The translations under genes were made by a program, and so were the position numbers. DNA of 64,000 nt from Terriglobia bacterium (GTDB taxonomy: Bacteria > Acidobacteriota > Terriglobia > Terriglobales > Acidobacteriaceae): NCBI GenBank assembly GCA_041495845.1, contig JBGQDM010000005.1, positions 472 through 64,471 of the forward strand, written 5' to 3'. The notes beneath the pieces are model-generated. The model ran no database searches. It had not been told where the DNA came from and saw only the letters and a list, made by a program, of their open reading frames with translations. Of this stretch, positions 1 through 64,000 are shown piece after piece; position 1 is the first letter of the stretch, and each line of letters opens with the position of its first letter.

Positions 1-533
1 TTTCTGCGCAGGGTCGGCGTTTTGATCAGGCTTTAGCGGCAGAGTTGGCCGAACTGGAACGTATCGTCCTGATCTGCGGCCGCTACGAAGGCGTCGATGA
101 GCGCGTGAGTACGCATCTGGCGGATCGCGAACTTTCCGTCGGCGATTATGTGCTGAGCGGCGGCGAACTGGGCGCGGCAGTGATTGTGGATGCGGTGACG
201 CGGTTGCTGCCAGGAGCACTCGGCAACGCAGCCTCGGCGCGGCAGGAATCGTTTACTGAGGCAGCCGCGGTGGAGAGCTTGGGTCCGGATTCGACTTGCG
301 CTTCGGCGGGTTTGCTCGACTACCCGCACTACACGCGGCCCGCAGAGTTTCGTGGCTATGCTGTACCGGAAGTGCTGGTGGCCGGCAACCACGAGCAGAT
401 TCGCCGCTGGCGGCGGCAGGCGGCGCTGGCCAAGACGCAGCTGAACCGCCCCGACTTGCTGCAGCGAGTTCCGCTGAACGAGGAAGACAAAAAATTGCTG
501 GCCCGCACGCCGGGTCAAGAGACTTCGAAGTGA
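1..533 (+). CDS. trmD: tRNA (guanine37-N1)-methyltransferase TrmD, C-terminal part (5' end outside window)
   Basis: Translation [13 protein letters not shown]...[24 protein letters not shown] is the typical TrmD C-terminal region. It lies directly upstream of rplS, the conserved trmD-rplS order. Confidence 0.85.
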
Positions 534-560
534 GAGAATTTTTGTGAGAAGGATAAGAAT

Positions 561-905
561 ATGTCGAACCTGATTATCGAGAGACTTGTAGCCAAGATGC
601 AGCGGCCAGAAATGCCCGCCTTCACTTCTGGCGATACGGTGCGCGTGCACGTGAAGATCAAAGAAGGCGATAAAGAACGTCTGCAGGTTTTCGAAGGCCT
701 CTGCATTGCCCGCCGGGCCGGGCTCCAAGGCGCGTTTGTGGTGCGCAAGATGAGCTTCGGGCACGGCGTGGAACGCATCTTCCCGCTGAACTGCAAAGTC
801 ATTGACAAGGTCGAGGTAGTCCGTTCGGGCAAGGTGCGCCGCGCCAAACTGTACTATCTGCGGCAGTTACGTGGCAAAGCGGCTCGCCTGCGCGAAATCG
901 AGTAA
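561..905 (+). CDS. rplS: 50S ribosomal protein L19
   Basis: 114 aa. [32 protein letters not shown]...RRAKLYYLR is the canonical L19 sequence pattern. Confidence 0.95.
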
Positions 906-921
906 GAGTGTTATGTCTCTG

Positions 922-957
922 TGGCGGCTGCAAGTTCTTGCAGCCGCCATTTTTTTC
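922..957 (+). terminator. Rho-independent terminator after rplS
   Basis: Hairpin ggcggctgcaag-ttc-ttgcagccgcc followed by atttttttc. Confidence 0.6.
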
Positions 958-1125
958 TTACTGTCACATACGTCACTAACAATTTCCCTATAAAATAAAA
1001 CACAACTATTGAATTCTGGCTGTGTTTGCAGAATTCAAGCAGGCTCCTAACTCCTGCAGGCGGAGTCTGGACCAATCGACGTCGGTTCATGCCTGCGTCC
1101 CGCCCATCGTTTCTGCGGAGGTTGT

Positions 1126-2388
1126 ATGCCGAGTCGTCCACGTTTCCTGGGACTGCTGTTGTTGCTGGCCTTGACTACGCCCCTTTCGTTGTCCGCCCAG
1201 GAGGCAGCGAATCCCGACGCGTTTCCGATACCCGGCTTCACCAACATCAGGCATATCGTTTTTATCATCAAAGAGAACCGCAGCTTTGATCACTACTTCG
1301 GGACCTATCCGGGAGCCGATGGAGCTACTTTCGGCCGGATTTCGACGGGCGCGGTAATTCCTCTGGCGCATGCGCCAGACCGCGTCCCTTGTGACCCTGG
1401 CCATTTCTGGCAGTCGGCCCACACTGCCGTGGATGGCGGCAAGATGGATAGGTTTGACAAGATCATTCCCAACTGCCTGTTGAGTGATGGCCAGACGTTT
1501 CTTCCCTACAGCCAGATGCAGCGGCAGGACATTCCCAATTACTGGGAATATGCCAGGAACTTTGTTCTCGCCGACCGCATGTTCTCATCGCTCGAGGGTC
1601 CCAGCTTCCCCAACCATCTGTATACCGTGGCAGCGACTTCCGCAGGGGCGATCAACAATCCGGGCGGCCTGACGAAGCCGGTTAGTTGGGGCTGCGATTC
1701 AAGTGCGGGGGCAACGGTCGGAGTGATGGCGGCCGACGGCACGATCACACAGCAGTATCCATGTTTCGACATGCAGACGTTGGCGGATTTGCTCGAGAAT
1801 GCTGGCATCTCCTGGCGCTACTACGCCCCGGGCCGTGGCCAGAGCGGGTACGTGTGGTCCGCACTCGATGCCGTCCGGCATATCCGCATGTCTTCGCTCT
1901 GGCAGACTCACGTAATCTCCGACACGCAGTTTGTCACCGACGCCCGAGCCGGTAACTTGCCCGCGGTCAGTTGGATCGTCACCAAGGGCGATCAAAGCGA
2001 GCACCCCACCTCAAGTACCTGTGTGGGCGAGAATTGGACGGTGGCCCAAATCAACGCCATCATGCAGGGGCCGGACTGGGATTCCACCGCCATCTTCGTA
2101 ACTTGGGACGATTTTGGTGGGTTCTACGATCATGTGCCGCCGCCCAAAGTAGACAAGTTCGGTTTCGGCATCCGCGTGCCGCTGCTGATCATTTCGCCGT
2201 TTGCCCGTCGCGGCGTCGTCAACCATACGCAATACGAATTCGGTTCCTTTCTCGCGTTCGTGGAACGCCGCTTCCGGTTGCCTAACTTGGGCGGCCGTGA
2301 CGCAACCGCCAACACCATGCTCGACAGTTTCGATTTCTTTGGTCCCCCGCGGCGGCCTCTGGTCCTGCCGCAACGCACCTGTCCGTAA
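1126..2388 (+). CDS. Secreted phosphoesterase-family protein (phospholipase C / AcpA-like acid phosphatase family)
   Basis: Signal peptide [16 protein letters not shown]. Motifs [19 protein letters not shown] and [15 protein letters not shown] are typical of the phosphoesterase family. Confidence 0.85.
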
Positions 2389-2518
2389 AGCCGGCAGGAA
2401 ACCTGTTCTGTGCCCCTGATGATGGAAGCGCATCGGTCAGGCGTGGGCCCCTTGCGGTGGAAGTCCTGCGCAACTCTTCCACCAAGTTAGGGTTTGAAAC
2501 TTCTAGCCGCGGCTCGCA

Positions 2519-3838
2519 ATGCTTGCCTGTTACCTTGCTAGCAGGGCCGCAGATTTGCAGGAGACATCCGTGCCCACCTCTCCCCTTGCATCCCGTGTCT
2601 ATTCTTTCCTCGTCTTTTGCGGAATCATTTTCTTGACCGCGTGCGGCGGGATGGATTCCAACTCCGCCCCCTTTCAGCCCCCTCCCGGCCTCAAGCAGAT
2701 CAAGCACATCGTTTTCATCATCAAGGAGAATCGCACCTTCGACACCTACTTCGGTACCTATCCTGGCGCCGACGGTGCTACTACGGGGAAGCTCTCCAAC
2801 GGCGCCATGATTCCACTCGCCCCTACTCCCGATCGCGTCCCCTGTGACCCGGGCCACGGCTTCCAGGGAGCCACGCTCGCGATTGACGGCGGCAAGATGG
2901 ACAAGTTCGACCTGATCACTCCCAATTGCCTGCTCAGCGACGGCAAGACGCCGCTCTCCTACAGTCAACTACAGCAGGCGGATATTCCGAACTACTGGCA
3001 ATACGCCCAGAACTTCGTGCTCGCCGACCACATGTTTTCTTCGTTAACCGGGCCCAGCTTTCCCAACCACCTGTACACCGTCGCCGCTACTTCCGGAGGC
3101 GCGATCAACAATCCCGGCAACCTGACCTTGAGTCGCTGGGGCTGCGATTCCAATCCCGAAGCCCGGGTCGGTGTGATGGACAGTCACGGTAAGATCACGG
3201 GCCAATTTCCCTGCTTCGATTTCAAGACGCTGGCCGACAGCCTGCAAACCGCCGGCATCAGTTGGCGCTATTACGCGCCCGCTCAGGATGAGAGCGGTTA
3301 CATCTGGTCCGCGCTCGATGCCATCAAACACATCCGCCAGACGTCGCTGTGGAATACCAACGTGTTGTCGCACACCCAGTTTGTGGTTGACGCGCGGAGT
3401 GGCAACCTGCCCGCTGTCAGTTGGATCGTCTCCCCAGGCGACCTCAGCGAACATCCCAGGGCGAGCACCTGCGTCGGGGAAAACTGGACGGTGCAGCAGA
3501 TCAATGCCGCCATGCAGGGGCCCGACTGGGACTCGACCGCAATTTTTGTGACTTGGGATGATTTCGGCGGCTTCTACGACCACGTGCCGCCACCCTTGGT
3601 AGACCAGTTCGGCTTCGGCCCTCGGGTGCCCCTGCTGGTGATCTCACCCTTCGCACGCACCGGCGTGATCAGCCACTCGCAGTATGAGTTGTCGTCCCTG
3701 CTGGCTTTTGCGGAGAAGCGCTTTGGGCTTCTGGCGCTCGGCGAGCGCGATGCCAACGCCAATGATTTGGAAGATACATTTGACTTTACCCAAGCGCCGC
3801 GCCCGCCGCTTGTCCTCGCCCCCCGTATCTGCCCGTGA
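2519..3838 (+). CDS. Phosphoesterase-family lipoprotein, tandem paralog of the preceding gene
   Basis: Collinear with 1126-2388 ([34 protein letters not shown]). Lipobox FLTAC-GG. The true start may be the GTG near 2570. Confidence 0.85.
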
Positions 3839-3845
3839 GTGTCCT

Positions 3846-4622
3846 TTAGGCGGGGGCGATCCTCGACGGCGTTTCTTCTGCCTGTTTCGGTTCCGTGGCA
3901 GGGCGTTGCATCTCCAACTGCTGCAACAGGTGACGCAGCAAGCGCCGGTCTCCTTTGCGGATGGACCGAAACTCGACGCCCATGCCCTGGTCGTGCGAGG
4001 AAGTGCGTACGATGCCCCGCATCCCCAATTCATAGTTTGGCAAGGAAAGAATCACTTGCACTTGTGCCCCCACCGGCACGATGCTGACCGTCTTCACCAG
4101 ACAGCCCACCTCGGACAGATTGCACACCCGGCCCGACAATTTCAGGTCGGCGTAGTCGTCCCCCGGATCGTAGCGCCAGACTTCGGCTTCGCCTTCGCAC
4201 TGGTAGCGCTCAGCGCGCCGTTGCATCTTGCCGCCAACGCCGCGCACCGGAGGCGCCTCGCGCAGCATGGGATCAAAAAGTTCCGCCACTTCCCGCAGTT
4301 CCGGTTCCCAAAGCAGCTTTTCACTTTCCACGCAGCGGACCCCAACCTGGTCCTTCACCCCGGCCTCGGCTCCACCAATCCAGATGACCCGGCACAGCGT
4401 GCGGTTGCGGCCACGCTCAATCGCAATCACCTCGCCCAACCGCGGCGTGCGTAATCCGCCGAGACGCGCTCCCCGCGCCGAAATGTCATAGGTGCAGGCA
4501 ATCTCCACCCGCGGCCGCTTCTCGGCATCCCAAAACGTCACCCGCACGGGCAGCGCAACGTGAATGCGCCGGTCGTAGCGCTGGGGCGTTTTCTCGGAGG
4601 TGGGCTTGCGCCTGGGCGTCAT
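3846..4622 (-). CDS. Tandem PilZ-domain protein (putative c-di-GMP binding)
   Basis: Two segments have the PilZ pattern: RRIHVALPVRV...DISARGARL and RRAERYQCEGEAEV...NLSEVGCLV. Confidence 0.65.
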   Translation of the reverse strand: MTPRRKPTSEKTPQRYDRRIHVALPVRVTFWDAEKRPRVEIACTYDISARGARLGGLRTPRLGEVIAIERGRNRTLCRVIWIGGAEAGVKDQVGVRCVESEKLLWEPELREVAELFDPMLREAPPVRGVGGKMQRRAERYQCEGEAEVWRYDPGDDYADLKLSGRVCNLSEVGCLVKTVSIVPVGAQVQVILSLPNYELGMRGIVRTSSHDQGMGVEFRSIRKGDRRLLRHLLQQLEMQRPATEPKQAEETPSRIAPA

Positions 4623-4828
4623 GCGTGGGTCCTGATACTGCGTGTCACCACCTTCACGTTACCAGCGGCATGAGGGTCCAGCAATTTACCTCGGTACTTG
4701 TACCCACCACGCTTGTGTAGTTACTGCCGCGTGAGGCACGAAAGTGGGGGATATCCACAGGAGCCGCGAAAATAGCGGTTGCGCTGCCCACCACCCCTCG
4801 GCGATCATGCCGCCAGTCTCCTGCTCTC

Positions 4829-5578
4829 ATGACCCTGACCGCGCCCGGAACGCTTTCGCCCTCCGCCGCCAAAATGCGTTTACTCAAGCGACTGCGCTGC
4901 AGCCTGCGCTGGGAGAAGCGTGCCTGGAATGAGGGGGCACGCCTGGTCGCTGGTGTGGATGAAGCCGGACGTGGCTCGCTCTTCGGTCCGGTGGTGGCGG
5001 CGGCGGTCATTTTGAACCCTGAAGACCGCATTCGCGGCTTGCGCGATTCCAAGCTGCTCACCCCGGAAGAGCGGGAACGGCTCGCTCCGCGCATTCGCCA
5101 GCGCGCCCTCGCGTTTGCAGTCGCTGCTGTGGATGCTGCCCGCATTGACGAAATCAACATTTACCAGGCGTCGCGCGTGGCCATGGAAGATGCCGTTCGC
5201 ATTCTCCAACCCGCCGCCGACTATCTGCTGGTGGACGCCATGCGACTCTCACTCGATTGCCCGCAGCAGGCCATCATTCACGGTGACGCCATCTCTGCCT
5301 CCATCGCTGCCGCTTCCATTCTCGCCAAAGTCGAACGCGACCGCATGCTGCGCGAATTCGATCCACTCTTTCCGCAATATGGCCTCGCGTCGAACAAGGG
5401 CTACTGCACCCCCGTCCATCTCGCTGCTCTGCGCCAGTATGGTCCCAGCCCCCTCCACCGCCGCTCGTTCGCCCCGGTATGGAACGCGCAGGAAGTCCTG
5501 GCCTTTATGCTGGAGGAAGAGCTGGTGGACGCGCCGGTGCCCGCTGGACTGGAAAGCAGCGCCCTGAGCAAGGCATAG
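4829..5578 (+). CDS. rnhB: Ribonuclease HII
   Basis: AGVDEAGRGSLFGPVVAAAVIL, DSKLLTPEERE and SIAAASILAKVERD motifs. The start could instead be the ATG at 4874. Confidence 0.9.
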   Translation: MTLTAPGTLSPSAAKMRLLKRLRCSLRWEKRAWNEGARLVAGVDEAGRGSLFGPVVAAAVILNPEDRIRGLRDSKLLTPEERERLAPRIRQRALAFAVAAVDAARIDEINIYQASRVAMEDAVRILQPAADYLLVDAMRLSLDCPQQAIIHGDAISASIAAASILAKVERDRMLREFDPLFPQYGLASNKGYCTPVHLAALRQYGPSPLHRRSFAPVWNAQEVLAFMLEEELVDAPVPAGLESSALSKA

Positions 5579-5645
5579 AGCCCGCCAAACGTCTGGCTCC
5601 CTCCTGCGTCTAAGATGATGGTGATGCCCTTCGCCTGACCAGGCA

Positions 5646-6320
5646 ATGTTCTCTCCCATCTCCAATCCCGAGCCGCGCTCCCACGCTGCCGCCGCTTCCG
5701 TGCTGTTGCACGCCTTGCTGCTGGCCTGGCTCTTGTGGAAGCCGCAAGCTGTGCTTGTCTCCCCGCGCTTCGTGGTCGCAGGCGATAACGGCGCCGCCGT
5801 CACGCAGATTTACTGGTCAGGCGCTGTAGACGGGCAAGGTTCGTCACCCGCCCGGAGCAAGTCAACGTCCCACGAAACCATGCAGACGCACCTGACGCTA
5901 CCGCCGCGCAAACGCTCTGCTCCGCAGCCATCGCTGGCACCGCAGCTCCTCGCGCGGGCCGACCTGAACCCTGAAGCTACGGGCGCTGCCAGCGCTGGCC
6001 GCCGCGCCGGGTCGTCTTACGGCTCCGTGTATGAGGGCGCCTACTCCGGTTCCGAAGTGAAACCAGCTCTGCCCATCGCTGAGGAAGATCCGGCGGTCGA
6101 CCTCGACGAACTCCCCGGGCGCGTCCCCGGAACTGCCATCGTTGAGATCACGATTGACGAAGGCGGACACGTCATTGCCAAGCGCGTGGTGCAGAGCCTG
6201 GGCTCCTCGGTGGACGCCAAGATTCTAGCCGCACTCGACGCCTGGCGCTTCCACCCCGCCACCCGCGGCGGCGTCGCCATCGCTTCGAAGCAAGACGTGT
6301 ATTACCGCTTGCCGCGGTAA
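5646..6320 (+). CDS. TonB-family energy-transducer-like protein
   Basis: N-terminal TM helix (AAASVLLHALLLAWLLW), a Pro/Ala-rich linker, and a C-terminal TonB-like fold (AIVEITIDEGGHV...WRFHPATRGGVAI). Confidence 0.6.
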   Translation: MFSPISNPEPRSHAAAASVLLHALLLAWLLWKPQAVLVSPRFVVAGDNGAAVTQIYWSGAVDGQGSSPARSKSTSHETMQTHLTLPPRKRSAPQPSLAPQLLARADLNPEATGAASAGRRAGSSYGSVYEGAYSGSEVKPALPIAEEDPAVDLDELPGRVPGTAIVEITIDEGGHVIAKRVVQSLGSSVDAKILAALDAWRFHPATRGGVAIASKQDVYYRLPR

Positions 6321-6340
6321 GCGCCGAATCAGCTTGGGGT

Positions 6341-6379
6341 TTGACAAAAGTATGTATACGTACTATATTGTACGTACAC
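6341..6379 (+). promoter_or_regulatory. Near-consensus sigma70 promoter plus inverted-repeat operator of brnTA
   Basis: TTGACA (6341-6346), 17-nt spacer, TATATT (6364-6369). The inverted repeat gtatacgtac (6354-6363) / gtacgtacac (6370-6379) brackets the -10. Confidence 0.5.
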
Positions 6380-6394
6380 TTATGTAGTTCTTCT

Positions 6395-6679
6395 ATGCGC
6401 TTCGTGTGGGATGAAGAGAAGAACCGGCAGAACCGTTCGAAGCACAAAATCAGCTTCGAGACGGCAGCGCTGGTGTTCGAAGATCCCCAGGCTCTAAGCC
6501 GGCCCGACCGGGTTGTGGACGCAGAACAGCGTTGGCAGACACTGGGCTTGATCGGCGGCACCTTGATCATCAACGTGGCGCACACCTACCACGAAGAGGA
6601 CGGAGAGGAAATGATCCGCATCATTTCCGCGCGAAAAGCGACACGACGGGAGCGGCAACAATATGAACACGGCGAGTAA
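6395..6679 (+). CDS. brnT: BrnT-family (DUF497) toxin
   Basis: MRFVWDEEKNRQNRSKHKISFETAALVFEDP...RIISARKATRRERQQY is the typical BrnT pattern. The ORF-track start at 6341 is an upstream TTG inside the promoter. Confidence 0.8.
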   Translation: MRFVWDEEKNRQNRSKHKISFETAALVFEDPQALSRPDRVVDAEQRWQTLGLIGGTLIINVAHTYHEEDGEEMIRIISARKATRRERQQYEHGE

Positions 6680-6935
6680 CAAACAGAGGAAAGAAATTGC
6701 GCGGCTCGCGGTCTTGCCTGACCGCGAGATTGATCTTTCGGACCAGCCGGAAATTACGGATTGGCGGGGAAGCGTGGTCGGGAAATTTTACCGGCCCATC
6801 AAGAAGCCGGTGACCGTTCGGCTGGATGCCGATGTGCTCGCGTGGCTGAAAGCGCAGGGAAGAGGCTACCAGACTAGAATGAACCACTTGTTGCGTACCG
6901 CCATGCAACGGCAAATGCGGAGCAAGCGGGCCTAG
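6663..6935 (+). CDS. brnA: BrnA-family antitoxin
   Basis: PVTVRLDADVLAWLKAQGRGYQTRMNHLLR is the BrnA C-terminal RHH-like signature. It overlaps brnT by 17 nt. Confidence 0.8.
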   Translation: MNTASNKQRKEIARLAVLPDREIDLSDQPEITDWRGSVVGKFYRPIKKPVTVRLDADVLAWLKAQGRGYQTRMNHLLRTAMQRQMRSKRA

Positions 6936-6949
6936 CCCAGAATCCCGTC

Positions 6950-8158
6950 TCACACCTGCTTCCACAGCTCCGCCCGGGGGTCTTCCGGATTCAGCCGCGC
7001 CAACTCCCGTAGCAACTCTTTCGTGCGTTCATCCCGCGGCATTGGAACCGCAATTTGCACTTCCACGATCTCATCGCCCCGCACGCCGTCGCGTGTGGCG
7101 GAAGGCACGCCTTTCTCCCGCAGCCGTAGCTTCTGCCCCGACTGTGTACCCGGCGGAATCCTCAGCAGCGCTCGCCCATCAATCGTGGGCACTTCAATCT
7201 TCGCGCCCAACGCCGCTTCCGTGGCGGTGATTGGCACAGTGAGGTGAATGTCATCGCCCTCGCGATGAAATACGGGATGCTCACCGGTGCGGATGATCAC
7301 ATAGAGGTCACCAGGGTTGCCATGGTTCATTCCGGCATTGCCCCGGCCCGCCAGGCGAATGCGCTGACCCTCGCGCGTCCCCGCCTTGATGCGCACTTCG
7401 AGCGGCTCCGAATGCACCTGGACGCCTTCGCCGCTGCAGACGCCACACACGCTGATGTTCTTTCCCGAGCCCTGGCAGCGTGGGCACGGACTGTTGAACT
7501 TCATGCGTCCGCCCGTCTGCGTCACTTGGCCGCTGCCGCCGCACTGGGCGCACTTGCCCGGCGATTCCAGATAGCCCTGCCCGTGGCACCGCGAACAGGC
7601 ATCGCGCCGCGCCACGTCCAGCCGGATCACCGCGCCTCGAATCGCCTCCCAGAATCCGACCCGCACTTGATACTCCAGGTCGCCTCCGTCCTGCTGCGTC
7701 CCCTCCTGGGCGGCGCCGCGACCGGAGAAAATTCCCGAAAAAATGTCGCGGAAAGAAGATCCGCCGGCGCGCTGCGTCTTGCGCCCTCCACCCTCAAACA
7801 TGTCAGAAAAATCAAATCCGCCAAAATCAAAGTGCGCGCCTTCACCGCCCTGGGGTGCAGAAAATCCGCCAGGAAAACCGCCCTGCCCGCCACCGCGCGC
7901 GTAGGCTTCCGCTGTAGCCGGATCAATGTTGTCGGAGTAGAAGCCCACCTGGTCATAGACTTTGCGCTTCTTGGGGTCGCTGAGAACGTCGTTGGCCTCG
8001 GAGATGACTTTGAACTTCTCCTCCGCTGTTTTGTCACCGGGATTGACGTCAGGATGATACTTGCGGGCAAGCTTGCGGAACGCTTTGCGGATGTCCTCGG
8101 TCGAAGCGCTCTTTTTGATCCCGAGTGCGGCGTAGTAGTCTTTGTTGGCTGTTGGCAC
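6950..8158 (-). CDS. dnaJ: Molecular chaperone DnaJ
   Basis: J domain ([13 protein letters not shown]...YHPDVNPGD), G/F-rich region, and four CxxCxGxG zinc-finger repeats. Confidence 0.93.
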
Positions 8159-8176
8159 TGTTCCTCAAAGGCAAAA

Positions 8177-8244
8177 CGCCACGGATCGCACGGATGATCC
8201 GGATGAGTTTTCTTCTCGGTTCAAATCCGTGGAATCCGTGGCTG
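8177..8244. repeat. cacggat-type dispersed repeat forming an imperfect hairpin in the dnaK-dnaJ spacer
   Basis: cgccacggatcgcacggatgatccggatgag ... aatccgtggaatccgtggc. Related copies lie at 21801-21836 and 52217-52250. Confidence 0.6.
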
Positions 8245-8250
8245 GTTGCT

Positions 8251-10176
8251 TTACTTCTTGTCCTCTACATCCACATACTCGGCATCAATCACGCCTTCGT
8301 CTTTCTTCTTCGCATCGCCGCCGGAAGTCGCACCCGCGCCCGCTGCTGCTCCTGGCGCCGCGCCCGCCCCCGGTTGTGCTGCCTTGTACATCTGTTCTGC
8401 CAGCTTGTGCGAGGCTTGCGTCAACTGCTCGCGAGCTTTGTCCATGGCTGCCTTGTCGCCGCCTTCCATGGCTTTCTTGGCGTCGGCCACCGCGTTTTCC
8501 ACGTCACCGCGCTCGCTGCCGGAAATCTTGTCGCCATGCTCGCGCAGCATTTTCTCCACGCTATACAGCAGCGTGTCCAGTTGATTGCGCGCTTCAATTT
8601 CCTCGCGCTTGGTTTTGTCCTCAGTCGAGTGGGCATCGGCGTCTTTCGCCATCCGCTCCACTTCTTCCTTGGAAAGTCCCGAAGATGACGTGATCGTAAT
8701 CTTCTGGTCTTTCCCCGTGGCATTGTCCTTCGCGGTCACGTTCAGGATGCCGTTGGCATCAATATCAAACGTGACTTCGATTTGGGGCAATCCTCGCGGC
8801 GCCGGGGGCAGCCCGGTCAGATGGAACTTGCCCAAGGTGCGGTTCTGCCCCGCCATCGGCCGTTCCCCTTGCAGTACGTGCACTTCCACCGAGGTCTGAT
8901 TGTCCGCCGCCGTCGAAAACGTTTCCGACTTCTTCGTCGGGATCGTCGTATTGCGCGGAATCATCGGCGTCGAGACACCGCCCAGCGTCTCAATCGATAG
9001 CGTCAGCGGGGTCACATCCAGCAGCAGCAGGTCTTTGACTTCGCCCTTGAGCACGCCGCCTTGAATGGCCGCGCCCACCGCTACGACTTCATCCGGATTC
9101 ACACCCTTATGCGGTTCCCGGCCAAACAGTTCCTTCACCAGCGCCTGGATGCGTGGCATGCGCGTCTGCCCGCCCACCAGTACCACTTCGTTGATCTTGT
9201 CCGCGGTCACGCCGGCATCGCTCATACACTGCCTGCAAGGCGTCAGCGAACGTTGCAACAGGTCGTCCACCATGGTTTCCAGCTTGGCTCGCGTCAGCTT
9301 CTTTACCAGGTGCTTGGGACCGCTGGCGTCGGCCGTGATGAAGGGCAGATTGATCTCCGTCTCCATAGTGGTGGAGAGTTCAATCTTGGCACGCTCGGCC
9401 GCATCGCGCAGCCGCTGCAGCGCCATCTCATTGCCCTTGTCGCGCAGATCCAGGCCTTCGTCTTTGCGGAACTCGTCAATCAACCAGTCCACGATGCGCT
9501 GGTCAATGTTGTCGCCGCCGAGGTGGGTATCGCCGTTGGTGGCCTTGACCTCAACCACGCCTTCGCCGACTTCAAGAATCGAAATATCAAAGGTGCCGCC
9601 GCCAAAGTCGTAGACGGCAATCATCTCGTCCTTGCCCTTGTCCAGACCGTAGGCCAGCGCCGCCGCTGTTGGCTCGTTGATGATGCGCTTCACATCCAGC
9701 CCGGCAATCTTGCCCGCATCTTTCGTGGCCTGCCGCTGCGCGTCGTTAAAGTACGCCGGCACGGTGATGACAGCTTCCATCACCTTTTCACCGAGATAAT
9801 CCTCAGCTGCCTTCTTCAGCTTCTGCAGCACCAGCGCGGAAACTTCCGGCGGCGTGTAGGGCTTGCCCTGTGCCAACACCACCACGTTGTCGCCCTGCCG
9901 CTCCACCTTGAAGGGCACCATCTTCATCTCTTCATTGACTTCGTCGTAACGGCGCCCCATGAATCGCTTGATCGAAAAGACCGTGTTCTCCGGATTGGTA
10001 ATCGCTTGCCGCTTGGCCACCTGACCCACCAGCCGCTCCCCAGTCTTGGTAAATCCAACCACGCTGGGCGTAGTCCGGCCACCTTCCTCGTTGGCGATGA
10101 CTTTGGGTTCGCCACCTTCCATGACAGCTACGACCGAGTTCGTGGTTCCCAGGTCAATTCCGATAATTTTTGGCAT
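8251..10176 (-). CDS. dnaK: Molecular chaperone DnaK (Hsp70)
   Basis: [18 protein letters not shown]..., DLGGGTFD-like [11 protein letters not shown], and a full-length Hsp70 pattern. The start at 10176 has a GGAGA RBS. Confidence 0.97.
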
Positions 10177-10241
10177 TTTGAGTCTCCACACTGCAAACTA
10201 AGTGCTTTTATTGCATAGATTTAATGTATGGCAATAGAAAC

Positions 10242-10271
10242 ATGATAAGACTTGAGTGTATCGTTGTCAAG
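10242..10271 (-). promoter_or_regulatory. dnaK promoter (TTGACA-N17-TATCAT on minus strand) overlapped by a HAIR-like inverted repeat
   Basis: Minus-strand -35 is the reverse complement of 10265-10270 and -10 is the reverse complement of 10242-10247. CTTGAGT-N7-TGTCAAG lies at 10251-10271. Confidence 0.4.
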
Positions 10272-10309
10272 TCTTGGGAAATGAACTTTTCAGAAGAAGG
10301 GAAATTGAT

Positions 10310-10915
10310 TCAGAGTTCTTCTAGAAAATCGTTGAGCATCCTGCGAAACAGAACTGCCATGGGCTTCCAGTCGCCCTGCATCGCCTGGGCACCCGCCGCT
10401 CCGTACGCGGGGTTGGGCCTGGGACGCAAGCGGACAAAAGGCGGCAGCCCATAACGCATTGCGAGGCTGTTGGCCCAAAGACGCGCAGTGCGGCCGTTCC
10501 CGTTGGCAAAGGGATGGATTCGCACCCACTCGGCATGCACCCAAGCAAAGAGATCGATGATGGCCGCCAGTTGGTCGGCATCAGGTTCCTGGCCGGTCGG
10601 CAGCAGCGCGTCCAACTCGGCGATCAAGGCCTGGAGTTTTGCTTCAAAGCGTGCTAGCTCCGCGGCTACATTTACCGATTCCACGCCATAATTCGCGCCG
10701 ACTCGTACTTGGAGTTTCTCAAGACCTGGTTCGCCGCGAAACGCGCCCACAAATCGCGGGTCGGGCACGTCCAAGCCATTCATAACGAGGGTTTGCCAAC
10801 GCCTTGCCGCTTCTAACGTTGGAGCCTCGCGCCGCTCCGAAGCCCGAACGATTTCCTCCAGGACGCGCGCGAGGTTCTGCCGCAACTGGGGACTGTCCTC
10901 GTCCCAGTTAGGCAC
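10310..10915 (-). CDS. Fic-family protein (putative toxin)
   Basis: Fic motif HPFANGNGRTAR, which is HxFx(D/E)GNGRxxR with Asn at the D/E position. Confidence 0.85.
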   Translation of the reverse strand: MPNWDEDSPQLRQNLARVLEEIVRASERREAPTLEAARRWQTLVMNGLDVPDPRFVGAFRGEPGLEKLQVRVGANYGVESVNVAAELARFEAKLQALIAELDALLPTGQEPDADQLAAIIDLFAWVHAEWVRIHPFANGNGRTARLWANSLAMRYGLPPFVRLRPRPNPAYGAAGAQAMQGDWKPMAVLFRRMLNDFLEEL

Positions 10916-11258
10916 CTAGAAGTTCTCGAATCTTGCTTTGCACGGGCCCTGCTGGCTTGAGTTGTCCCTCGACGAACTGGCCCTCCATCGGCTCGCCCTC
11001 AAGCGGGTCCTCAAGGCTCGCTTCGGCCTCCACGAACGCGGCGATCGCTCGCTGGAATCCAGGATCCTGCTTCCGATAGGCTCGGAGGGCTGCCAAGTTC
11101 GCTTCCAGGCTGCGTTCTTTTCGGCCCCGCCGGCTGAGGTAGCCCTTGATCGCCTCGTTCAGCAGCTGATTGATGGGGCGCCCTTCGACCTTACTGAGGT
11201 TCTTTAGGGCAGCACGCTCTTCAGCGTCTATTCTCAGCGTGAAAGGGATTCTAGCCAT
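10908..11258 (-). CDS. Ribbon-helix-helix (CopG/Arc-like) protein, putative Fic partner/antitoxin
   Basis: N-terminal FTLRIDAEERAALKNLSKVEGRPINQLLNEAIKGYL has the RHH pattern. There is an 8-nt overlap with the Fic start. Confidence 0.55.
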   Translation of the reverse strand: MARIPFTLRIDAEERAALKNLSKVEGRPINQLLNEAIKGYLSRRGRKERSLEANLAALRAYRKQDPGFQRAIAAFVEAEASLEDPLEGEPMEGQFVEGQLKPAGPVQSKIRELLGA

Positions 11259-11264
11259 GCCAGT

Positions 11265-11310
11265 AGGTTATGCCAGGCTTAGGTTGATGTCAATATGCGT
11301 TTTTGACATC
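11265..11310 (-). promoter_or_regulatory. Putative promoter/operator of the RHH-Fic pair
   Basis: Minus strand TTGACA (rc of 11288-11293), N17, TAACCT (rc of 11265-11270). The 8-bp inverted repeat gatgtcaa (11286-11293) / ttgacatc (11303-11310) overlaps the -35. Confidence 0.35.
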
Positions 11311-11469
11311 ATTATGGCCAAGCTAGGCCCGTACCGCGATTCCCAGCTAGAAATCAACGTAAACTATTGATGATATTGAGTGTTATCGCTGAAATCTTGG
11401 TGCAGCGCGGCTCCATCTCGGGCCGCGACCCTTCCTCTCCTGGTGGATGCTCCAGGATAATGTCGCCTC

Positions 11470-12417
11470 TTAGAACACGCACAGCAACTCGTACATCAGG
11501 TTTGCCGCCAGCAGGGAAGTGATCTCAGCGGAGTCGTAGGGCGGCGAAACTTCGACCACATCTGCCCCCACAATCTTCTGCCCAGCCAACGCCCGCACCA
11601 AGTTCAAGATCTGAATGCTCGACAACCCACCCACCTGCGGCGTGCCGGTGCCCGGCGCAAACGCGGGATCCACCACATCAATATCGAGTGAGACATACAG
11701 CGGACGCCCGCGTAGTTTTCGCAACACCCGCTCCACCGGGCCCATCCCATCGCGATGAAACTCCTCGCTGGTGATGACGTGGAACCCATGCTCGCGGCCA
11801 AACGCAAAATCCTCGCGGCTGTAGACCTGTCCGCGCAGACCCACTTGCAACACTCCACCCGGTAGCAACAAGCCTTCCTCCACCGCGCGCCGCACCGGCG
11901 TCCCATGCGAGTGCGGGCTGCCGAAATATCCGCTCCAGGTGTCGTTGTGCGCGTCAAACTGCACCAGTCCCACCGGCCCAAACTTACCGTGAATGGCGCG
12001 CAAAATGGGCAACAGAATGGAATGATCGCCGCCCACACACAGCGTTCGCGCTCCGCTGTCGAGTACCTTCGCCAGTTGCTGCGTGATCCGCCCGAAGGTG
12101 TCTTCGAGCGACAGCGGGTTGATGGAAAGATCGCCGCAGTCCGCCACGCGCAACTTGTCAAACGGATTGACGTTCAACACCGGGTTCCACGGCCGGATCA
12201 TAGCCGACTGCTCGCGCACATGCCGCGGGCCATAGCGCGGCCCCGACCGCGTGGTGGTGCCGCCGTCATAGGGAATGCCGAGCAGGGCCACATCCAGGTT
12301 CTTGACCCGCGTCACGTGCGGCAGCCGCATGAAGGTCGCAATGCCCGAAAAGCGTGGGTAGATCAACGCATCCACCGGCTGCGGATGCGGCTTGGCGCGT
12401 TTCTTTTTCTTGATCAC
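11470..12417 (-). CDS. speB: Agmatinase / ureohydrolase family
   Basis: GGDHSILLPILRA, QFDAHNDTW and SLDIDVVDPAFAPGTGTP are arginase-family Mn-binding motifs. Confidence 0.8.
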   Translation of the reverse strand: MIKKKKRAKPHPQPVDALIYPRFSGIATFMRLPHVTRVKNLDVALLGIPYDGGTTTRSGPRYGPRHVREQSAMIRPWNPVLNVNPFDKLRVADCGDLSINPLSLEDTFGRITQQLAKVLDSGARTLCVGGDHSILLPILRAIHGKFGPVGLVQFDAHNDTWSGYFGSPHSHGTPVRRAVEEGLLLPGGVLQVGLRGQVYSREDFAFGREHGFHVITSEEFHRDGMGPVERVLRKLRGRPLYVSLDIDVVDPAFAPGTGTPQVGGLSSIQILNLVRALAGQKIVGADVVEVSPPYDSAEITSLLAANLMYELLCVF

Positions 12418-12564
12418 GGGCCGGGATTATAAACCACCCGCCAGGCTGCCTTTTCGCCCGCTCGCCCCCGGGAGACGCCCGCTCTGCATGGTAGTATCGA
12501 GGCAACCCAGGATGACACTGAACCACGTTGACATCATTTTCTATTCCCTGATGGCGAGAGTCTG

Positions 12565-13617
12565 ATGACCGCCCGCTCCCCTCAGCGCAAGCGTGTCCTC
12601 AGCGGCATGCGCCCCACCGGCAAGCTCCACCTCGGCAACTTTGTGGGTGCACTCGACAACTGGGTGCGCATGCAGGACCAGTACGATTGCTTCTTCTTCA
12701 TTGCCGACTGGCACGCGCTCACCACCGACTACGCCGATACCTCGAGCGTGAAGCAGAATTCCCTTGAGGTCGCCATGGACTGGCTCGCCGCCGGCCTTGA
12801 CCCGGAACGCTGCACCATGTTCATGCAATCGCACGTGCCCCAGCACGCCGAACTGCATCTGCTCTTTTCCATGGTCACGCCGCTGGGCTGGCTGGAACGC
12901 GTACCCTCCTACAAAGAGCAGCGCGAAAACATCAAAGACAAAGATCTCAGCACCTACGGATTTCTCGGCTATCCGTTGCTGCAGGCGGCGGACATCCTGA
13001 TCTACAAAGGGGATTTCGTGCCGGTGGGCGAAGACCAGGTGCCCCACGTGGAACTGACCCGGGAAGTGGCGCGCCGCTTCAACCTGTTTTACCCCAAACG
13101 CGGTCGCAAGACATTCGTTTTTCCTGAGCCGAAGCCGCTGCTCACTCTTGCCGCCAAGCTCCCCGGCACCGACGGCCGCAAGATGTCGAAGTCCTACGGC
13201 AATACCATCTTGCTCACCGACCCCGAGCTGGTGGTACGCCAGAAGCTGAAGACCATGGTGACCGATCCCGCCCGCGTGCGCCGCACCGATCGCGGCAACC
13301 CCGACATCTGCCCCGTCGGCGACCTGCACAAGATTTTCAGCGACCAGTCCACCCTAGCCAAAGTGAATGAAGGCTGCCGCTCCGCCGGCATCGGCTGTAT
13401 CGAATGTAAGGGCTGGGTTGCCGACGCCCTCGTCGAGGTGCTCACTCCCATGCAGCAGCGCCGCCAGAAATACGAGGACAAACCCCGGCTCGCCTGGGAT
13501 ATTCTGGAAGCAGGGTCGGCCCGCGCCCGCAAGGTCGCCGGGGCCACCATGGACGAGGCGCGGGAAGCCATGCATCTTTCGCCCGGCTTCGAGCCGCCAC
13601 GTCCGGAAAATTCGTAA
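12565..13617 (+). CDS. trpS: Tryptophan--tRNA ligase
   Basis: GMRPTGKLHLGNFVGAL (HIGH-type) and KMSKS motifs, at TrpRS size. Confidence 0.93.
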   Translation: MTARSPQRKRVLSGMRPTGKLHLGNFVGALDNWVRMQDQYDCFFFIADWHALTTDYADTSSVKQNSLEVAMDWLAAGLDPERCTMFMQSHVPQHAELHLLFSMVTPLGWLERVPSYKEQRENIKDKDLSTYGFLGYPLLQAADILIYKGDFVPVGEDQVPHVELTREVARRFNLFYPKRGRKTFVFPEPKPLLTLAAKLPGTDGRKMSKSYGNTILLTDPELVVRQKLKTMVTDPARVRRTDRGNPDICPVGDLHKIFSDQSTLAKVNEGCRSAGIGCIECKGWVADALVEVLTPMQQRRQKYEDKPRLAWDILEAGSARARKVAGATMDEAREAMHLSPGFEPPRPENS

Positions 13618-13623
13618 CCCGCT

Positions 13624-14487
13624 GTGCCGATGAACGTGCCGATGAACGTGCTGATGAGCGAACCGTTACAACCCGTTGTGGAAGCCGCGCCGCCGCAGAA
13701 ACCGAGGCCGGAGAGTGATTCTCCTTTCGCCGTTTCCGTTGGCGAGGTTTATGACGGCCCGCTCGATCTCCTGCTCGACCTCATCCGCAAGCAGGACATT
13801 GACATCTACGACATTCCCATCGCCCGCATCACGGCCCAGTACTTGGCCTACGTCGAAAAGATACGCGAGCTCGACGTCAATCTGGCCGCCGACTTCATCT
13901 ACATGGCCGCGGTGCTCATCCAGATCAAGTCGCGCCTGCTGCTGCCGCGCGACCCGCTGGCCGCTGCCGACGACCAGGAAGACCCGCGCAATGAGCTGGT
14001 CAACCGCCTGCTCGAGCACGAGAAGTTCAAGTCCGCCGCGCAAATGCTTTTGCAGAAACAGCAACTCGAAGACGCCGTCATCAGCAATCCGGTATTAAAA
14101 GAGTTTTTTCACGACGAAGGCACCGAACCGGAACTGGCAGCCGACATGATTGACCTGGTGCGCACCTTCCGCCAGGTGCTGGAGCGCGCCAAGTCACGGC
14201 CCATTCTGGAAGTGGACGAAGAGCAGGTCACCGTGGGGCAGATGGTGGATTACTTGCGCCGCCGGCTCGCTCTCGAAGATCGCCCCGTGCGCCTCAAACA
14301 ACTCCTGCGCAACGTGCCTTCGCAAAATGCGCTCGTCTGCCTGTTTCTGGCGCTGTTGGAACTCGTCCGCCTGCAGGCGATTCTGTTGCGCCAGGACCGA
14401 ACCTTTGGGGAAATTCTGATCAAGAAGCACAGCGCCTTCGACGCGGTCCTGGCCGAGCAGACTGCCGTGCGCGACGATTGGCGGTAA
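13624..14487 (+). CDS. scpA: Segregation and condensation protein A
   Basis: GPLDLLLDLIRKQDIDIYDIPIARITAQYLAYV is the typical ScpA N-terminus. scpB follows. Confidence 0.85.
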   Translation: MPMNVPMNVLMSEPLQPVVEAAPPQKPRPESDSPFAVSVGEVYDGPLDLLLDLIRKQDIDIYDIPIARITAQYLAYVEKIRELDVNLAADFIYMAAVLIQIKSRLLLPRDPLAAADDQEDPRNELVNRLLEHEKFKSAAQMLLQKQQLEDAVISNPVLKEFFHDEGTEPELAADMIDLVRTFRQVLERAKSRPILEVDEEQVTVGQMVDYLRRRLALEDRPVRLKQLLRNVPSQNALVCLFLALLELVRLQAILLRQDRTFGEILIKKHSAFDAVLAEQTAVRDDWR

Positions 14488-14534
14488 AGATTTTTCTGAA
14501 AGCTGACAGCTGAAAGCTAGAAGCAAAAAAAGCT

Positions 14535-15287
14535 ATGAGTCTTAAAGCTCAAATTGAAGCCATTATTTACGCTACGGAGACCCCCGTCACCGTGGAACAG
14601 ATCGCCCACCTGGTAAAGGATTCCGTGAACGCCGAGAACGGCGCCGCCGATGGATCTGCCGATGCGCCTGCCGACGCCACTGCCATCCGTGCTCGCGTGC
14701 GCTCCGTGCTCGACGAGCTGATCGTCGAATTTTCTTCTCCAGATCGCGGCATCGAAGTCCGCGCGGTGGCCGGCGGCTACCGCATGGCCACCAAAGCCGA
14801 GCACCACGACCTGATGCGCGGCTTTGCCAAAAGCCTCAAGCCTCCCATTCGCCTCTCGCTGCCCGCCCTCGAGACCCTGGCCGTCATCGCCTACAAACAG
14901 CCGGCCACAGTCCCCGAGATCAGCGAAATTCGCGGCGTCGATTCCGGCGGCGTCATCGCCACCCTGCTTGACCGCAAACTCATTACTACCGCTGGCCGCA
15001 AGCAGGTGATTGGCCGCCCCATCCTCTACAAAACCACCAAAGAATTTCTAATGCGCTTCGGCCTCAACGAAGTCAGCGAACTGCCCAGCATGGAGGAATT
15101 CGAGAAGCTCGTCGCGCAATCCTTTCAGGACGAAATGTTTGTCGCGGATGCAGCCACTGCCACAATGCCCGGCAACTCCGCCGCAGCTGCGGAAGAAGCT
15201 GCGGAAGATGCTGCGGAAGAAGAAGATGCCATTCCCGAAGAACTCGCAGAAGAATCCGCGCCAGCTCCTGACGCTGTGAAGTCCTGA
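14535..15287 (+). CDS. scpB: Segregation and condensation protein B
   Basis: IEAIIYATETPVTVEQIA..., LSLPALETLAVIAYKQP.T..EI..IRGV and GRPILYKTT.EFL patterns. Confidence 0.85.
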   Translation: MSLKAQIEAIIYATETPVTVEQIAHLVKDSVNAENGAADGSADAPADATAIRARVRSVLDELIVEFSSPDRGIEVRAVAGGYRMATKAEHHDLMRGFAKSLKPPIRLSLPALETLAVIAYKQPATVPEISEIRGVDSGGVIATLLDRKLITTAGRKQVIGRPILYKTTKEFLMRFGLNEVSELPSMEEFEKLVAQSFQDEMFVADAATATMPGNSAAAAEEAAEDAAEEEDAIPEELAEESAPAPDAVKS

Positions 15288-16027
15288 TGCCCGCCGAGCG
15301 CCTGCAAAAAATTCTCTCGGCAGCCGGCATCGCCTCCCGCCGCAAAGCCGAACAGCTCATTGCCGCCGGCATGGTCCAGGTCAATGGACAGACCGTAACT
15401 GCGCTCGGCACCAAGGCCGACCCGGCTACCGATCACATCCGCGTGCAGGGCAAGCTGCTGCGTTCCGCCGAACGCTACGTCTATTTCCTGCTCAACAAAC
15501 CGCGCGGCTATGTCACCACGGTCAGCGACCCCGAAGGCCGGCCCACCGTGATGCAACTCCTGCCCGGCGTCCGCGAGCGCGTCTATCCCGTTGGCCGCCT
15601 CGACTATGCCAGCGAAGGCTTGCTGCTCATGACCAACGACGGCGCACTGGCCAACGCGCTGACCCGCGCTGCCTCCCACGTGCAGAAGACCTACGTCGCC
15701 AAAGTCAGCGGCCAGCCCGATGAAGCAGCGCTCGCCAAGCTCCGTGCCGGCATCGCTCTGCCCGATCGCAAGCAGCGCCCCACGCGCACTGCGCCCGCTG
15801 GCATTCGCGTGGTCAAGGTTGCGGCCAATCCCTGGTATGAAGTGACGCTGATCGAAGGTCGCAACCGCCAGGTGCGCCGCATGTTCGAAGCCGCCGGTCA
15901 TCGCGTGGAAAAACTGCGCCGCGTCCGCTACGGCCCGCTCACTCTCGACGTCCCCCCCGGCGAATTTCGCAAGCTGCGCCGCGAAGAAGTCGCACAACTC
16001 AAAGCCGCCGCGTCGGCCAAGCCCTGA
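15287..16027 (+). CDS. rluB: RsuA/RluB-family pseudouridine synthase with S4 domain
   Basis: RLQKILSAAGIASRRKAEQLI (S4 domain). VGRLDYASEGLLLMTNDG contains the catalytic Asp motif. Confidence 0.85.
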   Translation: MPAERLQKILSAAGIASRRKAEQLIAAGMVQVNGQTVTALGTKADPATDHIRVQGKLLRSAERYVYFLLNKPRGYVTTVSDPEGRPTVMQLLPGVRERVYPVGRLDYASEGLLLMTNDGALANALTRAASHVQKTYVAKVSGQPDEAALAKLRAGIALPDRKQRPTRTAPAGIRVVKVAANPWYEVTLIEGRNRQVRRMFEAAGHRVEKLRRVRYGPLTLDVPPGEFRKLRREEVAQLKAAASAKP

Positions 16028-16080
16028 TTGCCCTCGCGTGACACCATTCCGCCCTCGTGCCATGATGGAAGTGTTCCGCA

Positions 16081-17193
16081 ATGAGTGATCTCGAACAATT
16101 GGTACCGGCGCATGTCCGTGCTCTCGCCGAATATCCGCCGGGCAAGCCGCTCAAACAGGCCGAGCGGGAGAGCGGCCTACCCTGCATCAAGCTTGCGTCC
16201 AATGAGAATCCCTTTGGCCCGTCTCCGCTCGCCCGCGCGGCCATGCAGGAAGCGCTTCTCGAAGCCAATTTCTATCCCGATGACTACGCCGGCGAACTAC
16301 GCTTCATGCTCGCCGAGCGCCACCGCATTCACGCCGATCAAATTCTCGTCACCGCCGGCTCGACTTCATTCCTCACCATCCTCGCTCACACCGTGCTCTC
16401 GCCCGGCTTGAACGCCGTCACCAGCGCGCTTTCGTTTATTCAATACCCGATCGTCACCCGGGCCGCGGGCGGCACCCTCATTGAAACGCCGCTGCGCAAC
16501 CACGGCTTTGATCTCGAGGCCATCCTCGCGGCCATCAATCCGCAAACGCGCGTCGTCTACCTGGCCAACCCCAACAATCCCACCGGCACGCTCTTCGACG
16601 CGGCCACGCTCGACCGCTTTCTCGATCGCGTTCCGTCACACGTGCTGGTGGTGATTGATGAAGCCTATTACGAATTCGCGCAATATTTCGCTAGCCACCG
16701 CGGGGTCAACTATTCCCATTCGCTCGACTACATCCGTCAGGGCCGTCGCGCCGTAGTGCTGCGCACTTTCTCCAAAGCGCAGGGGCTTGCCGGCATGCGC
16801 ATTGGCTACGGCATGGGCCCGGCAGAGTTGATCTCTTATTTCGCGCGTCTGCGCACCACGTTCTCCGTCTCCGCCGCCGCCCAGGCCGGTGCCGCCGCTG
16901 CTCTGCGCGACGAGGCCCACGTCCTGCGCGCCGTCGAGAACAACGCCCGCGAAGCCCCCAAGCTCGAAGCTGCTCTCGCCGCTCTCGGCTGCCGGATTGT
17001 GCCCACCTGGGGGAATTTTGTCTTCTGCGAACTTGGCGAAGACGCCTCCGCCATGGCCCGCCGTCTGCAAGACCGCGGCGTAATTATCCGCTCGCTAAAA
17101 CCCTGGGGCGCACCCACCGCCATCCGCGTCACCATCGGCACGCCAGAACAAAACGAGAAGTTTCTGGCCGCCTTCCGCCAGGAGAGAAAGTAA
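16081..17193 (+). CDS. hisC: Histidinol-phosphate aminotransferase
   Basis: KLASNENPFGPSP, NPNNPTG and FSKAQGLAGMRIGY (PLP lysine) motifs. Confidence 0.85.
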   Translation: MSDLEQLVPAHVRALAEYPPGKPLKQAERESGLPCIKLASNENPFGPSPLARAAMQEALLEANFYPDDYAGELRFMLAERHRIHADQILVTAGSTSFLTILAHTVLSPGLNAVTSALSFIQYPIVTRAAGGTLIETPLRNHGFDLEAILAAINPQTRVVYLANPNNPTGTLFDAATLDRFLDRVPSHVLVVIDEAYYEFAQYFASHRGVNYSHSLDYIRQGRRAVVLRTFSKAQGLAGMRIGYGMGPAELISYFARLRTTFSVSAAAQAGAAAALRDEAHVLRAVENNAREAPKLEAALAALGCRIVPTWGNFVFCELGEDASAMARRLQDRGVIIRSLKPWGAPTAIRVTIGTPEQNEKFLAAFRQERK

Positions 17194-17204
17194 GAACAAT
17201 TGCG

Positions 17205-17420
17205 GAAGTTAGATTGCAGATTGCGGAAGTGACACCGCAAAAGCAGCGCATCTTGTCATTCTGAGCGAAGCGAAGAATCCCTGTCGTCTCGCTTGTTGTG
17301 TGGTTGTAAGGATGCTTCGCTACGCCCAGCCTCACACCGTGTTCTGGCCTCACTTCTGCAATCTGCAATCTGACTTCTGCAATCCTTCAATTCGACAATC
17401 CGACAATTCGACAATGGGGG
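17205..17420. repeat. Composite intergenic repeat: low-complexity inverted arms around a gtcattctgagcgaagcgaagaatcc core
   Basis: gattgcagattgcggaagtga (about 17210-17232) matches the reverse complement of tcacttctgcaatctgcaatc (about 17350-17370) with 1 mismatch. The core at 17255-17280 belongs to the gtcatcctgagcg family. Confidence 0.6.
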
Positions 17421-17424
17421 TACT

Positions 17425-18243
17425 TCACTTCTGGCACTTCGGACAGTAATGGCTGCTTCTCCCCCCGATCACCACCCGTTGAATCGCCGTCTTGCACCGA
17501 CGGCACGGCTGCCCTTCGCGCCCATAAACCCAGTGCCGAATCTGGAAGAAACCTTCCTCGCCGTCCGCCCCCACGTAATCGGAGACTGACGACCCGCCCA
17601 TCTCGATGGCGTCGCGCAACACCCGCTGCAACGCCCGATACAGCAGTCGCAACTCCGCCCGCGTCAATGACGCTGCCCGCCGCCGTGGCCGCACCCGCGC
17701 CCGCGCCAGCGACTCATCCGCATAAATGTTGCCCACGCCCCGCAACAGTTTCTGGTTCAGCAGCGCACTCTTGATCGGTGTTTTCCGCCCACGAAAGAAC
17801 CCGGCAAACGTTTCCAGATCGACCTCCAGCGGCTCTGCTCCGCCCGGATCGAACCCCGCTTCTGTCCGCACGCTCAGCTTGCCGAACATTCGTGCATCGA
17901 CAAAACGCACCTCGCGCCCGGAAGCCAGCTTCACCACGGCATGCGTGTGTTTCGCCGTTTCCGTTTGCGCGTCGCAGACCAGCATCCGCCCCGTCATCCC
18001 CAGATGGACGATCCACTGCGCCCGCCCGCCGCCTCCGCCCGTCGGCTCCAGATCAAACACAATATGTTTTCCCATGCGCCGCACCTGCGCAATCCGGCGA
18101 CGCTCGAGTGTTTTCGCCATCAGTTCCGGCGGCGATTTCATCGGCTGTGGGCGCGACCCCAGCCATACCGACTCGATGACGTCTCCCGTAACTCGCTGCG
18201 CCAGCCCGCGCGCCACCGTTTCCACTTCAGGAAGCTCCGGCAT
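17425..18243 (-). CDS. mutM: Formamidopyrimidine-DNA glycosylase
   Basis: MPELPEVETV N-terminus and a C-terminal zinc finger (CRRCKT...HYCPKCQ). Confidence 0.92.
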   Translation of the reverse strand: MPELPEVETVARGLAQRVTGDVIESVWLGSRPQPMKSPPELMAKTLERRRIAQVRRMGKHIVFDLEPTGGGGGRAQWIVHLGMTGRMLVCDAQTETAKHTHAVVKLASGREVRFVDARMFGKLSVRTEAGFDPGGAEPLEVDLETFAGFFRGRKTPIKSALLNQKLLRGVGNIYADESLARARVRPRRRAASLTRAELRLLYRALQRVLRDAIEMGGSSVSDYVGADGEEGFFQIRHWVYGREGQPCRRCKTAIQRVVIGGRSSHYCPKCQK

Positions 18244-18490
18244 GGAACCTAGTCTACAGTCGCCTTCCCCGTGCCTGCGACTGGAGGTCTGCGGGCCGGT
18301 AGCGTCCTAAGAATGCGCTGAGATGGCGGCGGCCTCGGAGACCACGTGTGGGGAATAAACGAGCTTGTGGGATAGTTACGAAAGGCGTAGTATTCTGCTG
18401 GCTGAAAGCACCCAATGGCAGTCGGTGTACCTTCGACATCTGTTCGCGGGCGGACTTTAGGATCACTCTGATTCTACAGGAGTGTCTCTG

Positions 18491-19453
18491 ATGCCGCCCA
18501 CAGATGTTTGCGAGCCCTTGGAAATCGGCGATGCATTTCCTTCCCCCACTTTAAGGCCGATGTTGCTGGAGATGCCCGGTATGGCACCAAAAGAACCGCA
18601 GATTGTTCTCACGGGAATGTGGGGTTTCATATCGAGGAGTTTGGGAATTCCGGCTTGGGGACAAATCCTCTGCCTTGCAACCCTCGCTCTTGCCGGCGGG
18701 GCATTGCACATTGAAATGACCCTCGCCTCAATTAACACTAAACTTGACTTGATGCCCGCAATGCTTGGCAGGCAGCTCATTTCTGATGCATCCAGGTATG
18801 CGGGAAGAGACGAAACAGCCGCACTCAAGGCTACGGACAATGCAATTGCGCTTATCAGGCTCGCATCCAATAGTCGCTTAAAGGTTCCCACCGATTACTT
18901 TTCTGAGACGAGTTCTGCAATTGGCTCACTTGCTGCCGCAAGTAGTGGAACAGGTCAACTTTGGGATACCGCGATTTCAGCCCGTCTAGTCTTGGCAGAA
19001 TATCGTTCCAAGATTGCTCCCATACCTACAGATTTTGGCAAAACAGCAGCTACGCATGAGCCTTTGCGAGTCTCCGAAAGCGGTACGGTGGATAGCCGGA
19101 CATGGCCAGCGGCGACACTCGTGTCCGAGATGCCGCCTGGAACAGATTTCCTGATTACAATTGACCCAATCGAGAAGCGCCTACTTTCCGATAATCGCTT
19201 TATTGACACGATCGCATTCAAGAACGGAGAACAAACTTTAGATGGGTTCCATTGGCGTAACGTGGTATTTGTCAACACGCACATCAAGTATTATGGGGGC
19301 GAAGTAGAACTTGCAAATGTGCGCTTCGTTCAATGCACCTTTCAAATTGTCAGAGACTCCCACGGCAGTCAGATGGCGAATTATGTAGCGGTGCTGCCAA
19401 GCGAGCCTGTAGTCGTCGGAACCAGACAGACCAAACCCGCTGCGGGACTCTAA
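18491..19453 (+). CDS. Hypothetical membrane-anchored protein (lower-GC orphan)
   Basis: Long ORF with one predicted TM helix (ILCLATLALAGGALHI) and no recognisable motif. About 50% GC by eye, against more than 60% in the neighbours. Confidence 0.4.
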   Translation: MPPTDVCEPLEIGDAFPSPTLRPMLLEMPGMAPKEPQIVLTGMWGFISRSLGIPAWGQILCLATLALAGGALHIEMTLASINTKLDLMPAMLGRQLISDASRYAGRDETAALKATDNAIALIRLASNSRLKVPTDYFSETSSAIGSLAAASSGTGQLWDTAISARLVLAEYRSKIAPIPTDFGKTAATHEPLRVSESGTVDSRTWPAATLVSEMPPGTDFLITIDPIEKRLLSDNRFIDTIAFKNGEQTLDGFHWRNVVFVNTHIKYYGGEVELANVRFVQCTFQIVRDSHGSQMANYVAVLPSEPVVVGTRQTKPAAGL

Positions 19454-19663
19454 AAGCTTACCCCTCAACGCACTATTAGGACACCACCCCGCGGGCCGGG
19501 GCATTGCCCCTCCACAGCCCTCCACGTTATGATGTCTTGTACGCACTACGTTCCCGCAAAACTCCAAGTCTTTCGCCTGTGTTTCGGCTGGCGGGTGAAA
19601 AGTGTGTGCATGTCTGTCCCAGCGGTCCCCGACCGCTATGATTCCTGATCCGGAGTTGCAATT

Positions 19664-20989
19664 TTGAACAGAGGCAGAACTGCGGTCATCATCGGCGCGC
19701 AGTGGGGCGACGAAGGCAAGGGCAAGATTGTGGATGTGCTCTCCGAGCGCTTCACCGTCGTCGCGCGCTATGCCGGCGGCCACAACGCCGGCCACACTGT
19801 CATCATCAACGGCAAGAAATTCATCTTGCAGCTTGTCCCCTGCGGTGTGCTCCGCCCGGGATGCCGCAGCGTCATCGGCAACGGCGTGGTGCTTGATCCG
19901 CTCGCCTTCCTCAAGGAAGTCGGCGGTCTCCGTGGGATGGGCGTCGCCGTGGACGGTCATCTCTTCGTCAGCAACCGGGCCCAGGTCATCCTGCCTTACC
20001 ATCGCATGATGGAACTCGGTTCGGAAAACGCTCCTGGCCGGGTCAAAATCGGCACCACCTCGCGCGGCATCGGCCCTGCTTACGAAGACAAGATGGGCCG
20101 TCGCGGGTTGCGTGTCGCCGATCTGCTCGACCTCAAACTGCTCCGCACCCACATTGAAAACGCCTGCGCCGAGAAAAACATGATTGCGCACGCGCTCTTC
20201 AACTCCGAGCCGCTCGATTCCGACAAGATGTACAAGGAATACGCGGCCGCCGCCGAGCAACTCGCGCCTTTTGTCTGCGACACGGCCGCGCTGCTCAACC
20301 GCGCCATTGCCGAAGGACATGCCGTAGTGTTCGAAGGTGCGCAGGGTTCGATGCTCGACATTGATCATGGCACCTATCCCTTTGTCACTTCTTCCAGTGC
20401 CACCTCCGGCGGCGCCGTCACCGGCACGGGTGTTCCGCCGAATGCCATTGACACCGTTATCGGTGTGACTAAGGCCTATTGCACCCGCGTCGGCGGCGGC
20501 CCCTTCCCCAGCGAAGCGCTCGACTCCATGGGCGAAGTCTTGCGCGCCCGCGGCAACGAATTCGGCGCCGTCACCGGCCGCCCCCGTCGCTGCGGTTGGA
20601 TGGACTTGCCTCTCCTGCGCTACGCTGGCATGATCAACGGCATCAACTGGCTGGTGGTTACCAAACTTGACGTGCTCGATGAACTGGCGGAGATTCCTGT
20701 CTGTGTGGGCTACAAACTGGACGGCAAACCCACCACCGAAATCCCGCCGCAGGTCAGCGGGTTGGAGCGCCTCGAATGTGTCTACACCAAGATGCCGGGC
20801 TGGCGCACTCCCACGCAGGACATTACGACGATGGAGAAGCTGCCCAAGGCGGCCCGCGAGTATCTGGCCTTCCTGGAACGCGAGACCGGGGCCCGCATCG
20901 GCATGGTCTCTACCGGCCCGGGTCGCGATCAGACGATGTACACTGACGCTTTCCAGGCGGCACTGAAGAGCATGGAGAGCGCCGCGTAG
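19664..20989 (+). CDS. purA: Adenylosuccinate synthetase
   Basis: IIGAQWGDEGKGKIVD P-loop and GTTSRGIGPAYEDK motif. The apparent start is TTG. Confidence 0.95.
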   Translation: MNRGRTAVIIGAQWGDEGKGKIVDVLSERFTVVARYAGGHNAGHTVIINGKKFILQLVPCGVLRPGCRSVIGNGVVLDPLAFLKEVGGLRGMGVAVDGHLFVSNRAQVILPYHRMMELGSENAPGRVKIGTTSRGIGPAYEDKMGRRGLRVADLLDLKLLRTHIENACAEKNMIAHALFNSEPLDSDKMYKEYAAAAEQLAPFVCDTAALLNRAIAEGHAVVFEGAQGSMLDIDHGTYPFVTSSSATSGGAVTGTGVPPNAIDTVIGVTKAYCTRVGGGPFPSEALDSMGEVLRARGNEFGAVTGRPRRCGWMDLPLLRYAGMINGINWLVVTKLDVLDELAEIPVCVGYKLDGKPTTEIPPQVSGLERLECVYTKMPGWRTPTQDITTMEKLPKAAREYLAFLERETGARIGMVSTGPGRDQTMYTDAFQAALKSMESAA

Positions 20990-21267
20990 CGTTAGGAGAC
21001 TATTGGGATCGGGCGCGGCTTTAGTCGCGCCAGCTTGGCGCGGTGAACATCTTGGGCTTCAGTGGGTGCGAGAGAACTGCTCCTTCGTCGGATGTGGTGG
21101 GCCGAGAACTGCGGATATCAGCCCCGGAGGGGCGTTTGCCAATAGCCCGGCGCTTTCAGCGCCGGGGAAAAGTGGGAACACCGAGCCAGTCCCGGAGGGA
21201 CGACTGAAATTCTCACGCACTCTTCAGCCCTACGAGTTCTAATTTTTTTGAGGATTGGAGATCAGCA

Positions 21268-21555
21268 ATGGTGGTGTTGTCGGTAGTCTGGATGGCGAAG
21301 GCGGGCCATGAAGCCGAAGTGGCCGGAATCTTCAGCAAGCTGCAGGAAGAATCACGCAAGGAACCTGGTTGCACAATGTATGTCGTGCACCGCCACCGCA
21401 CCGAGCCGCGGCGCTTTTTTCTGTACGAACAGTACCAGGACGACGCCGCTCTCGAAGCTCACCGCACCGCCCCACACTTCATGGAATACGCCAGGAAGGC
21501 CCTGCCCAAAATCGCCGAGCGCATCGAGGGCCAGCTCTACGACCTGCTGCCGTAG
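21268..21555 (+). CDS. Antibiotic-biosynthesis-monooxygenase (ABM) domain protein
   Basis: 95 aa. The pattern EP.C..Y......P..F.L.E.Y.D..A...H....HF is typical of ABM/YgiN-like proteins. Confidence 0.7.
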   Translation: MVVLSVVWMAKAGHEAEVAGIFSKLQEESRKEPGCTMYVVHRHRTEPRRFFLYEQYQDDAALEAHRTAPHFMEYARKALPKIAERIEGQLYDLLP

Positions 21556-21556
21556 C

Positions 21557-21745
21557 CTACTTCTTGTCCACCATCAACACGCCGCCGGACGCATAGCTTT
21601 CCTTCGAGACCTCGTGGAAGGCCACGACAATCGCCTCCCGCCGCGCGCCTGCTTCTTCCGCCATGGCGTCCGTGATCCGCTGCGCCAGTTTGCGCTTCTG
21701 TTCGACGGTGCGTCCCGTCAACATCGTGACTTGAACCAAAGGCAT
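21557..21745 (-). CDS. 4-oxalocrotonate tautomerase family protein
   Basis: MPLVQVTMLTGRTVEQKRKLAQRITDAM has the catalytic Pro1 pattern, 62 aa. The start was moved to the ATG at 21745. Confidence 0.8.
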   Translation of the reverse strand: MPLVQVTMLTGRTVEQKRKLAQRITDAMAEEAGARREAIVVAFHEVSKESYASGGVLMVDKK

Positions 21746-21800
21746 GGAACACCATCCCCTCTCTTCAACCGGCAGAAAAAGCACGGAACTCCCGCACCAG

Positions 21801-21836
21801 GAAGATCCGTGCTCATCCGTGAAATCCGTGGCGAGG
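21801..21836. repeat. cacggat-type dispersed repeat copy
   Basis: The reverse complement reads cgccacggatttcacggatgagcacggatcttc, matching 8177-8207 and 52217-52250. Confidence 0.6.
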
Positions 21837-21840
21837 CTTG

Positions 21841-22266
21841 CTATTTCGCCAGTTCGTACCCGGCAAAAAAGAAGCTCAGCTCAAAGCGCGCCGTGTCTTC
21901 CGCATCCGACCCGTGGATGGCGTTGTGCTCGATGTTGGTGGCCCACTTCTTGCGGATCGTGCCCTCTTCCGCATTCGCCGGATTGGTGGCCCCCATCAGC
22001 TTGCGCAAATCGGCAATGGCATTTTCTTTTTCCAACGCCAGCACCACAATCGGCCCGCTCGACATGAAGTTCGTCAGCGAATTGTAAAACGGCCGCGCCG
22101 CGTGCACCGCATAAAACTGCTCTGCCTGGTGCTTGGAAATTTCCAGCATCTTGATGCTGAGAATGTGGAAGCCCTGTTTTTCAAACTGTTCGATGATGTC
22201 GCCGACCGCGTTCTTCTTCACCGCGTCCGGCTTGACGATGGTAAGAGTGCGTTGCAGTGTTTTCAT
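21841..22266 (-). CDS. ndk: Nucleoside diphosphate kinase
   Basis: [10 protein letters not shown]...NAIHGSD includes the active-site His motif. 141 aa. Confidence 0.95.
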
Positions 22267-22339
22267 AAGTGATGGTTTTGTCCTTGAATCTCGCGGTGTT
22301 CTCCGCGTTCTTTGCGCCCTCTGCGGTTCAGTTCCTCGG

Positions 22340-23218
22340 CTACGCTTTCACGCCCAGCACCGACGCCAGCGTCTCGCCCATCATGGCTGGCGACTCCGCC
22401 ACTCGGATACCCGCAGCTTCCAGCGCTTTGATTTTTTCCGCCGCCGTTCCCTTACCGCCGGAAATGATCGCGCCCGCGTGTCCCATGCGCCGGCCCGGCG
22501 GCGCAGTCTGCCCGGCGATGAACCCCACCACCGGTTTTTTCATATTGCGCTTCACGAAATCCGCCGCCGTTTCTTCCGCGTCGCCGCCAATTTCGCCAAT
22601 CATGATTACAGCCTCAGTCTGTGGGTCGCGATTGAACAGGTCCAGCGCATCCACAAAGGTTGTGCCGATGATGGGGTCGCCGCCGATGCCAATGGCCGTG
22701 GACTGTCCAATCCCGCGCAGCGTGAGCTGATGCACCGCCTCATACGTCAGCGTGCCCGAACGCGATACGATCCCCACGGAACCTTCCTTGTGAATCCGCG
22801 CCGGCATGATTCCCACCTTGCATTTTCCGGGTGAAATGATTCCCGGACAATTCGGCCCAATCAGCCGCGAACGCCGCGACTGCAGAAACTCCCACGCCTT
22901 CACCATGTCCAGTGCGGGAATACCTTCCGTGATGCAGACGATCAAGTCGATCTCGGCATCGGCCGCTTCCATGATGGCGTCCGCAGCCCCGCCCGGCGGC
23001 ACAAAAATCACCGAGGTGTTCGCCCCTGTCTTCTCCACCGCTTCCAATACCGTGTTGAAGATCGGCCAACCTTCATGCGTGGTTCCGCCCTTGCCGGGCG
23101 TGACACCGCCCACAACTTTGGTTCCGTACTCCGCGCAGGCCTTGGCGTGAAACGTCCCTTCACGCCCGGTCAGGCCCTGCACTACCAGCTTCGTTGCTTT
23201 GTTAACCAGGATTGCCAT
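22340..23218 (-). CDS. sucD: Succinate--CoA ligase subunit alpha
   Basis: [21 protein letters not shown]..., SRSGTLTYE and GHAGAII (phosphohistidine) motifs. Confidence 0.95.
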
Positions 23219-23244
23219 GAGTGCCTTCTCCAAAAAATGTCGCG

Positions 23245-24420
23245 CTACGCCCGCCCGGCTGCCGCTACCACTTTCTCTGCCGCGTCCTTCATTGTTTCCG
23301 CCAGGATGAAATTCAATCCTGACTCCGCCAGGATTTTCTTGCCCTCTTCCACGTTCGTGCCTTCCAGCCGCAGCACCACGGGAAGCTGGATGTTGGTCTT
23401 GCGCGCGGCTTCCACCACGCCCGTGGCCAGCGTGTCCACCCGCAGGATGCCGCCAAAAATATTAATGAGTACGGCCTTCACACTTTTATCGCTGAGCAGA
23501 ATCTCAAACGCGTGCGCCACTTGTTCGGCATTGGCTCCGCCACCCACATCCAGAAAGTTTGCCGGCATGCCGCCCGCGTACTTGATGATGTCCATGGTCG
23601 CCATCGCCAACCCGGCGCCATTCACCATGCAACCTACGTTGCCATCCAGCTTGATGTAGTTCAGGCTGTACTTCGACGCTTCGACTTCGAGTGGGTCTTC
23701 TTCCGTGAGGTCGCGCAGGTCTTTCAACTCGGGATGCTTGAAGAGCGCGTTGTCGTCAAAATTGATCTTCGCGTCCAAGGCAAACAAGCGCCCGTCTTTC
23801 GTAGTAATGAACGGATTGATCTCCAGGAGGGAAGCATCCGTCTCCAGAAATGCTCGATAGAGCCCCCCGAGAAATTTCACCGCTTCGCTGAGTTGCTCCG
23901 GCTTCAGGCCCAGCGCAAACGCCAACTTGCGCGCCTGGAACGCAATCATGCCCATGCCGGGATCCATGTGTTCTTTCAAAATGGCATCGGGATTTTCCGC
24001 TGCCACCTGCTCAATGTCCATGCCGCCCGCCGCCGACGCCATGAAGACTGCTTTCCCTTCGGCACGATCCACCAGAATGCCGAGGTAGAGCTCGCGATCA
24101 ATTGGCAGCGTCTCTTCGATCAGCAATCGCCGCACGATGCGCCCTTCCGGCCCGGTCTGGTGGGTCACCAGCGTCATGCCCAGCATTTTTTCGGCGAACT
24201 GTCCCGCTTCTTCGACCGACTTGGCAATTTTCACGCCGCCGCCCTTACCGCGACCGCCGGCATGAATCTGGGCCTTCACCACTACGCCGTTCGCGCCGGA
24301 AGAAAAAAGATTCTGGGCGATGCGCACAGCTTCCTCGTGAGTGGTCGCCATCTCGCCGCGGGGAACCGGCACGCCGTACTTTTTGAGGATTGCCTTCGCC
24401 TGGTACTCGTGAATTTTCAT
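23245..24420 (-). CDS. sucC: Succinate--CoA ligase subunit beta
   Basis: [21 protein letters not shown]-terminus and the ATP-grasp pattern. It lies upstream of sucD. Confidence 0.95.
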
Positions 24421-24657
24421 GATGATCCCTGCGTATGAGGTCGCTTACAGCGTTGGTTCCGGGCAGCAAACCATTGATTCTACAGGACGAAGAAGTGTTT
24501 CGCCAAGAATTAAGCGAAGCCATCCGCGGCGCGCGCTCGTGGGCGTTTTTTCCTGTCTCCGGCCGATTTGATTAACCTGTAACCGATCTTTTACTGGTTA
24601 ATCATATCCTCAGATAACATTGTCGCAGCCGTTTGTGTCCGCGAAAGCAGGGGGAAC

Positions 24658-25074
24658 ATGGCGTCACCCACCGACATTCGACCGCCGTTTACAGCCGAGA
24701 CTGCGAAGGCCAAAGTGCAAGCTGCGGAGAATGCCTGGAATACCCGCGACCCGGAGCGGGTCGCTTTGGCTTACACCGAAGACTCGCAGTGGAGAAACCG
24801 CAGCGAATTTCTGCAGGGGCGCGCGGCCATCAAAGAGTTCTTGCGCCGCAAATGGGCGAAGGAACTCGATTACCGGTTGAAGAAGGAGTTGTGGACATTT
24901 ACCGGGAACCGCATCTCCGTGCGTTTTGAATATGAGTGGCATGACGAGGCGGGGCAGTGGTATCGGAGCCACGGCAACGAACAGTGGGAATTCGCGTCCG
25001 ACGGGCTGATGCAGCGGCGCGATGCCAGCATCAACGATTATCCGATCAACGAAAGCGAAAGACGCATCCTCTGA
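24658..25074 (+). CDS. DUF1348 / NTF2-like (SnoaL-like) family protein
   Basis: PPFT.ETA..KV..AE.AWN.RDPE.V...YT.DS.WRNR.EF and GNE.WEF pattern. Confidence 0.7.
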
Positions 25075-25105
25075 ATGTTCGGGGCTGCTGCAAGTTGAAA
25101 GAGAA

Positions 25106-25747
25106 ATGATTATCAAGGAACTTTGGCGGTATCCGGTGAAGTCGCTGGCGGGCGAGATGCTGCAGCAGGCGCGCCTGTCTGAGTTTGGCGTGGAAGGCGA
25201 CCGCCGAGTGGTGGTGGTGAGGCCGTCGGGAAGGGTGATGACGGCGCGAAGCCATCCTCGACTTCTGTCCTTGAAGGGGAGCACCGGCCCGGATGGCGAG
25301 CCGCAGATCAACGGGAAGCCATGGTCGGATGCGGAAGCGCTGGCGCTGGTGCGCGAGGCGGCGGGTGAAGCGGTGGAGTTGGTAAAAGTGCAGGGCACGG
25401 AGAGTTTCGACGTGTTGCCACTTTCGGTGGCGACGGATGGCGCGGTGGCGTATCTCGGAGTCGACCGGCGTCGCTTCCGGCCGAACATTTTTCTGGGTGG
25501 AGTCGAGGGTCTGGCCGAACGCGCGTGGCAAGGTCGCGCGTTGCATATTGGCAACGTCGTGGTGCGTCTGGTGCAGTTGCGCAGCCGCTGCGTTATGACC
25601 ACGTGGGACCCGGACACGCAAGTGCAGGATCCAAGCGTGCTGCGGCGAATTGTTGAGGAACTGGATGGAAGGCTCTCACTGGATTCAGCGGTGGAGCGGG
25701 GCGGAGTGATTCGGGTTGGGGATGAGGTGGAGTTGGTGCCGAGGTAA
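25106..25747 (+). CDS. MOSC domain-containing protein
   Basis: IKELWRYPVKSLAGE...GVEGDRR and RFRPNI pattern. The start was moved to the ATG at 25106. Confidence 0.8.
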   Translation: MIIKELWRYPVKSLAGEMLQQARLSEFGVEGDRRVVVVRPSGRVMTARSHPRLLSLKGSTGPDGEPQINGKPWSDAEALALVREAAGEAVELVKVQGTESFDVLPLSVATDGAVAYLGVDRRRFRPNIFLGGVEGLAERAWQGRALHIGNVVVRLVQLRSRCVMTTWDPDTQVQDPSVLRRIVEELDGRLSLDSAVERGGVIRVGDEVELVPR

Positions 25748-25872
25748 GAGCCTGCGGTTCAGAGTACAGAGCCGTCAAGGTTAGGGCCAAAGCTTGAAAC
25801 GCAGAGGGCGCAGAGAAAATCCAAAAGCCTTGCGGGTGAGGTGATGGTGACCCTTGCCCGCGCCACACAGGC

Positions 25873-26522
25873 TTACTTGTTGTGCTCACGGCGGAGGAAG
25901 TTGGTGACCTTGGCGCGATTGCCGCACTCCTTCATGGCACACCAACGACGATCGCGGCGGCGGGAAACATCGTAGAAATAAAGTTTGCATTTAGGATTGC
26001 CACACTTGCGCACTGGGGCAGTCGGGCCTTCCACAATCAACTCAGCGGCGGAACGGGCGATCGCAATCAGGGTTTTCATGGGGCCATCTTCGCGCATGGC
26101 GAACTCGAGAGAATAACGTCCGGGGCGGGCAGCCTGAAGATAGGGATAACCTTCGGTCCGGCGAAGGATGTGATTGACGTATTCCGTCTGTTCGGGCTGC
26201 ACCGAGCGGCGGTGGGCCAGGGCGTCGAGGGCAATGCGAATGGCGCCCGGAGAAAGTCGGCAGCGCGCAGGACGTCAGCGCACTCGCGCCCCCGGAGGAA
26301 GCCCAGCGCCTTGGCGGTCATTGGCTCAAGCGCACCGATGGCCACCAGAAGATCAAGAAAAGCCGCCCAATCGTGGATGGGATCGGGTATGCCGACAGGC
26401 GCAACCCCGGAATTGGCAAAATCAATGCACAGGCGATTGCCGATCAGGCAGTAGAGCGAAGAGGGAGCGCGCCCAAGCATGGGGTTGAACACGAGTGTGG
26501 CGCGTGTCTCGCCCCTTGGCAA
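25873..26522 (-). pseudogene. CGNR zinc-finger / ABATE-domain regulator gene interrupted by a frameshift
   Basis: The N-terminal ABATE-like part (CIDFANS...) is in one frame (26522 down to about 26250). The C-terminal part (PGAIRIALDAL...CGNPKCKLYFYDVSRRRDRRWCAMKECGNRAKV) is in another (about 26245-25873). Confidence 0.6.
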
Positions 26523-26572
26523 GGGGCGGCATTGCCAGCGGCGGCCAGCGTGCGTTAGCTTGAAGCTTCCCG

Positions 26573-27631
26573 ATGATCACGGAAGTTCTTCATCGTCTGG
26601 TGGTGCACCGGCAATCGCTGGAGCGGGCGGAGGCCTGTGCCGTGATGGCGGAGGTACTGCGCGGAGCGGCGACGGACGCGCAGATTGCGGCGCTGCTGGT
26701 GGCGTTGCAGATGAAGGGCGAAACGGTCGAGGAGATTGTTGGATTCGCGGAAGCGATTCGCCAGGCGGCAACGCCGTTGCCGGTGGCGGAGAATTCCGTT
26801 TTGTACGCCAGCACCACCGGGCGCGACGCGCTGGTGGACACGTGCGGCACGGGGGGCGACGCCAGCGGGACGTTCAACATCTCGACGGCATCGGCACTGG
26901 TGGCGGCGGGCGCGGGCGTGCGCGTGGCCAAGCACGGCAATCGCAGCGTGACCTCGAAGTGCGGCTCGGCGGATGTGATGGAATCGCTGGGAGTGAAAAT
27001 TGACCTATCGCCGGCGCGGCTGGCGGCATGTCTGGAGGAAGTTGGAATTGCATTTCTGTATGCTCCGGCGCTGCACTCGGCCATGAAGTACGCGCAGCCG
27101 GTGCGGCAAGAGTTGCGCCTGCGAACCGTTTTCAATCTACTGGGGCCGTTGACCAACCCGGCGCACGCTTCGGCGCAAGTGGTGGGCGTGTATTCGGCGG
27201 AACTGGTGGAAAAGCTGGCGGAAGCGCTGAGCATGCTGGGCCTGAGGCGGGCGCTGGTGGTGCACGGCAACGACGGACTGGATGAGATCACGATTTCAAC
27301 GGAGACGCGGGTGGCGGAAGTGCGCGACGGACGGGTGTGGAGTTATGAAGTGACGCCGGAAGAATTTGGACTGCGGCGCGCACCGCTGGAGGAAATCGCG
27401 GGTGGCGACGCGGCGGAAAATGCGGCACTGATTCGCGGCGTGCTCGGCGGCGAGAAGTCGGCGCGGCGGGATGTGGTGCTGCTGAATGCCGCGGCGGCGC
27501 TGGTGGCGGCGGGGCGGGCGGACGCTATGGCTGCGGCCATGCCGCTGGCGGCGAGTTCGATCGATTCCGGGGCGGCGCGGCGGAAGCTGGAAGCGCTGGT
27601 GGCGTTTGGGGCACGCGAAGACGGCGGCTGA
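26573..27631 (+). CDS. trpD: Anthranilate phosphoribosyltransferase
   Basis: [22 protein letters not shown] and [16 protein letters not shown] motifs. Confidence 0.93.
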
Positions 27632-27642
27632 GCTGCTGACAA

Positions 27643-27820
27643 GTGCAGGGGTCCTTCGCTACTGCTCAGGATGACAGAGTTGGGAGGAGCAACGGCAAAA
27701 GCTTGAAACGCAGAGGACGCGGAGGAAGCCGCAGAGATCACAGAGAAAGGCCTTGTTGCACTTCCGACGATGCACGCGGGAGCAGGCACAGAGGTCCTTC
27801 GCTCGCGCTCAGGATGACAG
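27643..27820. repeat. Composite intergenic repeat cluster (two gtgcagaggtccttcgc..gctcaggatgacag cores flanking an aaagcttgaaacgcagagg unit)
   Basis: Cores at 27643-27677 and 27786-27820, with the middle unit at 27698-27750. Related copies occur elsewhere in the window. Confidence 0.65.
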
Positions 27821-27846
27821 GGCAGTTTTTCCGGTGAAGCAGTGGT

Positions 27847-28323
27847 TCACTTCGCCAGCTTCTTCAATCTTTCAATCTGCTGCAGGTGATTGGGGCCGTG
27901 CGCCGCCATTTTTTCAATCATCTCGGCGACGGTGACGTGGCGATTGAGTTCGGGGTGGAAGGCGCTCTTGTTCAAGTCGGCGGGCTGGATGCGGCGCAGG
28001 ACGCGGAGGTTGTGGTGGCGGAAGAGGCCGTAGGCGGCGACGAGTTCGGGAGCGCTGGATTCGATGTAGCCGAGTTCGCGCGCCCAGTCGTCCTGGTCCA
28101 TGGGCGCAATGACGGGACTCTTGTCGGCGAGCATCTGGCGCACGCGATAGCCCTGCACGATCTCGATGTCGGCGAGGTGGCCAAGAATCTCGAGGATGCA
28201 CCACTTATCTGGCGAGGGCTTGTAGCGCAGGACCTGGTCGGAGAGACCAATTACGGCTGCGGCGATTTCCTTCGGGCTCTTTTCGCCGGCCACCAGAGCG
28301 GATTTCAGTTGAGCAGGAGTCAT
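27847..28323 (-). CDS. DinB-family protein
   Basis: WCILEILGHLADIE and HGPNHLQQIERL are metal-binding His patterns of the DinB_2 type. Confidence 0.7.
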   Translation of the reverse strand: MTPAQLKSALVAGEKSPKEIAAAVIGLSDQVLRYKPSPDKWCILEILGHLADIEIVQGYRVRQMLADKSPVIAPMDQDDWARELGYIESSAPELVAAYGLFRHHNLRVLRRIQPADLNKSAFHPELNRHVTVAEMIEKMAAHGPNHLQQIERLKKLAK

Positions 28324-28353
28324 CGGCGGACCAGATTACGAAATTACAAAATC

Positions 28354-29793
28354 CTATCTCACTTCTACCTTCTCGATCCATTGCGCCACCTGGACGTTCC
28401 AGCCGAGTTCCTTGCGCATGAGGTCGCGCAACTGGGTGGCGGCGTCGGGTTCGCCGTGGACGAGGTAGGTGACGGCGGGTTTCTGCTTGAAAGTGCCAAG
28501 CCATTCGAGGAGTTCGGGGGGATCGGCGTGGTCGCTGAACTGCTCGATGGCGGCGACCTGGGCGCGGATGGGAACGGACTGACCGAAGATTTTCACTTCT
28601 GGCGCGCCGCTCTTGATGATGGCGCCGCGCGTGCCGGGGGCCTGGAAGCCGATGAAGATAATCTGGTTTTTCGGATCGGGCAATCGCTGGGCGAGATGGT
28701 GGAGCACGCGGCCGCCGGTGGCCATGCCGCTGGAAGAAATGATGATCACCGGGAAACGCGAATCGTTGATCTTCTTGGAGTCGATGGCGGTCAGGGCAAA
28801 ACTGAAACCCGCCCAGGTGAGGGGTGAGCCGTAGCGCGCCACCAGGGCCTTGTTCTCGTCGCTGTACTCTTCGGTGTGCTTCAGAAAAATCTCCACGGCT
28901 TTGATGGCCATGGGGCTGTCGCAAAAGACCGGCACACGGGGGATTTGGCCAGACTCCATCAGTTCCTTGATCATGAAGAGAAACTTCTGGGTGCGCTCGA
29001 CGGCGAACGCAGGCACGACTACGCTGCCGCCGCGCTCGACCGTCTGGGTGATGACGCGGGCAAGTTGCGGGCGGGGATCGTCATGCGGATGGCGGCGATT
29101 GCCATACGTGGATTCCATGATGAGCACGTCGGCAGTTTCGCCTTCGGTGGGGCCGGCGTGCACGACTTTGCCGGGCGCGATTTCGTGGTCGCGGACACGT
29201 CCGATGTCGCCGGTGAAGAGCAGGCGGCGCGACTGGCCGTTGATCTTGAGCGTTACTTCCGCCATGGCCGAGCCCAGAATGTGCGCTGCGGGCACGAAAC
29301 GGAACGACAGTTCCGGTGTGAGCTCGATGGTCCCTCCCATGGCGACGGGGCGAAAACGCTCAAGACACTGCTGCGCTTCTGCGAGCGTGTAAAGCGGGAG
29401 CGCGGGATCGTGCTTGGAAGTGCGGTTCTTGTTGTGGAAGGCAGCGTCTTCTTCCTGCAGGTGACCGGAATCGGGCAGCAGGACGCCGCAGAGATCCACT
29501 GTGGCCGGAGTAGCGTAGATGGGGCCGCAAAAGCCTTCTTTGACGAGACGCGGAATCCAACCGGAGTGGTCGAGGTGGGCGTGGGTAAGAATGACGGCGT
29601 CAATCTCACGCGCGGGCACGGGAGTGTCGCGCCAGTTGCGCTCGCGCCATTCTTTTGGTCCCTGAAACAAGCCGCAGTCAATGAGCGCCTGGAAACCGGC
29701 GCGTCCGCTGCCGTCGGAAGTGGTGTTGATCAAGTGCTTGGAACCGGTGACGGTGCCGGCGGCGCCGAGAAACTGGATGTAAGGCAAAAGCAC
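28354..29793 (-). CDS. MBL-fold metallo-hydrolase with beta-CASP / RNA-metabolising domain
   Basis: THAHLDHSGWIP (HxHxDH), ESTYG, and C-terminal FSDHAD and YLVHGE patterns. Confidence 0.85.
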   Translation of the reverse strand: MLLPYIQFLGAAGTVTGSKHLINTTSDGSGRAGFQALIDCGLFQGPKEWRERNWRDTPVPAREIDAVILTHAHLDHSGWIPRLVKEGFCGPIYATPATVDLCGVLLPDSGHLQEEDAAFHNKNRTSKHDPALPLYTLAEAQQCLERFRPVAMGGTIELTPELSFRFVPAAHILGSAMAEVTLKINGQSRRLLFTGDIGRVRDHEIAPGKVVHAGPTEGETADVLIMESTYGNRRHPHDDPRPQLARVITQTVERGGSVVVPAFAVERTQKFLFMIKELMESGQIPRVPVFCDSPMAIKAVEIFLKHTEEYSDENKALVARYGSPLTWAGFSFALTAIDSKKINDSRFPVIIISSSGMATGGRVLHHLAQRLPDPKNQIIFIGFQAPGTRGAIIKSGAPEVKIFGQSVPIRAQVAAIEQFSDHADPPELLEWLGTFKQKPAVTYLVHGEPDAATQLRDLMRKELGWNVQVAQWIEKVEVR

Positions 29794-29943
29794 CTCCCGA
29801 GGAATAAGAAAAGCTATCGCAGAGGTGAGGGGATTGTCGAATTAACTGATTGCACTCCGCTGCCACCAGCAAGTTGCATAGGCCCTTCGCTCCGCGCAGG
29901 GTGACATCCTGGTGGAAAGCAAAAACAGAATGACAAGCACAAC

Positions 29944-31638
29944 TCAATGGCTTTTGCTGTCATTGGCAGGCGGGTGGTAGGTGTTGTTCGCCGTGTCGGT
30001 CTCAGGGACGCTGCCGTCGTTGACGACGAACTCAAGCGGTGCGGCTGGTGTGGTAAAGCGGATAACAGCGGTGGAGCCAGCGGGCACGAACAGTCGTTCA
30101 GTAAAGTCGTTGTTGGCGGTGCGGGCGGTGACGGGGACTTCCGCAGCAGCACCGCCGATGTTGGCAACCGTGACCGCGCTGAGAAAACTCTGGTCCACGG
30201 CGCGGGTATTGACGGAGTCGATGTGAAACTCGGGCAGGCCGTCGTCGGAGTAAACCCAGGCGCCGAAGAACCATTTGAGATCGCGGGCTGATTGCCGGCG
30301 CACGAGTTGTTCGATGTAAAACTGGTCGTGGTCGTCGGCGGAGTGGTAGGCGTGGAGGGCCTTTTTCAGCGCATCCGCGCCGATCAGGTCGCGCAGCATC
30401 CACCAGACGAGCGCGGCTTTACTGCGGTACAGAGTTTCGTCGCCGGTGAGGAAGAGGGAGTCGCCGGCACTCTTCGTGCCCTTCCCGGACTCGGCTTGCA
30501 AGAATGCGGCGCGGTGCAAGCCGAGATAATCGAGTGCGGCTTGGCGGCCCTGTTGTTGCTCGCGCATTAGGGCCTGCGCGAAATGCGCCAGACCTTCGGA
30601 AATCCACGGACGCGGAGAGGTGAAAGCAGCATGGGTGAGTTGATGGGCGAGCACCAGCTGGATGAGATCGGAGTCGCGCGCATGGAGCGGCGTGAGCAGC
30701 AGGTTGCCAGCTTCGAAGGGCGCGGCGTCGCGGTCGGGGAGTTCGACCAGTGTGATCTGGGTGTGTGGCGCGCCGAACCAATCCTGAATTAGCGGGGTGA
30801 TGCCGGCAGTCTGCTGGTAAGCGGAGATCTCCGAGGCGAGGGCGGACAGAGAAAATATCTGCACTGACGGCGAATCGATTTTCGTGAACGGGCCAAGGAA
30901 GAAGCTGGGTGTGGCGGAGCGCAAGGAAGGGTAACGGCAGACTATCGCGGCGTCGGGCGTAATTTGCGCGCGCGTGTTGTCGTCACCGCAGAGAATCACA
31001 AGTGCGGGGGTGGGACCATCGCGGACAACAGAGAAACGGAATTCCGCGTCGGCGGCGACGTGCGTTGCTTTCCAGCGCCCGATGGCGGCGAACATCGCGT
31101 TGCCGTCGGCCAGGTCCTGTGACTCCAGCGCCACCGGATACCAGACGACATAGCCGAGGCCGCGCACGCCGGAGAAGGTCGCGCTGATCTGGTCCCAATC
31201 GCTGTGGCTGGCGGTTGCAGGCGGAGTGCCGAGGCGAGTCAGGCGCGTGGCGTCGGGCAAGATCACGCCTTCGTAAGCGATCTCCAGTTCGACTGATTCG
31301 CCCGGCGGCAGTTCGCGCGGCAGTGTGACCAGCGCTTCCGAGAGCATGCCGGTGTGGTCAATGTCAGAAGTATAGGTCTGGGACACGAACTGCAGTGGCT
31401 TGGACTGGCTGCGCAGCGAACGCCAGTTCAGGCTGGATGAAATCTGCAGCGTCACTACGCGCTGGGGTGCGGCGGTGATGTTGGTCAGGCGCAGTGTGCC
31501 GCGAGCGGCGAGGCGGTGCTGGCCGGGATCAAGGCGCAAGTCGAGATCATAATGATCGAAACGAAAAGCGTTGCGATCAAGGGCCGCCGCGGGCGCGAGC
31601 AGGCTGCAGACAACGAAGAGCGCACGCCAGGGTTTCAT
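29944..31638 (-). CDS. Secreted M1-peptidase-like protein with altered zinc motif (HQLTH)
   Basis: Signal peptide. LAHQLTHAAF-x8-WISEGLAHF is collinear with M1 HExxH-x18-E, but the catalytic Glu codon reads caa (Gln). Confidence 0.6.
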   Translation of the reverse strand: MKPWRALFVVCSLLAPAAALDRNAFRFDHYDLDLRLDPGQHRLAARGTLRLTNITAAPQRVVTLQISSSLNWRSLRSQSKPLQFVSQTYTSDIDHTGMLSEALVTLPRELPPGESVELEIAYEGVILPDATRLTRLGTPPATASHSDWDQISATFSGVRGLGYVVWYPVALESQDLADGNAMFAAIGRWKATHVAADAEFRFSVVRDGPTPALVILCGDDNTRAQITPDAAIVCRYPSLRSATPSFFLGPFTKIDSPSVQIFSLSALASEISAYQQTAGITPLIQDWFGAPHTQITLVELPDRDAAPFEAGNLLLTPLHARDSDLIQLVLAHQLTHAAFTSPRPWISEGLAHFAQALMREQQQGRQAALDYLGLHRAAFLQAESGKGTKSAGDSLFLTGDETLYRSKAALVWWMLRDLIGADALKKALHAYHSADDHDQFYIEQLVRRQSARDLKWFFGAWVYSDDGLPEFHIDSVNTRAVDQSFLSAVTVANIGGAAAEVPVTARTANNDFTERLFVPAGSTAVIRFTTPAAPLEFVVNDGSVPETDTANNTYHPPANDSKSH

Positions 31639-32381
31639 TTCTTCTTGGATGCAGCCACGCGACGTTGGCGCACGACTTCATAAAGAACAATGGCGGCGGC
31701 GACCGACACATTGAGCGAGGGTACGTTTCCCAGCATGGGGATGGAAACGAGGAAGTCGCAGCGGCGGCGCACCAGTTCGTGCAGGCCTGTGCCTTCGGCG
31801 CCAAGGACGATGGCGCAATCCACGTTGTAGTCCACCGCGTCGTAGGTCTGCGGGCCGCGTTCGTCGAGGCCGACTACCCAGACGTTTTGCGATTTCAGTT
31901 CTTCCAGCGTGCGCGCGATGTTGGTGACTTTGGCGACCGGGAGATGTTCGCTGGCGCCGGCGGAAGCTTTGGCGACGGTGGAAGTCACACCCACGGCGCG
32001 ACGCTCGGGAATGACCACGCCATCGGCGCCGGCAGCGTCGGCGGTGCGCAGGATGGCGCCGAGATTGTGCGGGTCTTCGACTCCGTCAAGCACGACGACC
32101 AGGGCTTTTTCGCCGCGACGCACCGCTGCGAGATCTTCGAGGTCGCAATATTGCTTGGCCGAGGTCACCGCCACAACCCCTTGATGGCCGGAAGTGCGGG
32201 CCATGCGTTCAAGCTCGCTGCGCGAGAGAAAGCGTACAGCGATGCCGGCGCGACGGCACTCGTCAATCAGCTTTTGTAAGCGATCGTCGTGGCGTTCGCG
32301 AGCCACGCCAACAAATTGAAAGGAGCGGCCGCGGGCCTTTAATGCTTCCGCCACCGCGTGGATGCCGTAAATCGCTTGCAT
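31635..32381 (-). CDS. rlmB: TrmH/SpoU-family 23S rRNA 2'-O-methyltransferase (RlmB-like)
   Basis: IYGIHAVAEAL..., LDGVEDPHNLGAILRTA and IPMLGNVPSLNVSVAAAIVLYE motifs. The start was moved to the ATG at 32381, and the stop overlaps the next gene by 4 nt. Confidence 0.85.
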   Translation of the reverse strand: MQAIYGIHAVAEALKARGRSFQFVGVARERHDDRLQKLIDECRRAGIAVRFLSRSELERMARTSGHQGVVAVTSAKQYCDLEDLAAVRRGEKALVVVLDGVEDPHNLGAILRTADAAGADGVVIPERRAVGVTSTVAKASAGASEHLPVAKVTNIARTLEELKSQNVWVVGLDERGPQTYDAVDYNVDCAIVLGAEGTGLHELVRRRCDFLVSIPMLGNVPSLNVSVAAAIVLYEVVRQRRVAASKKK

Positions 32382-32769
32382 GGGTTTAGTGTACCTGCGA
32401 AGCGGACGAGTCTGGCGGGAAGGGAAGAGAACGGGCCCGGAACGCAAAGAGTTTCCCCTCTGGGTTAGGAGATTACGCTGGCTGTCTCGCGTCGCGTTAG
32501 CGTGGAATGACCCAACCGGCGGCGCCGTGTCAAGGAGAAGCGATGAATGAACCCAGCCTTGAGAATTGTCAAAAGACTCTGGTTCAAGGGGGGAGTGGGT
32601 CGATGACATGATTTTTGCCATGCTGGCGAGCGATTGGAAGGCAAGGAGGGCGGAGGGTGGGTAAGGTGCGAGGCGGGGGAGGGCATGGCCCAAGGGTGCG
32701 GCACGGGAAGGACCCGCCTAAAGGTCTGGCACGCTGCGCCGATGAGAGAGGGTGAGGTGAGGTACCCCC

Positions 32770-32970
32770 ATGAACATTGACGCCATCCAGTCAGCCTATT
32801 CCAGCCCAGCGGTCAAGAACACTGAAGCCGCTGATAACGCGCAACATAAACTCAACGTTCAAAGCCAGCCTGCGGCTGCGCCACGCGACCGAGTCACGAT
32901 CAGCGCGGCGGCGCAGTCGAAACAGTCCTCGCCGGCCGGGGACAAGGACCACGACGGCGACAGCAAATAA
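32770..32970 (+). CDS. Small hypothetical protein (66 aa, low complexity)
   Basis: ATG preceded by gaggtgagg. No recognisable domain. Confidence 0.3.
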   Translation: MNIDAIQSAYSSPAVKNTEAADNAQHKLNVQSQPAAAPRDRVTISAAAQSKQSSPAGDKDHDGDSK

Positions 32971-33442
32971 CTGGAGACAAGGAACCAGCGCATCACCAGG
33001 AACCAGGCGGGTAAGTACGCTCTCGCACATTTCCGCCCGGCGACGAACAAACCTGCAATCTCGGGAACGCTGCTGTGGCTAGCTTACGGCTCGCCTTAAT
33101 GGGCGGGTAAGTGTGGGCGTGACCGCGTGGCACTCCTGAGCAAGTCAGGCGAATCGCTCGACGCGCGACCAGTTGCCATCTCGCGATTCGTCAATGGTGC
33201 AACTAAGAGAATCGGGCGGGCGGCCTTCGCTCAGATCGAGGGCTGGCGGCCCGTATTGCTGTACCCATTGCCTGCATCCCGTCACCGCCTGCCGACGTTT
33301 CATCCCAAATACTTGCATCTGGTTACTTGCCGCCGTGATGGCGATCACAGCGGCGTGAGATGTAGCCCGTCACAATGTGCGAAAGCTACGGCCCCAAAGG
33401 GCTGGCGCTAGGATCGGACCTCATTTTGTTGAGGAGATAGGC

Positions 33443-36400
33443 ATGAGTTGCCGGCTACTGGGTTGTTTCGTAACTCCCGCGCTCCGTCCGCCGGCGGGTG
33501 TATTTTGCGCGCTGTTATTGTTCGTGCCTATACTGTTGGGGCAGGCGCGTGTCCCCGAACTGCCTTATGTTCCGGGCAGGCTGCTGGTGCGTTTCAAACC
33601 TGCAACCAAGGCGCAGGCGATTTCGGCAGCCCACGCCAAGGTACGCGGCAAGGTTTCCAAACGCTTTGGCCAGCTTCCCGGCCTGGAAGTCGTCGACCTC
33701 GCACCGGACATGCCACTGACCCGTGCTCTGGCGGCCTACCGCTCGGACCCCGGCGTCCTCTATGCCGAGCCGGACTATATCCTGCACGTGCAAGCCATCC
33801 CAAACGATCCCGACTTTTCTCAGCTCTGGGGTATGAGCAACATCAATGCACCAGCAGCCTGGAGCAAGTCGACGGGTAGCTCCAATGTGGTGGTCGCGGT
33901 CATCGATACGGGCGTTGACTACACCCACGAAGACCTGGCCGCGAACGTGTGGAACAATCCCGGCGACTGCAACTCCAATGGCATTGACGACGACAACTCG
34001 GGCTATGTGGACGATTGCTACGGTATCGATGTGGTCAACCGCGACTCCGACCCCATGGACGACAACAGCCACGGCACCCACGTTTCGGGCACCATTGGCG
34101 CTGTCGGCAACAATTCCATCGGCGTCGTGGGCGTGAACTGGGACGTGAAGATCCTGGCCTGCAAGTTTCTCGGTGCCGACGGCTCCGGTCCGAGCTCAGG
34201 CGCGATCGAGTGCCTCGACTACATCGCGCACTTGAAATCCATGGGAGTTCCCATCGTGGCCAGCAACAACAGTTGGGGTGGGCCCGGCATCAGCGCCATC
34301 GCCCCCAGCGCCAGTTTGAAAGATGCCATTCGCCTCAACCTGGAGCGCGAGATCCTGTTCGTGGTGGCCGCCGGTAACGGCGGTTGGGACAAGATTGGTG
34401 ACGACAATGATCGTGCCATGGGGAACGCAGCGAATACCGACCTCCCGAACATCATCTCGGTTGCAGCCATCAACAGCAGTAATAGTCTGACGGCTTTCTC
34501 CAATTTTGGCCGCCACACAGTCCACATCGGAGCTCCAGGCGACAACATCCGCAGCACGGTGCCTAAGGCGCTCGCGCCCGCGGGGTACGCCAACTTCCGC
34601 GGGACCTCGATGGCGACACCTCACGTCACGGGAGTCGCCGCTCTGCTCAAGGCTTGGAACCCGGCGCTGACGTGGTGGGAAATCCGCAATCTGATCTTGA
34701 CGGGCGGCACGCCCACTGCGGGTCTTGCCAAGACGATTGCGAAGTCCCGGCTCAGCGCCTCCGGTGCCATGGATTGCACCGACGCTGTCCTGCTGGCCCG
34801 CTTCCGCCCGGAAATGGACGTGGTCGGGGCGGCGGTGGGTAACGCCATTCCCGTCTCTGCCTACCACCTGAAATGTGCCGCGCCCAACGGTGACGTCGTT
34901 GCAACCGTAAGCACGGGTGAGACCCTTACGCTCAAAGACGATGGCATTGCGCCCGATGTCATTGCCGGCGATGGGCTCTACGCCGCGAACTATGTTCCCC
35001 GGGCTGTCGGGCAGTACGTGATCACTTTGCCCAATGCCGAAGTTCTTACCATCAACGTTCTTCAACCCTATTTGTTCGAGAAGGTCTCCGAGCCCTACCG
35101 CTATATTGCGGGCACGAACCTGGATCTGGACGCAGCCGAGTGTGCCGCGGTCACGCCCCCGTTCCCGCTCCGCTTTGGCGGGATTGCCTACGATAGCGTT
35201 TACATCTCTCCCCACGGCAGCGTCAGCTTTGGACAACCGTGGTGTGACCCGAACGCCTGGCCCACACCGATGCCGTGGCCAGTGAACTGGGTTGCGCCGT
35301 TCATGGCGAGCCTGGCCCCGTTCAAGGGTTCGCCGAAGAACGCCTGGTACGAGATCAGCGGCACCGCGCCCAATCGGGAGATGGTTGTCGAGTGGCGCGA
35401 CCTCCCGATGTTCCCGATGCAGCAGGCGCCAACCATCCAGGAAACGGAGACCGTGGCATTCCAGCTCGTGTTCTTTGAGGGTCAGGACGACATCGTATTT
35501 GCCTACCAGGACACCGTCTTCGGCGGTGTCAGTGCGTGGTATGACCATGGACGCGATGCCGCGGTGGGTATTCAGGTGGCGGGTACGGTCGGTACGCAGT
35601 ACAACGAATGGGGCCAGGACGCCGTCTTCGACGGCGACGCGATCCGATGGACGCCCACAAGTGGGCCGGTGATCAGTTACGTTGACCCCTCCCTCCGCGC
35701 CCCGGCGTGGCCATCGCAAACCATCAATGTGGTCGGTAACACTTTCCGTTCTGATTCCTTTGTGCGCATCGCCAAGGCCGGTGTCGTTACTCCTCTAGCG
35801 ACCACCTTCCGGTCAGAAACCAAGCTAGAAGCCTCGCTGCCGAGGGAGGTCGTCTCCGTTCCCGGCTCGTACTACATCACGGTAAGCAATCCTGCCCCCA
35901 GTGGCGAGCTCGTCTCGAACCCCCGCCTGTTTATGAGCATGTACCCGCCTCCGGTGATCGACCGCGTCGAACCGGCAAGCCGCGCAGCCGGCAGCGGCCA
36001 GTTCACCCTCCACGTGTTCGGCTCAGGGTATGTCGGTGACCTAGCCACGATTTGGTGGAACGGGTGGGCCCGCCCAACCACGGTCGTATCTGCCAATGAA
36101 CTCTCGGTCAGTATCAACGAGTGGGACGTGCAGCAGCCCGGCACCGTCAAGCTGACCCTGGGCCAGGAAGCCTGGGCCGCCGACGAGGAGTTGTATTCGA
36201 TCAGCGGCTACGCTTTGAAGGCTGCCCAACCAGCAGCACAAACCGTCAAGGCTGGTGGTGTCGCGAACTACAACCTTACTATCGAACCGACCGGCAATTA
36301 CGACGCGCCCATCACGTTCCAGTGCCGGGGAAATCCTGCAACTACGGCTTGCGCGTTCACTCCCGCGACGGTGACGCCAGGGAGCACCGCCGCGCCGGTA

Positions 36401-36730
36401 CAGTTGAAGGTAACCACAACGGGCGTCACCAGCGCATCCCTGGGCGGGATACAGCCAGGATTATCTGTCTGGCTCGGCGCGTTCCTCTTGTTTCCGACCG
36501 TTGGTCTTTTGTTCGGCGGCCGCAGCTCGCGGCGGCGCGCTGCCGTGTTGCTCGTACTCGTACTCGGTTGTGTCGCGACCTTGCCGTCTTGTGGTGGGAG
36601 TGGGAGTGGCGGCGGCAGCCCTGCGCCGAAGCCGGGTACCACACCTGGAACTTATGCCATCATGATCATCGGTACCTCCGGGACGTACAGTTCGAGCACT
36701 ACGGTGAGCGTTACGATCACGCAACCGTGA
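33443..36730 (+). CDS. Large secreted S8 (subtilisin-family) serine peptidase with Ig-like C-terminal domains
   Basis: Signal peptide, inhibitor-I9-like propeptide, and the catalytic triad motifs VAVIDTGVDYTHEDL, HGTHVSGTIGA and GTSMATPHVTG. The start at 33443 has a GAGGAG RBS. Confidence 0.9.
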   Translation: MSCRLLGCFVTPALRPPAGVFCALLLFVPILLGQARVPELPYVPGRLLVRFKPATKAQAISAAHAKVRGKVSKRFGQLPGLEVVDLAPDMPLTRALAAYRSDPGVLYAEPDYILHVQAIPNDPDFSQLWGMSNINAPAAWSKSTGSSNVVVAVIDTGVDYTHEDLAANVWNNPGDCNSNGIDDDNSGYVDDCYGIDVVNRDSDPMDDNSHGTHVSGTIGAVGNNSIGVVGVNWDVKILACKFLGADGSGPSSGAIECLDYIAHLKSMGVPIVASNNSWGGPGISAIAPSASLKDAIRLNLEREILFVVAAGNGGWDKIGDDNDRAMGNAANTDLPNIISVAAINSSNSLTAFSNFGRHTVHIGAPGDNIRSTVPKALAPAGYANFRGTSMATPHVTGVAALLKAWNPALTWWEIRNLILTGGTPTAGLAKTIAKSRLSASGAMDCTDAVLLARFRPEMDVVGAAVGNAIPVSAYHLKCAAPNGDVVATVSTGETLTLKDDGIAPDVIAGDGLYAANYVPRAVGQYVITLPNAEVLTINVLQPYLFEKVSEPYRYIAGTNLDLDAAECAAVTPPFPLRFGGIAYDSVYISPHGSVSFGQPWCDPNAWPTPMPWPVNWVAPFMASLAPFKGSPKNAWYEISGTAPNREMVVEWRDLPMFPMQQAPTIQETETVAFQLVFFEGQDDIVFAYQDTVFGGVSAWYDHGRDAAVGIQVAGTVGTQYNEWGQDAVFDGDAIRWTPTSGPVISYVDPSLRAPAWPSQTINVVGNTFRSDSFVRIAKAGVVTPLATTFRSETKLEASLPREVVSVPGSYYITVSNPAPSGELVSNPRLFMSMYPPPVIDRVEPASRAAGSGQFTLHVFGSGYVGDLATIWWNGWARPTTVVSANELSVSINEWDVQQPGTVKLTLGQEAWAADEELYSISGYALKAAQPAAQTVKAGGVANYNLTIEPTGNYDAPITFQCRGNPATTACAFTPATVTPGSTAAPVQLKVTTTGVTSASLGGIQPGLSVWLGAFLLFPTVGLLFGGRSSRRRAAVLLVLVLGCVATLPSCGGSGSGGGSPAPKPGTTPGTYAIMIIGTSGTYSSSTTVSVTITQP

Positions 36731-36759
36731 ACGCCCTACCGTGCCTGCGTGGGCCGCCA

Positions 36760-37545
36760 TCATCGGTGACGCGAGTTGTTGCCCACCACCAGTAACGTGC
36801 TTCCGAACGGCGCGGGAAGCGGCGTGAACAGTTTTTGCTCCGCGCGGGAGACAAAATAGAGGGTACGGTTCAGCCAGGCCGGCGGGATTCTGGGATTCGA
36901 CGGCTGGGCCCGCGTAATCTTTTCGACGGCCCGCACCAGCATCTTCACGGCAAAAGGCCACTGATACCAATAGCGCATCACTTCAACCCGCATCCCGGCC
37001 TGATCGGAGATGCGCCGGAAACTGCGCTTGGTATAGCGGGCAAGGTGATGGTTCAGGTCGTCGTGCGTCGTCCAGATGAGATTGAACGCCGGAACGGTGA
37101 TGGCGATTTTCCCTGCCGGCGCCAGCAGGGTCAATGCATGTTGCAAGGCGGCGACCGGCTCCGCCAGGTGCTCGAGGACATCCAGCATGGTGATCAGTCC
37201 ATAGCTTTTCCCCGGCTGGAACTGCGCATCAAAGGGAGCGACACGAATTCGCTTACGATGCGGGCCGTTGGGATCGAGCAGGTCAGCGGAGAACTCGATG
37301 CCTTCCACTTCGCCGAATTGGCTGAGTTGATCGAAGAAGAGTCCGTCGCCGCAGCCGACGTCGAGAATGCTGCCAAACCCTCCGTCTGGCAGGATGTTTC
37401 GCAGAACGTCGAGGATCGCGGCTTCTCGGGAACGCCACCACCAGTGCTTCTCGTAGAGTTGGCGATAGACCTGGCCGTAGAGGGGGTCCACGCGTTTACC
37501 TGGGCACGGCCGCTGAAGAGCGCGGGTCGCGCGCATGCTCGTCAT
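36760..37545 (-). CDS. Class I SAM-dependent methyltransferase
   Basis: ILDVGCGDGLF is SAM-binding motif I. The start is ambiguous (37545 or 37536) and overlaps the upstream GT2 gene. Confidence 0.75.
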   Translation of the reverse strand: MTSMRATRALQRPCPGKRVDPLYGQVYRQLYEKHWWWRSREAAILDVLRNILPDGGFGSILDVGCGDGLFFDQLSQFGEVEGIEFSADLLDPNGPHRKRIRVAPFDAQFQPGKSYGLITMLDVLEHLAEPVAALQHALTLLAPAGKIAITVPAFNLIWTTHDDLNHHLARYTKRSFRRISDQAGMRVEVMRYWYQWPFAVKMLVRAVEKITRAQPSNPRIPPAWLNRTLYFVSRAEQKLFTPLPAPFGSTLLVVGNNSRHR

Positions 37546-38494
37546 GCTCTTCAGGGACCAGCGGCGAACGGATGATGCGTCCGACGATGTAGTTGGGGCG
37601 CGCTTTCACTTCTTCGTAAATCCGCCCAACGTATTCGCCGATCACTCCGAGGAAAAGAAGGATGAAACCGGAAAGCAGCGTCACCAGCACGGTGAGAGCG
37701 GTAAAGCCTTTGGGTGACTGGTTGAGAAAAAACTTGGCGTAGACCGAATAGAGCGAAAACAGCAGGGCGAACAGAATGCCGAGCGCACCCAAGACGGTCG
37801 CAGCCCGGAGAGGAACGATGGAAAAAGCGAAGATCCCGTCCGAGGCCAGCTTGAGCAGGCGCATCGGTCTGTACTTGGTGCGGCCGGAGTGGCGTTCGGC
37901 GCGCTCCACGGGGATCCCAATCTGCGGGTAGCCGACCCAGGTGCGCAGGCCGCGAAGGTAGCGCTGGTGCTCGGGCAGGCTGCGGACCTGATCCAGCACG
38001 CGCCGCGACATCAGGCCGAAGTCCCCAGAGTCCAGCGGGAGCCGGATGTCGGAGAGGGATGCGATCAAGCGGTAGAACAGGTAGTAGCAGGCGCGCAACC
38101 AGAGCGGTTCCTTGCGCCGGATGCGTTGCGCGTACACGACGTCATAGCCTTCCTGGAATTTCGCCAGAAATTGCGGAATGGTCTCGGGCGTATCTTGCAG
38201 ATCGCCGTCCATGATGACAACAGCATCGCCGGAGACATGGTCGAGGGCGGCGGAAATGGCGGCTTGATGTCCAAAATTGCGCGAGAGAGAAAGCGCGGTG
38301 ATGCGCGAGTCGGCTTGCGTCGCTGCTTCGAGCAGGGCCAGCGTCCGGTCGGTGGAGCCGTCGTCCACGAAGACGATCTCGTGCGGCCCGCCGGGGATGG
38401 AGTCGAGCACCGCTCCGGTCCGGCGCAGCAGTTCCGGCAGCACCGACTCCTCGTTGTGCACTGGGATTGCCAGCGAAAGCCGCAAGCCTGTCAC
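37496..38494 (-). CDS. GT2-family glycosyltransferase (polyprenyl-phosphate sugar synthase, ArnC/DPM1-like) with C-terminal TM helices
   Basis: LSLAIPVHNEE, VFVDDGSTDRT and IMDGDLQD motifs. The GTG start overlaps the upstream stop (GTGA) at 38491-38494. Confidence 0.85.
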   Translation of the reverse strand: MTGLRLSLAIPVHNEESVLPELLRRTGAVLDSIPGGPHEIVFVDDGSTDRTLALLEAATQADSRITALSLSRNFGHQAAISAALDHVSGDAVVIMDGDLQDTPETIPQFLAKFQEGYDVVYAQRIRRKEPLWLRACYYLFYRLIASLSDIRLPLDSGDFGLMSRRVLDQVRSLPEHQRYLRGLRTWVGYPQIGIPVERAERHSGRTKYRPMRLLKLASDGIFAFSIVPLRAATVLGALGILFALLFSLYSVYAKFFLNQSPKGFTALTVLVTLLSGFILLFLGVIGEYVGRIYEEVKARPNYIVGRIIRSPLVPEEHDEHARDPRSSAAVPR

Positions 38495-39102
38495 CTCGGG
38501 GCACGTCCTTTGCAATAGATCATATTCCACAACGGCACGCCGAAGGCAGAGAGAGGATAGGGTTGAAAAACAACGATCTCGAAATGGCGTTGGAATAGCT
38601 CGCGCCACCGTTCCAGCGGGCGGGCGAACCGGCCGCGGTCCCAACGGGCGAGCTGACGCGCAATTCCCCGTTTCTCAGGCTCCACCAGCTCCAGGAGATG
38701 AACGTGACCCTGGGGCGTGAGCAGCCTGTTGAGGTGCGCAAGAATTCGCTCGGTGCCGGCGTCATCAATGTGATGGAGGATGCTGTTGACGAGGATGAAA
38801 TCGAATCGCGCGCCCGGCTCGACCTCGTAGGTGGTGACATCGGCAACGACGAAGTCGCCCTGGTGCTGGCGACGGGCGTTGGCGATGTAATCGGGGTTGA
38901 AGTCGAGCCCCAGGTAGTACGCATGTTGGAAATGCGGCGCATTGGTGCCGGGGCCACAGCCGACATCGAGGACGCGTCGAACCTCGCGAAGATCGTTGTG
39001 AGCGAGCACGGGAGCAAACTTCCGGTCCGCGAAGGGGGCCTGCCAGAGCCGATACACGATCGGACTTTCAAGAATCGTGTCCTTGAGGCTCATGGCTTCC
39101 AC
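38491..39102 (-). CDS. Class I SAM-dependent methyltransferase
   Basis: VLDVGCGPGTN is motif I. There is a 13-nt overlap with the upstream gene. Confidence 0.75.
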   Translation of the reverse strand: MEAMSLKDTILESPIVYRLWQAPFADRKFAPVLAHNDLREVRRVLDVGCGPGTNAPHFQHAYYLGLDFNPDYIANARRQHQGDFVVADVTTYEVEPGARFDFILVNSILHHIDDAGTERILAHLNRLLTPQGHVHLLELVEPEKRGIARQLARWDRGRFARPLERWRELFQRHFEIVVFQPYPLSAFGVPLWNMIYCKGRAPR

Positions 39103-41030
39103 CTTACCTCAAGGGTGCCAACGGTTTCGCTTTCCGGATACAGGTTCCGGATTTCGGCAACGAATTCGGGATCGAGCGAGGGAGAAAACCCTGGCGTTCC
39201 CAGCTGCTTTTTGTCGGTTTGTTCGGGGGTTTTGATCACCACAAGCTTGATCTGATGCACGGCAAGAAATTCGTGGATCCTGGACCTGGGATCGCCTGGC
39301 TCTTCCAGAAAGTCGAACAAAGCGCGCGACGGACTCTTCGATCCGGAGAGGAAGTAGAGTTCGGGCGCATCGGGTGCGGCAAAGATGTATTCACCCTGGC
39401 GATGCTGCTGAATCAGCGAAATCACCCTTTCGTACATTTGACCTTGCGCGGGCTTGACCCGGATTCCGGCGGCACGTGGCAGATGCAATTCGTAGGTCTG
39501 CTGTTCGCCGGTGTTCATCACGCCCATCGCGTTCACGTAGGACGGGGTGACTCGCAACACAAAGAACGCAAGGTAGGTGAGGGCCACGGCGATGCTCAGA
39601 AAGCGGGAGTAGTCAGCATTGGCGGCGATCAGGGCGAACCAGGCGAGTAGGAGGAGCGGGAGAACGTAAACCAGGTAGATCGGCGCGGCGTAGGGATATT
39701 GGATGAGGTTGCACAAAACGGTGGTGGCAACCAGCGCGAAGGCCTGCGCGCTGATTCGGCGGGAGAACGCTGCGACCACGGCGGTTGCCGGGACCAACAA
39801 CACCAGCGCATCCCACAGGAAATGGTAAGTGCCCTTCTGAAACCCGGCGACGACCACGGACGTTGCCAGCAAAACGGCGATAAGAATTTTCGCGTTGCGG
39901 CGGAGCGGCTGGCGCAGATCGCAGGCGGCGACCAGTGTGTAGGTCAGCACTCCGGTGGCGAGCAGCCTCACCCACTTCAAATTGCTTGGTTCGAGCGAAG
40001 CATAGGTCAATCGCTTCGCAGAGAACACAAAGACGCCCTGGAACCAGCTGAGCAGCGAGCCGGTGGCAGCGTAAGGAACCAGGAACAGGACCACGGGTGC
40101 GGCAAAGCCGCCGAGGAGAGCGAGCGCATCGCCAAAGAGACGACGGAAGCGCCGGCTCGGGGCAGTGTAAGTGGCAGCGAATTCCCGCCAGACCAGTAAT
40201 GACACCAAGGCCACACCGGGGATCACGAAGTGGATCCAGTAGCGGGGGGCATGGTTCCAGTGGATGAGTCGCACGAGAAGAAAGACGAAAACAGCGGACG
40301 CGGTGATTGCCACCAAGTTGAAAACGTTCGGGGCAGACCGCTGGTCGGAGCGGCGGTCGAGTTCCTGTTCGCGATAGAGCAGAAACAGCAGTGCGGCGGC
40401 GAGAAAGTAGAGCCCGGCGATCTTGGCGAGGAAAGAGAGCCCGCTGCACCCGCCGGCCACCACCAGCCAGCGACGACTGCCCGACTCCGTGATGCGAGAT
40501 TCGGTGCAGCGAGACTCGGTGAAGCGAAAAAGAGCGAGTACGCCGAATGTAGCAAAGAAGAGGTTGTACCAGGACGGGACCGCCTCGGAGTAATTGGGCA
40601 AACTCATCGCGATGGCGAGCAGCGTGGCCAACGCCGCGGCGCGCTCCGAAGCGAAGCGGCGGGCGAGGTTGAAGACGGCTGGGATCCAGGCAAGAAACAA
40701 CAGGAACACCGGGTAGCGAATCGCGACCAGATTTACGCCGAACACTCGCATGGTGGCGGCGTTCAGCAGGGTCAGGCCACCGCTGTAGAGATCAATGAAA
40801 TCGCGGTGCGGCAGTTCTCCGCGCAGCACGCGCTCGGCGGCCAGCGCGTAGGCGCCAGCATCATGCGGAATCCAACCTCGCTTCAGATAAACGCCACCGT
40901 AGAGTGCTCCCACCGCCAGCAAGGCGCAAACAATCAGCCAGCTCTGCGTCGAATACGGGCGCGGTAGGGACTTCGTGATCTCGGTGCCGGAGCCGATCAC
41001 GCCGGTGTTTGCGGAAGCGGAAGTCGCCAT
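39090..41030 (-). CDS. GT-C fold membrane glycosyltransferase (ArnT/PMT-like)
   Basis: 646 aa with more than 10 predicted TM helices. The first periplasmic loop (HDAGAYALAAERVLRGELPHRDFIDLYSGG) resembles the ArnT/PMT_2 family. Confidence 0.7.
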   Translation of the reverse strand: MATSASANTGVIGSGTEITKSLPRPYSTQSWLIVCALLAVGALYGGVYLKRGWIPHDAGAYALAAERVLRGELPHRDFIDLYSGGLTLLNAATMRVFGVNLVAIRYPVFLLFLAWIPAVFNLARRFASERAAALATLLAIAMSLPNYSEAVPSWYNLFFATFGVLALFRFTESRCTESRITESGSRRWLVVAGGCSGLSFLAKIAGLYFLAAALLFLLYREQELDRRSDQRSAPNVFNLVAITASAVFVFLLVRLIHWNHAPRYWIHFVIPGVALVSLLVWREFAATYTAPSRRFRRLFGDALALLGGFAAPVVLFLVPYAATGSLLSWFQGVFVFSAKRLTYASLEPSNLKWVRLLATGVLTYTLVAACDLRQPLRRNAKILIAVLLATSVVVAGFQKGTYHFLWDALVLLVPATAVVAAFSRRISAQAFALVATTVLCNLIQYPYAAPIYLVYVLPLLLLAWFALIAANADYSRFLSIAVALTYLAFFVLRVTPSYVNAMGVMNTGEQQTYELHLPRAAGIRVKPAQGQMYERVISLIQQHRQGEYIFAAPDAPELYFLSGSKSPSRALFDFLEEPGDPRSRIHEFLAVHQIKLVVIKTPEQTDKKQLGTPGFSPSLDPEFVAEIRNLYPESETVGTLEVRWKP

Positions 41031-41590
41031 GGATTGTCCGCAAAGCTAGCCGGAGGGATGGAAGTTGTCAACGGAGCGCTCGAGCAGCGGAAGCGCGGTG
41101 GTGGCCTTTCTGTCCCCGCCTCGCGCATTGGCTGAATTCGGTGGTGCGAACATTCTGCCTCCCACCCTTGCAAAAAACGCAAGGATGGGGCACCCCCAGG
41201 GTTGCTGGTGCACGCGAAATTCAAGATCAAGGGTGGGCCACCCGCCAAGGCGCAGACAATCAGCCAGCTCTGCGTCGAATACGGGCGCGGTAGGGACCGG
41301 GTGATCTCGGTGCCGTAGCCGATCGCGCCAGTGGTTGCGGAAGCGGAAGTCGCCATGGATTGTCCGCAAAGCTAGCGGTAGGGCGGGAAGTTGTCAACGG
41401 AGCAGGCTGGCAGCGGCGGGCTTCCCGCCGGCGCCTCGCGCCTTCGCTGCATTCGCGGTGCGAAGATTCTGCCTCCCGCCCTTTGCAAAGTGCGCAAAGA
41501 ACGAGGCACCCACGGGTTTGGTGGTGCAAACGAAATTCAAAATCTAAGGGCGGTCCACCCCGCCAAGAGTCAAGGGCGGTCCACCCGCCC
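40921..41590. repeat. Tandem, diverged ~326-bp duplication of the 5' end plus upstream region of the GT-C gene
   Basis: Unit A is 40921-41246 and unit B is 41247-41572, followed by a partial extra gggcggtccacccgcc. The first ~120 bp match best, and both units keep an ATG plus about 37 codons (MATSASA.TG.IG.GTEIT.SLPRPYSTQSWLIVCAL). Confidence 0.8.
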
Positions 41591-41608
41591 GTCTCGTTGA
41601 GTCCGGCT

Positions 41609-42085
41609 TCAGCGCAGCGCGGCACAGAGAGCGGTAATGTCGCCGGTGTTGAACTGATGCTTACCCTTCACCAGCGTTATTTCGCCGTTATACATGAGCA
41701 TGTACCCCGCATCGATGTTGACCACGCCTTTCCCGGGAACATTGAAGTGGAACATCAGGCCGGCATGTTTCCATAGGCCGGGCGTGTCTTGAACATTTTC
41801 AAAAAAGTTGTAGCCCTCGGTCCGACCGGTAAGGCTCTTGCCATTCGACAAGTTTGTGACCGTATCCAGAAACTCGCCGTGAATGTGGTACCGGTTTAGG
41901 GAGCCATCGGGATTCAGGTAGGACGTGATGGTGACGTTGCCGGTCCAGTTATCTGAGAAATCAAAATCGCCACAACTCATTGTGTAGACGCCACTCCAGA
42001 ATTGGGTTTCCTTATCGGGCGGGGACGCTAGCGCGACTATCTGCAGGGCGAGGATGATCACAGCAGCCACGAGTACGCGTTTCAT
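41609..42085 (-). CDS. Secreted hypothetical protein
   Basis: Clear signal peptide MKRVLVAAVIILALQIVALA. No recognisable domain. Lower GC than the surroundings. Confidence 0.5.
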   Translation of the reverse strand: MKRVLVAAVIILALQIVALASPPDKETQFWSGVYTMSCGDFDFSDNWTGNVTITSYLNPDGSLNRYHIHGEFLDTVTNLSNGKSLTGRTEGYNFFENVQDTPGLWKHAGLMFHFNVPGKGVVNIDAGYMLMYNGEITLVKGKHQFNTGDITALCAALR

Positions 42086-42172
42086 AAAGCCTCTCTTTTT
42101 GAACCAGGTGTCTCGCCTCGGGGGGTGTGCGTCTCAACAGGCGGGAACTGCTCTTCGGAGAGGCGAGACGTG

Positions 42173-42496
42173 TTAATTCGATACGAAGGAGCGCGTCCTG
42201 TCAGTGAAATGGGTCACCTCTTGATGTGCGGTGACCGCCAAGAGCCACAGCGCAAAGCCTGGCCAGACCTTAACTGATGCAAAATCGCGATTGCACTCAT
42301 TGACCCGGTTGTGAGTGTAGTCGCCTTTTTTCACCAGCAATCCGGTGCGCTGCTCCATGGCCTCGCAGAGAAGTGCTATCAGGCTTAAGATGCTGTCCAT
42401 GGCCAAGAAAACAGGAATGAGCAATTCGTCACTCTGGATCATCACGATTCTATTGTTGGCGCTTGCCGCATGGACGTACTTTAGGTAGACCAGCAC
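42173..42496 (-). CDS. Hypothetical protein (weak call)
   Basis: Only an ORF in a lower-GC segment, with no motif. Confidence 0.2.
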   Translation of the reverse strand: MLVYLKYVHAASANNRIVMIQSDELLIPVFLAMDSILSLIALLCEAMEQRTGLLVKKGDYTHNRVNECNRDFASVKVWPGFALWLLAVTAHQEVTHFTDRTRSFVSN

Positions 42497-42603
42497 TCGC
42501 TCCCCTTGATCCGCCCGCGGGTTCTCCGCATTCCACGCACGCCCGCGCTGTTAGCTAAGTGGTAACGATGTAGCAGTTTGCACTTCTGTATGGCTATCCC
42601 CCC

Positions 42604-42617
42604 TCAGCTTCATTGAC
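42604..42617. repeat. Left target-site duplication of the casposon (tcagcttcattgac)
   Basis: Identical 14-mer at 55224-55237, each abutting the outer end of a TIR. Confidence 0.85.
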
Positions 42618-42760
42618 GGGTTGTTGTATGGCGACGGCAAAAGTGCTACACGTTACCAGTTGGTAATCGTTGGTGGGAGCCGGGGTGCGCGCGCGGGCGG
42701 AGTGAGAGCGCGCTGGCGAGTGGGGCGGGGCTCGGGCGGGTGAGAGCGGGCGCTGCGTGG
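42618..42760. repeat. Left terminal inverted repeat
   Basis: The reverse complement equals 55081-55223 at 140/143 positions (hand alignment). All mismatches are at the inner end. Confidence 0.9.
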
Positions 42761-42772
42761 TTTAATGCTGAG

Positions 42773-45700
42773 CTATGCGCCGGGCATCATTAGCGCAGGG
42801 TCCGTAACCTCGATTGTGTCCGCGCCAGCGCCTTTAGCAGAAAACACCGGAGTAAACGTGACCTCTTCTCCAACCTGCAACATCAGTTTGCCCAACCTAG
42901 ACGCCGGGCAGAAAAAACGAGGGTAATCCTTGTTCTCGATGAAGCAATATCCCGGCCTTACCGCTGCCACTCTCCCTTTGAGTCGGAGCGGCTTCACCCT
43001 ATCGGAACCTCTAGGACGAAAATACACCTTATTTGACTCGACATTAGAAAAGTTGCGTCTAGCACACTCCGCGAACACTTCCTGCGCATCACTGAACTGG
43101 CTGTTCATAAAAAGCATCCCGCCGAGCACTGCAATGTAACGTGGATCACGAAAACCGTAAAGGCTTCCGATCCGAATGGTGCTGATTGCCGTACTGTACG
43201 ATTCGCCCGTTCCTAGTAACGCAAGCGCATAAACAATGCAAGCACGGTACTCATCGGGTTCGGAAATCACTGCAGGCTTGATGACTTCTATTGTCTTTTG
43301 GGGCTCGTTCCTCTGCAAGTAGACGCGCCCCAGAACGTAGCGCGCTATGTTTCCCTCTTTGTCAGCCCGAACCGCCCGCTCTAATTCATAAATGCGCTCC
43401 GGATCGTTTCCCAAAAACTCTTGCACTTGTGCAGAAACAAGAAGTAAAGACTCGCGACTGTTGATTGACCGCAACCCTTCACTAATAATCTGTTCACATT
43501 TCGACAGGTACTCTGCCGAATCACCCTTCTCGCGCTTTGCCCAGTCCAAATACAGCGTCGCCAGGCCCGAATAGGCAAACTCGTCCTTGCTGGACATCGA
43601 CAAGCACTGCCGGAAGGACCTTTCCGCTTGAAGCAGTCTCTTTCGGCCTATTTCAACGCTAGCCGTTGTACGTGCAAGCTGCGCCAGGATCAATCCTTTT
43701 GTGTGGTGAAGAACCCGAACATCCTTACTGATTTCAATGGCGCTGTCGATCTGGCCAAGCGCCAATTCCGGCCTTCCTTCGTGCAGCAACATGCGGGCGT
43801 AATGCTGCTTGACATAGGGGCTTTGCGGGTCCTTCTTGCAGGCAGCTTCGAAAAATCTGGTTTTGCCGTCAAAACTGCTCAGGCTTGCGACGACGTTGTC
43901 AGATCGCACAAATTGTTCAAATGCGCTTTGATCTGCTCCATAGTTGAGGTTTAGCGCTTCGATTGATCGTTGAAGAAGGTTCTCTTTTTCAGCTGAATCG
44001 CCGCAACGCTCCCAAACGATTGCCGCAATAGCCCTGTGCCGCGCTCTCCCGCCGTACCGCCCGAGTGTCGAATCAATCAGATCATAGATAACAACCCCTT
44101 CGGTCTGGTTCTTTGTCTCTTCATACATTGTTGCTAGATCGCTACCCAGCAAGCTGGCCAATAAAACGTCGCGGACATACGCGCCGTGTGTGTAAAACCC
44201 GCACACGGCCAAATATAAGCGTCTGGACAGGTCGTTACCGATACCCTTAAATTCATCGATCAGAATTGCATCGAAATTATTGTCTTCCGTTGCTTCGCGA
44301 AGTGTGACCAGCAATTCTTTGCCGTGTTTGCTCTCTATTACTGCAAACTGCATGTCAGGAGTCAGGTTCGCCAGCTTGTTAAGTTCTCCGTTTTGCTTCA
44401 ACGTCTCCAACAGCCGCATTATCTCGGCATCGCTCAGGCTCTCAAGCTCGTACTCCTTAGGGAAATAACGGCCACGTGACTGCCTCCATTCGTTCTTCCT
44501 TTCTCCCATCACTAAGAACGCAGGGCTTTTCAGTCTTCTTAATCGGTCAAAAACCCTGTGGAGGTCGCGCGAATGGTCAGCCGCGTTGTCAACAAAGAAA
44601 AACTTTTTATCTTGCCCAAAAAGAGAAGCTGCGAACTCCAAGTCTCCGTCAATCACCGACGCTCCGGCCTTGTGGTAAAAAATGTGGCCCGCACGATCTG
44701 AAACCAATTGAGTCGCCAGCATGGTCAGCAGTGTTGTTGTTCCATAACCTGCCGGTCCGATAATGATGGCTGAGCCGCTAGAACTGCTGGTGCTTGTATA
44801 AAAATCTAAAAGCTGGTCATAGACTTCTTCCTGAATGTCGCGCTCAAATGGGATTTTCTTAGCAGCCAGCGTCCAGTTTGGCCGATCTCCCCTGAAAAAG
44901 GGTTTCGTGTTGGGCTGTTCACTGAAGTCCGCAGCGTTCACGTATCTCCAGTGAGCGAGCAGCCTCAGGACGGCAGTAGGATTGCGCTCGTATTCATCAG
45001 CGAGAGGGGCCGGAATCTTGTGCTTTGTTTTTCCGAGTAAGTCTATAGTATAAGCTGACTTATCCAGCACAACGGACGCAGTACCGACGAAATCCGCGAA
45101 GCTAGCATCTATCGTTTCCACGCCCTTGCGAGTCAGGATTTCGGCATTTAGAGCTTGTGTACGACGGGCGACCCTGTACGAGGGAAGGAGTGGTGATGGG
45201 TAAAATTCCTGGCGCATTTCCTCCAAGACTAGCTTCCAGTTGGGGTCACGGTTCGAGTAGCCAACGTACAAGATTGTTGAGGTTGCAAACTCCTTCTTTA
45301 GCAGTTCGAACAGCATTCGGCGTGGGTCCCGAAAGGTCACGTAGTCACTCTGGGTGACTACGATGAATGGTTTGCCGATTCCTGAGAAGCGCCCATGCAG
45401 GTGGTAAACGGGAACATCGAAGCGGGGGTCGATTGGGAATAGTTCAGGGGTGATTCCGAAGGGAACGGGCTTCAACGGAGGACTTGGGTTCAAGTTGTAA
45501 GCAGTTTCAATAACGTTATCGTAGTTTGTTGTGAAAATCGCCTTCCATCGAATTCTCGTTAGCCATTGAAAAAGTTCGTCGGGCTGGAGGTCGCCAACCT
45601 GCGATTTGATAAAGATCTCAAGCTCAGATCTACCTATCCGGAGTTCAACAATTTCAGCCACTTCCGCCAGATCATATTCGCCGCCGGTGTCAATATTGAA

Positions 45701-45883
45701 CTGTGCAGCCATGCGACGGGCCAATTCCTGCCCATCAGGTGCAGGTTTGCCTTCCTTGTCCAGAATGTGCTCCCCGAGACCTGCGCCCACGAACAATACA
45801 CAGTTCCCGGACTCCAGGGCGGTTCTCAATCCGAGCGGAACGATAACGCTTTCGCTGGCAGAGACGGAGGGTGGTGTTGCCAT
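42773..45883 (-). CDS. SIR2-like domain / STAND-type NTPase / TPR / C-terminal cold-shock-like domain protein (Avs5-like putative anti-phage defence)
   Basis: N-terminal SIR2_2 pattern (CVLFVGAGLG, IFTTNYDNVIE, VYHLHGRF). P-loop-like IIIGPAGYGTTTLL. Long helical/TPR-like C-terminal half. The last ~70 aa (KGRVAAVRPGYCFIENKDYPRFFCPAS...GEEVTF) are CSD-like. Confidence 0.78.
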   Translation of the reverse strand: MATPPSVSASESVIVPLGLRTALESGNCVLFVGAGLGEHILDKEGKPAPDGQELARRMAAQFNIDTGGEYDLAEVAEIVELRIGRSELEIFIKSQVGDLQPDELFQWLTRIRWKAIFTTNYDNVIETAYNLNPSPPLKPVPFGITPELFPIDPRFDVPVYHLHGRFSGIGKPFIVVTQSDYVTFRDPRRMLFELLKKEFATSTILYVGYSNRDPNWKLVLEEMRQEFYPSPLLPSYRVARRTQALNAEILTRKGVETIDASFADFVGTASVVLDKSAYTIDLLGKTKHKIPAPLADEYERNPTAVLRLLAHWRYVNAADFSEQPNTKPFFRGDRPNWTLAAKKIPFERDIQEEVYDQLLDFYTSTSSSSGSAIIIGPAGYGTTTLLTMLATQLVSDRAGHIFYHKAGASVIDGDLEFAASLFGQDKKFFFVDNAADHSRDLHRVFDRLRRLKSPAFLVMGERKNEWRQSRGRYFPKEYELESLSDAEIMRLLETLKQNGELNKLANLTPDMQFAVIESKHGKELLVTLREATEDNNFDAILIDEFKGIGNDLSRRLYLAVCGFYTHGAYVRDVLLASLLGSDLATMYEETKNQTEGVVIYDLIDSTLGRYGGRARHRAIAAIVWERCGDSAEKENLLQRSIEALNLNYGADQSAFEQFVRSDNVVASLSSFDGKTRFFEAACKKDPQSPYVKQHYARMLLHEGRPELALGQIDSAIEISKDVRVLHHTKGLILAQLARTTASVEIGRKRLLQAERSFRQCLSMSSKDEFAYSGLATLYLDWAKREKGDSAEYLSKCEQIISEGLRSINSRESLLLVSAQVQEFLGNDPERIYELERAVRADKEGNIARYVLGRVYLQRNEPQKTIEVIKPAVISEPDEYRACIVYALALLGTGESYSTAISTIRIGSLYGFRDPRYIAVLGGMLFMNSQFSDAQEVFAECARRNFSNVESNKVYFRPRGSDRVKPLRLKGRVAAVRPGYCFIENKDYPRFFCPASRLGKLMLQVGEEVTFTPVFSAKGAGADTIEVTDPALMMPGA

Positions 45884-45943
45884 CTATTCGCCTCAAACGG
45901 AGGATGATAGCAGAATACGCCTGGCGCGTGAGGAAGGGTCAAG

Positions 45944-47470
45944 TTAGGCTTCTTGGGGCCACAGGCTAACGAGCTGTGCCAGTGCGTGCCAGTGCCTGGG
46001 ATGCGGACGCCGCCTGCCTGCGCGGATGTCGGTCGCATAGGGGAGCGAGATGCCCAGCGTTGATGCAATTGCGGACACGGGGAAGTCTCGGAGGGCGGGC
46101 TGAATCTTTTCCTGGTATCCGCTCTCGGTCAGCCAATTTGGATGTTCTGAGGGCTGCCAGGCCTTCAGTGCGGCGGCATGACGGAGGCGGCTGGCTGAGC
46201 GTAGGGCTTCTGCCTCCGGAGTATGCGTGGCTACTCGCCCGAGCCGCGCAATCTCGATCATTCTCTTGCTGGCCTCAGCCCCGGCACACGAAGCGCAATG
46301 GATCTTTCCTTCCTTGAGTGCGACGCCGCAAGTGCGACAAATCTTCTCGGGTGCTGGAGCTGGTTTCGTGACAGGCGCGTACGCTTCGCCTCTTGCTTCG
46401 CTTCGGTGGCGCTGCGTCAAGCGCGTAGCGGGAACGCTCTTGCGCGCGGCTTTGGAAGTGGAACTCCAGAGCGCGCGAGCAACCCACTCAGCTAGTGGTG
46501 CAACGGCACGACCCCAAGTAGGCGCAGTTTCGGATAGTCGGGTGGCGAATGACCCGATGAGGCGGCAGTTGCCATCTCGCCGCTCGAAGAACCATTCCCG
46601 CTTGAGCGGTTGGCGGGTGATCCAGTCCAGCAGGAATGCGTCTACCTGAGGTCGGACCGGCTCCATGAGATCGCAAGCGAGGCTGTCGCGGTTCGGGGTG
46701 TCAACATGCAACATTCCAAGACCGGGATCGAGTCCAAGAGCCGCCGCCGCAAGGCGAGCTTCGGATTCCAACAGCCCGTAGAGGAAGTTCAACATGGCCC
46801 CGGACGGGTTCGCTGCCAGTCGCGGCGATCCCGAGAGGGGAGACTGACGGGTTCCGAAGGTTCGCCAGTGGCCAGGTACACGCGGCATGTCGTTCTTCGG
46901 AAAACTAATTGGGAGATCGCGCCACGCGGACCAGTAGACGGCACCGGCCTGGGCTTCGACCAAGCGAACTGCCGGAATGGTTTCCGCATTCGCCAGTTGA
47001 CTGCGAAGATTGGAGATCTCATCGGCGCTTTCAGAATCGAGCAGCTTTTCGCGGACGACTTTTTCCTGCCCAAGAAGTTTTTGGGAGATCAACTCCCGCG
47101 CGATGCGTTGGGCATCGCCGGAGTGAATCGCCAACGCTTGCGCGCGTCGCAGGCGGGCATCGGAAGGGCGAACGGGCCCCGTGGTGGCCAGCACCGAGCC
47201 GTCGCGTTCCAGCATTACGAAAGCTGCGTCCTGGTCGGCAAGCCAGCGCAGCGCTTCAAGTGTGATGAAGCCGTCGCTCCCAATCATGACCAGCCTCTTT
47301 AGGCCGTGATTCACGCGGGGCAAGCGAATTGTCCGGCGCTCGTCCGCGATTCCATCGTGCAAAAGTAAATGCCCGGCATGAACCTGGACGCGGATGCCGT
47401 AGCCATTCAAGACCAGCACGCCAGATTTGCGGATGGCGGAGGACTGAGGTAGGTTTTGCGAAGCCGTCAT
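45944..47470 (-). CDS. cas1: Stand-alone Cas1-family integrase (casposase) with C-terminal zinc ribbon and HTH
   Basis: Cas1 signature: VEAQAGAVYWSAW (Glu), NPSGAMLNFLYGLLESEARLAAAALGLDPGLGMLHVD (His), SLACDLMEPVRPQVD (Asp/Glu). C-terminal CRTC...CASC and an HTH-like LGISLPYATDIRAG. The start at 47470 has a GGAGAG RBS. Confidence 0.85.
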   Translation of the reverse strand: MTASQNLPQSSAIRKSGVLVLNGYGIRVQVHAGHLLLHDGIADERRTIRLPRVNHGLKRLVMIGSDGFITLEALRWLADQDAAFVMLERDGSVLATTGPVRPSDARLRRAQALAIHSGDAQRIARELISQKLLGQEKVVREKLLDSESADEISNLRSQLANAETIPAVRLVEAQAGAVYWSAWRDLPISFPKNDMPRVPGHWRTFGTRQSPLSGSPRLAANPSGAMLNFLYGLLESEARLAAAALGLDPGLGMLHVDTPNRDSLACDLMEPVRPQVDAFLLDWITRQPLKREWFFERRDGNCRLIGSFATRLSETAPTWGRAVAPLAEWVARALWSSTSKAARKSVPATRLTQRHRSEARGEAYAPVTKPAPAPEKICRTCGVALKEGKIHCASCAGAEASKRMIEIARLGRVATHTPEAEALRSASRLRHAAALKAWQPSEHPNWLTESGYQEKIQPALRDFPVSAIASTLGISLPYATDIRAGRRRPHPRHWHALAQLVSLWPQEA

Positions 47471-47555
47471 GGAGGTTTCTCTCCTTCGGCGGTCAGGGCT
47501 GTTCGTCTGCTCCAACAGGCGGGCAGCCCGTATAAACTGTTGATAAGTATACTAC

Positions 47556-47567
47556 TTAGGTACCTAA
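47556..47567. promoter_or_regulatory. Perfect 12-bp palindrome ttaggtacctaa in the divergent cas1 / HTH-polB control region
   Basis: Self-complementary 12-mer inside the 312-bp divergent intergenic region 47471-47782. Confidence 0.3.
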
Positions 47568-47782
47568 AGTACACCCATTAACACATGCCTTTCCGGAACT
47601 TGCGTCCAATCACGTCGAGGTTTATCCTTGTGTTCTGCGGTACAGGTCCTTGGCCATTAAAGAGAACCTTTGGGGTAAGAACTACCGCCTCTAGGTCTTG
47701 GACTAAAGAATTGGGCATCACTGGATAGGACAGAGCCCAGCCATCGGACACCGCCCGTGGCACTTCACGTTGAGGTGCTGCG

Positions 47783-48010
47783 GTGTCTTCAAGATCCACG
47801 ATCCCAATCCTCACAGAACACAAGATTCTTCTGAGTCGCCAGGAGGCCGCGCAGCTACTCGGCATCAGCTGGCGCATGTTGGACGAGCTCGTGAAGCGGG
47901 GCGAGATTCGCATCCGCCGCGTGGGCGGTCCCATTCGCGGTCGTGTTCTGTTTTCCAGACTTGAGCTACAGCGATTTGCGGAAGGAACTGAAACTTCGAA
48001 CAGGGGGTAA
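47783..48010 (+). CDS. Excisionase/MerR-type helix-turn-helix DNA-binding protein
   Basis: LLSRQEAAQLLGISWRMLDELVKRGEIRIRRVG is the HTH_17-like pattern. GTG start. Confidence 0.6.
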   Translation: MSSRSTIPILTEHKILLSRQEAAQLLGISWRMLDELVKRGEIRIRRVGGPIRGRVLFSRLELQRFAEGTETSNRG

Positions 48011-48016
48011 CTTCTC

Positions 48017-48562
48017 GTGGCGCGCAAACAGCGCGAGCGCCAGAAGGCCCCCAGCAAGGTTTCTTCTAGCGCCCGCAATACCAAAACTCGGCTCATTTTA
48101 CCATCCCGACTCTCCGAGCGCAGCTTCGCTGCCCGTGATCGTGCCATGCACGTCCTGGGGGATATGCGGCATGGCGCTTCGCTTTCGCGTGCTGCCCGCG
48201 ATCATGGAGTAAGCGTACGAACAATCAGACGCTACGTCGGCGGGGCGCTCTTACAAGAGCGTGCGGGCGGGAGAATCCGCGCGACCAAAAGCGACCGCTT
48301 TGTCCGCTACCTGCAACTCCCAGGCCGGCTCGGACCCATCGAACAAAGGGTTCGCGGATCAAGACAGGCTAGTGAAGCCGCGAGATACAAGGCAGCGCTC
48401 AACAGGCGCCTTCGCGGTGACCGTGGCGCGCTCGCGCCTTGGCACGGAAAGAAGATCGCGGGCATTGAACTCATAACAGACGCGGCCACTCTGAAGAGCC
48501 TCGCCGAGAGAGATCTCCTTCCTTACTCTCTCTACCGATCCCTTTCTGGCGGTGGGGCATGA
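48017..48562 (+). CDS. Hypothetical protein with HTH segment
   Basis: ASLSRAARDHGVSVRTIRRYV is an HTH-like segment. The gene is in an operon with the flanking genes, with a 4-nt overlap downstream. Confidence 0.5.
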   Translation: MARKQRERQKAPSKVSSSARNTKTRLILPSRLSERSFAARDRAMHVLGDMRHGASLSRAARDHGVSVRTIRRYVGGALLQERAGGRIRATKSDRFVRYLQLPGRLGPIEQRVRGSRQASEAARYKAALNRRLRGDRGALAPWHGKKIAGIELITDAATLKSLAERDLLPYSLYRSLSGGGA

Positions 48563-48855
48563 TCGCACTCAGCGGAGTGTCGCGTCGTTCCCGTGGGTGC
48601 TGTGTTTTCTGCGGATCGCGAAAACAACTCCAAGAGCACCATCTCGGCGGTCGCAACCACGCCCGTCACTTCACAATCACCCTCTGCCGTGAACATCACG
48701 AAGCAGTCACGCTCGCTATCACCAGAGCGGGGGTAAACATGCGCTATACCAGCGACAAAATGGAACGCTCAAGGCGCGCGCGCCAAGCCGCATACGTGTT
48801 TCTTTGGTTCCTGGATGACATCGTTTTCACACCAACCTGCGAGGAGACAGCATGA
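48559..48855 (+). CDS. HNH-like endonuclease-fold protein
   Basis: CVFCGSRKQLQEHHLGGRNHARHFTITLCREHHEAV matches the pattern CxxC...HH...N...CxxHH. Confidence 0.55.
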   Translation: MIALSGVSRRSRGCCVFCGSRKQLQEHHLGGRNHARHFTITLCREHHEAVTLAITRAGVNMRYTSDKMERSRRARQAAYVFLWFLDDIVFTPTCEETA

Positions 48856-49052
48856 TGAACAACGGGCGAGTCGAGCACGTTTTAACGCAGCGACTGGAAG
48901 ACGGCTACGTGCGAACGCTGTGCGGGAGAATCATTTTCAGGCCAAACCCTATAGAGACATACCGTGAACCAACATATTTCAGGTACAACCATCCAAATTG
49001 CCAAGACTGCTTGCGGAAGCACTTCGCCAAGACTGGAAGAAAACATGACTGA
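48852..49052 (+). CDS. Small hypothetical protein (66 aa, Cys/His-containing)
   Basis: Translationally coupled on both sides (ATGA at 48852-48855, ATGACTGA at 49045-49052). No known motif. Confidence 0.4.
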   Translation: MMNNGRVEHVLTQRLEDGYVRTLCGRIIFRPNPIETYREPTYFRYNHPNCQDCLRKHFAKTGRKHD

Positions 49053-51963
49053 CAAAACACACGATATCTTCGTGCGGGCCTTGGCGGTCACCGCGAAACA
49101 GACAACGAAGAACACTGGAAGGCCAGCTTCCGAAGACAAGCCAAAGTGGGCGGAACATGCCCTTGTGTTTGATACAGAGACACGCATCACTGCCGATCAA
49201 TCTCTTACTTTCGGCGTGTACCGGTTGTGCTCGTTGGCGAACGGAATTTACAAGTTCACCGAAGAGGGTATTTTCTATGCTGACGATCTGCCATCGAAAG
49301 AGCGGAAGGTGCTACATGCCTACGCGCAAACGGCGGTTTCAGATGCAGCATCCTTCCCGCCGCGATTCCCGCTGTATTCCCGTTCTGAGTTTATGAAACG
49401 CGTCTTCTGGCCACAGATCAAACACAAGAGTGCGCTCATCGTGGGATTCAATCTCCCTTTCGATCTGGCGCGACTCGCGCTGGACTGGAGCAGAGGCAAC
49501 AAGGGCGAATGGTCGCTCACGATGTCACGATATCCAAACGGTACCGAGAACCTAAATTACCCTCGTATTCTCATCACGCCGATTGACAGCAAGAAAGCCT
49601 TCATCCGGCTGGCAACGCCGTGGAAGCCAACGGACTGGAAGAATAACGGCCGCGGTAATTTCCTGGACCTGCGCACGCTCGGCTGGGCGCTCTTCAACAA
49701 AGCGTTTTCGCTCAAGACCCTCTGCGATGAACTCAAGACAGCACAAGAAAAGCTAAACCATGATCCGACGGGTAAGGTCACTCCCGAGGAAATCGAATAC
49801 GCCCGCCAGGACGTTCGCTGCACCGTGGACGCGCTCAACGCGCTGAAGCGGGAGTTTGATAAACACCCCATCGACCTGAAACCCTCCGATACGTACTCCC
49901 CAGCATCCGTAGCCAAAGCCTACCTGGACGAGATGGGAATCATCAGGCCAGCTGAGAAGTTCAATGTTTCTGATGAAATGCTCGGAATTACCATGCAGAG
50001 CTATTACGGAGGTCGCTCCGAAACTCGCATCCGCTGCTGTGAGGTGCCCGTCGTGCCCGTAGATTTCACCAGCGAATATCCGAGCTGTTGCGCGCTCTTA
50101 GGTCTATTCGACGTTCTCACAGCTGCGAGTGTGAGCTTTGATGACGATACCGAGAAGGTACGGGGATTTCTAAAACGCGTCACTCTCAAACGCTGTCTTG
50201 ATCCGGAATTGTGGGGGCACCTCAGGTTCTTCGCCTTGGTGCAACCTGAGAACGACATCCTGCCCGTGCGCACGATGTACAACGAAGTCACGCGAAATAT
50301 CGGGAACAACTACCTCACATCCGACACGCCGATATGGTTTGCCGGCCCCGACCTGATTGCATCCATGCTCCGCACAGGCAAAATCCCGCACATCATCCGC
50401 GCGATCCGCATGGTACCGCATGGCAAGCAGGCCGGAATGCGAAGTGTAAACCTCCGTGGCATGGTTGAAATTGATCCGTACAAGGACGATCTATTTTGTA
50501 AAGCAATCGAACAACGGAAACTGCACAAATCCGACGGATCGCTCCATTACTGGCTGAAGATCTTCGCGAACTCCATATACGGGTTTTTCGTTGAACTGAA
50601 CCCGGAAATTCAGGGCAAGCCCGCACCGCTCACAGTCTATTCGGGGGAGAAGACATTTCGGGACCACTCGGATGTCGTCGAGAATCCCGGTCGCTGGTTC
50701 TTTCCCCCGTTAGCCTCACTCATCACCTCCGGCGGCCGTCTGCTGCTCGCCATAGCAGAGTCGAATGTGGAAGAGAAGAAAGGCGCATATCTGTTCTGCG
50801 ATACGGATTCTCTCGCAATCGTAGCTTCCCAGACGGGAGGGGATCTCCGCATTCCAGGCAGTAAGGGTGTCAGGGTTCTTTCGTGGGCCGAAGTGCAGTC
50901 CATCGTTGACAAGTTCGCTGCCCTGAATCCATACGACCGGAAGCTCGTGAAAGGCTCAATCCTAAATCTTGTGAATGCAAACTACGTTGACTCAGACCCG
51001 CAAAACCCGCAGCGGCAGTTGTACGGGTACAGCATTGCAGCGAAGCGCTATGCCCTTTACGAGAGGATAGGCAAGAACGACATCAAGATCGTCGATCCGA
51101 AAGCGCATGGCATTGGGTTCTTGTATCCACCGAAAGACTCGCCGAAAGACTGGAAAGAAGATGTTCCGCAATGGATTTACGAAATGTGGGACTACGTGCT
51201 GCGTGGCGCTCTCAAGCTAAAACGCAAATCCCCGTCTTGGCTGGATATTCCACAAATGATGCGCCTGACGATCACTACGTACAACGTTTTGAAAATGCTC
51301 GGACAATGGGAAGACGCTCGCCCGTACAACTTCCTGTTCTTGCCGATGGTCGACCCAACCTTTGGTTACGCGTTTTACCGACGGGCAAACGACAAAATTC
51401 TGCTGGTCGCCCCATTTTCGTCTAAGCAGGAGCGCTGGTTTGCAACGGAGTGTGTGAATATTCACAACGGCAAGAAGTACCGAATGGTGGACTGCACCAA
51501 AGAAAAGAAGCCGCCGTACAACGTGGTCTTTCCTTCGCAATTCGCCCGCCTGGTAATCGAATACCAGGAGCATCCCGAGGCGAAGAGCCTTGCGCCTGAT
51601 GGCACGCCGTGCAAGGCGCAGACGCGTGGGCTTCTACGGCGGGCGCACATAACAGCCGGTGAGTTTCGCTATGTGGGCAAAGAAACAGATCGCAAATGGG
51701 AAGAAGGCGACGACGTCAGTGTGTTGGAATTCAGCACTACCGAATACGGCAGGGCGAAAAGCGTAGTCGCTGACCCTTCGATACGCGATGAAATTCGGAC
51801 GATCGGCGTCCGCAAGACGATGGAATTGACGAAAATGAGTCAGCACACGATAGAAAAGCTGGTTCGTGGCGAAGCCGTGAAGCGCAAAACTCGCGAGCAC
51901 GTACTGAAAGCACTTCAAGCATGCAAAGTGCTCATGGAGTTTGCGAACCAAAACCGCAGATAG
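49045..51963 (+). CDS. polB: Family-B DNA polymerase with 3'-5' exonuclease domain
   Basis: Exo I LVFDTET, Exo II GFNLPFDLARL, Exo III YARQDVRCT, YxGG (SYYGGRSE), motif A DFTSEYPS, motif B KIFANSIYGF, motif C LFCDTDSLA, KxY (AAKRYALY). The start was moved to the ATG at 49045. Confidence 0.9.
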   Translation: MTDKTHDIFVRALAVTAKQTTKNTGRPASEDKPKWAEHALVFDTETRITADQSLTFGVYRLCSLANGIYKFTEEGIFYADDLPSKERKVLHAYAQTAVSDAASFPPRFPLYSRSEFMKRVFWPQIKHKSALIVGFNLPFDLARLALDWSRGNKGEWSLTMSRYPNGTENLNYPRILITPIDSKKAFIRLATPWKPTDWKNNGRGNFLDLRTLGWALFNKAFSLKTLCDELKTAQEKLNHDPTGKVTPEEIEYARQDVRCTVDALNALKREFDKHPIDLKPSDTYSPASVAKAYLDEMGIIRPAEKFNVSDEMLGITMQSYYGGRSETRIRCCEVPVVPVDFTSEYPSCCALLGLFDVLTAASVSFDDDTEKVRGFLKRVTLKRCLDPELWGHLRFFALVQPENDILPVRTMYNEVTRNIGNNYLTSDTPIWFAGPDLIASMLRTGKIPHIIRAIRMVPHGKQAGMRSVNLRGMVEIDPYKDDLFCKAIEQRKLHKSDGSLHYWLKIFANSIYGFFVELNPEIQGKPAPLTVYSGEKTFRDHSDVVENPGRWFFPPLASLITSGGRLLLAIAESNVEEKKGAYLFCDTDSLAIVASQTGGDLRIPGSKGVRVLSWAEVQSIVDKFAALNPYDRKLVKGSILNLVNANYVDSDPQNPQRQLYGYSIAAKRYALYERIGKNDIKIVDPKAHGIGFLYPPKDSPKDWKEDVPQWIYEMWDYVLRGALKLKRKSPSWLDIPQMMRLTITTYNVLKMLGQWEDARPYNFLFLPMVDPTFGYAFYRRANDKILLVAPFSSKQERWFATECVNIHNGKKYRMVDCTKEKKPPYNVVFPSQFARLVIEYQEHPEAKSLAPDGTPCKAQTRGLLRRAHITAGEFRYVGKETDRKWEEGDDVSVLEFSTTEYGRAKSVVADPSIRDEIRTIGVRKTMELTKMSQHTIEKLVRGEAVKRKTREHVLKALQACKVLMEFANQNRR

Positions 51964-52174
51964 TCTGTAGTTATATCTCGCAGGACTATTCTTTCGCGGG
52001 AAATGAATAACAATGGAAAGGCTCTCCCGCTTTATTAGTTAGCTTGGTAAATTTATCACCTTTTATAGAGAAACCAACGCCCGTTGCTACATTCAGCTGG
52101 ATCGAAAGAAGTCTATATTCACGCTGTCCCTGTGCCCCTGATCCGAGGAGCATGGTCGAGCCGGGAATGTCTTC

Positions 52175-52204
52175 CGCGCTGGCGGGGGCGGGGCTCGGGC
52201 GGGG
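52175..52204. repeat. Internal partial copy of the inner TIR segment (same orientation as left TIR)
   Basis: cgcgctggcg-ggggcggggctcgggcggg matches 42709-42740 at 29 nt, apart from a 3-nt indel. Confidence 0.6.
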
Positions 52205-52216
52205 AAGGTTCTAAGT

Positions 52217-52250
52217 CGCCACGGATTGTACGGATGAACACGGATTGAAG
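52217..52250. repeat. cacggat-type dispersed repeat copy inside the casposon
   Basis: cgccacggattgtacggatgaacacggattgaag matches the chromosomal copies at 8177-8207 and 21801-21836. Confidence 0.6.
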
Positions 52251-52253
52251 AAA

Positions 52254-52285
52254 GGCCACCAGGAATGGTGGCCGTTTCCTTTTTG
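52254..52285 (+). terminator. Rho-independent terminator downstream of the polB operon
   Basis: ggccacca-ggaa-tggtggcc followed by gtttcctttttg. Confidence 0.5.
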
Positions 52286-52371
52286 TAGATTGCAGAGGTC
52301 GGGGTTGACTGAATCGGCGAGGGCGGTGAGCGGCTGTGATCCACTCCGCTGCCGCCCCGCCGATGGCTGGT

Positions 52372-52854
52372 TTAGTGGAGAGTGCAGCTCCCCTGATTGA
52401 GGGAGTCGAAGACCCCGGCCAGGCCGGTCATCAAGTTGCGATTGTCGGTGGCGATGGCGTCGTCAATCGTGGTGTTGGTCTTATTGGTGAACGGGGCCAA
52501 AGCGTTGCAGGCCGCAGGACTTGAGTTCCCGGCATTGGCCAGTCGCACGATGGCCTGGCGGAGCAGGATGACCTCAGCGCCGGCAAAGGTGCTGCCGTCA
52601 CCACAGACGGTGGTGGGCGAAAGCAGCAGTTGCAAGAAGGTCAGCGCGCCCACGCAGGCGTCAACGTTCGGAAAGACCGAACTCACCAAGGTGTCCTTAT
52701 TGAAAACATTGTTGGCGCAGGGACCGCTGTTGAGGAACTGGGAGTGGTTTTTGTAAAAACCAACGGTGCAGTGCTGGTTCACATTGGCAGACGCGGGCAG
52801 CGCGACGCCAAGGATGAAGAGGAAGCAAAGCGTCAGCAAGATCCGGTTTTTCAT
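52372..52854 (-). CDS. Secreted cysteine-rich hypothetical protein (casposon cargo)
   Basis: Signal peptide MKNRILLTLCFLFILGVALPASA. Seven Cys in the mature part. No known domain. Confidence 0.55.
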   Translation of the reverse strand: MKNRILLTLCFLFILGVALPASANVNQHCTVGFYKNHSQFLNSGPCANNVFNKDTLVSSVFPNVDACVGALTFLQLLLSPTTVCGDGSTFAGAEVILLRQAIVRLANAGNSSPAACNALAPFTNKTNTTIDDAIATDNRNLMTGLAGVFDSLNQGSCTLH

Positions 52855-53389
52855 TTTTTAGAAGCTCCTGGAAGAGTATTTTCGATTTACAAAATGTCGA
52901 AGGACGCTGGGGCGCGGTTGCATCTACGGCGAGGGCCTACATTGGCGGGGATTATGCAACGGATGGGAAGGGCTGTCAACGTGCAGATTGTTGCACAGGG
53001 AAAGCTGGGCGGGGGGGTCGCGCCCAATGGCGTTGCTTTTGCAGGGGGTTGCGGGGAGGGAGACGCTCATCCCTGAATTCCCGCAGGAGCTGCTTTAGGG
53101 ACTCAATTGTTGTCTTGGAGTCTGAATCCATGCGAGTAATTCTGCCACACTGATGCGGGCCGTGCGCCGAAAACAGCTCGCCAGCAATACTTCCAGACTT
53201 TCGCGGAGGACGCTCTACCCCCAGATGCCACTAGCCGACGCGCTGAAATCGAGGGTGAGAGCACACAGCGAATGCAGCCAGGTTGGATTCTCTTCAACGC
53301 ATTGCGACCTGAGTACCTAGCTCCCTCGGCCCCGTGAGTAGACCACGGGCGTGACGGAAAAACCCTATGCCTTGCGTCGACCATTGTTG

Positions 53390-54994
53390 CTACGGTGGCA
53401 CTTGCTTGAAACGCAGCCGCCCGATGCGAGAGCCCCAGAAACCCCCGTCGATAACCTTTTCGTTCACAAACCAAGCGTTGCCTTGCGGATCAACGGCGAC
53501 AGAGGAATAGTCGCCCCACCGTTGGCCAAAGGCACCGTCAAAACTATTAGTGATGCACGTCGAACTGGTAAAAACGGGGATGCCATTCCCGAGGCTCCCA
53601 ACTGGAGCAGACGCGCGTTTTCCCGCAAATCGGACATCCGCATTGCGATTGAGGCTTGTATCGATCGAAGTCCATGTCACGTAAATGTTGTTATCCGCAT
53701 CCGCTGCAATTGAGGCATTGAAATCATTACTTGTACTCGCGCGGGCGAAAAATATCCCGCTATCGACGAGTGTGTGCGTGCTGGTGTCGATCTTGTAAAA
53801 CTTGGGAGTAGCCAGGCCGCTGACATTGATGGTATGGGTTTGATAAAGGAACCTTCCCACTTGGGTGCTAGCATTCGTAAACCGAGCGTCAAATGTTTCG
53901 ACCAAGTTCCTGGGGGCATCGCCGCAGGGGGAGGGTTGTGGCGCATTGGGCGGAATCGTATACGGAGCCACTGGAACCTCGAAGGGCCCTGTCACGTCAG
54001 CAGCGGATGGACGACTGGAGTCTGTCAGCGCGTATAGATAGAGGACGTTATTCTCTGGAGTCGCGGCAATCAAATATGTGTTCGGGTTTTGGTCTGACAC
54101 GATAGGTGGCGCCAGAGTGGCCTGGAGTCCGGAAAAACGCGCGATCGAAAACTCCATCCCGTTATAGAGCCTCGCCTTAGCGATCGTGAACAGCTCCGCA
54201 CCAGCGAAATTCGCGGACAAAGGGTTGCCCGTGATGATGATGGAGTCCTGATCCATACCGAGTTGCGGGAAATCCAAAAACGCATTGTTGTCCAAGGCGC
54301 TGACTTCGATGTTGTAGATCCAATATGGGCCAGTCGCATCGCCTGTTTTTGAAACCGCCACGAACATGGGTTGTACAAAATCCGGCGGGAAAGCATAACT
54401 GATCGATATAACAACCCAGCGATCCCAGATCGGATCGTGCAGGACACGCGAGTCGGCGGTAAACGAGGTGTTTCCGTAAAAAGCTGCTAGCCCACTCTCG
54501 AAAAGCAATGCGCCCGACGCCTTGTCGTATATGTCAATAGCATGGTTCGTGACCTCGACGTATTGAGTGTTCCCCGCAGCTCCATGGGTGTCCGGTGGAT
54601 GAGCCGCCGCATAATGTTGATCTGTCCCGTCAAAATTGAGAGAGGCATCAAGGACAACGCCGCCACCAGTTGCCAGCGGAACCGCACTGGGTAGGGAACG
54701 AGGGGTTCGTTTCATTGAACGAGCGGCGGCCTTCAGCGCTCGGTATTTCTCCAAAGGAATCGTCAGGTGGTTGTGCAGCTCGATCTCCGGTCCGGGCTTT
54801 GCATAGGTTTGCGCGTCTTTACGCATCTGGTTCTGATCGCGCGACACTGCCGCCGCGACACTCATCGTTACTCTACGCACCTTCCGATCATTGACCTGGC
54901 CGGCCGCGAAGACGTTCGCTCGAATGCAAGTCAAAAGCAGAACAATAGCAATCGCAGCCCAACTCGGGGCGATCCGGGGAACCAGTCTTGACAT
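53390..54994 (-). CDS. Secreted hypothetical protein, possibly beta-propeller-like (casposon cargo)
   Basis: Signal/TM segment APSWAAIAIVLLLTCIRANVFA. Long ORF, with the start placed at the ATG at 54994. No recognised catalytic motif. Confidence 0.55.
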   Translation of the reverse strand: MSRLVPRIAPSWAAIAIVLLLTCIRANVFAAGQVNDRKVRRVTMSVAAAVSRDQNQMRKDAQTYAKPGPEIELHNHLTIPLEKYRALKAAARSMKRTPRSLPSAVPLATGGGVVLDASLNFDGTDQHYAAAHPPDTHGAAGNTQYVEVTNHAIDIYDKASGALLFESGLAAFYGNTSFTADSRVLHDPIWDRWVVISISYAFPPDFVQPMFVAVSKTGDATGPYWIYNIEVSALDNNAFLDFPQLGMDQDSIIITGNPLSANFAGAELFTIAKARLYNGMEFSIARFSGLQATLAPPIVSDQNPNTYLIAATPENNVLYLYALTDSSRPSAADVTGPFEVPVAPYTIPPNAPQPSPCGDAPRNLVETFDARFTNASTQVGRFLYQTHTINVSGLATPKFYKIDTSTHTLVDSGIFFARASTSNDFNASIAADADNNIYVTWTSIDTSLNRNADVRFAGKRASAPVGSLGNGIPVFTSSTCITNSFDGAFGQRWGDYSSVAVDPQGNAWFVNEKVIDGGFWGSRIGRLRFKQVPP

Positions 54995-55080
54995 ATGCTT
55001 CACCTCATACTGGCCGGACATGCGGAGGGAAACCGTGGAGATTCTGCACCCTCGCCTGGTCACTGTCAAGTCCTCGGGGA

Positions 55081-55223
55081 CCGCGCAGCGCCCGCTCTTA
55101 CTCGCCCGAGCCCCGCCCCACTCGCCAGCGCGCTCTCACTCCGCCCGCGCGCGCACCCCGGCTCCCACCAACGATTACCAACTGGTAACGTGTAGCACTT
55201 TTGCCGTCGCCATACAACAACCC
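55081..55223. repeat. Right terminal inverted repeat
   Basis: Reverse complement of 42618-42760 (140/143). Confidence 0.9.
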
Positions 55224-55237
55224 TCAGCTTCATTGAC
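55224..55237. repeat. Right target-site duplication (tcagcttcattgac)
   Basis: Identical to 42604-42617. Confidence 0.85.
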
Positions 55238-55262
55238 CATTGAAATTGCGGCTCACTATACT
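55233..55262 (+). promoter_or_regulatory. Putative sigma70 promoter of the LytTR regulator (TTGACC-N18-TATACT)
   Basis: -35 at 55233-55238, of which five of six bases lie in the TSD. -10 at 55257-55262. The ATG at 55273 implies a very short leader. Confidence 0.45.
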
Positions 55263-55272
55263 CAGAACTGCC

Positions 55273-56055
55273 ATGCCGATCTCTGCCGTCATTGTGGATG
55301 ACGAACAACTTGCGCGCGACGAACTGGCTTACCTGCTTAAAGGGATTGACGACCTGAGCGTGGTGGCGCAGGGGAAGAACGGGTTGGAGGCGATCCAACT
55401 CATCAAAGAGCACAATCCTGATCTCGTGTTTCTGGATGTGCAGATGCCCGGGCTGGATGGGTTTGGCGTGCTCAAGAAATTGCTGGACAAGAAAATTCAC
55501 CTGCCGCGGGTGGTATTTGCCACGGCGTTTGATCAGTACGCGGTGAAGGCGTTTGAAGTGAACGCGGTGGACTACCTGCTGAAACCGTTTGATAAGAAGC
55601 GGGTGGGCCAGGCGGTGCAGAGAGCGCGCGAGCAGATGGCGGCGGGCGGGTCGTCGCACGAGCGACTGGACACGCTGGTGCGCATGCTGGAGACGCAGAA
55701 GCAGCCGGGAGCGGCGAAGTTGCTGCTGAAAGCGGGCGGGCGCATGCTGCTGGTGGACCAGAAAGATGTCTGCTTTGCCTCGATTGAAGATGGCGTGATT
55801 TCCGTGGTGATGGCGGGACCGGCCGGCCTGGAAGGACATTCCAATTGCCGCACGCTGGAAGAGTTGCAGGAGACGCTGGACGGGAGCCTGTTCTGGCGGG
55901 CGCATCGGTCGTTCCTGGTGAACATTAATCGGATCAAAGAAGTGGTGCCGTGGTTTAAGAGTTCGTACCAGTTGCGGATGGATGATAAGAAGCAGTCGGA
56001 AATTCCCGTGAGCCGGGCGCAGACGAAACGGTTGCGGGAGTTGTTTGGGTTGTGA
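55273..56055 (+). CDS. LytR/AlgR-family response regulator (receiver + LytTR DNA-binding domain)
   Basis: AVIVDDEQLARDEL, DLVFLDVQMPGLDG, and RAHRSFLVNINRIKEV in the LytTR domain. No adjacent histidine kinase. Confidence 0.88.
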   Translation: MPISAVIVDDEQLARDELAYLLKGIDDLSVVAQGKNGLEAIQLIKEHNPDLVFLDVQMPGLDGFGVLKKLLDKKIHLPRVVFATAFDQYAVKAFEVNAVDYLLKPFDKKRVGQAVQRAREQMAAGGSSHERLDTLVRMLETQKQPGAAKLLLKAGGRMLLVDQKDVCFASIEDGVISVVMAGPAGLEGHSNCRTLEELQETLDGSLFWRAHRSFLVNINRIKEVVPWFKSSYQLRMDDKKQSEIPVSRAQTKRLRELFGL

Positions 56056-56240
56056 GCAGCTATCAGCTCTTAAGCTCTTAGCTTCTAGCTCTTGGGCTTC
56101 TAGCCAAAGCGACCGGTTGTGTGCTGCAGGCAAGGTGCAGAGGTCCTTCCCTTCGCTCAGGATGACAGTTTCAGGTAATGAGCTGAAAAGCCCAAAGCCG
56201 GCAACCGAAAGCCGAAAGCTGACGACTGAGAGCTGAGAGC
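56056..56240. repeat. Composite intergenic repeat: agct-rich low-complexity arms around a gtgcagaggtccttc..gctcaggatgacag core
   Basis: Arms at 56056-56110 and 56181-56240 are roughly inverted. The core is at 56135-56168. A similar agct-rich unit lies at 14496-14525. Confidence 0.55.
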
Positions 56241-56246
56241 TTTTTT

Positions 56247-56489
56247 ATGGCCCGTGGCTGGGAAAGCAAGTCGGTGGAGGAGCAGCAGTCGCAGGCTGCG
56301 GAGGCTCGGGGTCCGGGCAAAGTGCGGCTGACGGCGGCGGAACAGGTGCGGCAGCGCGAGAAGGACAGTCTGCTGCTCTCCCGTAAGCAGGTGGTTCAGC
56401 AGATGGAGAAGGCGCAAAACGCGAGCCACCGGCGGATGTTGGAGCAGGCGCTGGCGGACCTGGATGCGCGTTTGGCCGGTTTTTCCTGA
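56247..56489 (+). CDS. Small conserved-looking hypothetical protein (80 aa, coiled-coil-like)
   Basis: ORF MARGWESKSVEEQQ... with charged helical character. No assignable function. Confidence 0.45.
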   Translation: MARGWESKSVEEQQSQAAEARGPGKVRLTAAEQVRQREKDSLLLSRKQVVQQMEKAQNASHRRMLEQALADLDARLAGFS

Positions 56490-56533
56490 GTCGCGGCCGC
56501 GGTAGCGGCATCCCGTATAATGAGAGCGATCCC

Positions 56534-56779
56534 ATGAAAGCCTATGTATATGTCTCGCTGAAGAAAACGGTGCTGGATCCGCAGGGCAAGACCATCCACG
56601 GGGCGCTGGCCAAGATGGGATTCAAAGGGCCCTCCGCAGTGCGCCAGGGGAAATATTTTGAGATTGCGCTCAACGGCGGGCTGAGCAAGGACGAAGCGCG
56701 CGCGGAAGTGGACCGGATCGCGCGTGAAGTGCTGACCAATCCGGTGATTGAAGAGTACAAGGTTGCGCTGGAAGATTAG
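56534..56779 (+). CDS. purS: Phosphoribosylformylglycinamidine synthase subunit PurS
   Basis: 81 aa. V.LK..VLDPQG..I...L...GF..V..VR.GK.FE is the typical PurS pattern. Confidence 0.9.
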   Translation: MKAYVYVSLKKTVLDPQGKTIHGALAKMGFKGPSAVRQGKYFEIALNGGLSKDEARAEVDRIAREVLTNPVIEEYKVALED

Positions 56780-56900
56780 CGGTCCGAGTTGTCTCCCTCC
56801 AAACGGACGCCGCCCGGCAGAGGTCTCCAGGAACCCAATGTTCCGGGAACCGAAGTTGCGCTAGCATTCATCTCAGGCTCGAGTACAGAGGAGTTTCCGC

Positions 56901-58778
56901 ATGTGCGGCATTGTTGGCTATGTGGGCAAGAAGCAGGTCGTGCCGTTGATCATCGAGGGACTGCGGCGGCTGGAATATCGCGGCTATGATTCGGCGGGCA
57001 TTGCTGTGGCGGGCAACGGGACCAGCCTGGAGTTGCGCCGCGCGGAAGGCAAGCTGCGCAACCTGGAAGAGGTGTTGCGGCTGAAGCCGCTGGACGGGAC
57101 GTACGGCATTGGCCATACGCGCTGGGCCACCCACGGGCGGCCCACGGAAGAGAATGCGCATCCGCACCGGGATTGCACCGGACGGCTGGTGGTGGTGCAT
57201 AACGGCATCATCGAAAACTATCTGCTGCTGAAAAAGAAGCTGGTGAGCGAAGGCCACCGGTTTGTCACCGAGACGGACACCGAAGTGATTGCCCACCTGG
57301 TGGAGAAACACTTGCGCGCAGTGGAGAGCAACGGCGCCGCGGTTTCTTTGGAAGAAGCGGTGCGCCGGACCTGCCGCGAGCTGACCGGCGTATTTGCTTT
57401 GGGCGTGCTCTCCGCGGATGCGCCGGACAAACTCGTGGCCGCGCGACTGGGGCCGCCCGCCGTCATCGGTCTGGGGAAGGACGAATACTTTGTGGCGTCT
57501 GACGTGCCCGCCATCCTGCATCACACCCGCGACATGTTTTTTTTGAGTGATGGTGATGTGGCGACGATCACGCTGCAGGGCGTGCAGCTGACCGACTTCA
57601 ACGGTAAACCGGTGACCCGGCAAGTGCAGCACGTGACCTGGGACCCGATCATGGCGGAAAAGGGCGGGTTCAAGCATTTCATGCTCAAGGAAATTTACGA
57701 GCAGCCGCGCGCCGTGCGCGATACGACACTGGGGCGCGTGTCGCTCGATTCCGGCAAGGTGTTTCTGGACGAGATGGAAATTACCGAAGCGGAATTCCGG
57801 GCGCTGAAGAAGGTCAACATCGCGGCTTGCGGAACGAGTTGGCATGCCGGGCTGGCCGGCAAGTTCATGATCGAGCGGCTGGCGCGGTTGCAGGTGGAAG
57901 TGGATTATGCCAGCGAGTGGCGGTACCGCGATCCGATTATCCCGGCGGATACGCTGACCGTACTGATTTCGCAGTCGGGCGAAACGGCCGACACCATCGC
58001 GGCCCAGCGAGAGGCCAAAGCGAAAGGCTCCAAGACGCTGGCCATCTGCAACGTGGTGGGCTCGATGATCACGCGCGAGGCCGCAGGCACGGTCTATACA
58101 CACGCGGGGCCGGAGATTGGCGTGGCTTCGACCAAGGCGTTTACCGCGCAGCTGACTGCGCTCTATTTGCTGGCGCTGTATCTTGCGGAAACGCGGGGAA
58201 CACTTTCGGCAGAGAAGGCGCGGGAACTGATTGGCGAACTGACGCGCATTCCGGGCAAGCTTGAGCAATTGCTGACGCGCGATCAGGATTGCGAAGACCT
58301 GGCCAAGGAGTACGTGCGGGCGCAGGACTTTTTGTTTCTCGGGCGGGGCGTGCATTATCCCATTGCGCTGGAAGGGGCGCTCAAGCTGAAAGAAATTTCC
58401 TACATTCACGCGGAAGGCTATCCCGCGGGCGAAATGAAGCACGGGCCCAATGCACTGATCGATGAAAATCTGCCAGTGGTGATTGTGGCCACCTGCGACC
58501 GCGGCGATGCCAATTCGGTGACGCGCTACGAAAAGACGATGTCGAACCTGAAGGAAGTGAAAGCGCGTTCGGGCATCGTGATTGCGATTGCCACCGACGG
58601 CGACGAGGAAATCCGGGAGAGTGCGGACCACGTGCTCTACGTGCCGGCGGCGCCGGACGATCTCTCGGCGATTCTGGAGATTGTGCCGCTGCAGTTGCTG
58701 GCGTATCACATTGCGGTGCGGCGTGGCTGCGACGTGGACCAGCCGAGAAATCTGGCGAAGTCGGTCACCGTGGAATAG
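56901..58778 (+). CDS. glmS: Glutamine--fructose-6-phosphate aminotransferase
   Basis: [10 protein letters not shown]-terminal nucleophile, two SIS domains, and the C-terminal [13 protein letters not shown]. Confidence 0.97.
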
Positions 58779-58834
58779 GGAACGGCGTCGTGGCGGCGTG
58801 AGCCCTGGTGGCTGCTTGTCTCATCCAATCTTTA

Positions 58835-59548
58835 ATGGCGCTCAAAACCTTTTCGATCCGGCTGAGGAGTTCGGCACCCCTTTCGGAAGTTACTCGACAC
58901 TTTGAGTTCGAAGTCCCGGGCACGGACCGCTTTGGTTTTGTCCCCGGGCAATGGCTGTCGCTGCAGGCGCAGAACCATGAGGACATGATCACGCGGGCAT
59001 ACTCGCTGGCTTCGGGGCCGGCGGGCAACCGGTTTGCGTTGTGCCTGAATCGCGTGCAGGAAGGGTTCATGTCGAACTATCTGAGCGATCTGGCGGAGGG
59101 TGCGGAAGTCACGGCGGGCGGGCCGTTTGGCAACTTCATTCTGCCAGCGGCGATTCGCGACACAATTTTCATTGCCACGGGCACTGGTATTGCACCGTTC
59201 CGTTCCATGCTGCAGTGGCTGTTTGCGGACGCGGCGCGCCACGCGGGACGGCAGTTCTGGCTGGTCTTTGGGAATCGCACGGAAAAAGATATTTATTACC
59301 ACGCCGAGTTTAAGCAGCTGGCAGCGGGCCATCCAAACTTTACCTACATGCCAACACTGAGCCGCGCCGACGAGCATTGGAAGGGCCTGCGCGGCTACGT
59401 GCAGGAACATGTGCGAGCACTGGCCGAGGGACATGCAGACCGGGGCGCGTACATCTGCGGCCTGGAAAAAATGGTGAGCGCGAACCGCGCGCTGTTGCAG
59501 GGTCTGGGCTGGGACAAGAAGGCCATCCGGCACGAAAAATTCGATTGA
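58835..59548 (+). CDS. Ferredoxin-NADP reductase-type FAD/NAD(P)-binding oxidoreductase
   Basis: RAYSLAS (RxYS FAD motif) and FIATGTGIAPFRSML (NAD(P) motif). The start is ambiguous (58808 or 58835). Confidence 0.8.
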   Translation: MALKTFSIRLRSSAPLSEVTRHFEFEVPGTDRFGFVPGQWLSLQAQNHEDMITRAYSLASGPAGNRFALCLNRVQEGFMSNYLSDLAEGAEVTAGGPFGNFILPAAIRDTIFIATGTGIAPFRSMLQWLFADAARHAGRQFWLVFGNRTEKDIYYHAEFKQLAAGHPNFTYMPTLSRADEHWKGLRGYVQEHVRALAEGHADRGAYICGLEKMVSANRALLQGLGWDKKAIRHEKFD

Positions 59549-59684
59549 AGCGGTGTTCGGCGCACGTGTGACCGATCCGCGATTGTCCGCATTATCCATC
59601 CGCATCATCCACGAATCTGCAAGCAGAGTGTAGAATCGCTGCGCTGCGGAGGCTGGCATTTCCGTCACCTTCGCGGTCGCTTTC

Positions 59685-61013
59685 ATGGTCCAACTCGCAC
59701 AAAAACTTCGACTGACCGACTACTTCGCCCTGGGGTGGGGAACCATGGTTGGCGTGGGCTGGCTCGTGCTGATGGACGACTGGCTGACGCGCGGTGGCCC
59801 GCTGGGTGGGATGCTGGGTTTTGCGCTGGGGATTCCGCTGCTGCTGCCAATTGCTTATGTCTACGGCAAGCTGGTGGCGCGAATGCCGGATGCAGCGGGC
59901 GAAGTGGCATACACTGCGGCAGTGTTTCCGCGCTGGTTCAGCTTTGCCACGGGCTGGATGATGGTGCTGGCGTATTTCATCGTGTGTCCGTGGGAAGCGG
60001 TGGCCATCGGGCGGATCGCAGCGTACATCTTTCCGGCGCTCGACCAGATGGAGTTGTATCGCGTCGGCGGCAAGCCGATCTTTCTGCCGCATTTGGTGAT
60101 CGGGCTGGCGCTGACGGTGCTGCTGACGGTGATGAATTACCGCGGCGTCCGGCTGAGCGCGAGCTTCCAGAACTGGGCAAGCTTTGCCGTGCTGGCGTTG
60201 TCGGCGGTGTTTGCGGGCGGAGGAATTCTGCGCGGCTCGGTGCAGAATGCTCTGCCGCTGTTCAGTCACAGTGGGTTTATCTCGGTTTTGCTGGTGTTAC
60301 AGGTTGTGCCGTACTTCATGACGGGATTTGAATCGGTGGCCAAGTGTTCTGAGGAAGCGACGCTGGAGTTTCGCGGCAGGAACTTTTTCACTGCGATGGC
60401 GCTGGCCGTGGTGGTGGCGGCGGTGTTCTATGTAGTGGTGATCGGGGCGGTGGCGGTGGCCGCGCCGTGGAAGGAAATCGTGGGCGAACGCTTCATGACG
60501 GCGGTGGCGCTGGAGCGGGCGCTGGGTGCGGGCTGGATCGTGCGCGTGATCCTGGCGGCGGCGTTGCTCTCGTTGTGTAAATGCTTCAACGGAAATTTTG
60601 TTGCTTCCAGTCGGCTGGTGTTTGCGCTCGGCCGACGCGGACTGGTGGATTCGCGACTGGCCTGGGTGCATCCAGAGAATCGGACGCCTGCGACCGCTGT
60701 GGTGTGGGTAGGCATCGCTACGGCGGTGGCCATGCTGCTGGGGCAGGCGATTCTGGTTCCGATCTCGGAAGTGGGGTCGGCGGCAGCAGCGCTGGGCTGG
60801 ACAGCGGCATGCGCGGCGTATTTTTGCATGAAGCCCGGCAGTAGGCAGCGCGCGATTGCGGTAGTGGGAATGACGGTCGGGCTGTTGATGATTGCCATGA
60901 AGGTTGCACCGCTGGTGCCTGGACACTTCGATCAATGGGAGTGGATTGCCTTGGGCTTGTGGTGCGGGCTGGGTTGGTTGTTACACGTAACGGGGAAGCG
61001 GGAAACGGCTTGA
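59685..61013 (+). CDS. APC-superfamily amino acid/polyamine permease
   Basis: About 12 predicted TM helices. The N-terminal G.G.MVG.GW pattern is typical of APC transporters. Confidence 0.75.
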   Translation: MVQLAQKLRLTDYFALGWGTMVGVGWLVLMDDWLTRGGPLGGMLGFALGIPLLLPIAYVYGKLVARMPDAAGEVAYTAAVFPRWFSFATGWMMVLAYFIVCPWEAVAIGRIAAYIFPALDQMELYRVGGKPIFLPHLVIGLALTVLLTVMNYRGVRLSASFQNWASFAVLALSAVFAGGGILRGSVQNALPLFSHSGFISVLLVLQVVPYFMTGFESVAKCSEEATLEFRGRNFFTAMALAVVVAAVFYVVVIGAVAVAAPWKEIVGERFMTAVALERALGAGWIVRVILAAALLSLCKCFNGNFVASSRLVFALGRRGLVDSRLAWVHPENRTPATAVVWVGIATAVAMLLGQAILVPISEVGSAAAALGWTAACAAYFCMKPGSRQRAIAVVGMTVGLLMIAMKVAPLVPGHFDQWEWIALGLWCGLGWLLHVTGKRETA

Positions 61014-61030
61014 TGAGGAAAGGGAGAAAC

Positions 61031-62728
61031 ATGCTGGCAGAAAAGATGGTGCGGCTGAGGTTGATGATTCTGGTGTGCGCGCTGCTGATCACGGCGGCGG
61101 GCTTTGCGCAGCGGGCCTACGATACGGTGATCACGAACGGTCACATCGTGGATGGCACCGGCTCGCCGTGGTATAGCGGCGATGTGGGCATCCGCGAGGG
61201 GCGAGTGGCAGCGATTGGGAACCTGTCCGCAGCGGCGCAGAAGAAAACCATCGACGCCCACGGCATGGTAGTGGCGCCGGGGTTCATTGACATGCTGGGC
61301 CAGTCGGAAACAACCATTTTGGTGGAGCCGCGGCTGCCGTCGAAAATCTATCAGGGCATTACGACTGAGATCACCGGTGAAGGCGGTTCGATTGCGCCGG
61401 TGAACGACGCCATCATTGCGGCGGATCGCAGCGAAAATGACCGCCTCAAGATCACCGTAGACTGGCGGACTCTGGCGCAGTATTTTGCGCGCCTGGAAAA
61501 GCAGGGCATGGGTATCAACCTGGCCACCTTTGTTGGTGCGACCCAGGTGCGCCGGGTGGTGCTGGGCGATGCCGATGTGCAGCCGACGGCCGCACAACTG
61601 GAGCAGATGAAAGAGCTGGTGCGGCAGGCGATGCGCGAGGGAGCGGTGGGAGTTTCGACATCGCTGGAGTATCCACCGGCACCATATGCCAAGACGGAAG
61701 AGTTGATTGCACTGGCGGCGGAGGCGGGGAAATTTGGCGGCATCTATGCCTCCCACATGCGCAGCGAGAGCGATCACGTGATGGAGGCGATTGACGAAGC
61801 GGTGCGCATCGGGCGCGAAGGCAAGTTGCCGGTGGAGATCTGGCACTTAAAAGTCGCGGGCAAGGAAAATTGGGGTCGCATGGGCGAAGTGGTGGCGCGC
61901 ATTGAAGCGGCGCGTCACGAGGGTGTGGACGTTGCGGCGGACACGTACGCGTATCTGGCCTGGTTCAATGGCACCTCCGCGTTCATTCCGCCGTGGGCGC
62001 ATGATGGCGGGCGCGCCAAGCTGGTGGAACGACTGAAAGATCCGGCGATGCGGGCGCGCATCCGGCAGGACATCTTGCATCCGCCGAAAGACTGGGGCGA
62101 CGATCCGTGGCTGGAAATTTCCGGACCGGAAGCGGTGCTGATCGGCGTGGTCAGCAATCCGAAACTGCTGCCGCTGCAGGGTAAGACGCTGGCGGAGATT
62201 GCCAAGCTCTGGAACAAAGATCCCATGGACGCGTTGTTCGATCTACTGATCGAGGACGAAGGGTTGACGGAGAACGCAGTGTTTGGGATGTCGGAACCAG
62301 ACGTGACGCTGGCGTTGCAGCAGCCGTGGGTCTCCATCAACAACGATTCTTCGGGGACGTCGCCGGAAGGTATTTTGGGGCGCGACCATCCGCATCCGCG
62401 GGCCTACGGAACGTTTCCGCGAATCTTGCGGAAGTATGTTCGCGAAGAGAAGAAGCTGACGCTGGAAGATGCGGTGCGGAAGTTTTCCGCATTGGCAGCG
62501 CAGCGGGTACGGTTGACCGATCGCGGAGTGCTAAAAGCGGGAATGTGGGCAGACGTGGTGGTGTTTGATCCGGCGACGGTGCGCGATCTGGCTACGTTCG
62601 ACAATCCCAACCAGCTTTCGCAAGGCATGGAATATGTGCTGGTGAATGGCGTACCGGTGATTGAGGGTGGGAAGATGACAGGCGCGCTGCCGGGGAAAGT
62701 GTTGCGCGGGCCGGGGTTCCAGCCGTAG
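61031..62728 (+). CDS. Secreted D-aminoacylase / N-acyl-D-amino-acid deacylase family amidohydrolase
   Basis: Signal peptide, and the DGTGSPWY.GDVGI..GR, PGFIDMLGQSE, HMRSE and DTYAY patterns. The start at 61031 has a GGGAG RBS. Confidence 0.85.
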   Translation: MLAEKMVRLRLMILVCALLITAAGFAQRAYDTVITNGHIVDGTGSPWYSGDVGIREGRVAAIGNLSAAAQKKTIDAHGMVVAPGFIDMLGQSETTILVEPRLPSKIYQGITTEITGEGGSIAPVNDAIIAADRSENDRLKITVDWRTLAQYFARLEKQGMGINLATFVGATQVRRVVLGDADVQPTAAQLEQMKELVRQAMREGAVGVSTSLEYPPAPYAKTEELIALAAEAGKFGGIYASHMRSESDHVMEAIDEAVRIGREGKLPVEIWHLKVAGKENWGRMGEVVARIEAARHEGVDVAADTYAYLAWFNGTSAFIPPWAHDGGRAKLVERLKDPAMRARIRQDILHPPKDWGDDPWLEISGPEAVLIGVVSNPKLLPLQGKTLAEIAKLWNKDPMDALFDLLIEDEGLTENAVFGMSEPDVTLALQQPWVSINNDSSGTSPEGILGRDHPHPRAYGTFPRILRKYVREEKKLTLEDAVRKFSALAAQRVRLTDRGVLKAGMWADVVVFDPATVRDLATFDNPNQLSQGMEYVLVNGVPVIEGGKMTGALPGKVLRGPGFQP

Positions 62729-62769
62729 TCGTTGTGGGCGAAGCGAGCGAACCTGCGCTGCAGACAAAA

Positions 62770-62803
62770 GTGCAGAGGTCCCTCGCTGCGCTCAGGATGA
62801 CAC
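62770..62803. repeat. gtgcagaggtcc..gctcaggatgaca dispersed repeat copy
   Basis: gtgcagaggtccctcgctgcgctcaggatgacac matches the copies at 27643, 27786 and 56135. Confidence 0.6.
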
Positions 62804-62854
62804 AGCGGAATTCACGATGACGGAGCGACTGACAGGAACTTGCGCGGCAGCACC

Positions 62855-64000
62855 CTAACGTTGCAGCTTGGCTTGGGCTGGGGCGGCGGGTTCGATGAGT
62901 GGCGCGGTCAGAGGACCGCTGACGGTGAAGGCGGGTGCGCCGCCACGGTCGAGCTTCAAATCAAGTTTGCGCGCGAAGGATGCGGTGCCGGTGACGGTGT
63001 AGGTGGCGACAGGACATTCCAGGCGGGAGCGGGAAAGCTCAAAGCGCGCGCCCGAAACGAGCAGCGTGCCGCGAAAGCGCCGGAAACGCAGCGGCGTATC
63101 TGGTTTCAGGCGCCAGCCCGCCATGCTGCCATCCTGCCAATCGAAGGTCAGATTGCCGCGAGCGGACTTTTGCAGCTCCACTGCGGAAAAACCGGACAGC
63201 TCTAGTTTGTATTCCAGGCCGGCAGTGCCGGTGGCCCAGGGCTCGCGCATCCAGTCGCCGAGTTGGACTAGGTGTGTGCGTTCGACCGAACCAGAGCCGG
63301 AGTAGAGCGGCGGATTCTGGGTGAAGTCCGCCGACCATTGACCGCGATGATGGCCGCCGAGCAACTCCGCACGAAGGTCGTGCAGCGCGAGCTTGCCGTG
63401 TTCGAGTTCGAAGTGGGCGCTGACATTGGTTGCCGGGAAATTTCGCAAGCTGAAACGGCTGGCGTGTATGGTCCCCTGCGCGTCGAGCTGCAGGAGGGCG
63501 GGTGCGGCAGCGGCGCTGCGATTGAGCAACTGGTACCACGCACGCCGAGGCAGTCTCGGATTCAGAAGGTGACTCAGAACATCGGTGGAGATCTCATCAA
63601 AATGAAGGTCAGCCTCTACCCGGCACGGGGCGGGGCAAGTGCGGGGGCGGCGAAGATTGCCAGTAAAGCGCAGATCGCCGAGGGTGGCAGCAACGTTTTC
63701 CAGGGCGATGGTTTGCGGCGTCAAGAGGGCGCGGGCGCTGCTGGCTTCGAGGGGCGCGTTCACGCCGGGAAACTCGGCGCGCAAGGAGTGAAGTTGAATC
63801 CAGCCATCGGCGCGAGGGGGCGTGAATCCTGACCAGAGGCCGGCGGCGCGCAGGTCGAACTCAGCATCTCCTTTCACCGCAGCTTGCGTCGTCGCAAATC
63901 CAGCAGCGCGGCCCAGGCGCAACAATTGCTCGAGCGGTGCGGCTCCGGTGAGTTGCAGACCGTAGCCTGCGCGGGAAAGCCAGACGTGGACCTGGGTCTT
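62855..64000 (-). CDS. Large AsmA-family-like envelope protein, C-terminal part (5' end beyond window)
   Basis: The frame stays open to the window edge. The repetitive beta-rich sequence resembles AsmA/DUF3971-type C-termini, so the family assignment is tentative. Confidence 0.4.
   Translation of the reverse strand, partial: KTQVHVWLSRAGYGLQLTGAAPLEQLLRLGRAAGFATTQAAVKGDAEFDLRAAGLWSGFTPPRADGWIQLHSLRAEFPGVNAPLEASSARALLTPQTIALENVAATLGDLRFTGNLRRPRTCPAPCRVEADLHFDEISTDVLSHLLNPRLPRRAWYQLLNRSAAAAPALLQLDAQGTIHASRFSLRNFPATNVSAHFELEHGKLALHDLRAELLGGHHRGQWSADFTQNPPLYSGSGSVERTHLVQLGDWMREPWATGTAGLEYKLELSGFSAVELQKSARGNLTFDWQDGSMAGWRLKPDTPLRFRRFRGTLLVSGARFELSRSRLECPVATYTVTGTASFARKLDLKLDRGGAPAFTVSGPLTAPLIEPAAPAQAKLQR

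Follow-up and report, generated by a model that had tools for sequence, protein, structure and literature searches.

A Cas1 gene that stands alone, with no cas2 nearby, raises the question of what kind of element carries it, whether that element can still move and what decides where it is inserted. The gene lies in the chromosome of a Terriglobia bacterium (Acidobacteriota), in a stretch of 64,000 nucleotides that was analysed as a whole and is called the window below.

The boundaries of the element provide the first part of an answer. It spans positions 42618–55223 (12,606 bp) and is structurally intact. Its terminal inverted repeats (TIRs), at 42618–42761 on the forward strand and 55080–55223 on the reverse strand, pair as reverse complements over 144 nt, of which 141 are identical (98%); the three mismatches, at positions 122, 125 and 141, lie at the inner ends. 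The left TIR begins GGGTTGTTGTATGGCGACGGCAAAAGTGC, and more than 120 metagenome contigs contain its 20-nt core. Both ends are flanked by a perfect 14-bp duplication of the target site (TSD), TCAGCTTCATTGAC, at 42604–42617 and 55224–55237 on the forward strand; these are the only exact copies in the 64 kb, and near-copies with up to three mismatches are not commoner in the window than in shuffled sequences. The duplication measures 14 bp across 29 related elements. G+C content falls from about 0.60 outside to 0.50–0.57 within the element. A preliminary description had reported TIRs of 143 nt with 140 identical positions and a perfect 14-bp direct repeat; the repeat is confirmed, and the TIRs differ by a one-base extension only. 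That description had also given 17 bp for the case that a shared ccc is counted as target, but these three bases belong to TIRs: on one side they close the right TIR, on the other a relic TIR, discussed below.

Between these ends lies a compact set of core genes. The casposase gene (45944–47470, reverse strand) encodes 508 amino acids with a Cas1 core, a C-terminal zinc ribbon and a helix-turn-helix (HTH) domain; its longest reading frame extends to 47515, and homologues begin at M16. In the homologue alignment, residues E187, H270, D272 and E285 are invariant and cysteines C393, C396, C407 and C410 nearly so. A family-B DNA polymerase (PolB) of 999 amino acids (48964–51963, forward strand) has intact Exo motifs (ExoI FDTET, ExoII NLPFD, ExoIII YARQD) and Pol motifs (YxGG, A DFTSEYP, B KIFANSIYG, TSGGR, C CDTDS, KRY). 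Its database matches are weak (Pfam DNA_pol_B_2 8e-5, PHROG DNA polymerase 4e-11, phi29 polymerase 0.008); CDTDS is also the name of the PolB group that includes the A. boonei casposon polymerase (PMC7544198). Two smaller genes precede it on the forward strand: a conserved HTH protein of 181 amino acids (48017–48562), with weak HTH_23, HTH_29 and IS21-type matches and found at the same position in most loci of a related set of 79, and an HNH nuclease of 98 amino acids (48559–48855), with CxxC..HH..N..CxxHH in its translation and PHROG HNH matches. No recombinase other than Cas1 was found in the element.

The identity of the TIRs and TSD and the intact genes suggest that the element may be recent and still mobile, as the preliminary description had proposed. 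It is unlikely, in comparison, that this copy has become a fixed, immobile genomic island, domesticated or decaying and conserved at its site in the lineage. Such a history would suit the public contigs with an identical flanking LytTR protein, all of which either contain the element or stop where it ends, as well as the internal TIR-like fragment at 52175–52207 (forward strand), which resembles TIR positions 92–123, lies where the core genes meet the right-hand cargo and hints at past rearrangement. No empty site and no second copy of the element were found among public contigs or in a metagenome collection. However, the near-identical TIRs, the perfect TSD and the intact core reading frames, with their catalytic and polymerase motifs, argue against fixation, and the contigs come from few samples, apparently from one population. 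Since the metagenome collection does not include those samples, the missing empty sites are uninformative.

The nature of the insertion site emerges on the right-hand side, where the final five bases of the TSD are the start of a −35 hexamer. The predicted sigma70-type promoter, TTGACC-N18-TATACT (55233–55262, forward strand; promoter scan 10/12), precedes a LytTR response-regulator gene (55273–56055, ATG at 55273) with Response_reg and LytTR domains; the window has only six TTGAC-N17-19-TAnnnT motifs, this promoter among them. The TSDs of the 29 delimited elements read N9+TTGAC, and 84 metagenome junctions, which form an independent set, repeat the pattern; in these, −35 conservation is partly by construction, as their classification demanded GTCAA with at most one mismatch. 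The test of the −10 element does not depend on that criterion: of 41 distinct flanks on the promoter side, 39 have TAnnnT 16–18 nt past the hexamer. Some of the 41 are orthologous promoters of related genomes, the independent genes numbering about 25–30 by inspection. Among control TTGAC sites, a correctly spaced −10 is present in 6/43 that are intergenic, 8/301 in coding sequence and 13/270 for all sites (39/41 against the intergenic control, Fisher p = 4e-15). The TTGAC-ending TSDs, together with this excess of TAnnnT, suggest that elements of the clade lie within −35 boxes of the sigma70 type and restore them; these promoters are predicted from the consensus, and the targeting is read from comparison.

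The downstream genes begin 2–250 nt away in the same direction and are described as housekeeping genes; by Pfam they include a class-I aaRS, NuoB, L21, a Ser/Thr kinase and a RodZ-like protein, next to the LytTR response regulator of the window. Among the 39 flanks, the spacer is 17 nt in 24, 18 nt in 14 and 16 nt in one. The abundance of 17-nt as well as 18-nt spacers is easier to reconcile with promoter function, or with recognition mediated by RNAP, than with a rigid, direct read-out by the casposase.

A casposase that reads TTGAC (or GTTTGAC) only would give a similar picture if insertions in genes were purged and those in −35 boxes were harmless. Near-invariance is confined to the five bases at the end of the TSD, and the degeneracy of TAnnnT and the tolerance of 17- and 18-nt spacers form a functional-promoter pattern that selection would also be expected to leave. 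Yet intergenic TTGAC sites outside promoters should tolerate insertions as well, which is at odds with the contrast between occupied and control sites; elements of five TIR types sit in one and the same aaRS promoter across at least eight genomes; and characterised casposases require about 15–30 bp of flank past the TSD. Selection acting on a TTGAC-only preference is accordingly given a low probability, and promoter targeting is the preferred reading. Literature searches found no bacterial DNA transposon that targets the −35 hexamer, and to our knowledge none has been described. Tn7, which inserts at attTn7 through TnsD at the glmS 3′ end, and Ty3, a retroelement tethered by TFIIIB to Pol III start sites, use other landmarks and machineries; what they share with the clade is that a conserved functional landmark beside a gene steers insertion away from gene disruption.

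The TIRs, the 14-bp TSD, the solo Cas1, the PolB, HNH and HTH genes and the lack of another recombinase together make it likely, judging from sequence, that the block at 42618–55223 is an intact bacterial casposon resembling AceAut-C1 (family 3), and comparison makes a sigma70-type promoter the probable target in its clade. The preliminary description had also called it a casposon, with a Cas1-family integrase, a PolB with every Exo and Pol motif, an HNH-like gene and HTH genes, and each defining feature that can be assessed in silico is present; of the profile searches that it had proposed, Cas1 gave strong matches (Pfam Cas_Cas1 2e-39, TIGR00287 2.5e-28), DNA_pol_B a weak one and HNH a match through PHROG. 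It is highly improbable that Cas1 represents a remnant or unusual CRISPR-Cas adaptation module amid repeats that are coincidental or another element's: public records do label the protein 'CRISPR-associated endonuclease Cas1', and the A. fulgidus CRISPR Cas1 (109.5 bits) scores only slightly below the best solved-structure match, the M. mazei casposase 6OPM (116 bits), but all CRISPR-subtype Cas1 models score far under their own cutoffs, the window, as already stated in the preliminary description, has no CRISPR array by TRF or Rfam and no cas2 or other cas gene in precomputed Pfam tables covering about 2.5–62.8 kb of it, and about 70 independent loci, which occupy different sites in the chromosome, have Cas1 linked to PolB, HNH and HTH within TIRs and TSDs.

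Among published Cas1 fragments, the best match is AceAut-C1, with 38–39% identity in the readable alignment blocks. This casposon (PMC4046053) also has a bacterial host, a Cas1 of about 520 amino acids with C-terminal zinc-binding and HTH domains, HNH and conserved HTH genes and an intergenic insertion with a TSD of 14–15 bp, but its TIRs measure 602 bp instead of 144 bp and its host belongs to another phylum. NitAL212-C1 (family 3) also has a 14-bp TSD, and its TIRs start GGGGTAT as in many clade members, but it differs in Cas1 domain order; the Cas1 of StrAlb-C1 (family 3) lacks extra domains. Because the published TSDs of these two, AGCCGGTACTGCCC and CCCCCCCCCGTATGAGG, do not contain TTGAC, the target rule, as far as these sequences indicate, is specific to the clade and not a family-3 property. 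The family 2 elements from M. mazei and A. boonei, whose casposases have been characterised by experiment (PMC6977970, PMC6614799, PMC4779613), resemble the clade in integration with a 14-bp stagger, a short conserved motif at one TSD end (CGCA instead of TTGAC), the need for 15–30 bp of adjacent flank, the C-terminal HTH of the casposase, the HNH and HTH genes, the CDTDS-type PolB in A. boonei, and reused sites with tandem insertions and solo-TIRs. Their hosts, however, are archaeal, and their targets are tRNA gene 3′ ends or intergenic sites that share CGCA. The M. mazei casposase needs a 14-bp TSD that has a motif at its end, plus about 30 bp of flank (PMC6977970), and the target geometry of the clade fits this requirement.

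Related loci were found in 79 Acidobacteriota genome regions (Cas1 identity 48–67%), about 70 of which retain the Cas1 / HTH-(HNH)-PolB arrangement, and Cas1 forms 1,210 clusters (50% identity) at E ≤ 1e-30. The window element belongs to a very large clade of soil Acidobacteriota that is apparently undescribed, no prior description having been found in the searchable literature.

Elements of the clade measure 13–19 kb, including 7–10 kb of variable genes that appear often to be related to defence. In the window, the cargo comprises a SIR2-STAND NTPase-TPR protein of 1036 amino acids (42773–45883, reverse strand), a candidate anti-phage defence gene with matches to Pfam SIR2_2 (5.5e-18), nSTAND_NTPase5 (4e-29), TPR and PADLOC ThsA-type SIR2 (3.7e-24); none of the 79 related loci carries one. 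Two further genes on the reverse strand encode a small secreted protein of 160 amino acids (52372–52854), with the signal peptide MKNRILLTLCFLFILGVALPASA read from the translation, and a secreted protein of 534 amino acids according to public records (53390–54994; longest reading frame to 55069), with an N-terminal signal peptide in the translation; neither has a match in Pfam, NCBIfam or PADLOC. The same three genes had been listed before as cargo making up half of the element, a share that is correct and typical of the clade. PADLOC-matching cargo recurs across the clade, whereas defence genes are scarce in 48 reference casposons of a study on pipolins (PMC11551731). Pipolins, which carry piPolB, are likewise PolB-encoding integrative elements with variable cargo including defence genes, but Cas1, TIRs and a TSD distinguish the window element from an integrative island bounded by direct repeats.

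The site also contains traces of another casposon. A solo-TIR relic of a second, older casposon (about 42440–42603, reverse strand; inner, left limit approximate) borders the left TSD on the side away from the promoter, and the order in the window is relic, duplication, intact element, duplication, promoter and LytTR gene. Read as its reverse complement (GGGGGGATAGCCATACAGAAGTGCAAACTGCTACATCGTTACC...), the relic can be aligned with the TIR of the window element, and it scores 25 against the L078 TIR (maximum 12 in shuffled controls); no partner arm was found in the window. Another casposon's TIR end lies on the distal side at 13/30 genome sites and 13–17/29 metagenome sites, that is, at about half of the sites. 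The promoter-side flank is another element's TIR in 18/73 cases, and elements L059 and L065 are adjacent on one chromosome with one TSD in common. The idea that this may be an undescribed variant holds, through the large clade, the promoter sites and the abutting relic; the size of the clade, the promoter target sites and the neighbouring casposon ends at about half of sites go beyond the preliminary description.

By analogy with A. boonei and M. mazei, the casposase would join the 3′ ends of the GGG-initiated TIRs to two phosphates of the target with a 14-bp stagger, subsequent gap repair would produce the duplication, the CDTDS-type PolB may do the copying, and the HNH and HTH proteins may aid end or target handling. 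One cut would separate the fifth and sixth bases of the −35 hexamer (TTGAC|N), and the other would lie 14 bp upstream in non-conserved sequence. CRISPR adaptation by Cas1-Cas2 at the leader-repeat junction similarly combines a Cas1-family integrase, one-sided flank specificity and a ruler-like second cut, with insertions made repeatedly at the unit nearest the flank, which builds a polar array beside a flank that has a promoter; in the clade, however, Cas2 is absent, the units are 13–19-kb transposons instead of spacers, and transcription from the promoter leads away from the array instead of into it. The duplication would restore the −35/−10 core beside the host gene, with the element directly upstream. 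As the restored promoter-proximal copy would still be a full target, the same promoter could be hit again, and repeated hits would yield tandem arrays whose distal members decay into solo-TIR relics.

A single inverted pair stands out in the window, 42618-42761 against 55080-55223 (144 nt, 98% complementary by repeat finder), which forms the terminal inverted repeats (TIRs) of the element; in direct comparison the arms are identical at 141 of 144 positions, with mismatches at TIR positions 122, 125 and 141. Directly outside the arms lies a perfect 14-bp duplication of the target site (TSD), TCAGCTTCATTGAC, at 42604-42617 and 55224-55237, compared with a median of ~15 bp for the casposon superfamily. 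These two are the only exact copies in the 64 kb, and near-copies with up to three mismatches are no more frequent in the window than in shuffled sequence. The preliminary description of the ends was right to within one base, and its casposon interpretation is supported by the TIRs, the TSD and the Cas1, PolB, HNH and HTH genes. The insertion is intergenic, between divergent genes, and the G+C content falls from ~0.60 in the flanks to 0.50-0.57 within the element. The flanks are housekeeping chromosome (DnaK/DnaJ, ScpAB, SucCD, PurA and GlmS-like genes); at ~6395-6935 and 10310-10915, positions converted from the gene table of a related locus (L211), they also carry a BrnT/BrnA toxin-antitoxin pair and a Fic-domain gene. 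Two NCBI assemblies, and JGI metagenomes as well, carry the identical element at this very site. When the protein of the flanking LytTR gene was looked up by exact match, every contig retrieved was either occupied or broken at the TIR. A scan of metagenome contigs with 24 nt of TSD and flank gave no match and is uninformative, the collection evidently not including the source samples.

The casposase is a Cas1 of 508 aa (45944-47470, minus strand; Pfam Cas_Cas1, 2e-39; TIGR00287, 99 bits against a cutoff of 71.7) that scores far under the cutoffs of all CRISPR-subtype NCBIfam models. Alignment of 32 relatives places its start at M16 of the longest open reading frame (ORF), which begins 15 codons 5' of the conserved start (extra part 47471-47515). 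E187, H270, D272 and E285 are invariant in the 32 clade members and, by their position in the Pfam match, are the probable equivalents of the E/H/D triad of CRISPR Cas1; a C-terminal HTH and a four-cysteine zinc ribbon (C393, C396, C407, C410) are likewise conserved among these relatives. On the plus strand follow an HTH protein with weak matches (48017-48562), an HNH nuclease recognized by translation pattern and PHROG (48559-48855) and a family-B DNA polymerase (PolB, 48964-51963). All the Exo and Pol motifs previously attributed to this polymerase were located (ExoI-III, YxGG, motifs A, B and C, TxxGR and KxY), and its profile matches are weak and only to phi29-like and organellar-type polymerases. 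Its motif C reads CDTDS, the signature from which the PolB group with the A. boonei casposon polymerase takes its name (PMC7544198). Family-3 casposons have a PolB of the family 2/3 type, distinct from the protein-primed one of family 1. The cargo is encoded on the minus strand: a 1036-aa protein with SIR2_2, nSTAND_NTPase5 and TPR matches in Pfam (42773-45883), whose SIR2 domain is closest in PADLOC to the ThsA-type SIR2, and two secreted proteins with signal peptides (52372-52854 and 53390-54994) that match no family in Pfam, NCBIfam or PADLOC. The same three resources reveal no recombinase or transposase besides Cas1 among the ORFs of at least 95 aa in the element. A 189-aa ORF placed by public records in the Cas1/HTH intergenic region (47578-48147) overlaps the HTH gene, lacks any match and is probably spurious.

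Published family-3 casposons, which are bacterial, carry an HNH gene and a conserved HTH gene and are all intergenic (PMC4046053, PMC4779613). The window element shares the bacterial host, the intergenic site, the HNH gene and an HTH gene that is the putative counterpart of the HTH of families 2 and 3. Its Cas1 has the architecture of that of the family-3 casposon AceAut-C1, a protein of 521 aa with both the zinc-binding and HTH domains at the C-terminus (PMC4046053). In the two legible blocks of a published alignment, taken from machine-read text, it is 38-39% identical to AceAut-C1, and in such machine-read blocks 24-31% identical to HenMar-C1, StrAlb-C1 and the family-2 MetBur protein. The top solved-structure match, by single sequence and by clade profile, is the M. 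mazei casposase (6OPM), only marginally ahead of the A. fulgidus CRISPR Cas1 (116 vs 109.5 bits). Because of the shared architecture, the identity to the AceAut-C1 blocks and the 6OPM match, the element is provisionally assigned, by sequence comparison, to the AceAut-like casposons of family 3. A CRISPR-Cas adaptation module is very unlikely, there being no adjacent cas2 and no nearby repeat-spacer array: as the preliminary description had stated, TRF and Rfam reveal no CRISPR array in the window, and the public-record Pfam tables spanning ~2.5-62.8 kb list no cas gene. Pipolins integrate by means of a tyrosine recombinase and have direct-repeat (att-type) boundaries; the element does not fit this description, as it is bounded by inverted repeats and a TSD and has no tyrosine recombinase.

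A scan of one genome per species retrieved 116 relatives. The 79 loci examined, with a Cas1 48-67% identical to that of the window, belong almost all to metagenome-assembled genomes (MAGs) of Acidobacteriota (Terriglobia, Bryobacterales and others), and ~70 of them retain the core of a divergent Cas1 / HTH-(HNH)-PolB arrangement; a strict regular expression for motif B detected PolB in only 8 loci and was hence excluded from the counting. A word-indexed protein search gives 120 Cas1 clusters at 61% identity or more among the matches listed, and an exhaustive search gives 1,210 clusters (50% identity) at E<=1e-30; at E<=1e-81 there are at least 150, most of them full-length (about 500-540 aa). 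More than 120 metagenome contigs from soil and peat contain the 20-nt TIR core. No plasmid relative appears at E<=1e-20. The literature searched holds no description of casposons in Acidobacteria or in MAGs, and the reference set of a 2024 study comprises 48 casposons, mostly archaeal (PMC11551731). One clade member with a Cas1 64% identical to that of the window (L016, contig CAVXKJ010000003.1) is binned as 'Candidatus Micrarchaeota archaeon', a label that reflects misbinning or else a transfer. Two further contigs hold miniature elements of 2.1-2.2 kb (L136, 1047-3189; L156, 750-2986), with the clade TIR core and 14-bp duplications at promoter-like sites; that of L136 retains only a remnant of the PolB C-terminus and a 271-aa ORF, and both look like non-autonomous deletion derivatives.

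Thirty-odd related elements were delimited by their TIRs and 14-bp duplication before any motif was assumed. Their TSDs read GTCAAAC..., or ...GTTTGAC in the opposite orientation, which gives N9+TTGAC when all are oriented alike, and the flank past the TTGAC end resembles the remainder of a sigma70 promoter. The same N9+TTGAC and promoter pattern appears in 84 metagenome-contig junctions, which form an independent set; these junctions were picked via the GTCAA motif, so that only the -10 test is independent there. Pooling of the two sets yields 73 promoter-side junctions, of which 18 adjoin the TIR of another casposon and 55 do not; the latter collapse to 41 distinct flank classes, some of them orthologous promoters. 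TAnnnT lies 16-18 nt past the hexamer in 39 of the 41 (24 at 17 nt, 14 at 18, one at 16), with a consensus of TA(a/t)A(c/a)T, and the bases of the -35 are counted as T39, T39, G39, A37 and C40. As a control, a -10 stands at that distance from 13 of all 270 TTGAC sites in the host flanks, and from 6/43 intergenic and 8/301 coding sites; 39/41 against the intergenic 6/43 gives a Fisher p of 4e-15. Genes begin 2-250 nt downstream of the sites, in the same direction as the promoter, and include those for a class-I aminoacyl-tRNA synthetase (aaRS), NuoB, ribosomal protein L21, a Ser/Thr kinase and a RodZ-like protein. The aaRS promoter (TTGACCCTTCTTTTCTCGCGCCTGTAAGAT and variants) is a recurrent hot spot: at least 8 genomes have an element there, and at least five different TIR starts are represented among these elements (loci L015, L018, L025, L031, L044, L045, L047 and L076; also L109, L156, L157 and L166); the product of this aaRS gene has a ValRS-like N-terminus.

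In the window, the target contains a predicted promoter, TTGACC-N18-TATACT (55233-55262), and the ATG of the LytTR response regulator lies at 55273, 10 nt past the predicted -10; the whole window has only six such bipartite motifs, mostly shortly 5' of genes. By comparison, sigma70-type promoters, predicted from the consensus, appear to be the targets of the clade. Some insertions at -35 variants with TTGCC or TTGCT (L099, L128, L135, L136, L143, L147) still have a TAnnnT-type -10 at promoter spacing and imply that the last one or two bases of TTGAC are not absolutely required. A tRNA or ncRNA target was rejected: the window has no tRNA genes, and its sole Rfam match, the small RNA Acido-Lenti-1 (21120-21166, minus strand; 40.5 bits, gathering score 37), is distant from the element; this RNA speaks for an origin of the window in Acidobacteriota. 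Literature searches turned up no relevant account of promoter-targeting casposons or of transposons with specificity for the -35 hexamer.

The geometry is that of the biochemically characterized casposases. That of M. mazei requires a 14-bp target with a conserved CGCA at its end and ~30 bp of flank, that of A. boonei requires the TSD and ~15 bp, and the C-terminal HTH is essential and suspected to read the flank (PMC6977970). Here TTGAC takes the place at the end of the TSD, and the spacer and -10 take that of the flank. Integration would occur between positions 5 and 6 of the -35 and 14 bp upstream, the duplication would restore the promoter core, and the restored promoter-proximal copy would be the sole remaining complete target. 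How the -10 is sensed admits several readings. It may be recognized through RNA polymerase, or read directly by the casposase; the use of both 17- and 18-nt spacers speaks against a rigid form of such direct read-out. A sigma-factor region-4-like HTH was considered as reader of the -35, and the HTH matches are of transposase or Cro/C1 type. The association with the -10 may also be a mere reflection of selection, against which the intergenic TTGAC control speaks. The interpretation towards which the evidence leans, by a modest degree, is that the clade constitutes a family of bacterial DNA transposons that would seek core sigma70 promoters, through -35/-10 read-out by the casposase HTH/zinc ribbon or by being recruited to RNA polymerase holoenzyme already bound at the promoter, integrate in the -35 hexamer, regenerate it and build polar, promoter-proximal arrays.

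Another casposon's end forms the promoter-distal flank at 13 of 30 genome sites (scoring relative to shuffled controls) and at 13-17 of 29 metagenome sites, and two elements (L059 and L065) are adjacent on one chromosome, parted only by a common duplication. If the promoter-proximal copy is the only full target, both the repeat hits and the distal position of relics would be explained. In the window, the reverse complement of 42440-42603, adjoining the left TSD, starts GGGGGGATAGCCATACAGAAGTGCAAACTGCTACATCGTTACC and is homologous to the TIRs of the element and of a related casposon (L078). By this homology the segment is a solo-TIR relic of another casposon, which has no partner arm in the window and no third, older TSD copy above chance. 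Among Methanosarcina casposons, both tandem insertions and solo-TIRs are known; no report of either in bacterial casposons was found in the casposon literature searched. An internal fragment (52175-52207), ~90% identical to TIR positions 92-123, lies exactly between the PolB gene and the right cargo, a position suggestive of recombination between tandem elements as the event that brought in this cargo. By the relic TIR, on the minus strand, are a 158-aa ORF with a signal peptide (41609-42085) and a 107-aa ORF (42173-42496), both without a family match and without a homologue in the 79 related loci; these ORFs, which separate the relic from the divergent glycosyltransferase operon, may be what is left of the cargo of the decayed casposon. 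The neighbouring sequence contains a tandem duplication (40960-41626, ~326 bp, 86% identical) whose unit comprises the first ~70 nt of a PMT_2-like gene, a promoter-like TTGACAACTTCC...TAGCTT and ~200 nt upstream, so that this motif occurs twice on the minus strand, at 41071-41043 and 41397-41369.

Delimited clade elements measure 13-19 kb, of which 7-10 kb are variable genes. A survey of 78 cargo proteins of at least 330 aa gave Pfam matches to RHS-repeat proteins, Schlafen-type helicases, nested DDE transposases, AbiEii-like ATPases, kinases, resolvases and methylases, and PADLOC matches to HEC-01, AbiO, Nhi, AriA, AbiL, PD-T4-6 and mad genes. The three cargo genes of the window are absent from all 79 related loci, and its SIR2-STAND-TPR gene fits the cargo pattern of the clade. 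Casposons may thus be an unrecognized vehicle for defence and competition genes in soil (RHS toxins, PADLOC-matching genes).

The window element itself is one more member of the casposons, a group already known. On present comparisons, the clade appears set apart from described casposons by host phylum and abundance, by its promoter-core target and by its bacterial arrays. With its hundreds of diverse members among abundant soil bacteria, the clade changes the casposon census and offers many bacterial casposases for biochemistry, and soil surveys that use cas1 as a CRISPR-Cas marker (e.g. PMC7305122) may count these transposons in Acidobacteria. The target rule, with TTGAC as the last five bases of the 14-bp duplication and TAnnnT 17-18 nt further on, makes flank reading by casposases and Cas1 testable. 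Insertion that preserves the promoter core amounts to a safe-haven strategy, of which no description for bacterial DNA transposons was found in the literature searched; if true, it would be a bacterial counterpart to Ty3-type promoter targeting, and promoter-proximal gene delivery could be one of its uses. The CRISPR adaptation machinery is proposed to descend from casposons. The target rule connects integration with a 'leader' that contains a promoter and with polar growth of arrays and, if it holds, the clade would be a living analogue of leader-directed growth of CRISPR arrays.

Follow-up and report, generated by a model that had tools for sequence, protein, structure and literature searches.

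The gene under study encodes a 1036-aa protein composed of four parts, a SIR2_2 domain, a STAND module of the nSTAND_NTPase5 family, TPRs and a C-terminal cold-shock domain (CSD), and it resides as cargo inside a casposon. The product is probably a single-polypeptide, NLR-like (STAND) sensor directed against phages or other mobile genetic elements (MGEs), with a SIR2 NADase as its effector, carried by the casposon as a recent passenger. Most likely, it represents a putative abortive-infection NADase whose nucleotide module binds without hydrolysis. The order SIR2, STAND NTPase, TPR and cold-shock-like domain, proposed in an earlier sequence-only reading, is borne out by Pfam, AF2 and Foldseek, the full-length AF2 model having a pLDDT of 76.6. 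The coordinates of the gene, its domains and the surrounding element are collected in Table 1.

Table 1. Features of the cargo gene and of the casposon that carries it
Feature	Position	Strand	Details
Left target-site duplication CCTCAGCTTCATTGAC	42602..42617	.	abuts TIR
Left terminal inverted repeat	42618..42761	.	144 nt, 98% complementary to right arm
Cargo gene, SIR2 - nSTAND5 NTPase - TPR - cold-shock-domain protein	42773..45883	(-)	1036 aa, ATG start
Cold-shock domain (OB fold), aa ~965-1027	42803..42991	(-)	PDB profile, AF2, Foldseek
Helical TPR region, aa ~662-945	43049..43900	(-)	Pfam TPR_14, TPR_19, TPR_16, ANAPC3
STAND NTPase (NOD) module, aa ~328-650	43934..44902	(-)	Pfam nSTAND_NTPase5
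Lys-less P-loop G376-P-A-G-Y-G-T382-T-T384	44732..44758	(-)	T382 at expected Lys
SIR2 (SIR2_2) putative NADase-type effector domain, aa ~17-260	45104..45835	(-)	Pfam, PADLOC, PDB profile
cas1 (casposase)	45944..47515	(-)	Pfam Cas_Cas1 2.1e-39; NCBIfam cas1 2.5e-28
ORF, 189 aa, no known family	47578..48147	(-)	overlaps HTH gene by 130 nt; may not be real
HTH protein, conserved casposon core gene	48017..48562	(+)	Pfam HTH_23 9e-4; 56/79 related loci
Small HNH-like nuclease candidate	48559..48855	(+)	weak Pfam RecA_dep_nuc 3.7e-3; 18/79 related loci
Family B DNA polymerase	48964..51963	(+)	Pfam DNA_pol_B_2 (PF03175) 8e-5; 70/79 related loci
ORF, 160 aa, element-specific cargo	52372..52854	(-)	GC3 0.79
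ORF, 534-559 aa, element-specific cargo	53390..55069	(-)	faint beta-propeller repeat hints
Right terminal inverted repeat	55080..55223	.	144 nt, 98% complementary to left arm
Right target-site duplication	55222..55237	.	first two bases ambiguous with TIR end

The casposon spans 12.6 kb, with 144-nt terminal inverted repeats (TIRs), a 16-bp target-site duplication (TSD), and cas1, family B DNA polymerase (PolB), HNH and HTH genes. The duplication, CCTCAGCTTCATTGAC, is a perfect 16-bp direct repeat found in exactly two copies in the window (the whole 64-kb stretch of DNA analysed), with 0 expected by chance, and the left TIR holds about three copies of a 20-nt subterminal repeat (42694-42751). 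The cas1 product has a C-terminal Zn-ribbon/HTH-like extension; no CRISPR array occurs in the 64-kb window, and Pfam and PADLOC returned no other Cas match among the neighbour genes of cas1. PolB weakly matches the phi29 polymerase (7.7e-3) and Pol alpha motif C (0.018), and the consensus of 17 homologues displays ExoI (FDTET), ExoII (NLPFD), and motifs A (DFTSxYP), B (KILANAxxYG) and C (DTDS). The 189-aa ORF has no Pfam, PADLOC or NCBIfam match and is absent from the 79 related loci; the 160-aa ORF matches no family and the 534-559-aa ORF gives only sub-threshold Pfam hits (SBBP and Reg_prop), both being absent from related loci. Neither an empty site nor the TIR termini found a match in the metagenome collection, and three other contigs carrying the element share the same insertion site. 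With described casposons (Krupovic et al. 2014; bacterial family 3-like), the element shares Cas1 with a C-terminal Zn/HTH extension, PolB, HNH, HTH, long TIRs and a TSD in the 14-16-bp range, whereas it differs in its Acidobacteriota host, in the 1036-aa putative SIR2-STAND sensor as cargo, and in a PolB whose weak database matches are to protein-primed-type polymerases. The host is a soil acidobacterium, and the casposon is Cas1-driven and self-replicating. No published description of Acidobacteriota casposons was found in the literature.

The cargo gene lies between the TIRs, flanked by the TSD, as the sequence-only reading had proposed, and its GC content of 51.3% (GC3 56%) compares with 61.6% in cas1 and 60.5-61% in the host flanks; it thus appears, from its foreign base composition, to be a recently acquired passenger. 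The earlier estimate of about 45-50% GC slightly undershot the measured value, and the 60-nt gap to the upstream, co-directional cas1 was exact, while the distance from stop codon to left TIR is 11 nt rather than 12. In Acidobacteriota genomes cas1 has 79 relatives, and none of the 79 related casposons contains the cargo gene; in the same cargo position or in others, their defence genes include CBASS, a TIR effector and PDC-M54A. Since these related casposons hold other defence genes, the element is no isolated curiosity but a mobile carrier of defence. Casposons with Sir2-like cargo have a precedent (PMC4046053), the 2014 list of casposon cargo including Sir2-like (PF13289), MTase, REase and KAP ATPase genes. 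Placement inside the element, adjoining cas1 in the same direction, is also compatible with a gene that serves the casposon itself: it might act as a module for addiction or stabilisation, or else attack competing mobile elements, its trigger being the element's loss or ssDNA intermediates of rivals. TA modules are frequent beside homologues, and ssDNA binding by the CSD is conceivable. Such a service role is quite unlikely, however, given the absence of the gene from every related casposon and of any antitoxin-like partner, and since none of five other examined homologues (0/5) lies within a casposon, no specific tie of the gene to casposon biology emerges. Promoter and terminator signals for the cargo gene did not rise above chance, which counts against the defence reading.

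The SIR2 pattern recognised earlier (GAG, TTNYD, HLHG) is present in the N-terminal part, where Pfam places SIR2_2 at aa 115-242 (5.5e-18). The Rossmann motif GAGxG occupies aa 33-37, and the catalytic residues are N120 (TTNYD) and H163 (HLHG). Among the full-length homologues (best 120 of 424), G33, G35 and G37 are kept in 118 of 120, and N120 and H163/G164 in all 120; the Asn equivalent to N120 is essential in EfAvs5 (PMC11897194). A PDB profile search with the SIR2 part retrieved SeThsA (2.4e-26), along with KomC, ThsA and DSR2, and the PADLOC ThsA model matches it at 3.7e-24. By sequence, Thoeris ThsA and DSR2 therefore hold the nearest SIR2 domains, with similarity ending at about aa 255, and the protein differs from DSR2 in lacking the DSR2 C-terminal domain. 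Assignment to Thoeris ThsA was rejected because the PADLOC and PDB matches end at about aa 254 and both the SLOG domain and a ThsB neighbour are missing; this casposon also holds no TIR gene in the protein-domain sense.

The STAND part is supported by profile, Pfam nSTAND_NTPase5 (PF25199) covering aa 328-471 with 4.2e-29 and 101.7 bits. Its Walker B residue is D432, and the sensor arginine R462 lies in the motif R462-x-N464-E465-W466. The Walker A reads GPAGYGTT in translation, with T382 in place of Lys, as first described; the accompanying suggestion that this is unusual fails, as position 382 is V, T, I, M or A in 120 of 120 close homologues and Lys in 0 (best 120 of 424). Across the same 120, drawn from bacteria and archaea, GPAGYGxTT is highly conserved and N464-E465-W466 is invariant, while D432 is retained in 40/40 and R462 in 38/40 of 40 Lys-less representatives. 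The Lys-less motif co-varies with Y380 and R467. The Lys-less P-loop is thus fixed throughout the clade of the cargo protein, with the nucleotide site otherwise conserved. Of 129 scorable top representatives from sister clades, 87 display AGxGK[ST], and because GK[ST] is present in those clades, the Lys-less P-loop is a derived state. Loss of the invariant Lys, combined with foreign GC and recent acquisition, might be taken as the mark of a decaying passenger, a dead NTPase from which selection has gone. Decay is extremely improbable: the 3.1-kb ORF is intact, contigs from two JGI metagenomes and one NCBI assembly, three further samples, encode an identical protein, the remaining functional motifs are kept, and the pattern of conservation largely refutes it. 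Purifying selection acts on the family.

A search for homologues yielded 424 proteins at E<=1e-5. The best 120, used for conservation counts, are near-full-length, cover 91-100% of the query and share 47-56% identity with it, the three closest (79-100%) excepted. Within the superfamily, homology extends over the entire protein, with 48-86% identity across 97-99% of its length. The NTPase profile retrieved about 1700 representatives (50% identity clustering, E<=1e-3), mostly of 1020-1050 aa and with the same layout. Judged by these comparisons, the cargo protein is an ordinary member of a Lys-less clade within a large SIR2-nSTAND5-TPR-CSD superfamily, differing from its relatives solely by location, as the sole copy seen in a casposon among the contexts examined; an 86%-identical relative resides in an integrase island. 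Superfamily members are annotated in MAGs as 'SIR2 family protein', 'P-loop NTPase' or 'TPR repeat protein'. Homologues in the five other contexts examined are solitary genes with no common partner gene, four of them having TA or defence neighbours (VapBC; AbiE with MazE/PIN; RES-Xre with E1/E2/JAB; PemK with ArdC and Dcm/Vsr). Around the Parvibaculum homologue, one of the five, no defence neighbours were found, which counts against the defence reading, as does the lack of any tested superfamily member in the literature; to our knowledge, none has been tested for defence. A predicted defence role, as the sequence-only reading had it, is still the best interpretation, the SIR2 domain matching defence NADases and four of five other contexts being linked to defence or TA genes.

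C-terminal to the NTPase module, Pfam TPR matches fall between aa 677 and 937. AlphaFold domain parsing, earlier proposed as a check, yields an all-helical TPR region (pLDDT about 85-95) followed by a CSD of five beta strands (pLDDT 81). The cold-shock/OB-fold resemblance of the C-terminus is genuine: the top 11 matches of the CSD profile to PDB sequences are CspB/CspD (E 7e-4 to 1e-2), and Foldseek aligns the model with cold-shock proteins at TM 0.7-0.8 and rmsd about 2 A. The domain is homologous to sister-clade C-termini (hhalign 97.6%, E 2.7e-12) and is ancestral to the whole superfamily; occurring across it, the domain is not the unusual appendage first supposed. Its RNP2 motif is degenerate, reading FLCPG in place of VFVHF, so nucleic-acid binding is uncertain, and a role as sensor is speculation.

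Comparison with Avs5 upholds the earlier label 'Avs5-type' for domain order but not for membership in Avs5 proper. An N-terminal SIR2_2 with catalytic Asn, a central STAND module and C-terminal helical repeats are shared, EfAvs5 (9jap) is the top whole-chain Foldseek match (E 4.6e-22), AVAST5 (PaAvs5, 9nc9) scores 4.6e-11, and the SIR2 part matches 9jap by sequence at 1.5e-8, the sequence similarity being confined to SIR2. In characterised Avs5 proteins the module is nSTAND3 (PF20720), its Walker A Lys, K379 in EfAvs5 and K363 in PaAvs5, is essential (PMC11897194, PMC12931631), and there is no CSD, whereas the cargo protein scores 18.1 bits for nSTAND3, below the 27.2-bit cut-off, and combines nSTAND5 and a Lys-less P-loop with a CSD. 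Run against the PDB with a threshold as loose as E<=10, the NTPase profile still did not retrieve any Avs5 chain. PADLOC v2.0.0, likewise proposed as a check, gave no Avs/AVAST model and SIR2-region matches only (ThsA, Dsr2, LmuA, PDC-S25), with no validated-system model covering the STAND, TPR or CSD parts, which counts against the defence reading. Strict Avs5 identity was rejected on the NTPase family, the missing Lys and the lack of a PADLOC Avs match. A true orthologue, in which ATP-bound nSTAND3 senses a phage protein through the helical repeats, forms filaments and switches on the SIR2 NADase, is accordingly highly unlikely, despite the similar fold. EfAvs5 binds ATP without hydrolysing it. 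Since the Walker A Lys is essential in every tested Avs5, a Lys-less module might act quite differently or simply as a scaffold.

A second whole-chain resemblance is to SAMD9 and SAMD9L, human antiviral factors whose bacterial analogues are called 'Avs9'. Two hallmarks of this family were set out in 2017, a P-loop lacking Lys and a cold-shock-like OB fold at the C-terminus; the core order of the family, SIR2-like, STAND P-loop, TPR and an OB fold 'most similar to cold-shock proteins', is shared by the cargo protein (PMC5445408). Foldseek matches 2-6 are SAMD9 (9zjv, 9zjr, 9zjw, 9zjz, 9zjs; E 4.6e-18 to 1.2e-16), with the longest alignments (about 1200 columns) and the highest TM (0.31-0.34). 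SAMD9L, which lacks the Lys as well, holds an intact NTP without hydrolysis, its OB domain packing on the NTPase lobe, and it dimerises via the SIR2-like domain and the OB domain, with no sirtuin activity known. For SAMD9/9L, the SIR2-like domain is considered non-catalytic and AlbA_2 the effector, which counts against the NADase reading. By analogy, the cargo protein could be a SAMD9-type regulator whose SIR2 domain is an oligomerisation scaffold, its output being, for example, nucleic-acid sequestration through the CSD or the recruiting of another effector. This proposal is unlikely: the protein has no SAM, AlbA_2 or other effector domain and begins directly with SIR2 (AlbA_2 is missing in some SAMD9-family members too), and homologue loci offer no conserved partner gene. 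Its NAD-binding glycines and catalytic Asn and His are essentially invariant, unlike a degenerate scaffold and unlike the 'variant' residues of SAMD9, and its nearest SIR2 sequences are active NADases. HMMER and Pfam revealed no link to SAMD9 at the level of sequence, and hhalign of the family profile against human SAMD9 724-1589 aligned only the P-loops (E 0.46). The Lys replacement also differs, being T/V/I/M with no upstream His in the cargo clade and GGT/S with an upstream His in the SAMD9 family; because the sister clades of the cargo clade keep Lys, the loss was probably independent of SAMD9.

In the favoured reading of a SIR2 NADase sensor, the TPR and cold-shock C-terminal region would fold back on the nucleotide module at rest, holding the protein closed. 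An invader-derived ligand, either a protein on the TPR solenoid or single-stranded nucleic acid on the CSD, would free this lock, allowing the NTPase and SIR2 domains to self-associate, and the assembled SIR2 domains would then hydrolyse NAD+, aborting the infection. The Lys-less module, with its Walker B Asp and sensor Arg, most likely would retain nucleotide unhydrolysed as a structural cofactor or switch, a step modelled on human SAMD9L and hydrolysis-inactive EfAvs5.

The bearing of the gene on CRISPR origins, raised in the sequence-only reading, is speculation. A bolder proposal, which we regard as doubtful, is that the Lys-less clade is a STAND/NLR-like immune sensor in which the nucleotide module has turned into a hydrolysis-dead, permanently nucleotide-loaded scaffold, with R467 and Y380 compensating for the missing Lys and the ancestral CSD sensing single-stranded phage or MGE nucleic acid, and, separately, that acidobacterial casposons constitute an undescribed, widespread class of Cas1-mobilised defence islands. 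If true, the protein would be a bacterial NLR that senses nucleic acid and a tractable system in bacteria for studying human SAMD9/9L switching, and casposon defence islands would be present-day cases of a physical link between Cas1 and innate-immunity modules.

The element is a complete casposon of 12.6 kb, as the sequence-only reading had proposed for the cargo gene next to cas1. The gene lies inside 144-nt terminal inverted repeats (TIRs) and a perfect 16-bp direct repeat, CCTCAGCTTCATTGAC, alongside cas1 and a PolB gene. Beyond these two copies CCTCAGCTTCATTGAC is absent from the window, and chance alone would yield none. The insertion site is a divergent intergenic region directly upstream of a LytTR response-regulator gene, and every other contig with an identical cargo protein shares it. 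A tRNA gene was rejected as insertion target, since the window has none. No CRISPR array is present in the 64-kb window, and both the empty target site and the TIR terminus gave 0 exact matches in the metagenome collection. Alignment of PolB with 16 homologues reveals the full set of PolB signatures, namely ExoI (FDTET), ExoII (NLPFD) and motifs A (DFTSxYP), B (KILANAxxYG) and C (DTDS). Its weak matches to Pfam DNA_pol_B_2 and phi29 polymerase are to protein-primed-type polymerases, and a protein-primed PolB is a hallmark of thaumarchaeal family 1 casposons, not of bacterial family 3. Two ORFs of no known family are additional, element-specific cargo. The coordinates are collected in the table.

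Features of the casposon, its cargo protein and the comparison loci (TIR, terminal inverted repeat; L008, locus of a cargo-gene homologue; other L numbers, related Cas1 loci)
Feature	Location	Strand	Details
Direct repeat, 16 bp	42602-42617 and 55222-55237		perfect; brackets TIRs
Inverted repeat, 144 nt	42618-42761 and 55080-55223		98% complementary
Cargo ORF	42773-45883	(-)	1036 codons, ATG start
SIR2_2 domain	aa 115-242 of cargo protein		Pfam 5.5e-18
nSTAND_NTPase5 (PF25199)	aa 328-471 of cargo protein		Pfam 4.2e-29
TPR, several families	between aa 677 and 937 of cargo protein		Pfam
Walker A position	G376-P-A-G-Y-G-T382-T in cargo protein		translation
cas1	45944-47515	(-)	Pfam 2.1e-39; NCBIfam cas1 2.5e-28
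HTH gene	48017-48562	(+)	inside TIRs
Small HNH-like gene			inside TIRs
PolB, 999 aa	48964-51963	(+)	weak: PF03175 8e-5, phi29 polymerase 7.7e-3, Pol alpha motif C 0.018
ORF, 160 aa, no family	52372-52854	(-)	no counterpart in 79 related casposon loci
ORF, 534-559 aa, no family	53390-55069	(-)	no counterpart in 79 related casposon loci
Prok-E2_A/ThiF/Prok-JAB fusion, 760 aa	L008:12974-15256	(-)	near cargo-gene homologue and RES-Xre pair
CBASS, two genes (type I)	L071:3046-4927	(-)	per-protein check
PDC-M54A	L035		directly downstream of cas1, as window cargo gene
TIR effector	L021		directly downstream of cas1, as window cargo gene
PD-Lambda-5_A	L068		directly downstream of cas1, as window cargo gene
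Methyltransferase	L053		directly downstream of cas1, as window cargo gene

Three smaller observations concern the annotation of the element and its flank. Positions 42694-42751 of the TIR contain a G+C-rich subterminal repeat of 20 nt (consensus CGGGCGGGTGAGAGCGGGCT) in about three copies, with a mirror copy presumed in the right TIR; these copies may be binding sites of Cas1 or the HTH protein. A 189-aa ORF found in some public annotations (47578-48147, minus strand) overlaps the HTH gene by 130 nt, and may be a miscall, since related casposons keep only the HTH gene (56/79, against 0/79 for the ORF). In the left flank, two adjoining copies of about 325 bp (40920-41567), 83% identical and overlapping small minus-strand ORFs, have the appearance of a small gene duplicated in tandem.

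The cargo ORF is separated from the upstream cas1 by exactly 60 nt, in agreement with the sequence-only reading, and its stop codon lies 11 nt from the inverted repeat, close to it as described but not the 12 nt given. Its GC content of 51.3% is lower than that of cas1 (61.6%), the whole element (55.2%) and the flanks (60.5-61.0%), above the 45-50% estimated by eye. Scanning for promoters and terminators around the gene gave no signal exceeding shuffled expectation. The translation contains all the SIR2 motifs quoted earlier and the Lys-less Walker A, and Pfam profiles support both the SIR2 and the STAND assignments. The nearest matches of the SIR2 part are defence NADases, namely ThsA in PADLOC (3.7e-24) and SeThsA in the PDB (2.4e-26), with further matches to KomC, BcThsA and DSR2. 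PADLOC thus recognized this part, and no PADLOC or NCBIfam model matched the STAND, TPR or cold-shock domain (CSD) parts.

Searching with the cargo protein retrieved 424 proteins at E<=1e-5. The best 120 are near-full-length (1000-1060 aa, 91-99% query coverage) and 47-56% identical, except for the three closest at 79-100%, comprising one identical protein and relatives at 86% and 79%; they originate from Terriglobales, Parvibaculum, Chloroflexota, Bacillota and Nitrososphaera MAGs. Within these 120, N120, H163 and G164 are present in every sequence and the NAD-binding glycines in at least 118. Within a large uncharacterised SIR2-nSTAND5-TPR-CSD superfamily, the cargo protein is unexceptional. 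Toxin-antitoxin (TA) or defence neighbours occur in four of five other homologue contexts, encompassing VapBC, AbiE with MazE/PIN, RES-Xre with E1/E2/JAB, and an integrase island with PemK, ArdC and Dcm/Vsr; no partner gene conserved across the loci was found in these five. The Prok-E2_A/ThiF/Prok-JAB fusion near one homologue is a module for ubiquitin-like conjugation, of a kind typical for defence loci. The literature has already taken note of the superfamily architecture through SAMD9 (PMC5445408).

The replacement of the Walker A lysine by threonine, regarded earlier as unusual, turned out to be a property of its clade. Position 382 is V, T, I, M or A in the best 120 of the 424 homologues, with K in none, and the surrounding motif [GA][PS]AGYGx[TS]T is strongly conserved, so the absence of Lys is not a private lesion. 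An NTPase-domain profile searched against 1.84 billion cluster representatives recovered 1700 proteins at E<=1e-3, of which 345 reach E<=1e-30. Among the best 150 of the 1700, mostly of about 1020-1050 aa with the NTPase at approximately aa 310-650, the nearest group (40 sequences) is Lys-less, whereas the next groups (E 1e-41 to 1e-57) contain 87 sequences with canonical AGxGK[ST], which identifies the loss as a derived character of the clade. Relative to these sister clades, the change of K382 to I/T/V/M is accompanied by A/S380 to Y and N467 to R (window positions ~44483-44746), changes that may compensate for one another within the nucleotide pocket. Walker B D432 is retained in 40/40 and sensor R462 in 38/40 Lys-less representatives of the best 150, and N464-E465-W466 is invariant in the best 120 homologues. 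The site probably still binds nucleotide, with hydrolysis unlikely.

The C-terminal domain had likewise been viewed as an unusual, appended feature. Its cold-shock character was confirmed through a profile search and a fold search only: Pfam CSD on single C-termini was sub-threshold (best 0.0019, matched in 4/36 members), and hhalign against a single CspA sequence aligned just the last two strands. The profile of 36 C-termini against the PDB gave CspB/CspD as the top 11 matches, with the whole CSD aligned (E 7e-4 to 1e-2). The AF2 model of aa 945-1036 shows five strands (pLDDT 81), and Foldseek matched it to bacterial cold-shock proteins and Y-box/Unr CSDs (TM 0.7-0.8, rmsd ~2 A, 25-30% identity). 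Lys-containing sister-clade proteins end in homologous CSDs (hhalign 97.6%, E 2.7e-12), which makes the domain ancestral to the superfamily. The RNP1-like GYxFI is retained and RNP2 reads F-[LF]-C-P-[GA] instead of VFVHF, making nucleic-acid binding plausible but not assured.

The proposed Avs5-type identity was not borne out. Characterised Avs5 proteins combine SIR2, nSTAND3 (PF20720) and TPR/Sel1/PPR repeats without a CSD, and their Walker A lysine is essential (EfAvs5 K379, PaAvs5 K363; PMC11897194, PMC12931631). The cargo protein scores 18 bits with nSTAND3, below the cut-off, against 101.7 bits with nSTAND5, and PADLOC gave no Avs/AVAST match; it resembles Avs5 in outline without belonging to that family. 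The SAMD9 family offers a second comparison, its core having been dissected in 2017 into a variant SIR2, a STAND P-loop with replaced Lys, TPRs and an OB fold nearest to cold-shock proteins (PMC5445408). A Lys-less P-loop and a C-terminal cold-shock-like OB fold, the features flagged by the sequence-only reading, are published hallmarks of that family, although the P-loop of the window's clade has T/V/I/M where SAMD9 has Gly, and no upstream His. A Foldseek search of the PDB with the full-length AF2 model (pLDDT 76.6) ranked EfAvs5 first (E 4.6e-22), followed by five human SAMD9 cryo-EM entries (E ~5e-18, ~1200 aligned columns) with the highest TM (0.31-0.34), and then the AVAST5 filament, DSR2, ThsA and Avs3. 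At sequence level, the NTPase-domain HMMER profile matched no SAMD9, Avs5 or other STAND protein in the PDB, Pfam gave no match on the C-terminal half of SAMD9, and hhalign of the family against human SAMD9 724-1589 (a sequence 100% identical to PDB 37ib/9zjr) was not significant (E 0.46), aligning just the two P-loops. Because these searches gave no significant link, the likeness to SAMD9 is solely one of architecture and Foldseek match, and membership of that family is not established. Since the sister clades retain Lys, its loss in the window's clade is probably convergent and independent of SAMD9.

The best-supported reading makes the cargo protein an abortive-infection sensor that acts as a single protein. 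Its TPR and CSD region would keep it closed until a ligand releases it, whereupon the NOD and SIR2 domains would oligomerise and the SIR2 assembly would deplete NAD+. This reading draws on the invariant catalytic residues, the lack of another effector domain or a conserved partner gene, the TA or defence neighbours in four of five other contexts, and analogy with EfAvs5 and SAMD9L. EfAvs5 binds ATP without hydrolysis and is activated by filament formation (PMC11897194). SAMD9L, also Lys-less, carries an intact NTP without hydrolysing it, and its OB domain packs against the NTPase N-lobe and the partner's SIR2 domain. NADase activity, trigger and CSD role in the cargo protein are all features that we infer.

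Casposons are numerous in this phylum: one search of GTDB genomes found 79 Cas1 relatives (48-67% identity), nearly all in Acidobacteriota; the loci span Terriglobia, Bryobacterales and Acidoferrales. PolB lies within 10 kb in 70 of them, the HTH gene in 56 and the HNH gene in 18, and TIRs delimit about 35. The SIR2-STAND gene and the other three element-specific ORFs were found in 0/79. The closest homologue (86% identity) resides in an integrase-bearing island, not a casposon, and the four other contexts examined are likewise outside casposons. Their cargo varies greatly: the 238 non-core ORFs of related elements form 174 clusters. PADLOC, run on 98 cluster representatives, detected a CBASS cyclase (7.5e-121), a patatin effector (7.2e-146), a cNMP-TIR effector (7.7e-101) and PDC-M54A (7.7e-212), in addition to PDC-M30B, PDC-M41B, PDC-M72A, HEC-01A, PDC-S66, AbiTii, AbiU, type IIG RM and methyltransferases. 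Since related casposons hold defence genes, some at the same position downstream of cas1, the cargo gene represents one case of a general casposon habit. The founding casposon paper described three casposons with divergent Sir2-like (PF13289) proteins, and also MTases, an REase and a KAP ATPase (PMC4046053). In a 2024 survey, PADLOC was applied to 48 reference casposons, and their share of defence genes was reported as lower than that of pipolins. No publication on acidobacterial casposons, or on casposons with CBASS or SIR2-STAND cargo, was found in a literature search of incomplete coverage.

Additional observations concern individual loci of this set. The CBASS-bearing example, L071, extends over 1685-18115. 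Some genomes have either a pair of related cas1 loci at a distance of 13-15 kb or long inverted duplications that take in cas1 (1.6 kb at 82% and 2.6 kb at 98.7% identity), as in L068/L074 (OY969555.1), L062/L078 (CAVYXN010000015.1), L033 and L087; casposons there may have inserted in tandem or within one another. In L025 (CAVXKJ010000003.1), a bin assigned to 'Candidatus Micrarchaeota archaeon' contains a Cas1 64% identical to the acidobacterial ones, reflecting either mis-binning or inter-domain transfer.

Overall, the earlier observation is confirmed and its interpretation supported in part. The findings set a large bacterial and archaeal family beside Avs5 and human SAMD9/9L, both immune proteins that have been studied intensively. 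The Lys-less clade deserves experimental attention as a variant and, with its apparently independent loss of the Walker A Lys as in SAMD9, could serve as a simple bacterial system for a Lys-less STAND switch. The related casposons provide natural cases of cas1 adjoining innate-immunity genes, a configuration invoked in models of CRISPR-Cas origin; this tie is conceptual and suggestive only and does not count as evidence for such models. The casposon context itself is real and, together with the defence cargo of related elements, constitutes the more novel part, with CBASS, a TIR effector, the PDC-M54A STAND protein and RM components extending the rule that mobile elements carry defence islands to Cas1-driven self-synthesising transposons.

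Follow-up and report, generated by a model that had tools for sequence, protein, structure and literature searches.

The open reading frame at 45944–47470 (minus strand) very probably encodes the casposase of a family 3 casposon, complete and recently active, that is carried by a Terriglobales-like acidobacterium. The element has a length of 12,606 bp and occupies positions 42618–55223 of the window, the whole 64-kb stretch of DNA (64,000 nucleotides) that was analyzed. To our knowledge, very few genomes have so far yielded a family 3 casposon, no member of the family has been characterized biochemically, and the mechanistic work on casposases has been limited to one family 1 enzyme and two family 2 enzymes from archaea. 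The window provides a bacterial element that is intact and has defined ends, together with its defined 14-bp target and a natural pair of filled and empty sites, and these are ready substrates for integration assays.

The longest open reading frame of the casposase gene (45944–47515, minus strand) has a TTG start and 523 codons. The ATG at 47470 gives a 508-aa product, and this start agrees with the gene calls on identical contigs and with the starts of homologues. In the 508-aa protein, the Cas1 core (residues about 17–340) is followed by a disordered linker, a C4 zinc ribbon, then a helical segment, and finally an XRE-type HTH. The Pfam model Cas_Cas1 matched residues 36–319 (523-aa numbering) with an E-value of 2e-39. 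Alignment with E. coli Cas1 (E141, H208, D218 and D221) indicated that the catalytic set is complete, as the preliminary description of a stand-alone Cas1 had held, and consists of E172 (VEAQAG), H255 (GMLH), and D267 and E270 (DLMEPVR). These residues are conserved across the known casposases and the homologues. The best PDB match by sequence was the M. mazei casposase (6OPM, 6e-20), and the same entry was the best fold match of the predicted Cas1 structure (Foldseek E-value of 2.9e-18, TM 0.77; mean pLDDT of the model, 81.6). The protein passed the cut-off of the generic cas1 model TIGR00287 and none of the cut-offs of the subtype-specific NCBIfam Cas1 models, every one of which was missed by hundreds of bits. 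The JGI label for this protein is “CRISPR-associated endonuclease Cas1”.

The casposase and Cas1 sequences of Krupovic 2014 were used as the reference set for phmmer. Among the family 3 members, the scores were 249 (AceAut-C1), 210 (SacSpi), 159 (StrAlb), 143 (NitAL212) and 105 bits (HenMar), while family 2 gave 51–96 bits, family 1 gave 32–36 bits and CRISPR Cas1 proteins gave at most 52 bits. Cas1-solo group 1, a Methanomicrobiales clade without the full catalytic set, scored 11–20 bits. In a neighbor-joining (not maximum-likelihood) tree of the trimmed reference cores, the protein fell in family 3, apart from the CRISPR subtypes. The bootstrap values were 94% for family 3 including this acidobacterial clade, 79% for the sister relation with AceAut-C1, 62% for families 2 and 3 together, and only 35% for all casposases as one clade. 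The sequence thus places the protein among the bacterial casposases of family 3, with AceAut-C1 as its nearest reference, and apart from CRISPR Cas1. Family 1 casposons have a protein-primed PolB and a terminal-protein gene, and their Cas1 proteins form a thaumarchaeal clade without extra domains. Here, a ZBD and an HTH are fused to Cas1, and the match of the polymerase to phi29 polymerase is marginal (E-value of 0.008). The host is bacterial, and the flanking GlmS shares 83–84% identity with proteins whose names refer to Terriglobales or Acidobacteria. The absence of Cas2 reported earlier was borne out, as the precomputed Pfam calls include neither cas2 nor any other cas gene within 10 kb on either side, and no CRISPR-like array was detected within the 64-kb window.

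The element is bounded by terminal inverted repeats (TIRs) of 144 nt at 42618–42761 (plus strand) and 55080–55223 (minus strand), which are 98% complementary to each other. The ends named in the preliminary description (42618–42660 and 55181–55223) are real but too short. The left TIR starts with GGGTTGTTGTATGG and the right TIR ends with ...CAACAACCC-3', the TIRs end in CCC-3' and their terminus reads GGG(G)TA, and the terminal 20-mer is restricted to the two ends of the element. The left TIR also holds a palindrome, TTACCAGTTGGTAA, and subterminal GTGAGAGCG repeats, and TRF detected a 20-nt period at 42694–42751. Directly outside the TIRs lies an exact 14-bp direct repeat, TCAGCTTCATTGAC, the target-site duplication (TSD), with the promoter-distal copy at 42604–42617 and the promoter-proximal copy at 55224–55237 (both plus strand). 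The last five bases of the latter, TTGAC, constitute the -35 element of a host promoter. The GC content of the element is 0.50–0.57, compared with about 0.60 in the flanks. The promoter-distal TSD is abutted on the host side by a TIR-like remnant (42520–42603), the reverse complement of which aligns with the TIR of the element (GCAAAC-TGCTACATCGTTACCA versus GCAAAAGTGCTACACGTTACCA). Judging from this alignment, the remnant is probably a solo TIR of an older casposon. Neither a partner arm nor a third TSD copy was found for it in the window.

An allele without the element was located by a look-up of the flanking 158-aa protein. The filled allele (L004) and the empty allele (L092) derive from the same metagenome, and all of the sequences compared are metagenome-assembled genomes or metagenomes. 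L092 contains a single copy of the 14-bp TCAGCTTCATTGAC and no element, and its flanks are 100% and 99.78% identical to those of the filled site. It represents a strain that is closely related to the one with the element, comes from the same sample and has the site unoccupied. That one metagenome contains the site both with the element and precisely without it indicates that the element moved recently. The TIR-like remnant to the left of the distal TSD is also carried by the empty allele. The two alleles differ by two extra G beside the distal TSD copy, a difference not accounted for by the simple duplication of 14 bp.

Species-representative genomes contain at least 382 related loci, and casposons are therefore common in soil Acidobacteriota; according to the record titles, almost all of the best 80 of these loci are from Acidobacteriota. 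Many related copies are visibly decayed, with a truncated PolB or fragments of Cas1. The plasmid collection contained no relatives of the PolB, and its only Cas1 proteins were of type I-C CRISPR systems at about 30% identity. Cas1 is the sole gene common to all of the best 80 of the at least 382 loci, and the core layout of Cas1 and HTH-(HNH)-PolB is present in 74 of these 80. In the element described here, a 75-aa excisionase/MerR-type HTH protein is encoded beside cas1 (47783–48010, plus strand; GTG start, boundaries uncertain), and it matched HTH_17 above the cut-off (5e-08) and the TIGR01764 excisionase-family domain with 30.8 bits (cut-off, 28.8). A conserved HTH protein of 181 aa (48017–48562, plus strand), with weak matches to HTH_23 and HTH_29, is encoded upstream of the HNH and PolB genes, and tblastn found a homologue at the same position in 61 of the best 80 of the at least 382 loci. 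The next gene encodes an HNH-type nuclease of 98 aa (48559–48855, plus strand), for which a CxxC...HH...N...CxxHH pattern was read from the translation and a weak RecA_dep_nuc match was obtained; homologues occur in 32 of the same best 80. A 66-aa ORF (48852–49052, plus strand) that overlaps the start of polB was called as a gene on identical contigs and has homologues in only two of them.

The polB gene (49045–51963, plus strand) encodes a family B DNA polymerase of 972 aa with proofreading exonuclease motifs and a C-terminal HTH. The exonuclease motifs (ExoI, D43/E45; ExoII, N136/F139/D140; ExoIII, Y252/D256) and the polymerase motifs (A, D340-S343-Y345-P346; B, K505-N509-Y512-G513; C, D586-T587-D588-S589; and K667-R668-Y669) are invariant or nearly so in 29 diverse homologues. 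Motif C is FCDTDS, like that of the PolB_CDTDS group, to which the PolB of the A. boonei casposon belongs (PMC7544198). Pfam DNA_pol_B_2, a protein-primed-type model, matched 23 of the 29 homologues weakly (best E-value, 4e-9). Single-sequence and profile searches against the PDB gave marginal matches to phi29 polymerase (E-value of 0.008) and Pol alpha (E-value of 0.017), and the AF2 model had a low pLDDT of 52, with Foldseek matches of TM about 0.15 that weakly favor Pol alpha. Because the polymerase is this divergent, we infer its activity and priming mode from the motifs alone. Its C-terminal HTH is homologous to that of the Cas1 protein (hhalign probability 95.9%, E-value of 5e-9).

On the other side of cas1, the element carries a gene for a SIR2–STAND NTPase–TPR protein of 1036 aa (42773–45883, minus strand; Pfam SIR2_2, 5.5e-18; nSTAND_NTPase5, 4e-29; and TPR models), which also matched the ThsA-type SIR2 (4e-24) and Dsr2 models of PADLOC. 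The gene is absent from all of the best 80 of the at least 382 related loci, which marks it as variable cargo and not as a partner of Cas1. It is a candidate NLR-like anti-phage gene, and as such would add casposons to the vehicles of defense genes.

A transposase role rather than CRISPR adaptation had been proposed for the protein at the outset, and this proposal is supported by the grouping in family 3, the TIRs, the TSD, the PolB and the precise empty site. That it is instead an orphan CRISPR adaptation Cas1, derived from a degraded locus or acting in trans on a distant array, is the least probable of the readings considered and has next to no chance of being correct. The JGI annotation, the generic TIGR00287 cut-off and the Cas1-type catalytic residues are what such a protein would show, but it would not be expected to fail the subtype-specific models by hundreds of bits or to score at most 52 bits against CRISPR Cas1 and 249 bits against a casposase. 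Moreover, the gene sits within TIRs and a TSD alongside PolB, with no cas2 or other cas genes within 10 kb on each side and no array in 64 kb.

It is very unlikely that the protein is a domesticated or immobile Cas1-solo of a defense island, acting with the SIR2-STAND-TPR protein between inverted repeats that are mere relics. Although cas1 adjoins the NLR-like gene in the same orientation and many related copies elsewhere are decayed, the SIR2-STAND gene is missing from each of the best 80 of at least 382 loci, and the score with Cas1-solo group 1 is only 11–20 bits. TIRs that agree at 98% over 144 nt, a perfect TSD, intact core ORFs and the coexistence of filled and precise empty sites in one sample also argue against an immobile relic. 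We consider it highly improbable that the island is mobilized by the excisionase-like HTH protein together with an unrecognized recombinase, or by the HNH protein, with Cas1 serving, for example, in end processing. An excisionase-family HTH beside cas1 and an HNH nuclease are indeed encoded, but the element ORFs tested against Pfam and NCBIfam contain no tyrosine or serine recombinase and no DDE or HUH transposase domain, and Cas1 is the only gene shared by all of the best 80 of the at least 382 loci. In addition, site-specific recombination leaves att repeats, whereas a 14-bp staggered duplication with CCC-3' TIR ends is the signature of a casposase (PMC6977970).

The tail of the casposase comprises residues about 340–508. 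The preliminary description of a zinc ribbon followed by an HTH was correct, except that the spacing of the ribbon is CxxC-x10-CxxC and not x11. All of the 62 homologues compared retain the four cysteines (C378, C381, C392 and C395), and the HTH segment (about 449–500) is nearly invariant among them. Pfam HTH_31 and HTH_3 matched 34 and 31 of the 62 homologues, respectively, and zinc-ribbon models matched up to 18. The ribbon had also been regarded as an additional feature. However, such a tail is not new: a ZBD and an HTH, both C-terminal, have been known for the AceAut-C1 Cas1 since 2014 (Krupovic et al. 2014, PMC4046053). A sigma-factor region-4-like HTH was considered for the tail and found no support, as Pfam indicated XRE-type HTH_31/HTH_3 only. 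A search with the tail alone returned 1713 representative clusters, and the short top matches that were checked as possible independent tail proteins turned out to be pieces of this Cas1 or degraded copies of it.

The insertion is intergenic, 36 bp upstream of the ATG (55273) of a gene for a LytTR response regulator. The integration target is the host sigma-70-type promoter of this gene, TTGACC-18-TATACT (55233–55262, plus strand), located outside the element; the promoter scan of the window gave 10/12 matches, versus 0.1 expected in shuffles. The same arrangement recurs among the relatives. In 31 of 32 resolved relatives, the sites of which represent 17 independent flank groups, the duplicated target ends with TTGAC and is followed 18–19 nt further on by TAnnnT, whereas only 4.1% of all TTGAC in the same DNA have this motif (P about 3e-42). 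A host gene starts 28–300 nt downstream at 24 of the 25 sites examined. New copies stack on the promoter-proximal side, forming arrays of up to three elements with identical 14-bp repeats between them. The at least 382 loci, the promoter target and the promoter-proximal stacking appear to be unreported so far. A tRNA or ncRNA target in the style of family 2 was also considered; no tRNA gene was present at any insertion site, and six loci gave no Rfam matches. A hybrid promoter formed from the distal TSD and the TIR was likewise rejected, as no TAnnnT is present at the right spacing.

If the element works like those of A. boonei and M. mazei, whose casposases have been studied biochemically, its two 3'-OH ends would be held by an oligomer of the casposase and joined by transesterification to the target, one to each strand with a stagger of 14 bp. 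Repair of the gaps would then generate the target duplication, and the element would be copied by its own PolB. The 32 relatives suggest that the target is non-random and corresponds to a sigma-70-type promoter, with a 14-bp stagger that would span the -35 TTGAC and 9 bp upstream of it. Because such a stagger covers the -35 box, the host promoter would survive at one junction and be regenerated as a target, so that new elements would stack beside the promoter. The resulting array would read “flank – 14-bp repeat – element – 14-bp repeat – element ...”. The zinc ribbon and HTH, possibly with the 181-aa HTH protein, are most likely the reader of the target, given that the M. mazei casposase depends on its HTH and needs a target composed of the TSD and about 30 bp to one side.

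On balance, we lean slightly towards the view that this clade homes to promoters, i.e. that its machinery reads sigma-70-type promoters directly and always makes its two cuts with a 14-bp stagger across the -35 TTGAC. The promoter could then be read by the zinc-ribbon/HTH tail, by the 181-aa HTH partner, or through contact with promoter-bound RNA polymerase. Alternatively, the enzyme may read TTGAC only, and selection would purge all insertions except those immediately upstream of a promoter. Survival of harmless insertions, and not the specificity of the enzyme, could account for part of the promoter preference. If promoter specificity is enzymatic, target recognition by a Cas1 integrase would be tied to a promoter-bearing “leader”, a link that is central to models of how CRISPR arose and has yet to be explained.

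AceAut-C1 is the most similar of the known systems, having the closest Cas1 core, a C-terminal ZBD and HTH, TIRs, PolB, an intergenic insertion and a TSD (15 bp in AceAut-C1) (PMC4046053), where the sequences were compared over the Cas1 core and the tails are likened by description. It differs in its length of 20 kb, its 602-nt TIRs and its origin from a thermophile fosmid, in contrast to 12.6 kb, 144-nt TIRs, a soil acidobacterium and other cargo in the present case. NitAL212-C1 (Nitrosomonas sp. AL212, family 3) is also similar in its length (14.4 kb), 14-bp TSD and set of Cas1, PolB, HNH and HTH, and its TIR start, GGGGTATG, resembles the GGG(G)TA termini of the present clade. Its Cas1 likewise has both a ZBD and an HTH. 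However, the ZBD is N-terminal (PMC4046053), its Cas1 is more distant (143 bits), and its TSD, AGCCGGTACTGCCC, lacks TTGAC. The M. mazei and A. boonei casposases produce TSDs of 14–15 bp, act on CCC-3' ends and have an essential C-terminal HTH, and the M. mazei enzyme requires a target consisting of the TSD and about 30 bp on one side (PMC6977970, PMC6614799). The M. mazei casposon end in 6OPM shares the terminal CCC-3' with the present element (PMC6977970). As here, family 2 has an HTH at the C-terminus of PolB and homologous HTHs in Cas1 and PolB (PMC4046053), and tandem casposon insertions at one site were described in Methanosarcina (PMC4779613). In contrast, family 2 elements, including those of M. 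mazei and A. boonei, have archaeal hosts, Cas1 proteins without a zinc ribbon, and targets at the 3' ends of tRNA genes instead of promoters, and the similarity of their Cas1 proteins is only 51–96 bits.

The CRISPR Cas1–Cas2 integrase shares the catalytic fold and residues, and its staggered integration likewise duplicates the target, i.e. the repeat. Spacer insertion is polarized beside the leader with the newest unit nearest to the flank, which is analogous to the promoter-proximal stacking observed here. The present system differs in that it lacks Cas2, an array and short spacers; the insert is an element of 9–20 kb and the duplicated unit is 14 bp. The promoters also differ in direction: the one that flanks the inserts here points away from them, whereas the CRISPR leader promoter fires into the array. 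If the homing view is true, these elements would provide a natural bacterial counterpart, on the kilobase scale, to the polarized insertion of spacers beside the leader, and the proposed transition from casposon to CRISPR would become experimentally approachable.

Two further cargo genes lie between polB and the right TIR. The first (52372–52854, minus strand) encodes a protein of 160 aa with a signal-like hydrophobic segment at its N-terminus; this protein had no match in Pfam, NCBIfam or PADLOC and was absent from the best 80 of the at least 382 related loci. The second encodes a secreted-type protein of 534 aa (53390–54994, minus strand; gene call on identical contigs), which had no family match in the same three collections and has one weak relative among those best 80. 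A bidirectional terminator-like hairpin (52254–52273), with an 8-bp stem including six GC pairs and T-runs on both strands, is located between polB and the converging 160-aa gene.

The casposase gene lies on the minus strand, in an open reading frame spanning 45944–47515, and the ATG at 47470 yields a protein of 508 aa (45944–47470). Its homologues share this start, and the 508-aa form is called on identical contigs of two MAGs at NCBI (GCA_041483075.1 and GCA_041490665.1) and of two JGI metagenomes. The protein matches the Pfam family Cas_Cas1 with an E value of 2e-39. Alignment with 41 reference sequences (Krupovic et al., 2014, Additional file 2) identified E172, H255, D267, and E270 as the counterparts of E141, H208, D218, and D221 of E. 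coli Cas1, and the same residues are present in every casposase aligned. The catalytic residues are therefore intact, as the preliminary description had stated. In the AlphaFold model (mean pLDDT 81.6), the Cas1 core is followed by a disordered linker (341–368), a small strand pair surrounding four cysteines, two long helices (393–437), and a four-helix HTH region (449–500). The cysteines (C378, C381, C392, and C395) are invariant across 62 homologues with 61–72% identity, of which 31–34 are matched by XRE-type HTH models and at most 18 by zinc-ribbon models. Because of these results on the core, cysteines, HTH, and zinc ribbon, the description of a Cas1 with a zinc-ribbon plus HTH tail is right except for the ribbon spacing, which is x10 instead of x11.

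A phmmer search against the reference set of Krupovic et al. (2014) ranked AceAut-C1 first (249 bits), followed by Saccharopolyspora spinosa (210 bits), StrAlb-C1 (159 bits), NitAL212-C1 (143 bits), and HenMar-C1 (105 bits). The scores were 51–96 bits for family 2 casposases, 32–36 bits for family 1 casposases, 52 bits for the best CRISPR Cas1, and at most 20 bits for Cas1-solo group 1. In a neighbour-joining tree including casposases (274 columns, Kimura distances, 100 bootstraps), the window Cas1 and seven homologues formed a single clade (100% bootstrap) with AceAut-C1 as its sister (79%), and this clade was placed within family 3 (94%). The protein passes none of the subtype-specific Cas1 models of NCBIfam. 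The closest solved structure, by sequence and by the fold of the model (E 2.9e-18, TM 0.77), is the M. mazei casposase (PDB 6OPM). The phmmer ranking, the tree, and this match, together with the terminal repeats, target site duplication, and family B polymerase (PolB) of the element, bear out the casposase interpretation. All family 3 features tested, PolB affiliation apart, were found. As in the window protein, the Cas1 of AceAut-C1 carries a zinc-binding domain and an HTH, both fused at the C-terminus (PMC4046053), and hence this architecture had already been published. NitAL212-C1 has a 14-bp target site duplication and terminal inverted repeats (TIRs) beginning with GGGGTATG, and the ends of the M. 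mazei casposon terminate in CCC-3′ (PMC6977970), the same as those of the window element. The element thus adds a member to family 3 and does not represent a new kind of casposon.

The casposon measures 12,606 bp (42618–55223), and its GC content is below that of its flanks. It is bounded by TIRs of 144 nt at 42618–42761 and 55080–55223, 98% complementary to each other, outside which an exact 14-bp direct repeat, TCAGCTTCATTGAC, is present at 42604–42617 and 55224–55237. The strand opposite to cas1 encodes an excisionase-type HTH protein (75 aa), a conserved HTH protein (181 aa), an HNH nuclease (98 aa), a 66-aa ORF, and PolB (972 aa). The cargo comprises two genes for secreted-type proteins with no assigned function and, at 42773–45883 on the minus strand, a gene for a 1036-aa protein with SIR2, STAND NTPase, and TPR domains, a candidate NLR-like anti-phage gene. 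This gene was found in none of the 80 related loci that were fetched, and none of these loci has the cargo of the window element. In agreement with the reported absence of Cas2, neither cas2 nor another cas gene was found within 10 kb on either side, nor a CRISPR array in the 64-kb window. Each TIR contains a perfect palindrome, TTACCAGTTGGTAA (42655–42668 and the mirror position on the right), and units containing GTGAGAGCG that repeat with a period of ~20 nt (42694–42751 and the mirror positions); these are possibly binding sites for the HTH proteins of the element.

A gene to the left of the element encodes a 158-aa protein, and a look-up of this protein led to an unoccupied site on a 45.9-kb contig (L092) from JGI metagenome 3300053057. 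This contig matches window positions 55347–55221 at 100% and then directly 42617–38609 at 99.78%, and it has one copy of the 14 bp. The filled allele is present in the same metagenome on a contig (L004) that is 100% identical to window positions 42503–55347, and a third contig (L008) ends precisely at the element junction. This is the pattern expected of recent insertion or precise loss in a mixed population. Comparison of L092 (1–300) with the window (42598–42617) and L004 (12730–12750) revealed GGGGGG in the filled allele and GGGG in the empty allele between the distal duplication copy and ATAGCC, and this 2-nt difference does not follow from a 14-bp duplication. Part of the value of the finding is that an intact and apparently active casposon of a bacterium is accompanied by its natural empty site.

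Relatives of the element are numerous. In the protein database, well over a hundred entries of equal length share 61–72% identity with the window Cas1, and PolB has more than 2,400 relatives there; at least 382 loci encode a Cas1 relative when one genome per GTDB species is considered. The best 80 of these loci, which like all the data analysed here come from MAGs or metagenomes, are titled Acidobacteriota (Terriglobales, Acidobacteriaceae, Acidiferrales, Sulfotelmatobacter, Korobacteraceae, and Bryobacterales among the groups named) except for one contig binned as ‘Candidatus Micrarchaeota archaeon’ (CAVXKJ010000003.1, L031). This locus is a typical member of the acidobacterial clade, and its label probably reflects faulty binning and not an archaeal host. 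Several of the genomes carry two or more copies. The window host is itself Terriglobales-like, with a flanking GlmS that shares 83–84% identity with proteins labelled Terriglobales or Acidobacteria. PolB adjoins Cas1 in 74 of the 80 loci, the 181-aa HTH protein is present in 61, and HNH is detectable in 32. In the literature, family 3 is represented by a few elements of Proteobacteria, Actinobacteria, and Acetothermia, and our search found no report of casposons in Acidobacteria.

The window PolB is very divergent, with a sub-threshold match to DNA_pol_B_2 as its sole Pfam hit and a marginal PDB match. Nevertheless, Exo I–III, motifs A, B, and C (FCDTDS), and KRY are invariant or nearly so in 29 homologues (31–74% identity). 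The motif C variant is the same as that of the PolB_CDTDS group, which includes the A. boonei casposon polymerase (Kazlauskas et al., 2020, PMC7544198). The C-terminal HTH of PolB is homologous to that of Cas1 (hhalign 95.9%, E 5e-9), a shared trait described for family 2 casposons (PMC4046053). Many polymerases of the related loci are truncated or frameshifted. Motif C varies by sub-lineage among CDTDS, EDTDS, TDTDS, and MDTDS (L023, L044, L050, L051, L074, L077, and L088, and L032, L036, L055, L057, L064, L071, and L080). Identity to the window across relatives is 30%–78% for PolB and 57–67% for Cas1, a contrast that suggests module exchange or faster evolution of the polymerase.

Of the 80 loci fetched, 65 were of testable length, and self-comparison resolved TIRs in 34 of these; the direct repeats adjacent to them were identified with no sequence assumed beforehand. 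The TIRs are 33–500 nt long and all start with GGG(G). Once oriented, the 14-bp duplication starts with GTCA(A/G) in the window and 31 of the 34 loci, and read on the opposite strand it ends with (T/C)TGAC; L010 has a TTGTC variant and L088 is an outlier. Thirty-two sites, forming 17 groups with unrelated flanks, were usable for target analysis. On the promoter strand, TAnnnT (mostly TAnACT) follows TTGAC by 18–19 nt in 31 of them, compared with 4.1% of the 2,917 TTGAC occurrences in the same DNA (binomial P ~3e-42). A promoter scanner called TTGACC-18-TATACT at the window site (55233–55262), and at 24 of the 25 sites inspected, a correctly oriented host gene begins 28–300 nt downstream of TTGAC. 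The gene downstream in the window encodes a LytTR regulator (Pfam); others, which from their N-terminal sequences we take by eye to be valS-, thrS-, lysS-, and nuoB-like genes and a thiolase gene, were seen elsewhere. No tRNA or Rfam RNA gene was found at the sites checked. Because of the motif, the promoter call, and the downstream genes, we conclude that the elements sit directly upstream of sigma-70-type promoters. The duplication spans the −35 TTGAC and 9 bp upstream, and the promoter is therefore preserved. Both element orientations relative to the promoter occur (21 vs 11). The −10 element may be read by the transposition machinery, or it may merely mark the insertions that survived.

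The flank distal to the promoter begins with a close match to the TIR terminus of another locus in 10 of 32 loci, and several more distal flanks are TIR-like; at the proximal flank such a match was found in 0 of 32. In CAWDNS010000002.1 (L063 and L081 merged, 40.5 kb), four identical copies of GTCAATGCCAGGAG bound three tandem casposons of 11.1, 9.1, and 13.1 kb, each partly decayed and one inverted. The single promoter is at one end of the array, and a TIR-like start lies past the fourth copy. The distal flank of the window element (42520–42603) is similar to the TIR of that element and occurs in the empty allele as well; an earlier casposon therefore probably left it behind as a solo TIR. 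The window thereby appears to share the stacking history of the tandem arrays. Tandem casposon pairs are likewise known in Methanosarcina (PMC4779613), and the literature search found no description of a consistent polarity beside a promoter. The element belongs to a large, undescribed acidobacterial clade with apparently promoter-directed, polar integration.

From published casposase biochemistry we infer that a casposase oligomer would join the CCC-3′OH ends to target strands 14 bp apart, that gap repair would come after end joining, and that the element would be copied by its own PolB. The promoter-like target would be read by the zinc ribbon and HTH tail, the 181-aa HTH protein, or both.

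The 181-aa and 98-aa genes are called in one JGI annotation only (L004). A 189-aa ORF called on the NCBI and JGI copies (47578–48147, minus strand) is antisense to the conserved HTH genes at 47783–48562 and probably represents a miscall. To the left of the casposon region, a tandem pair of non-coding units (41000–41560; repeat families D1–D10) lies ~316–326 nt apart, 74–93% identical in pieces. At several targeted promoters (L009, L053, and window 55262–55275), the start codon is only 7–10 nt past the −10 box, which suggests that the host mRNAs of these Acidobacteriota are leaderless or nearly so.
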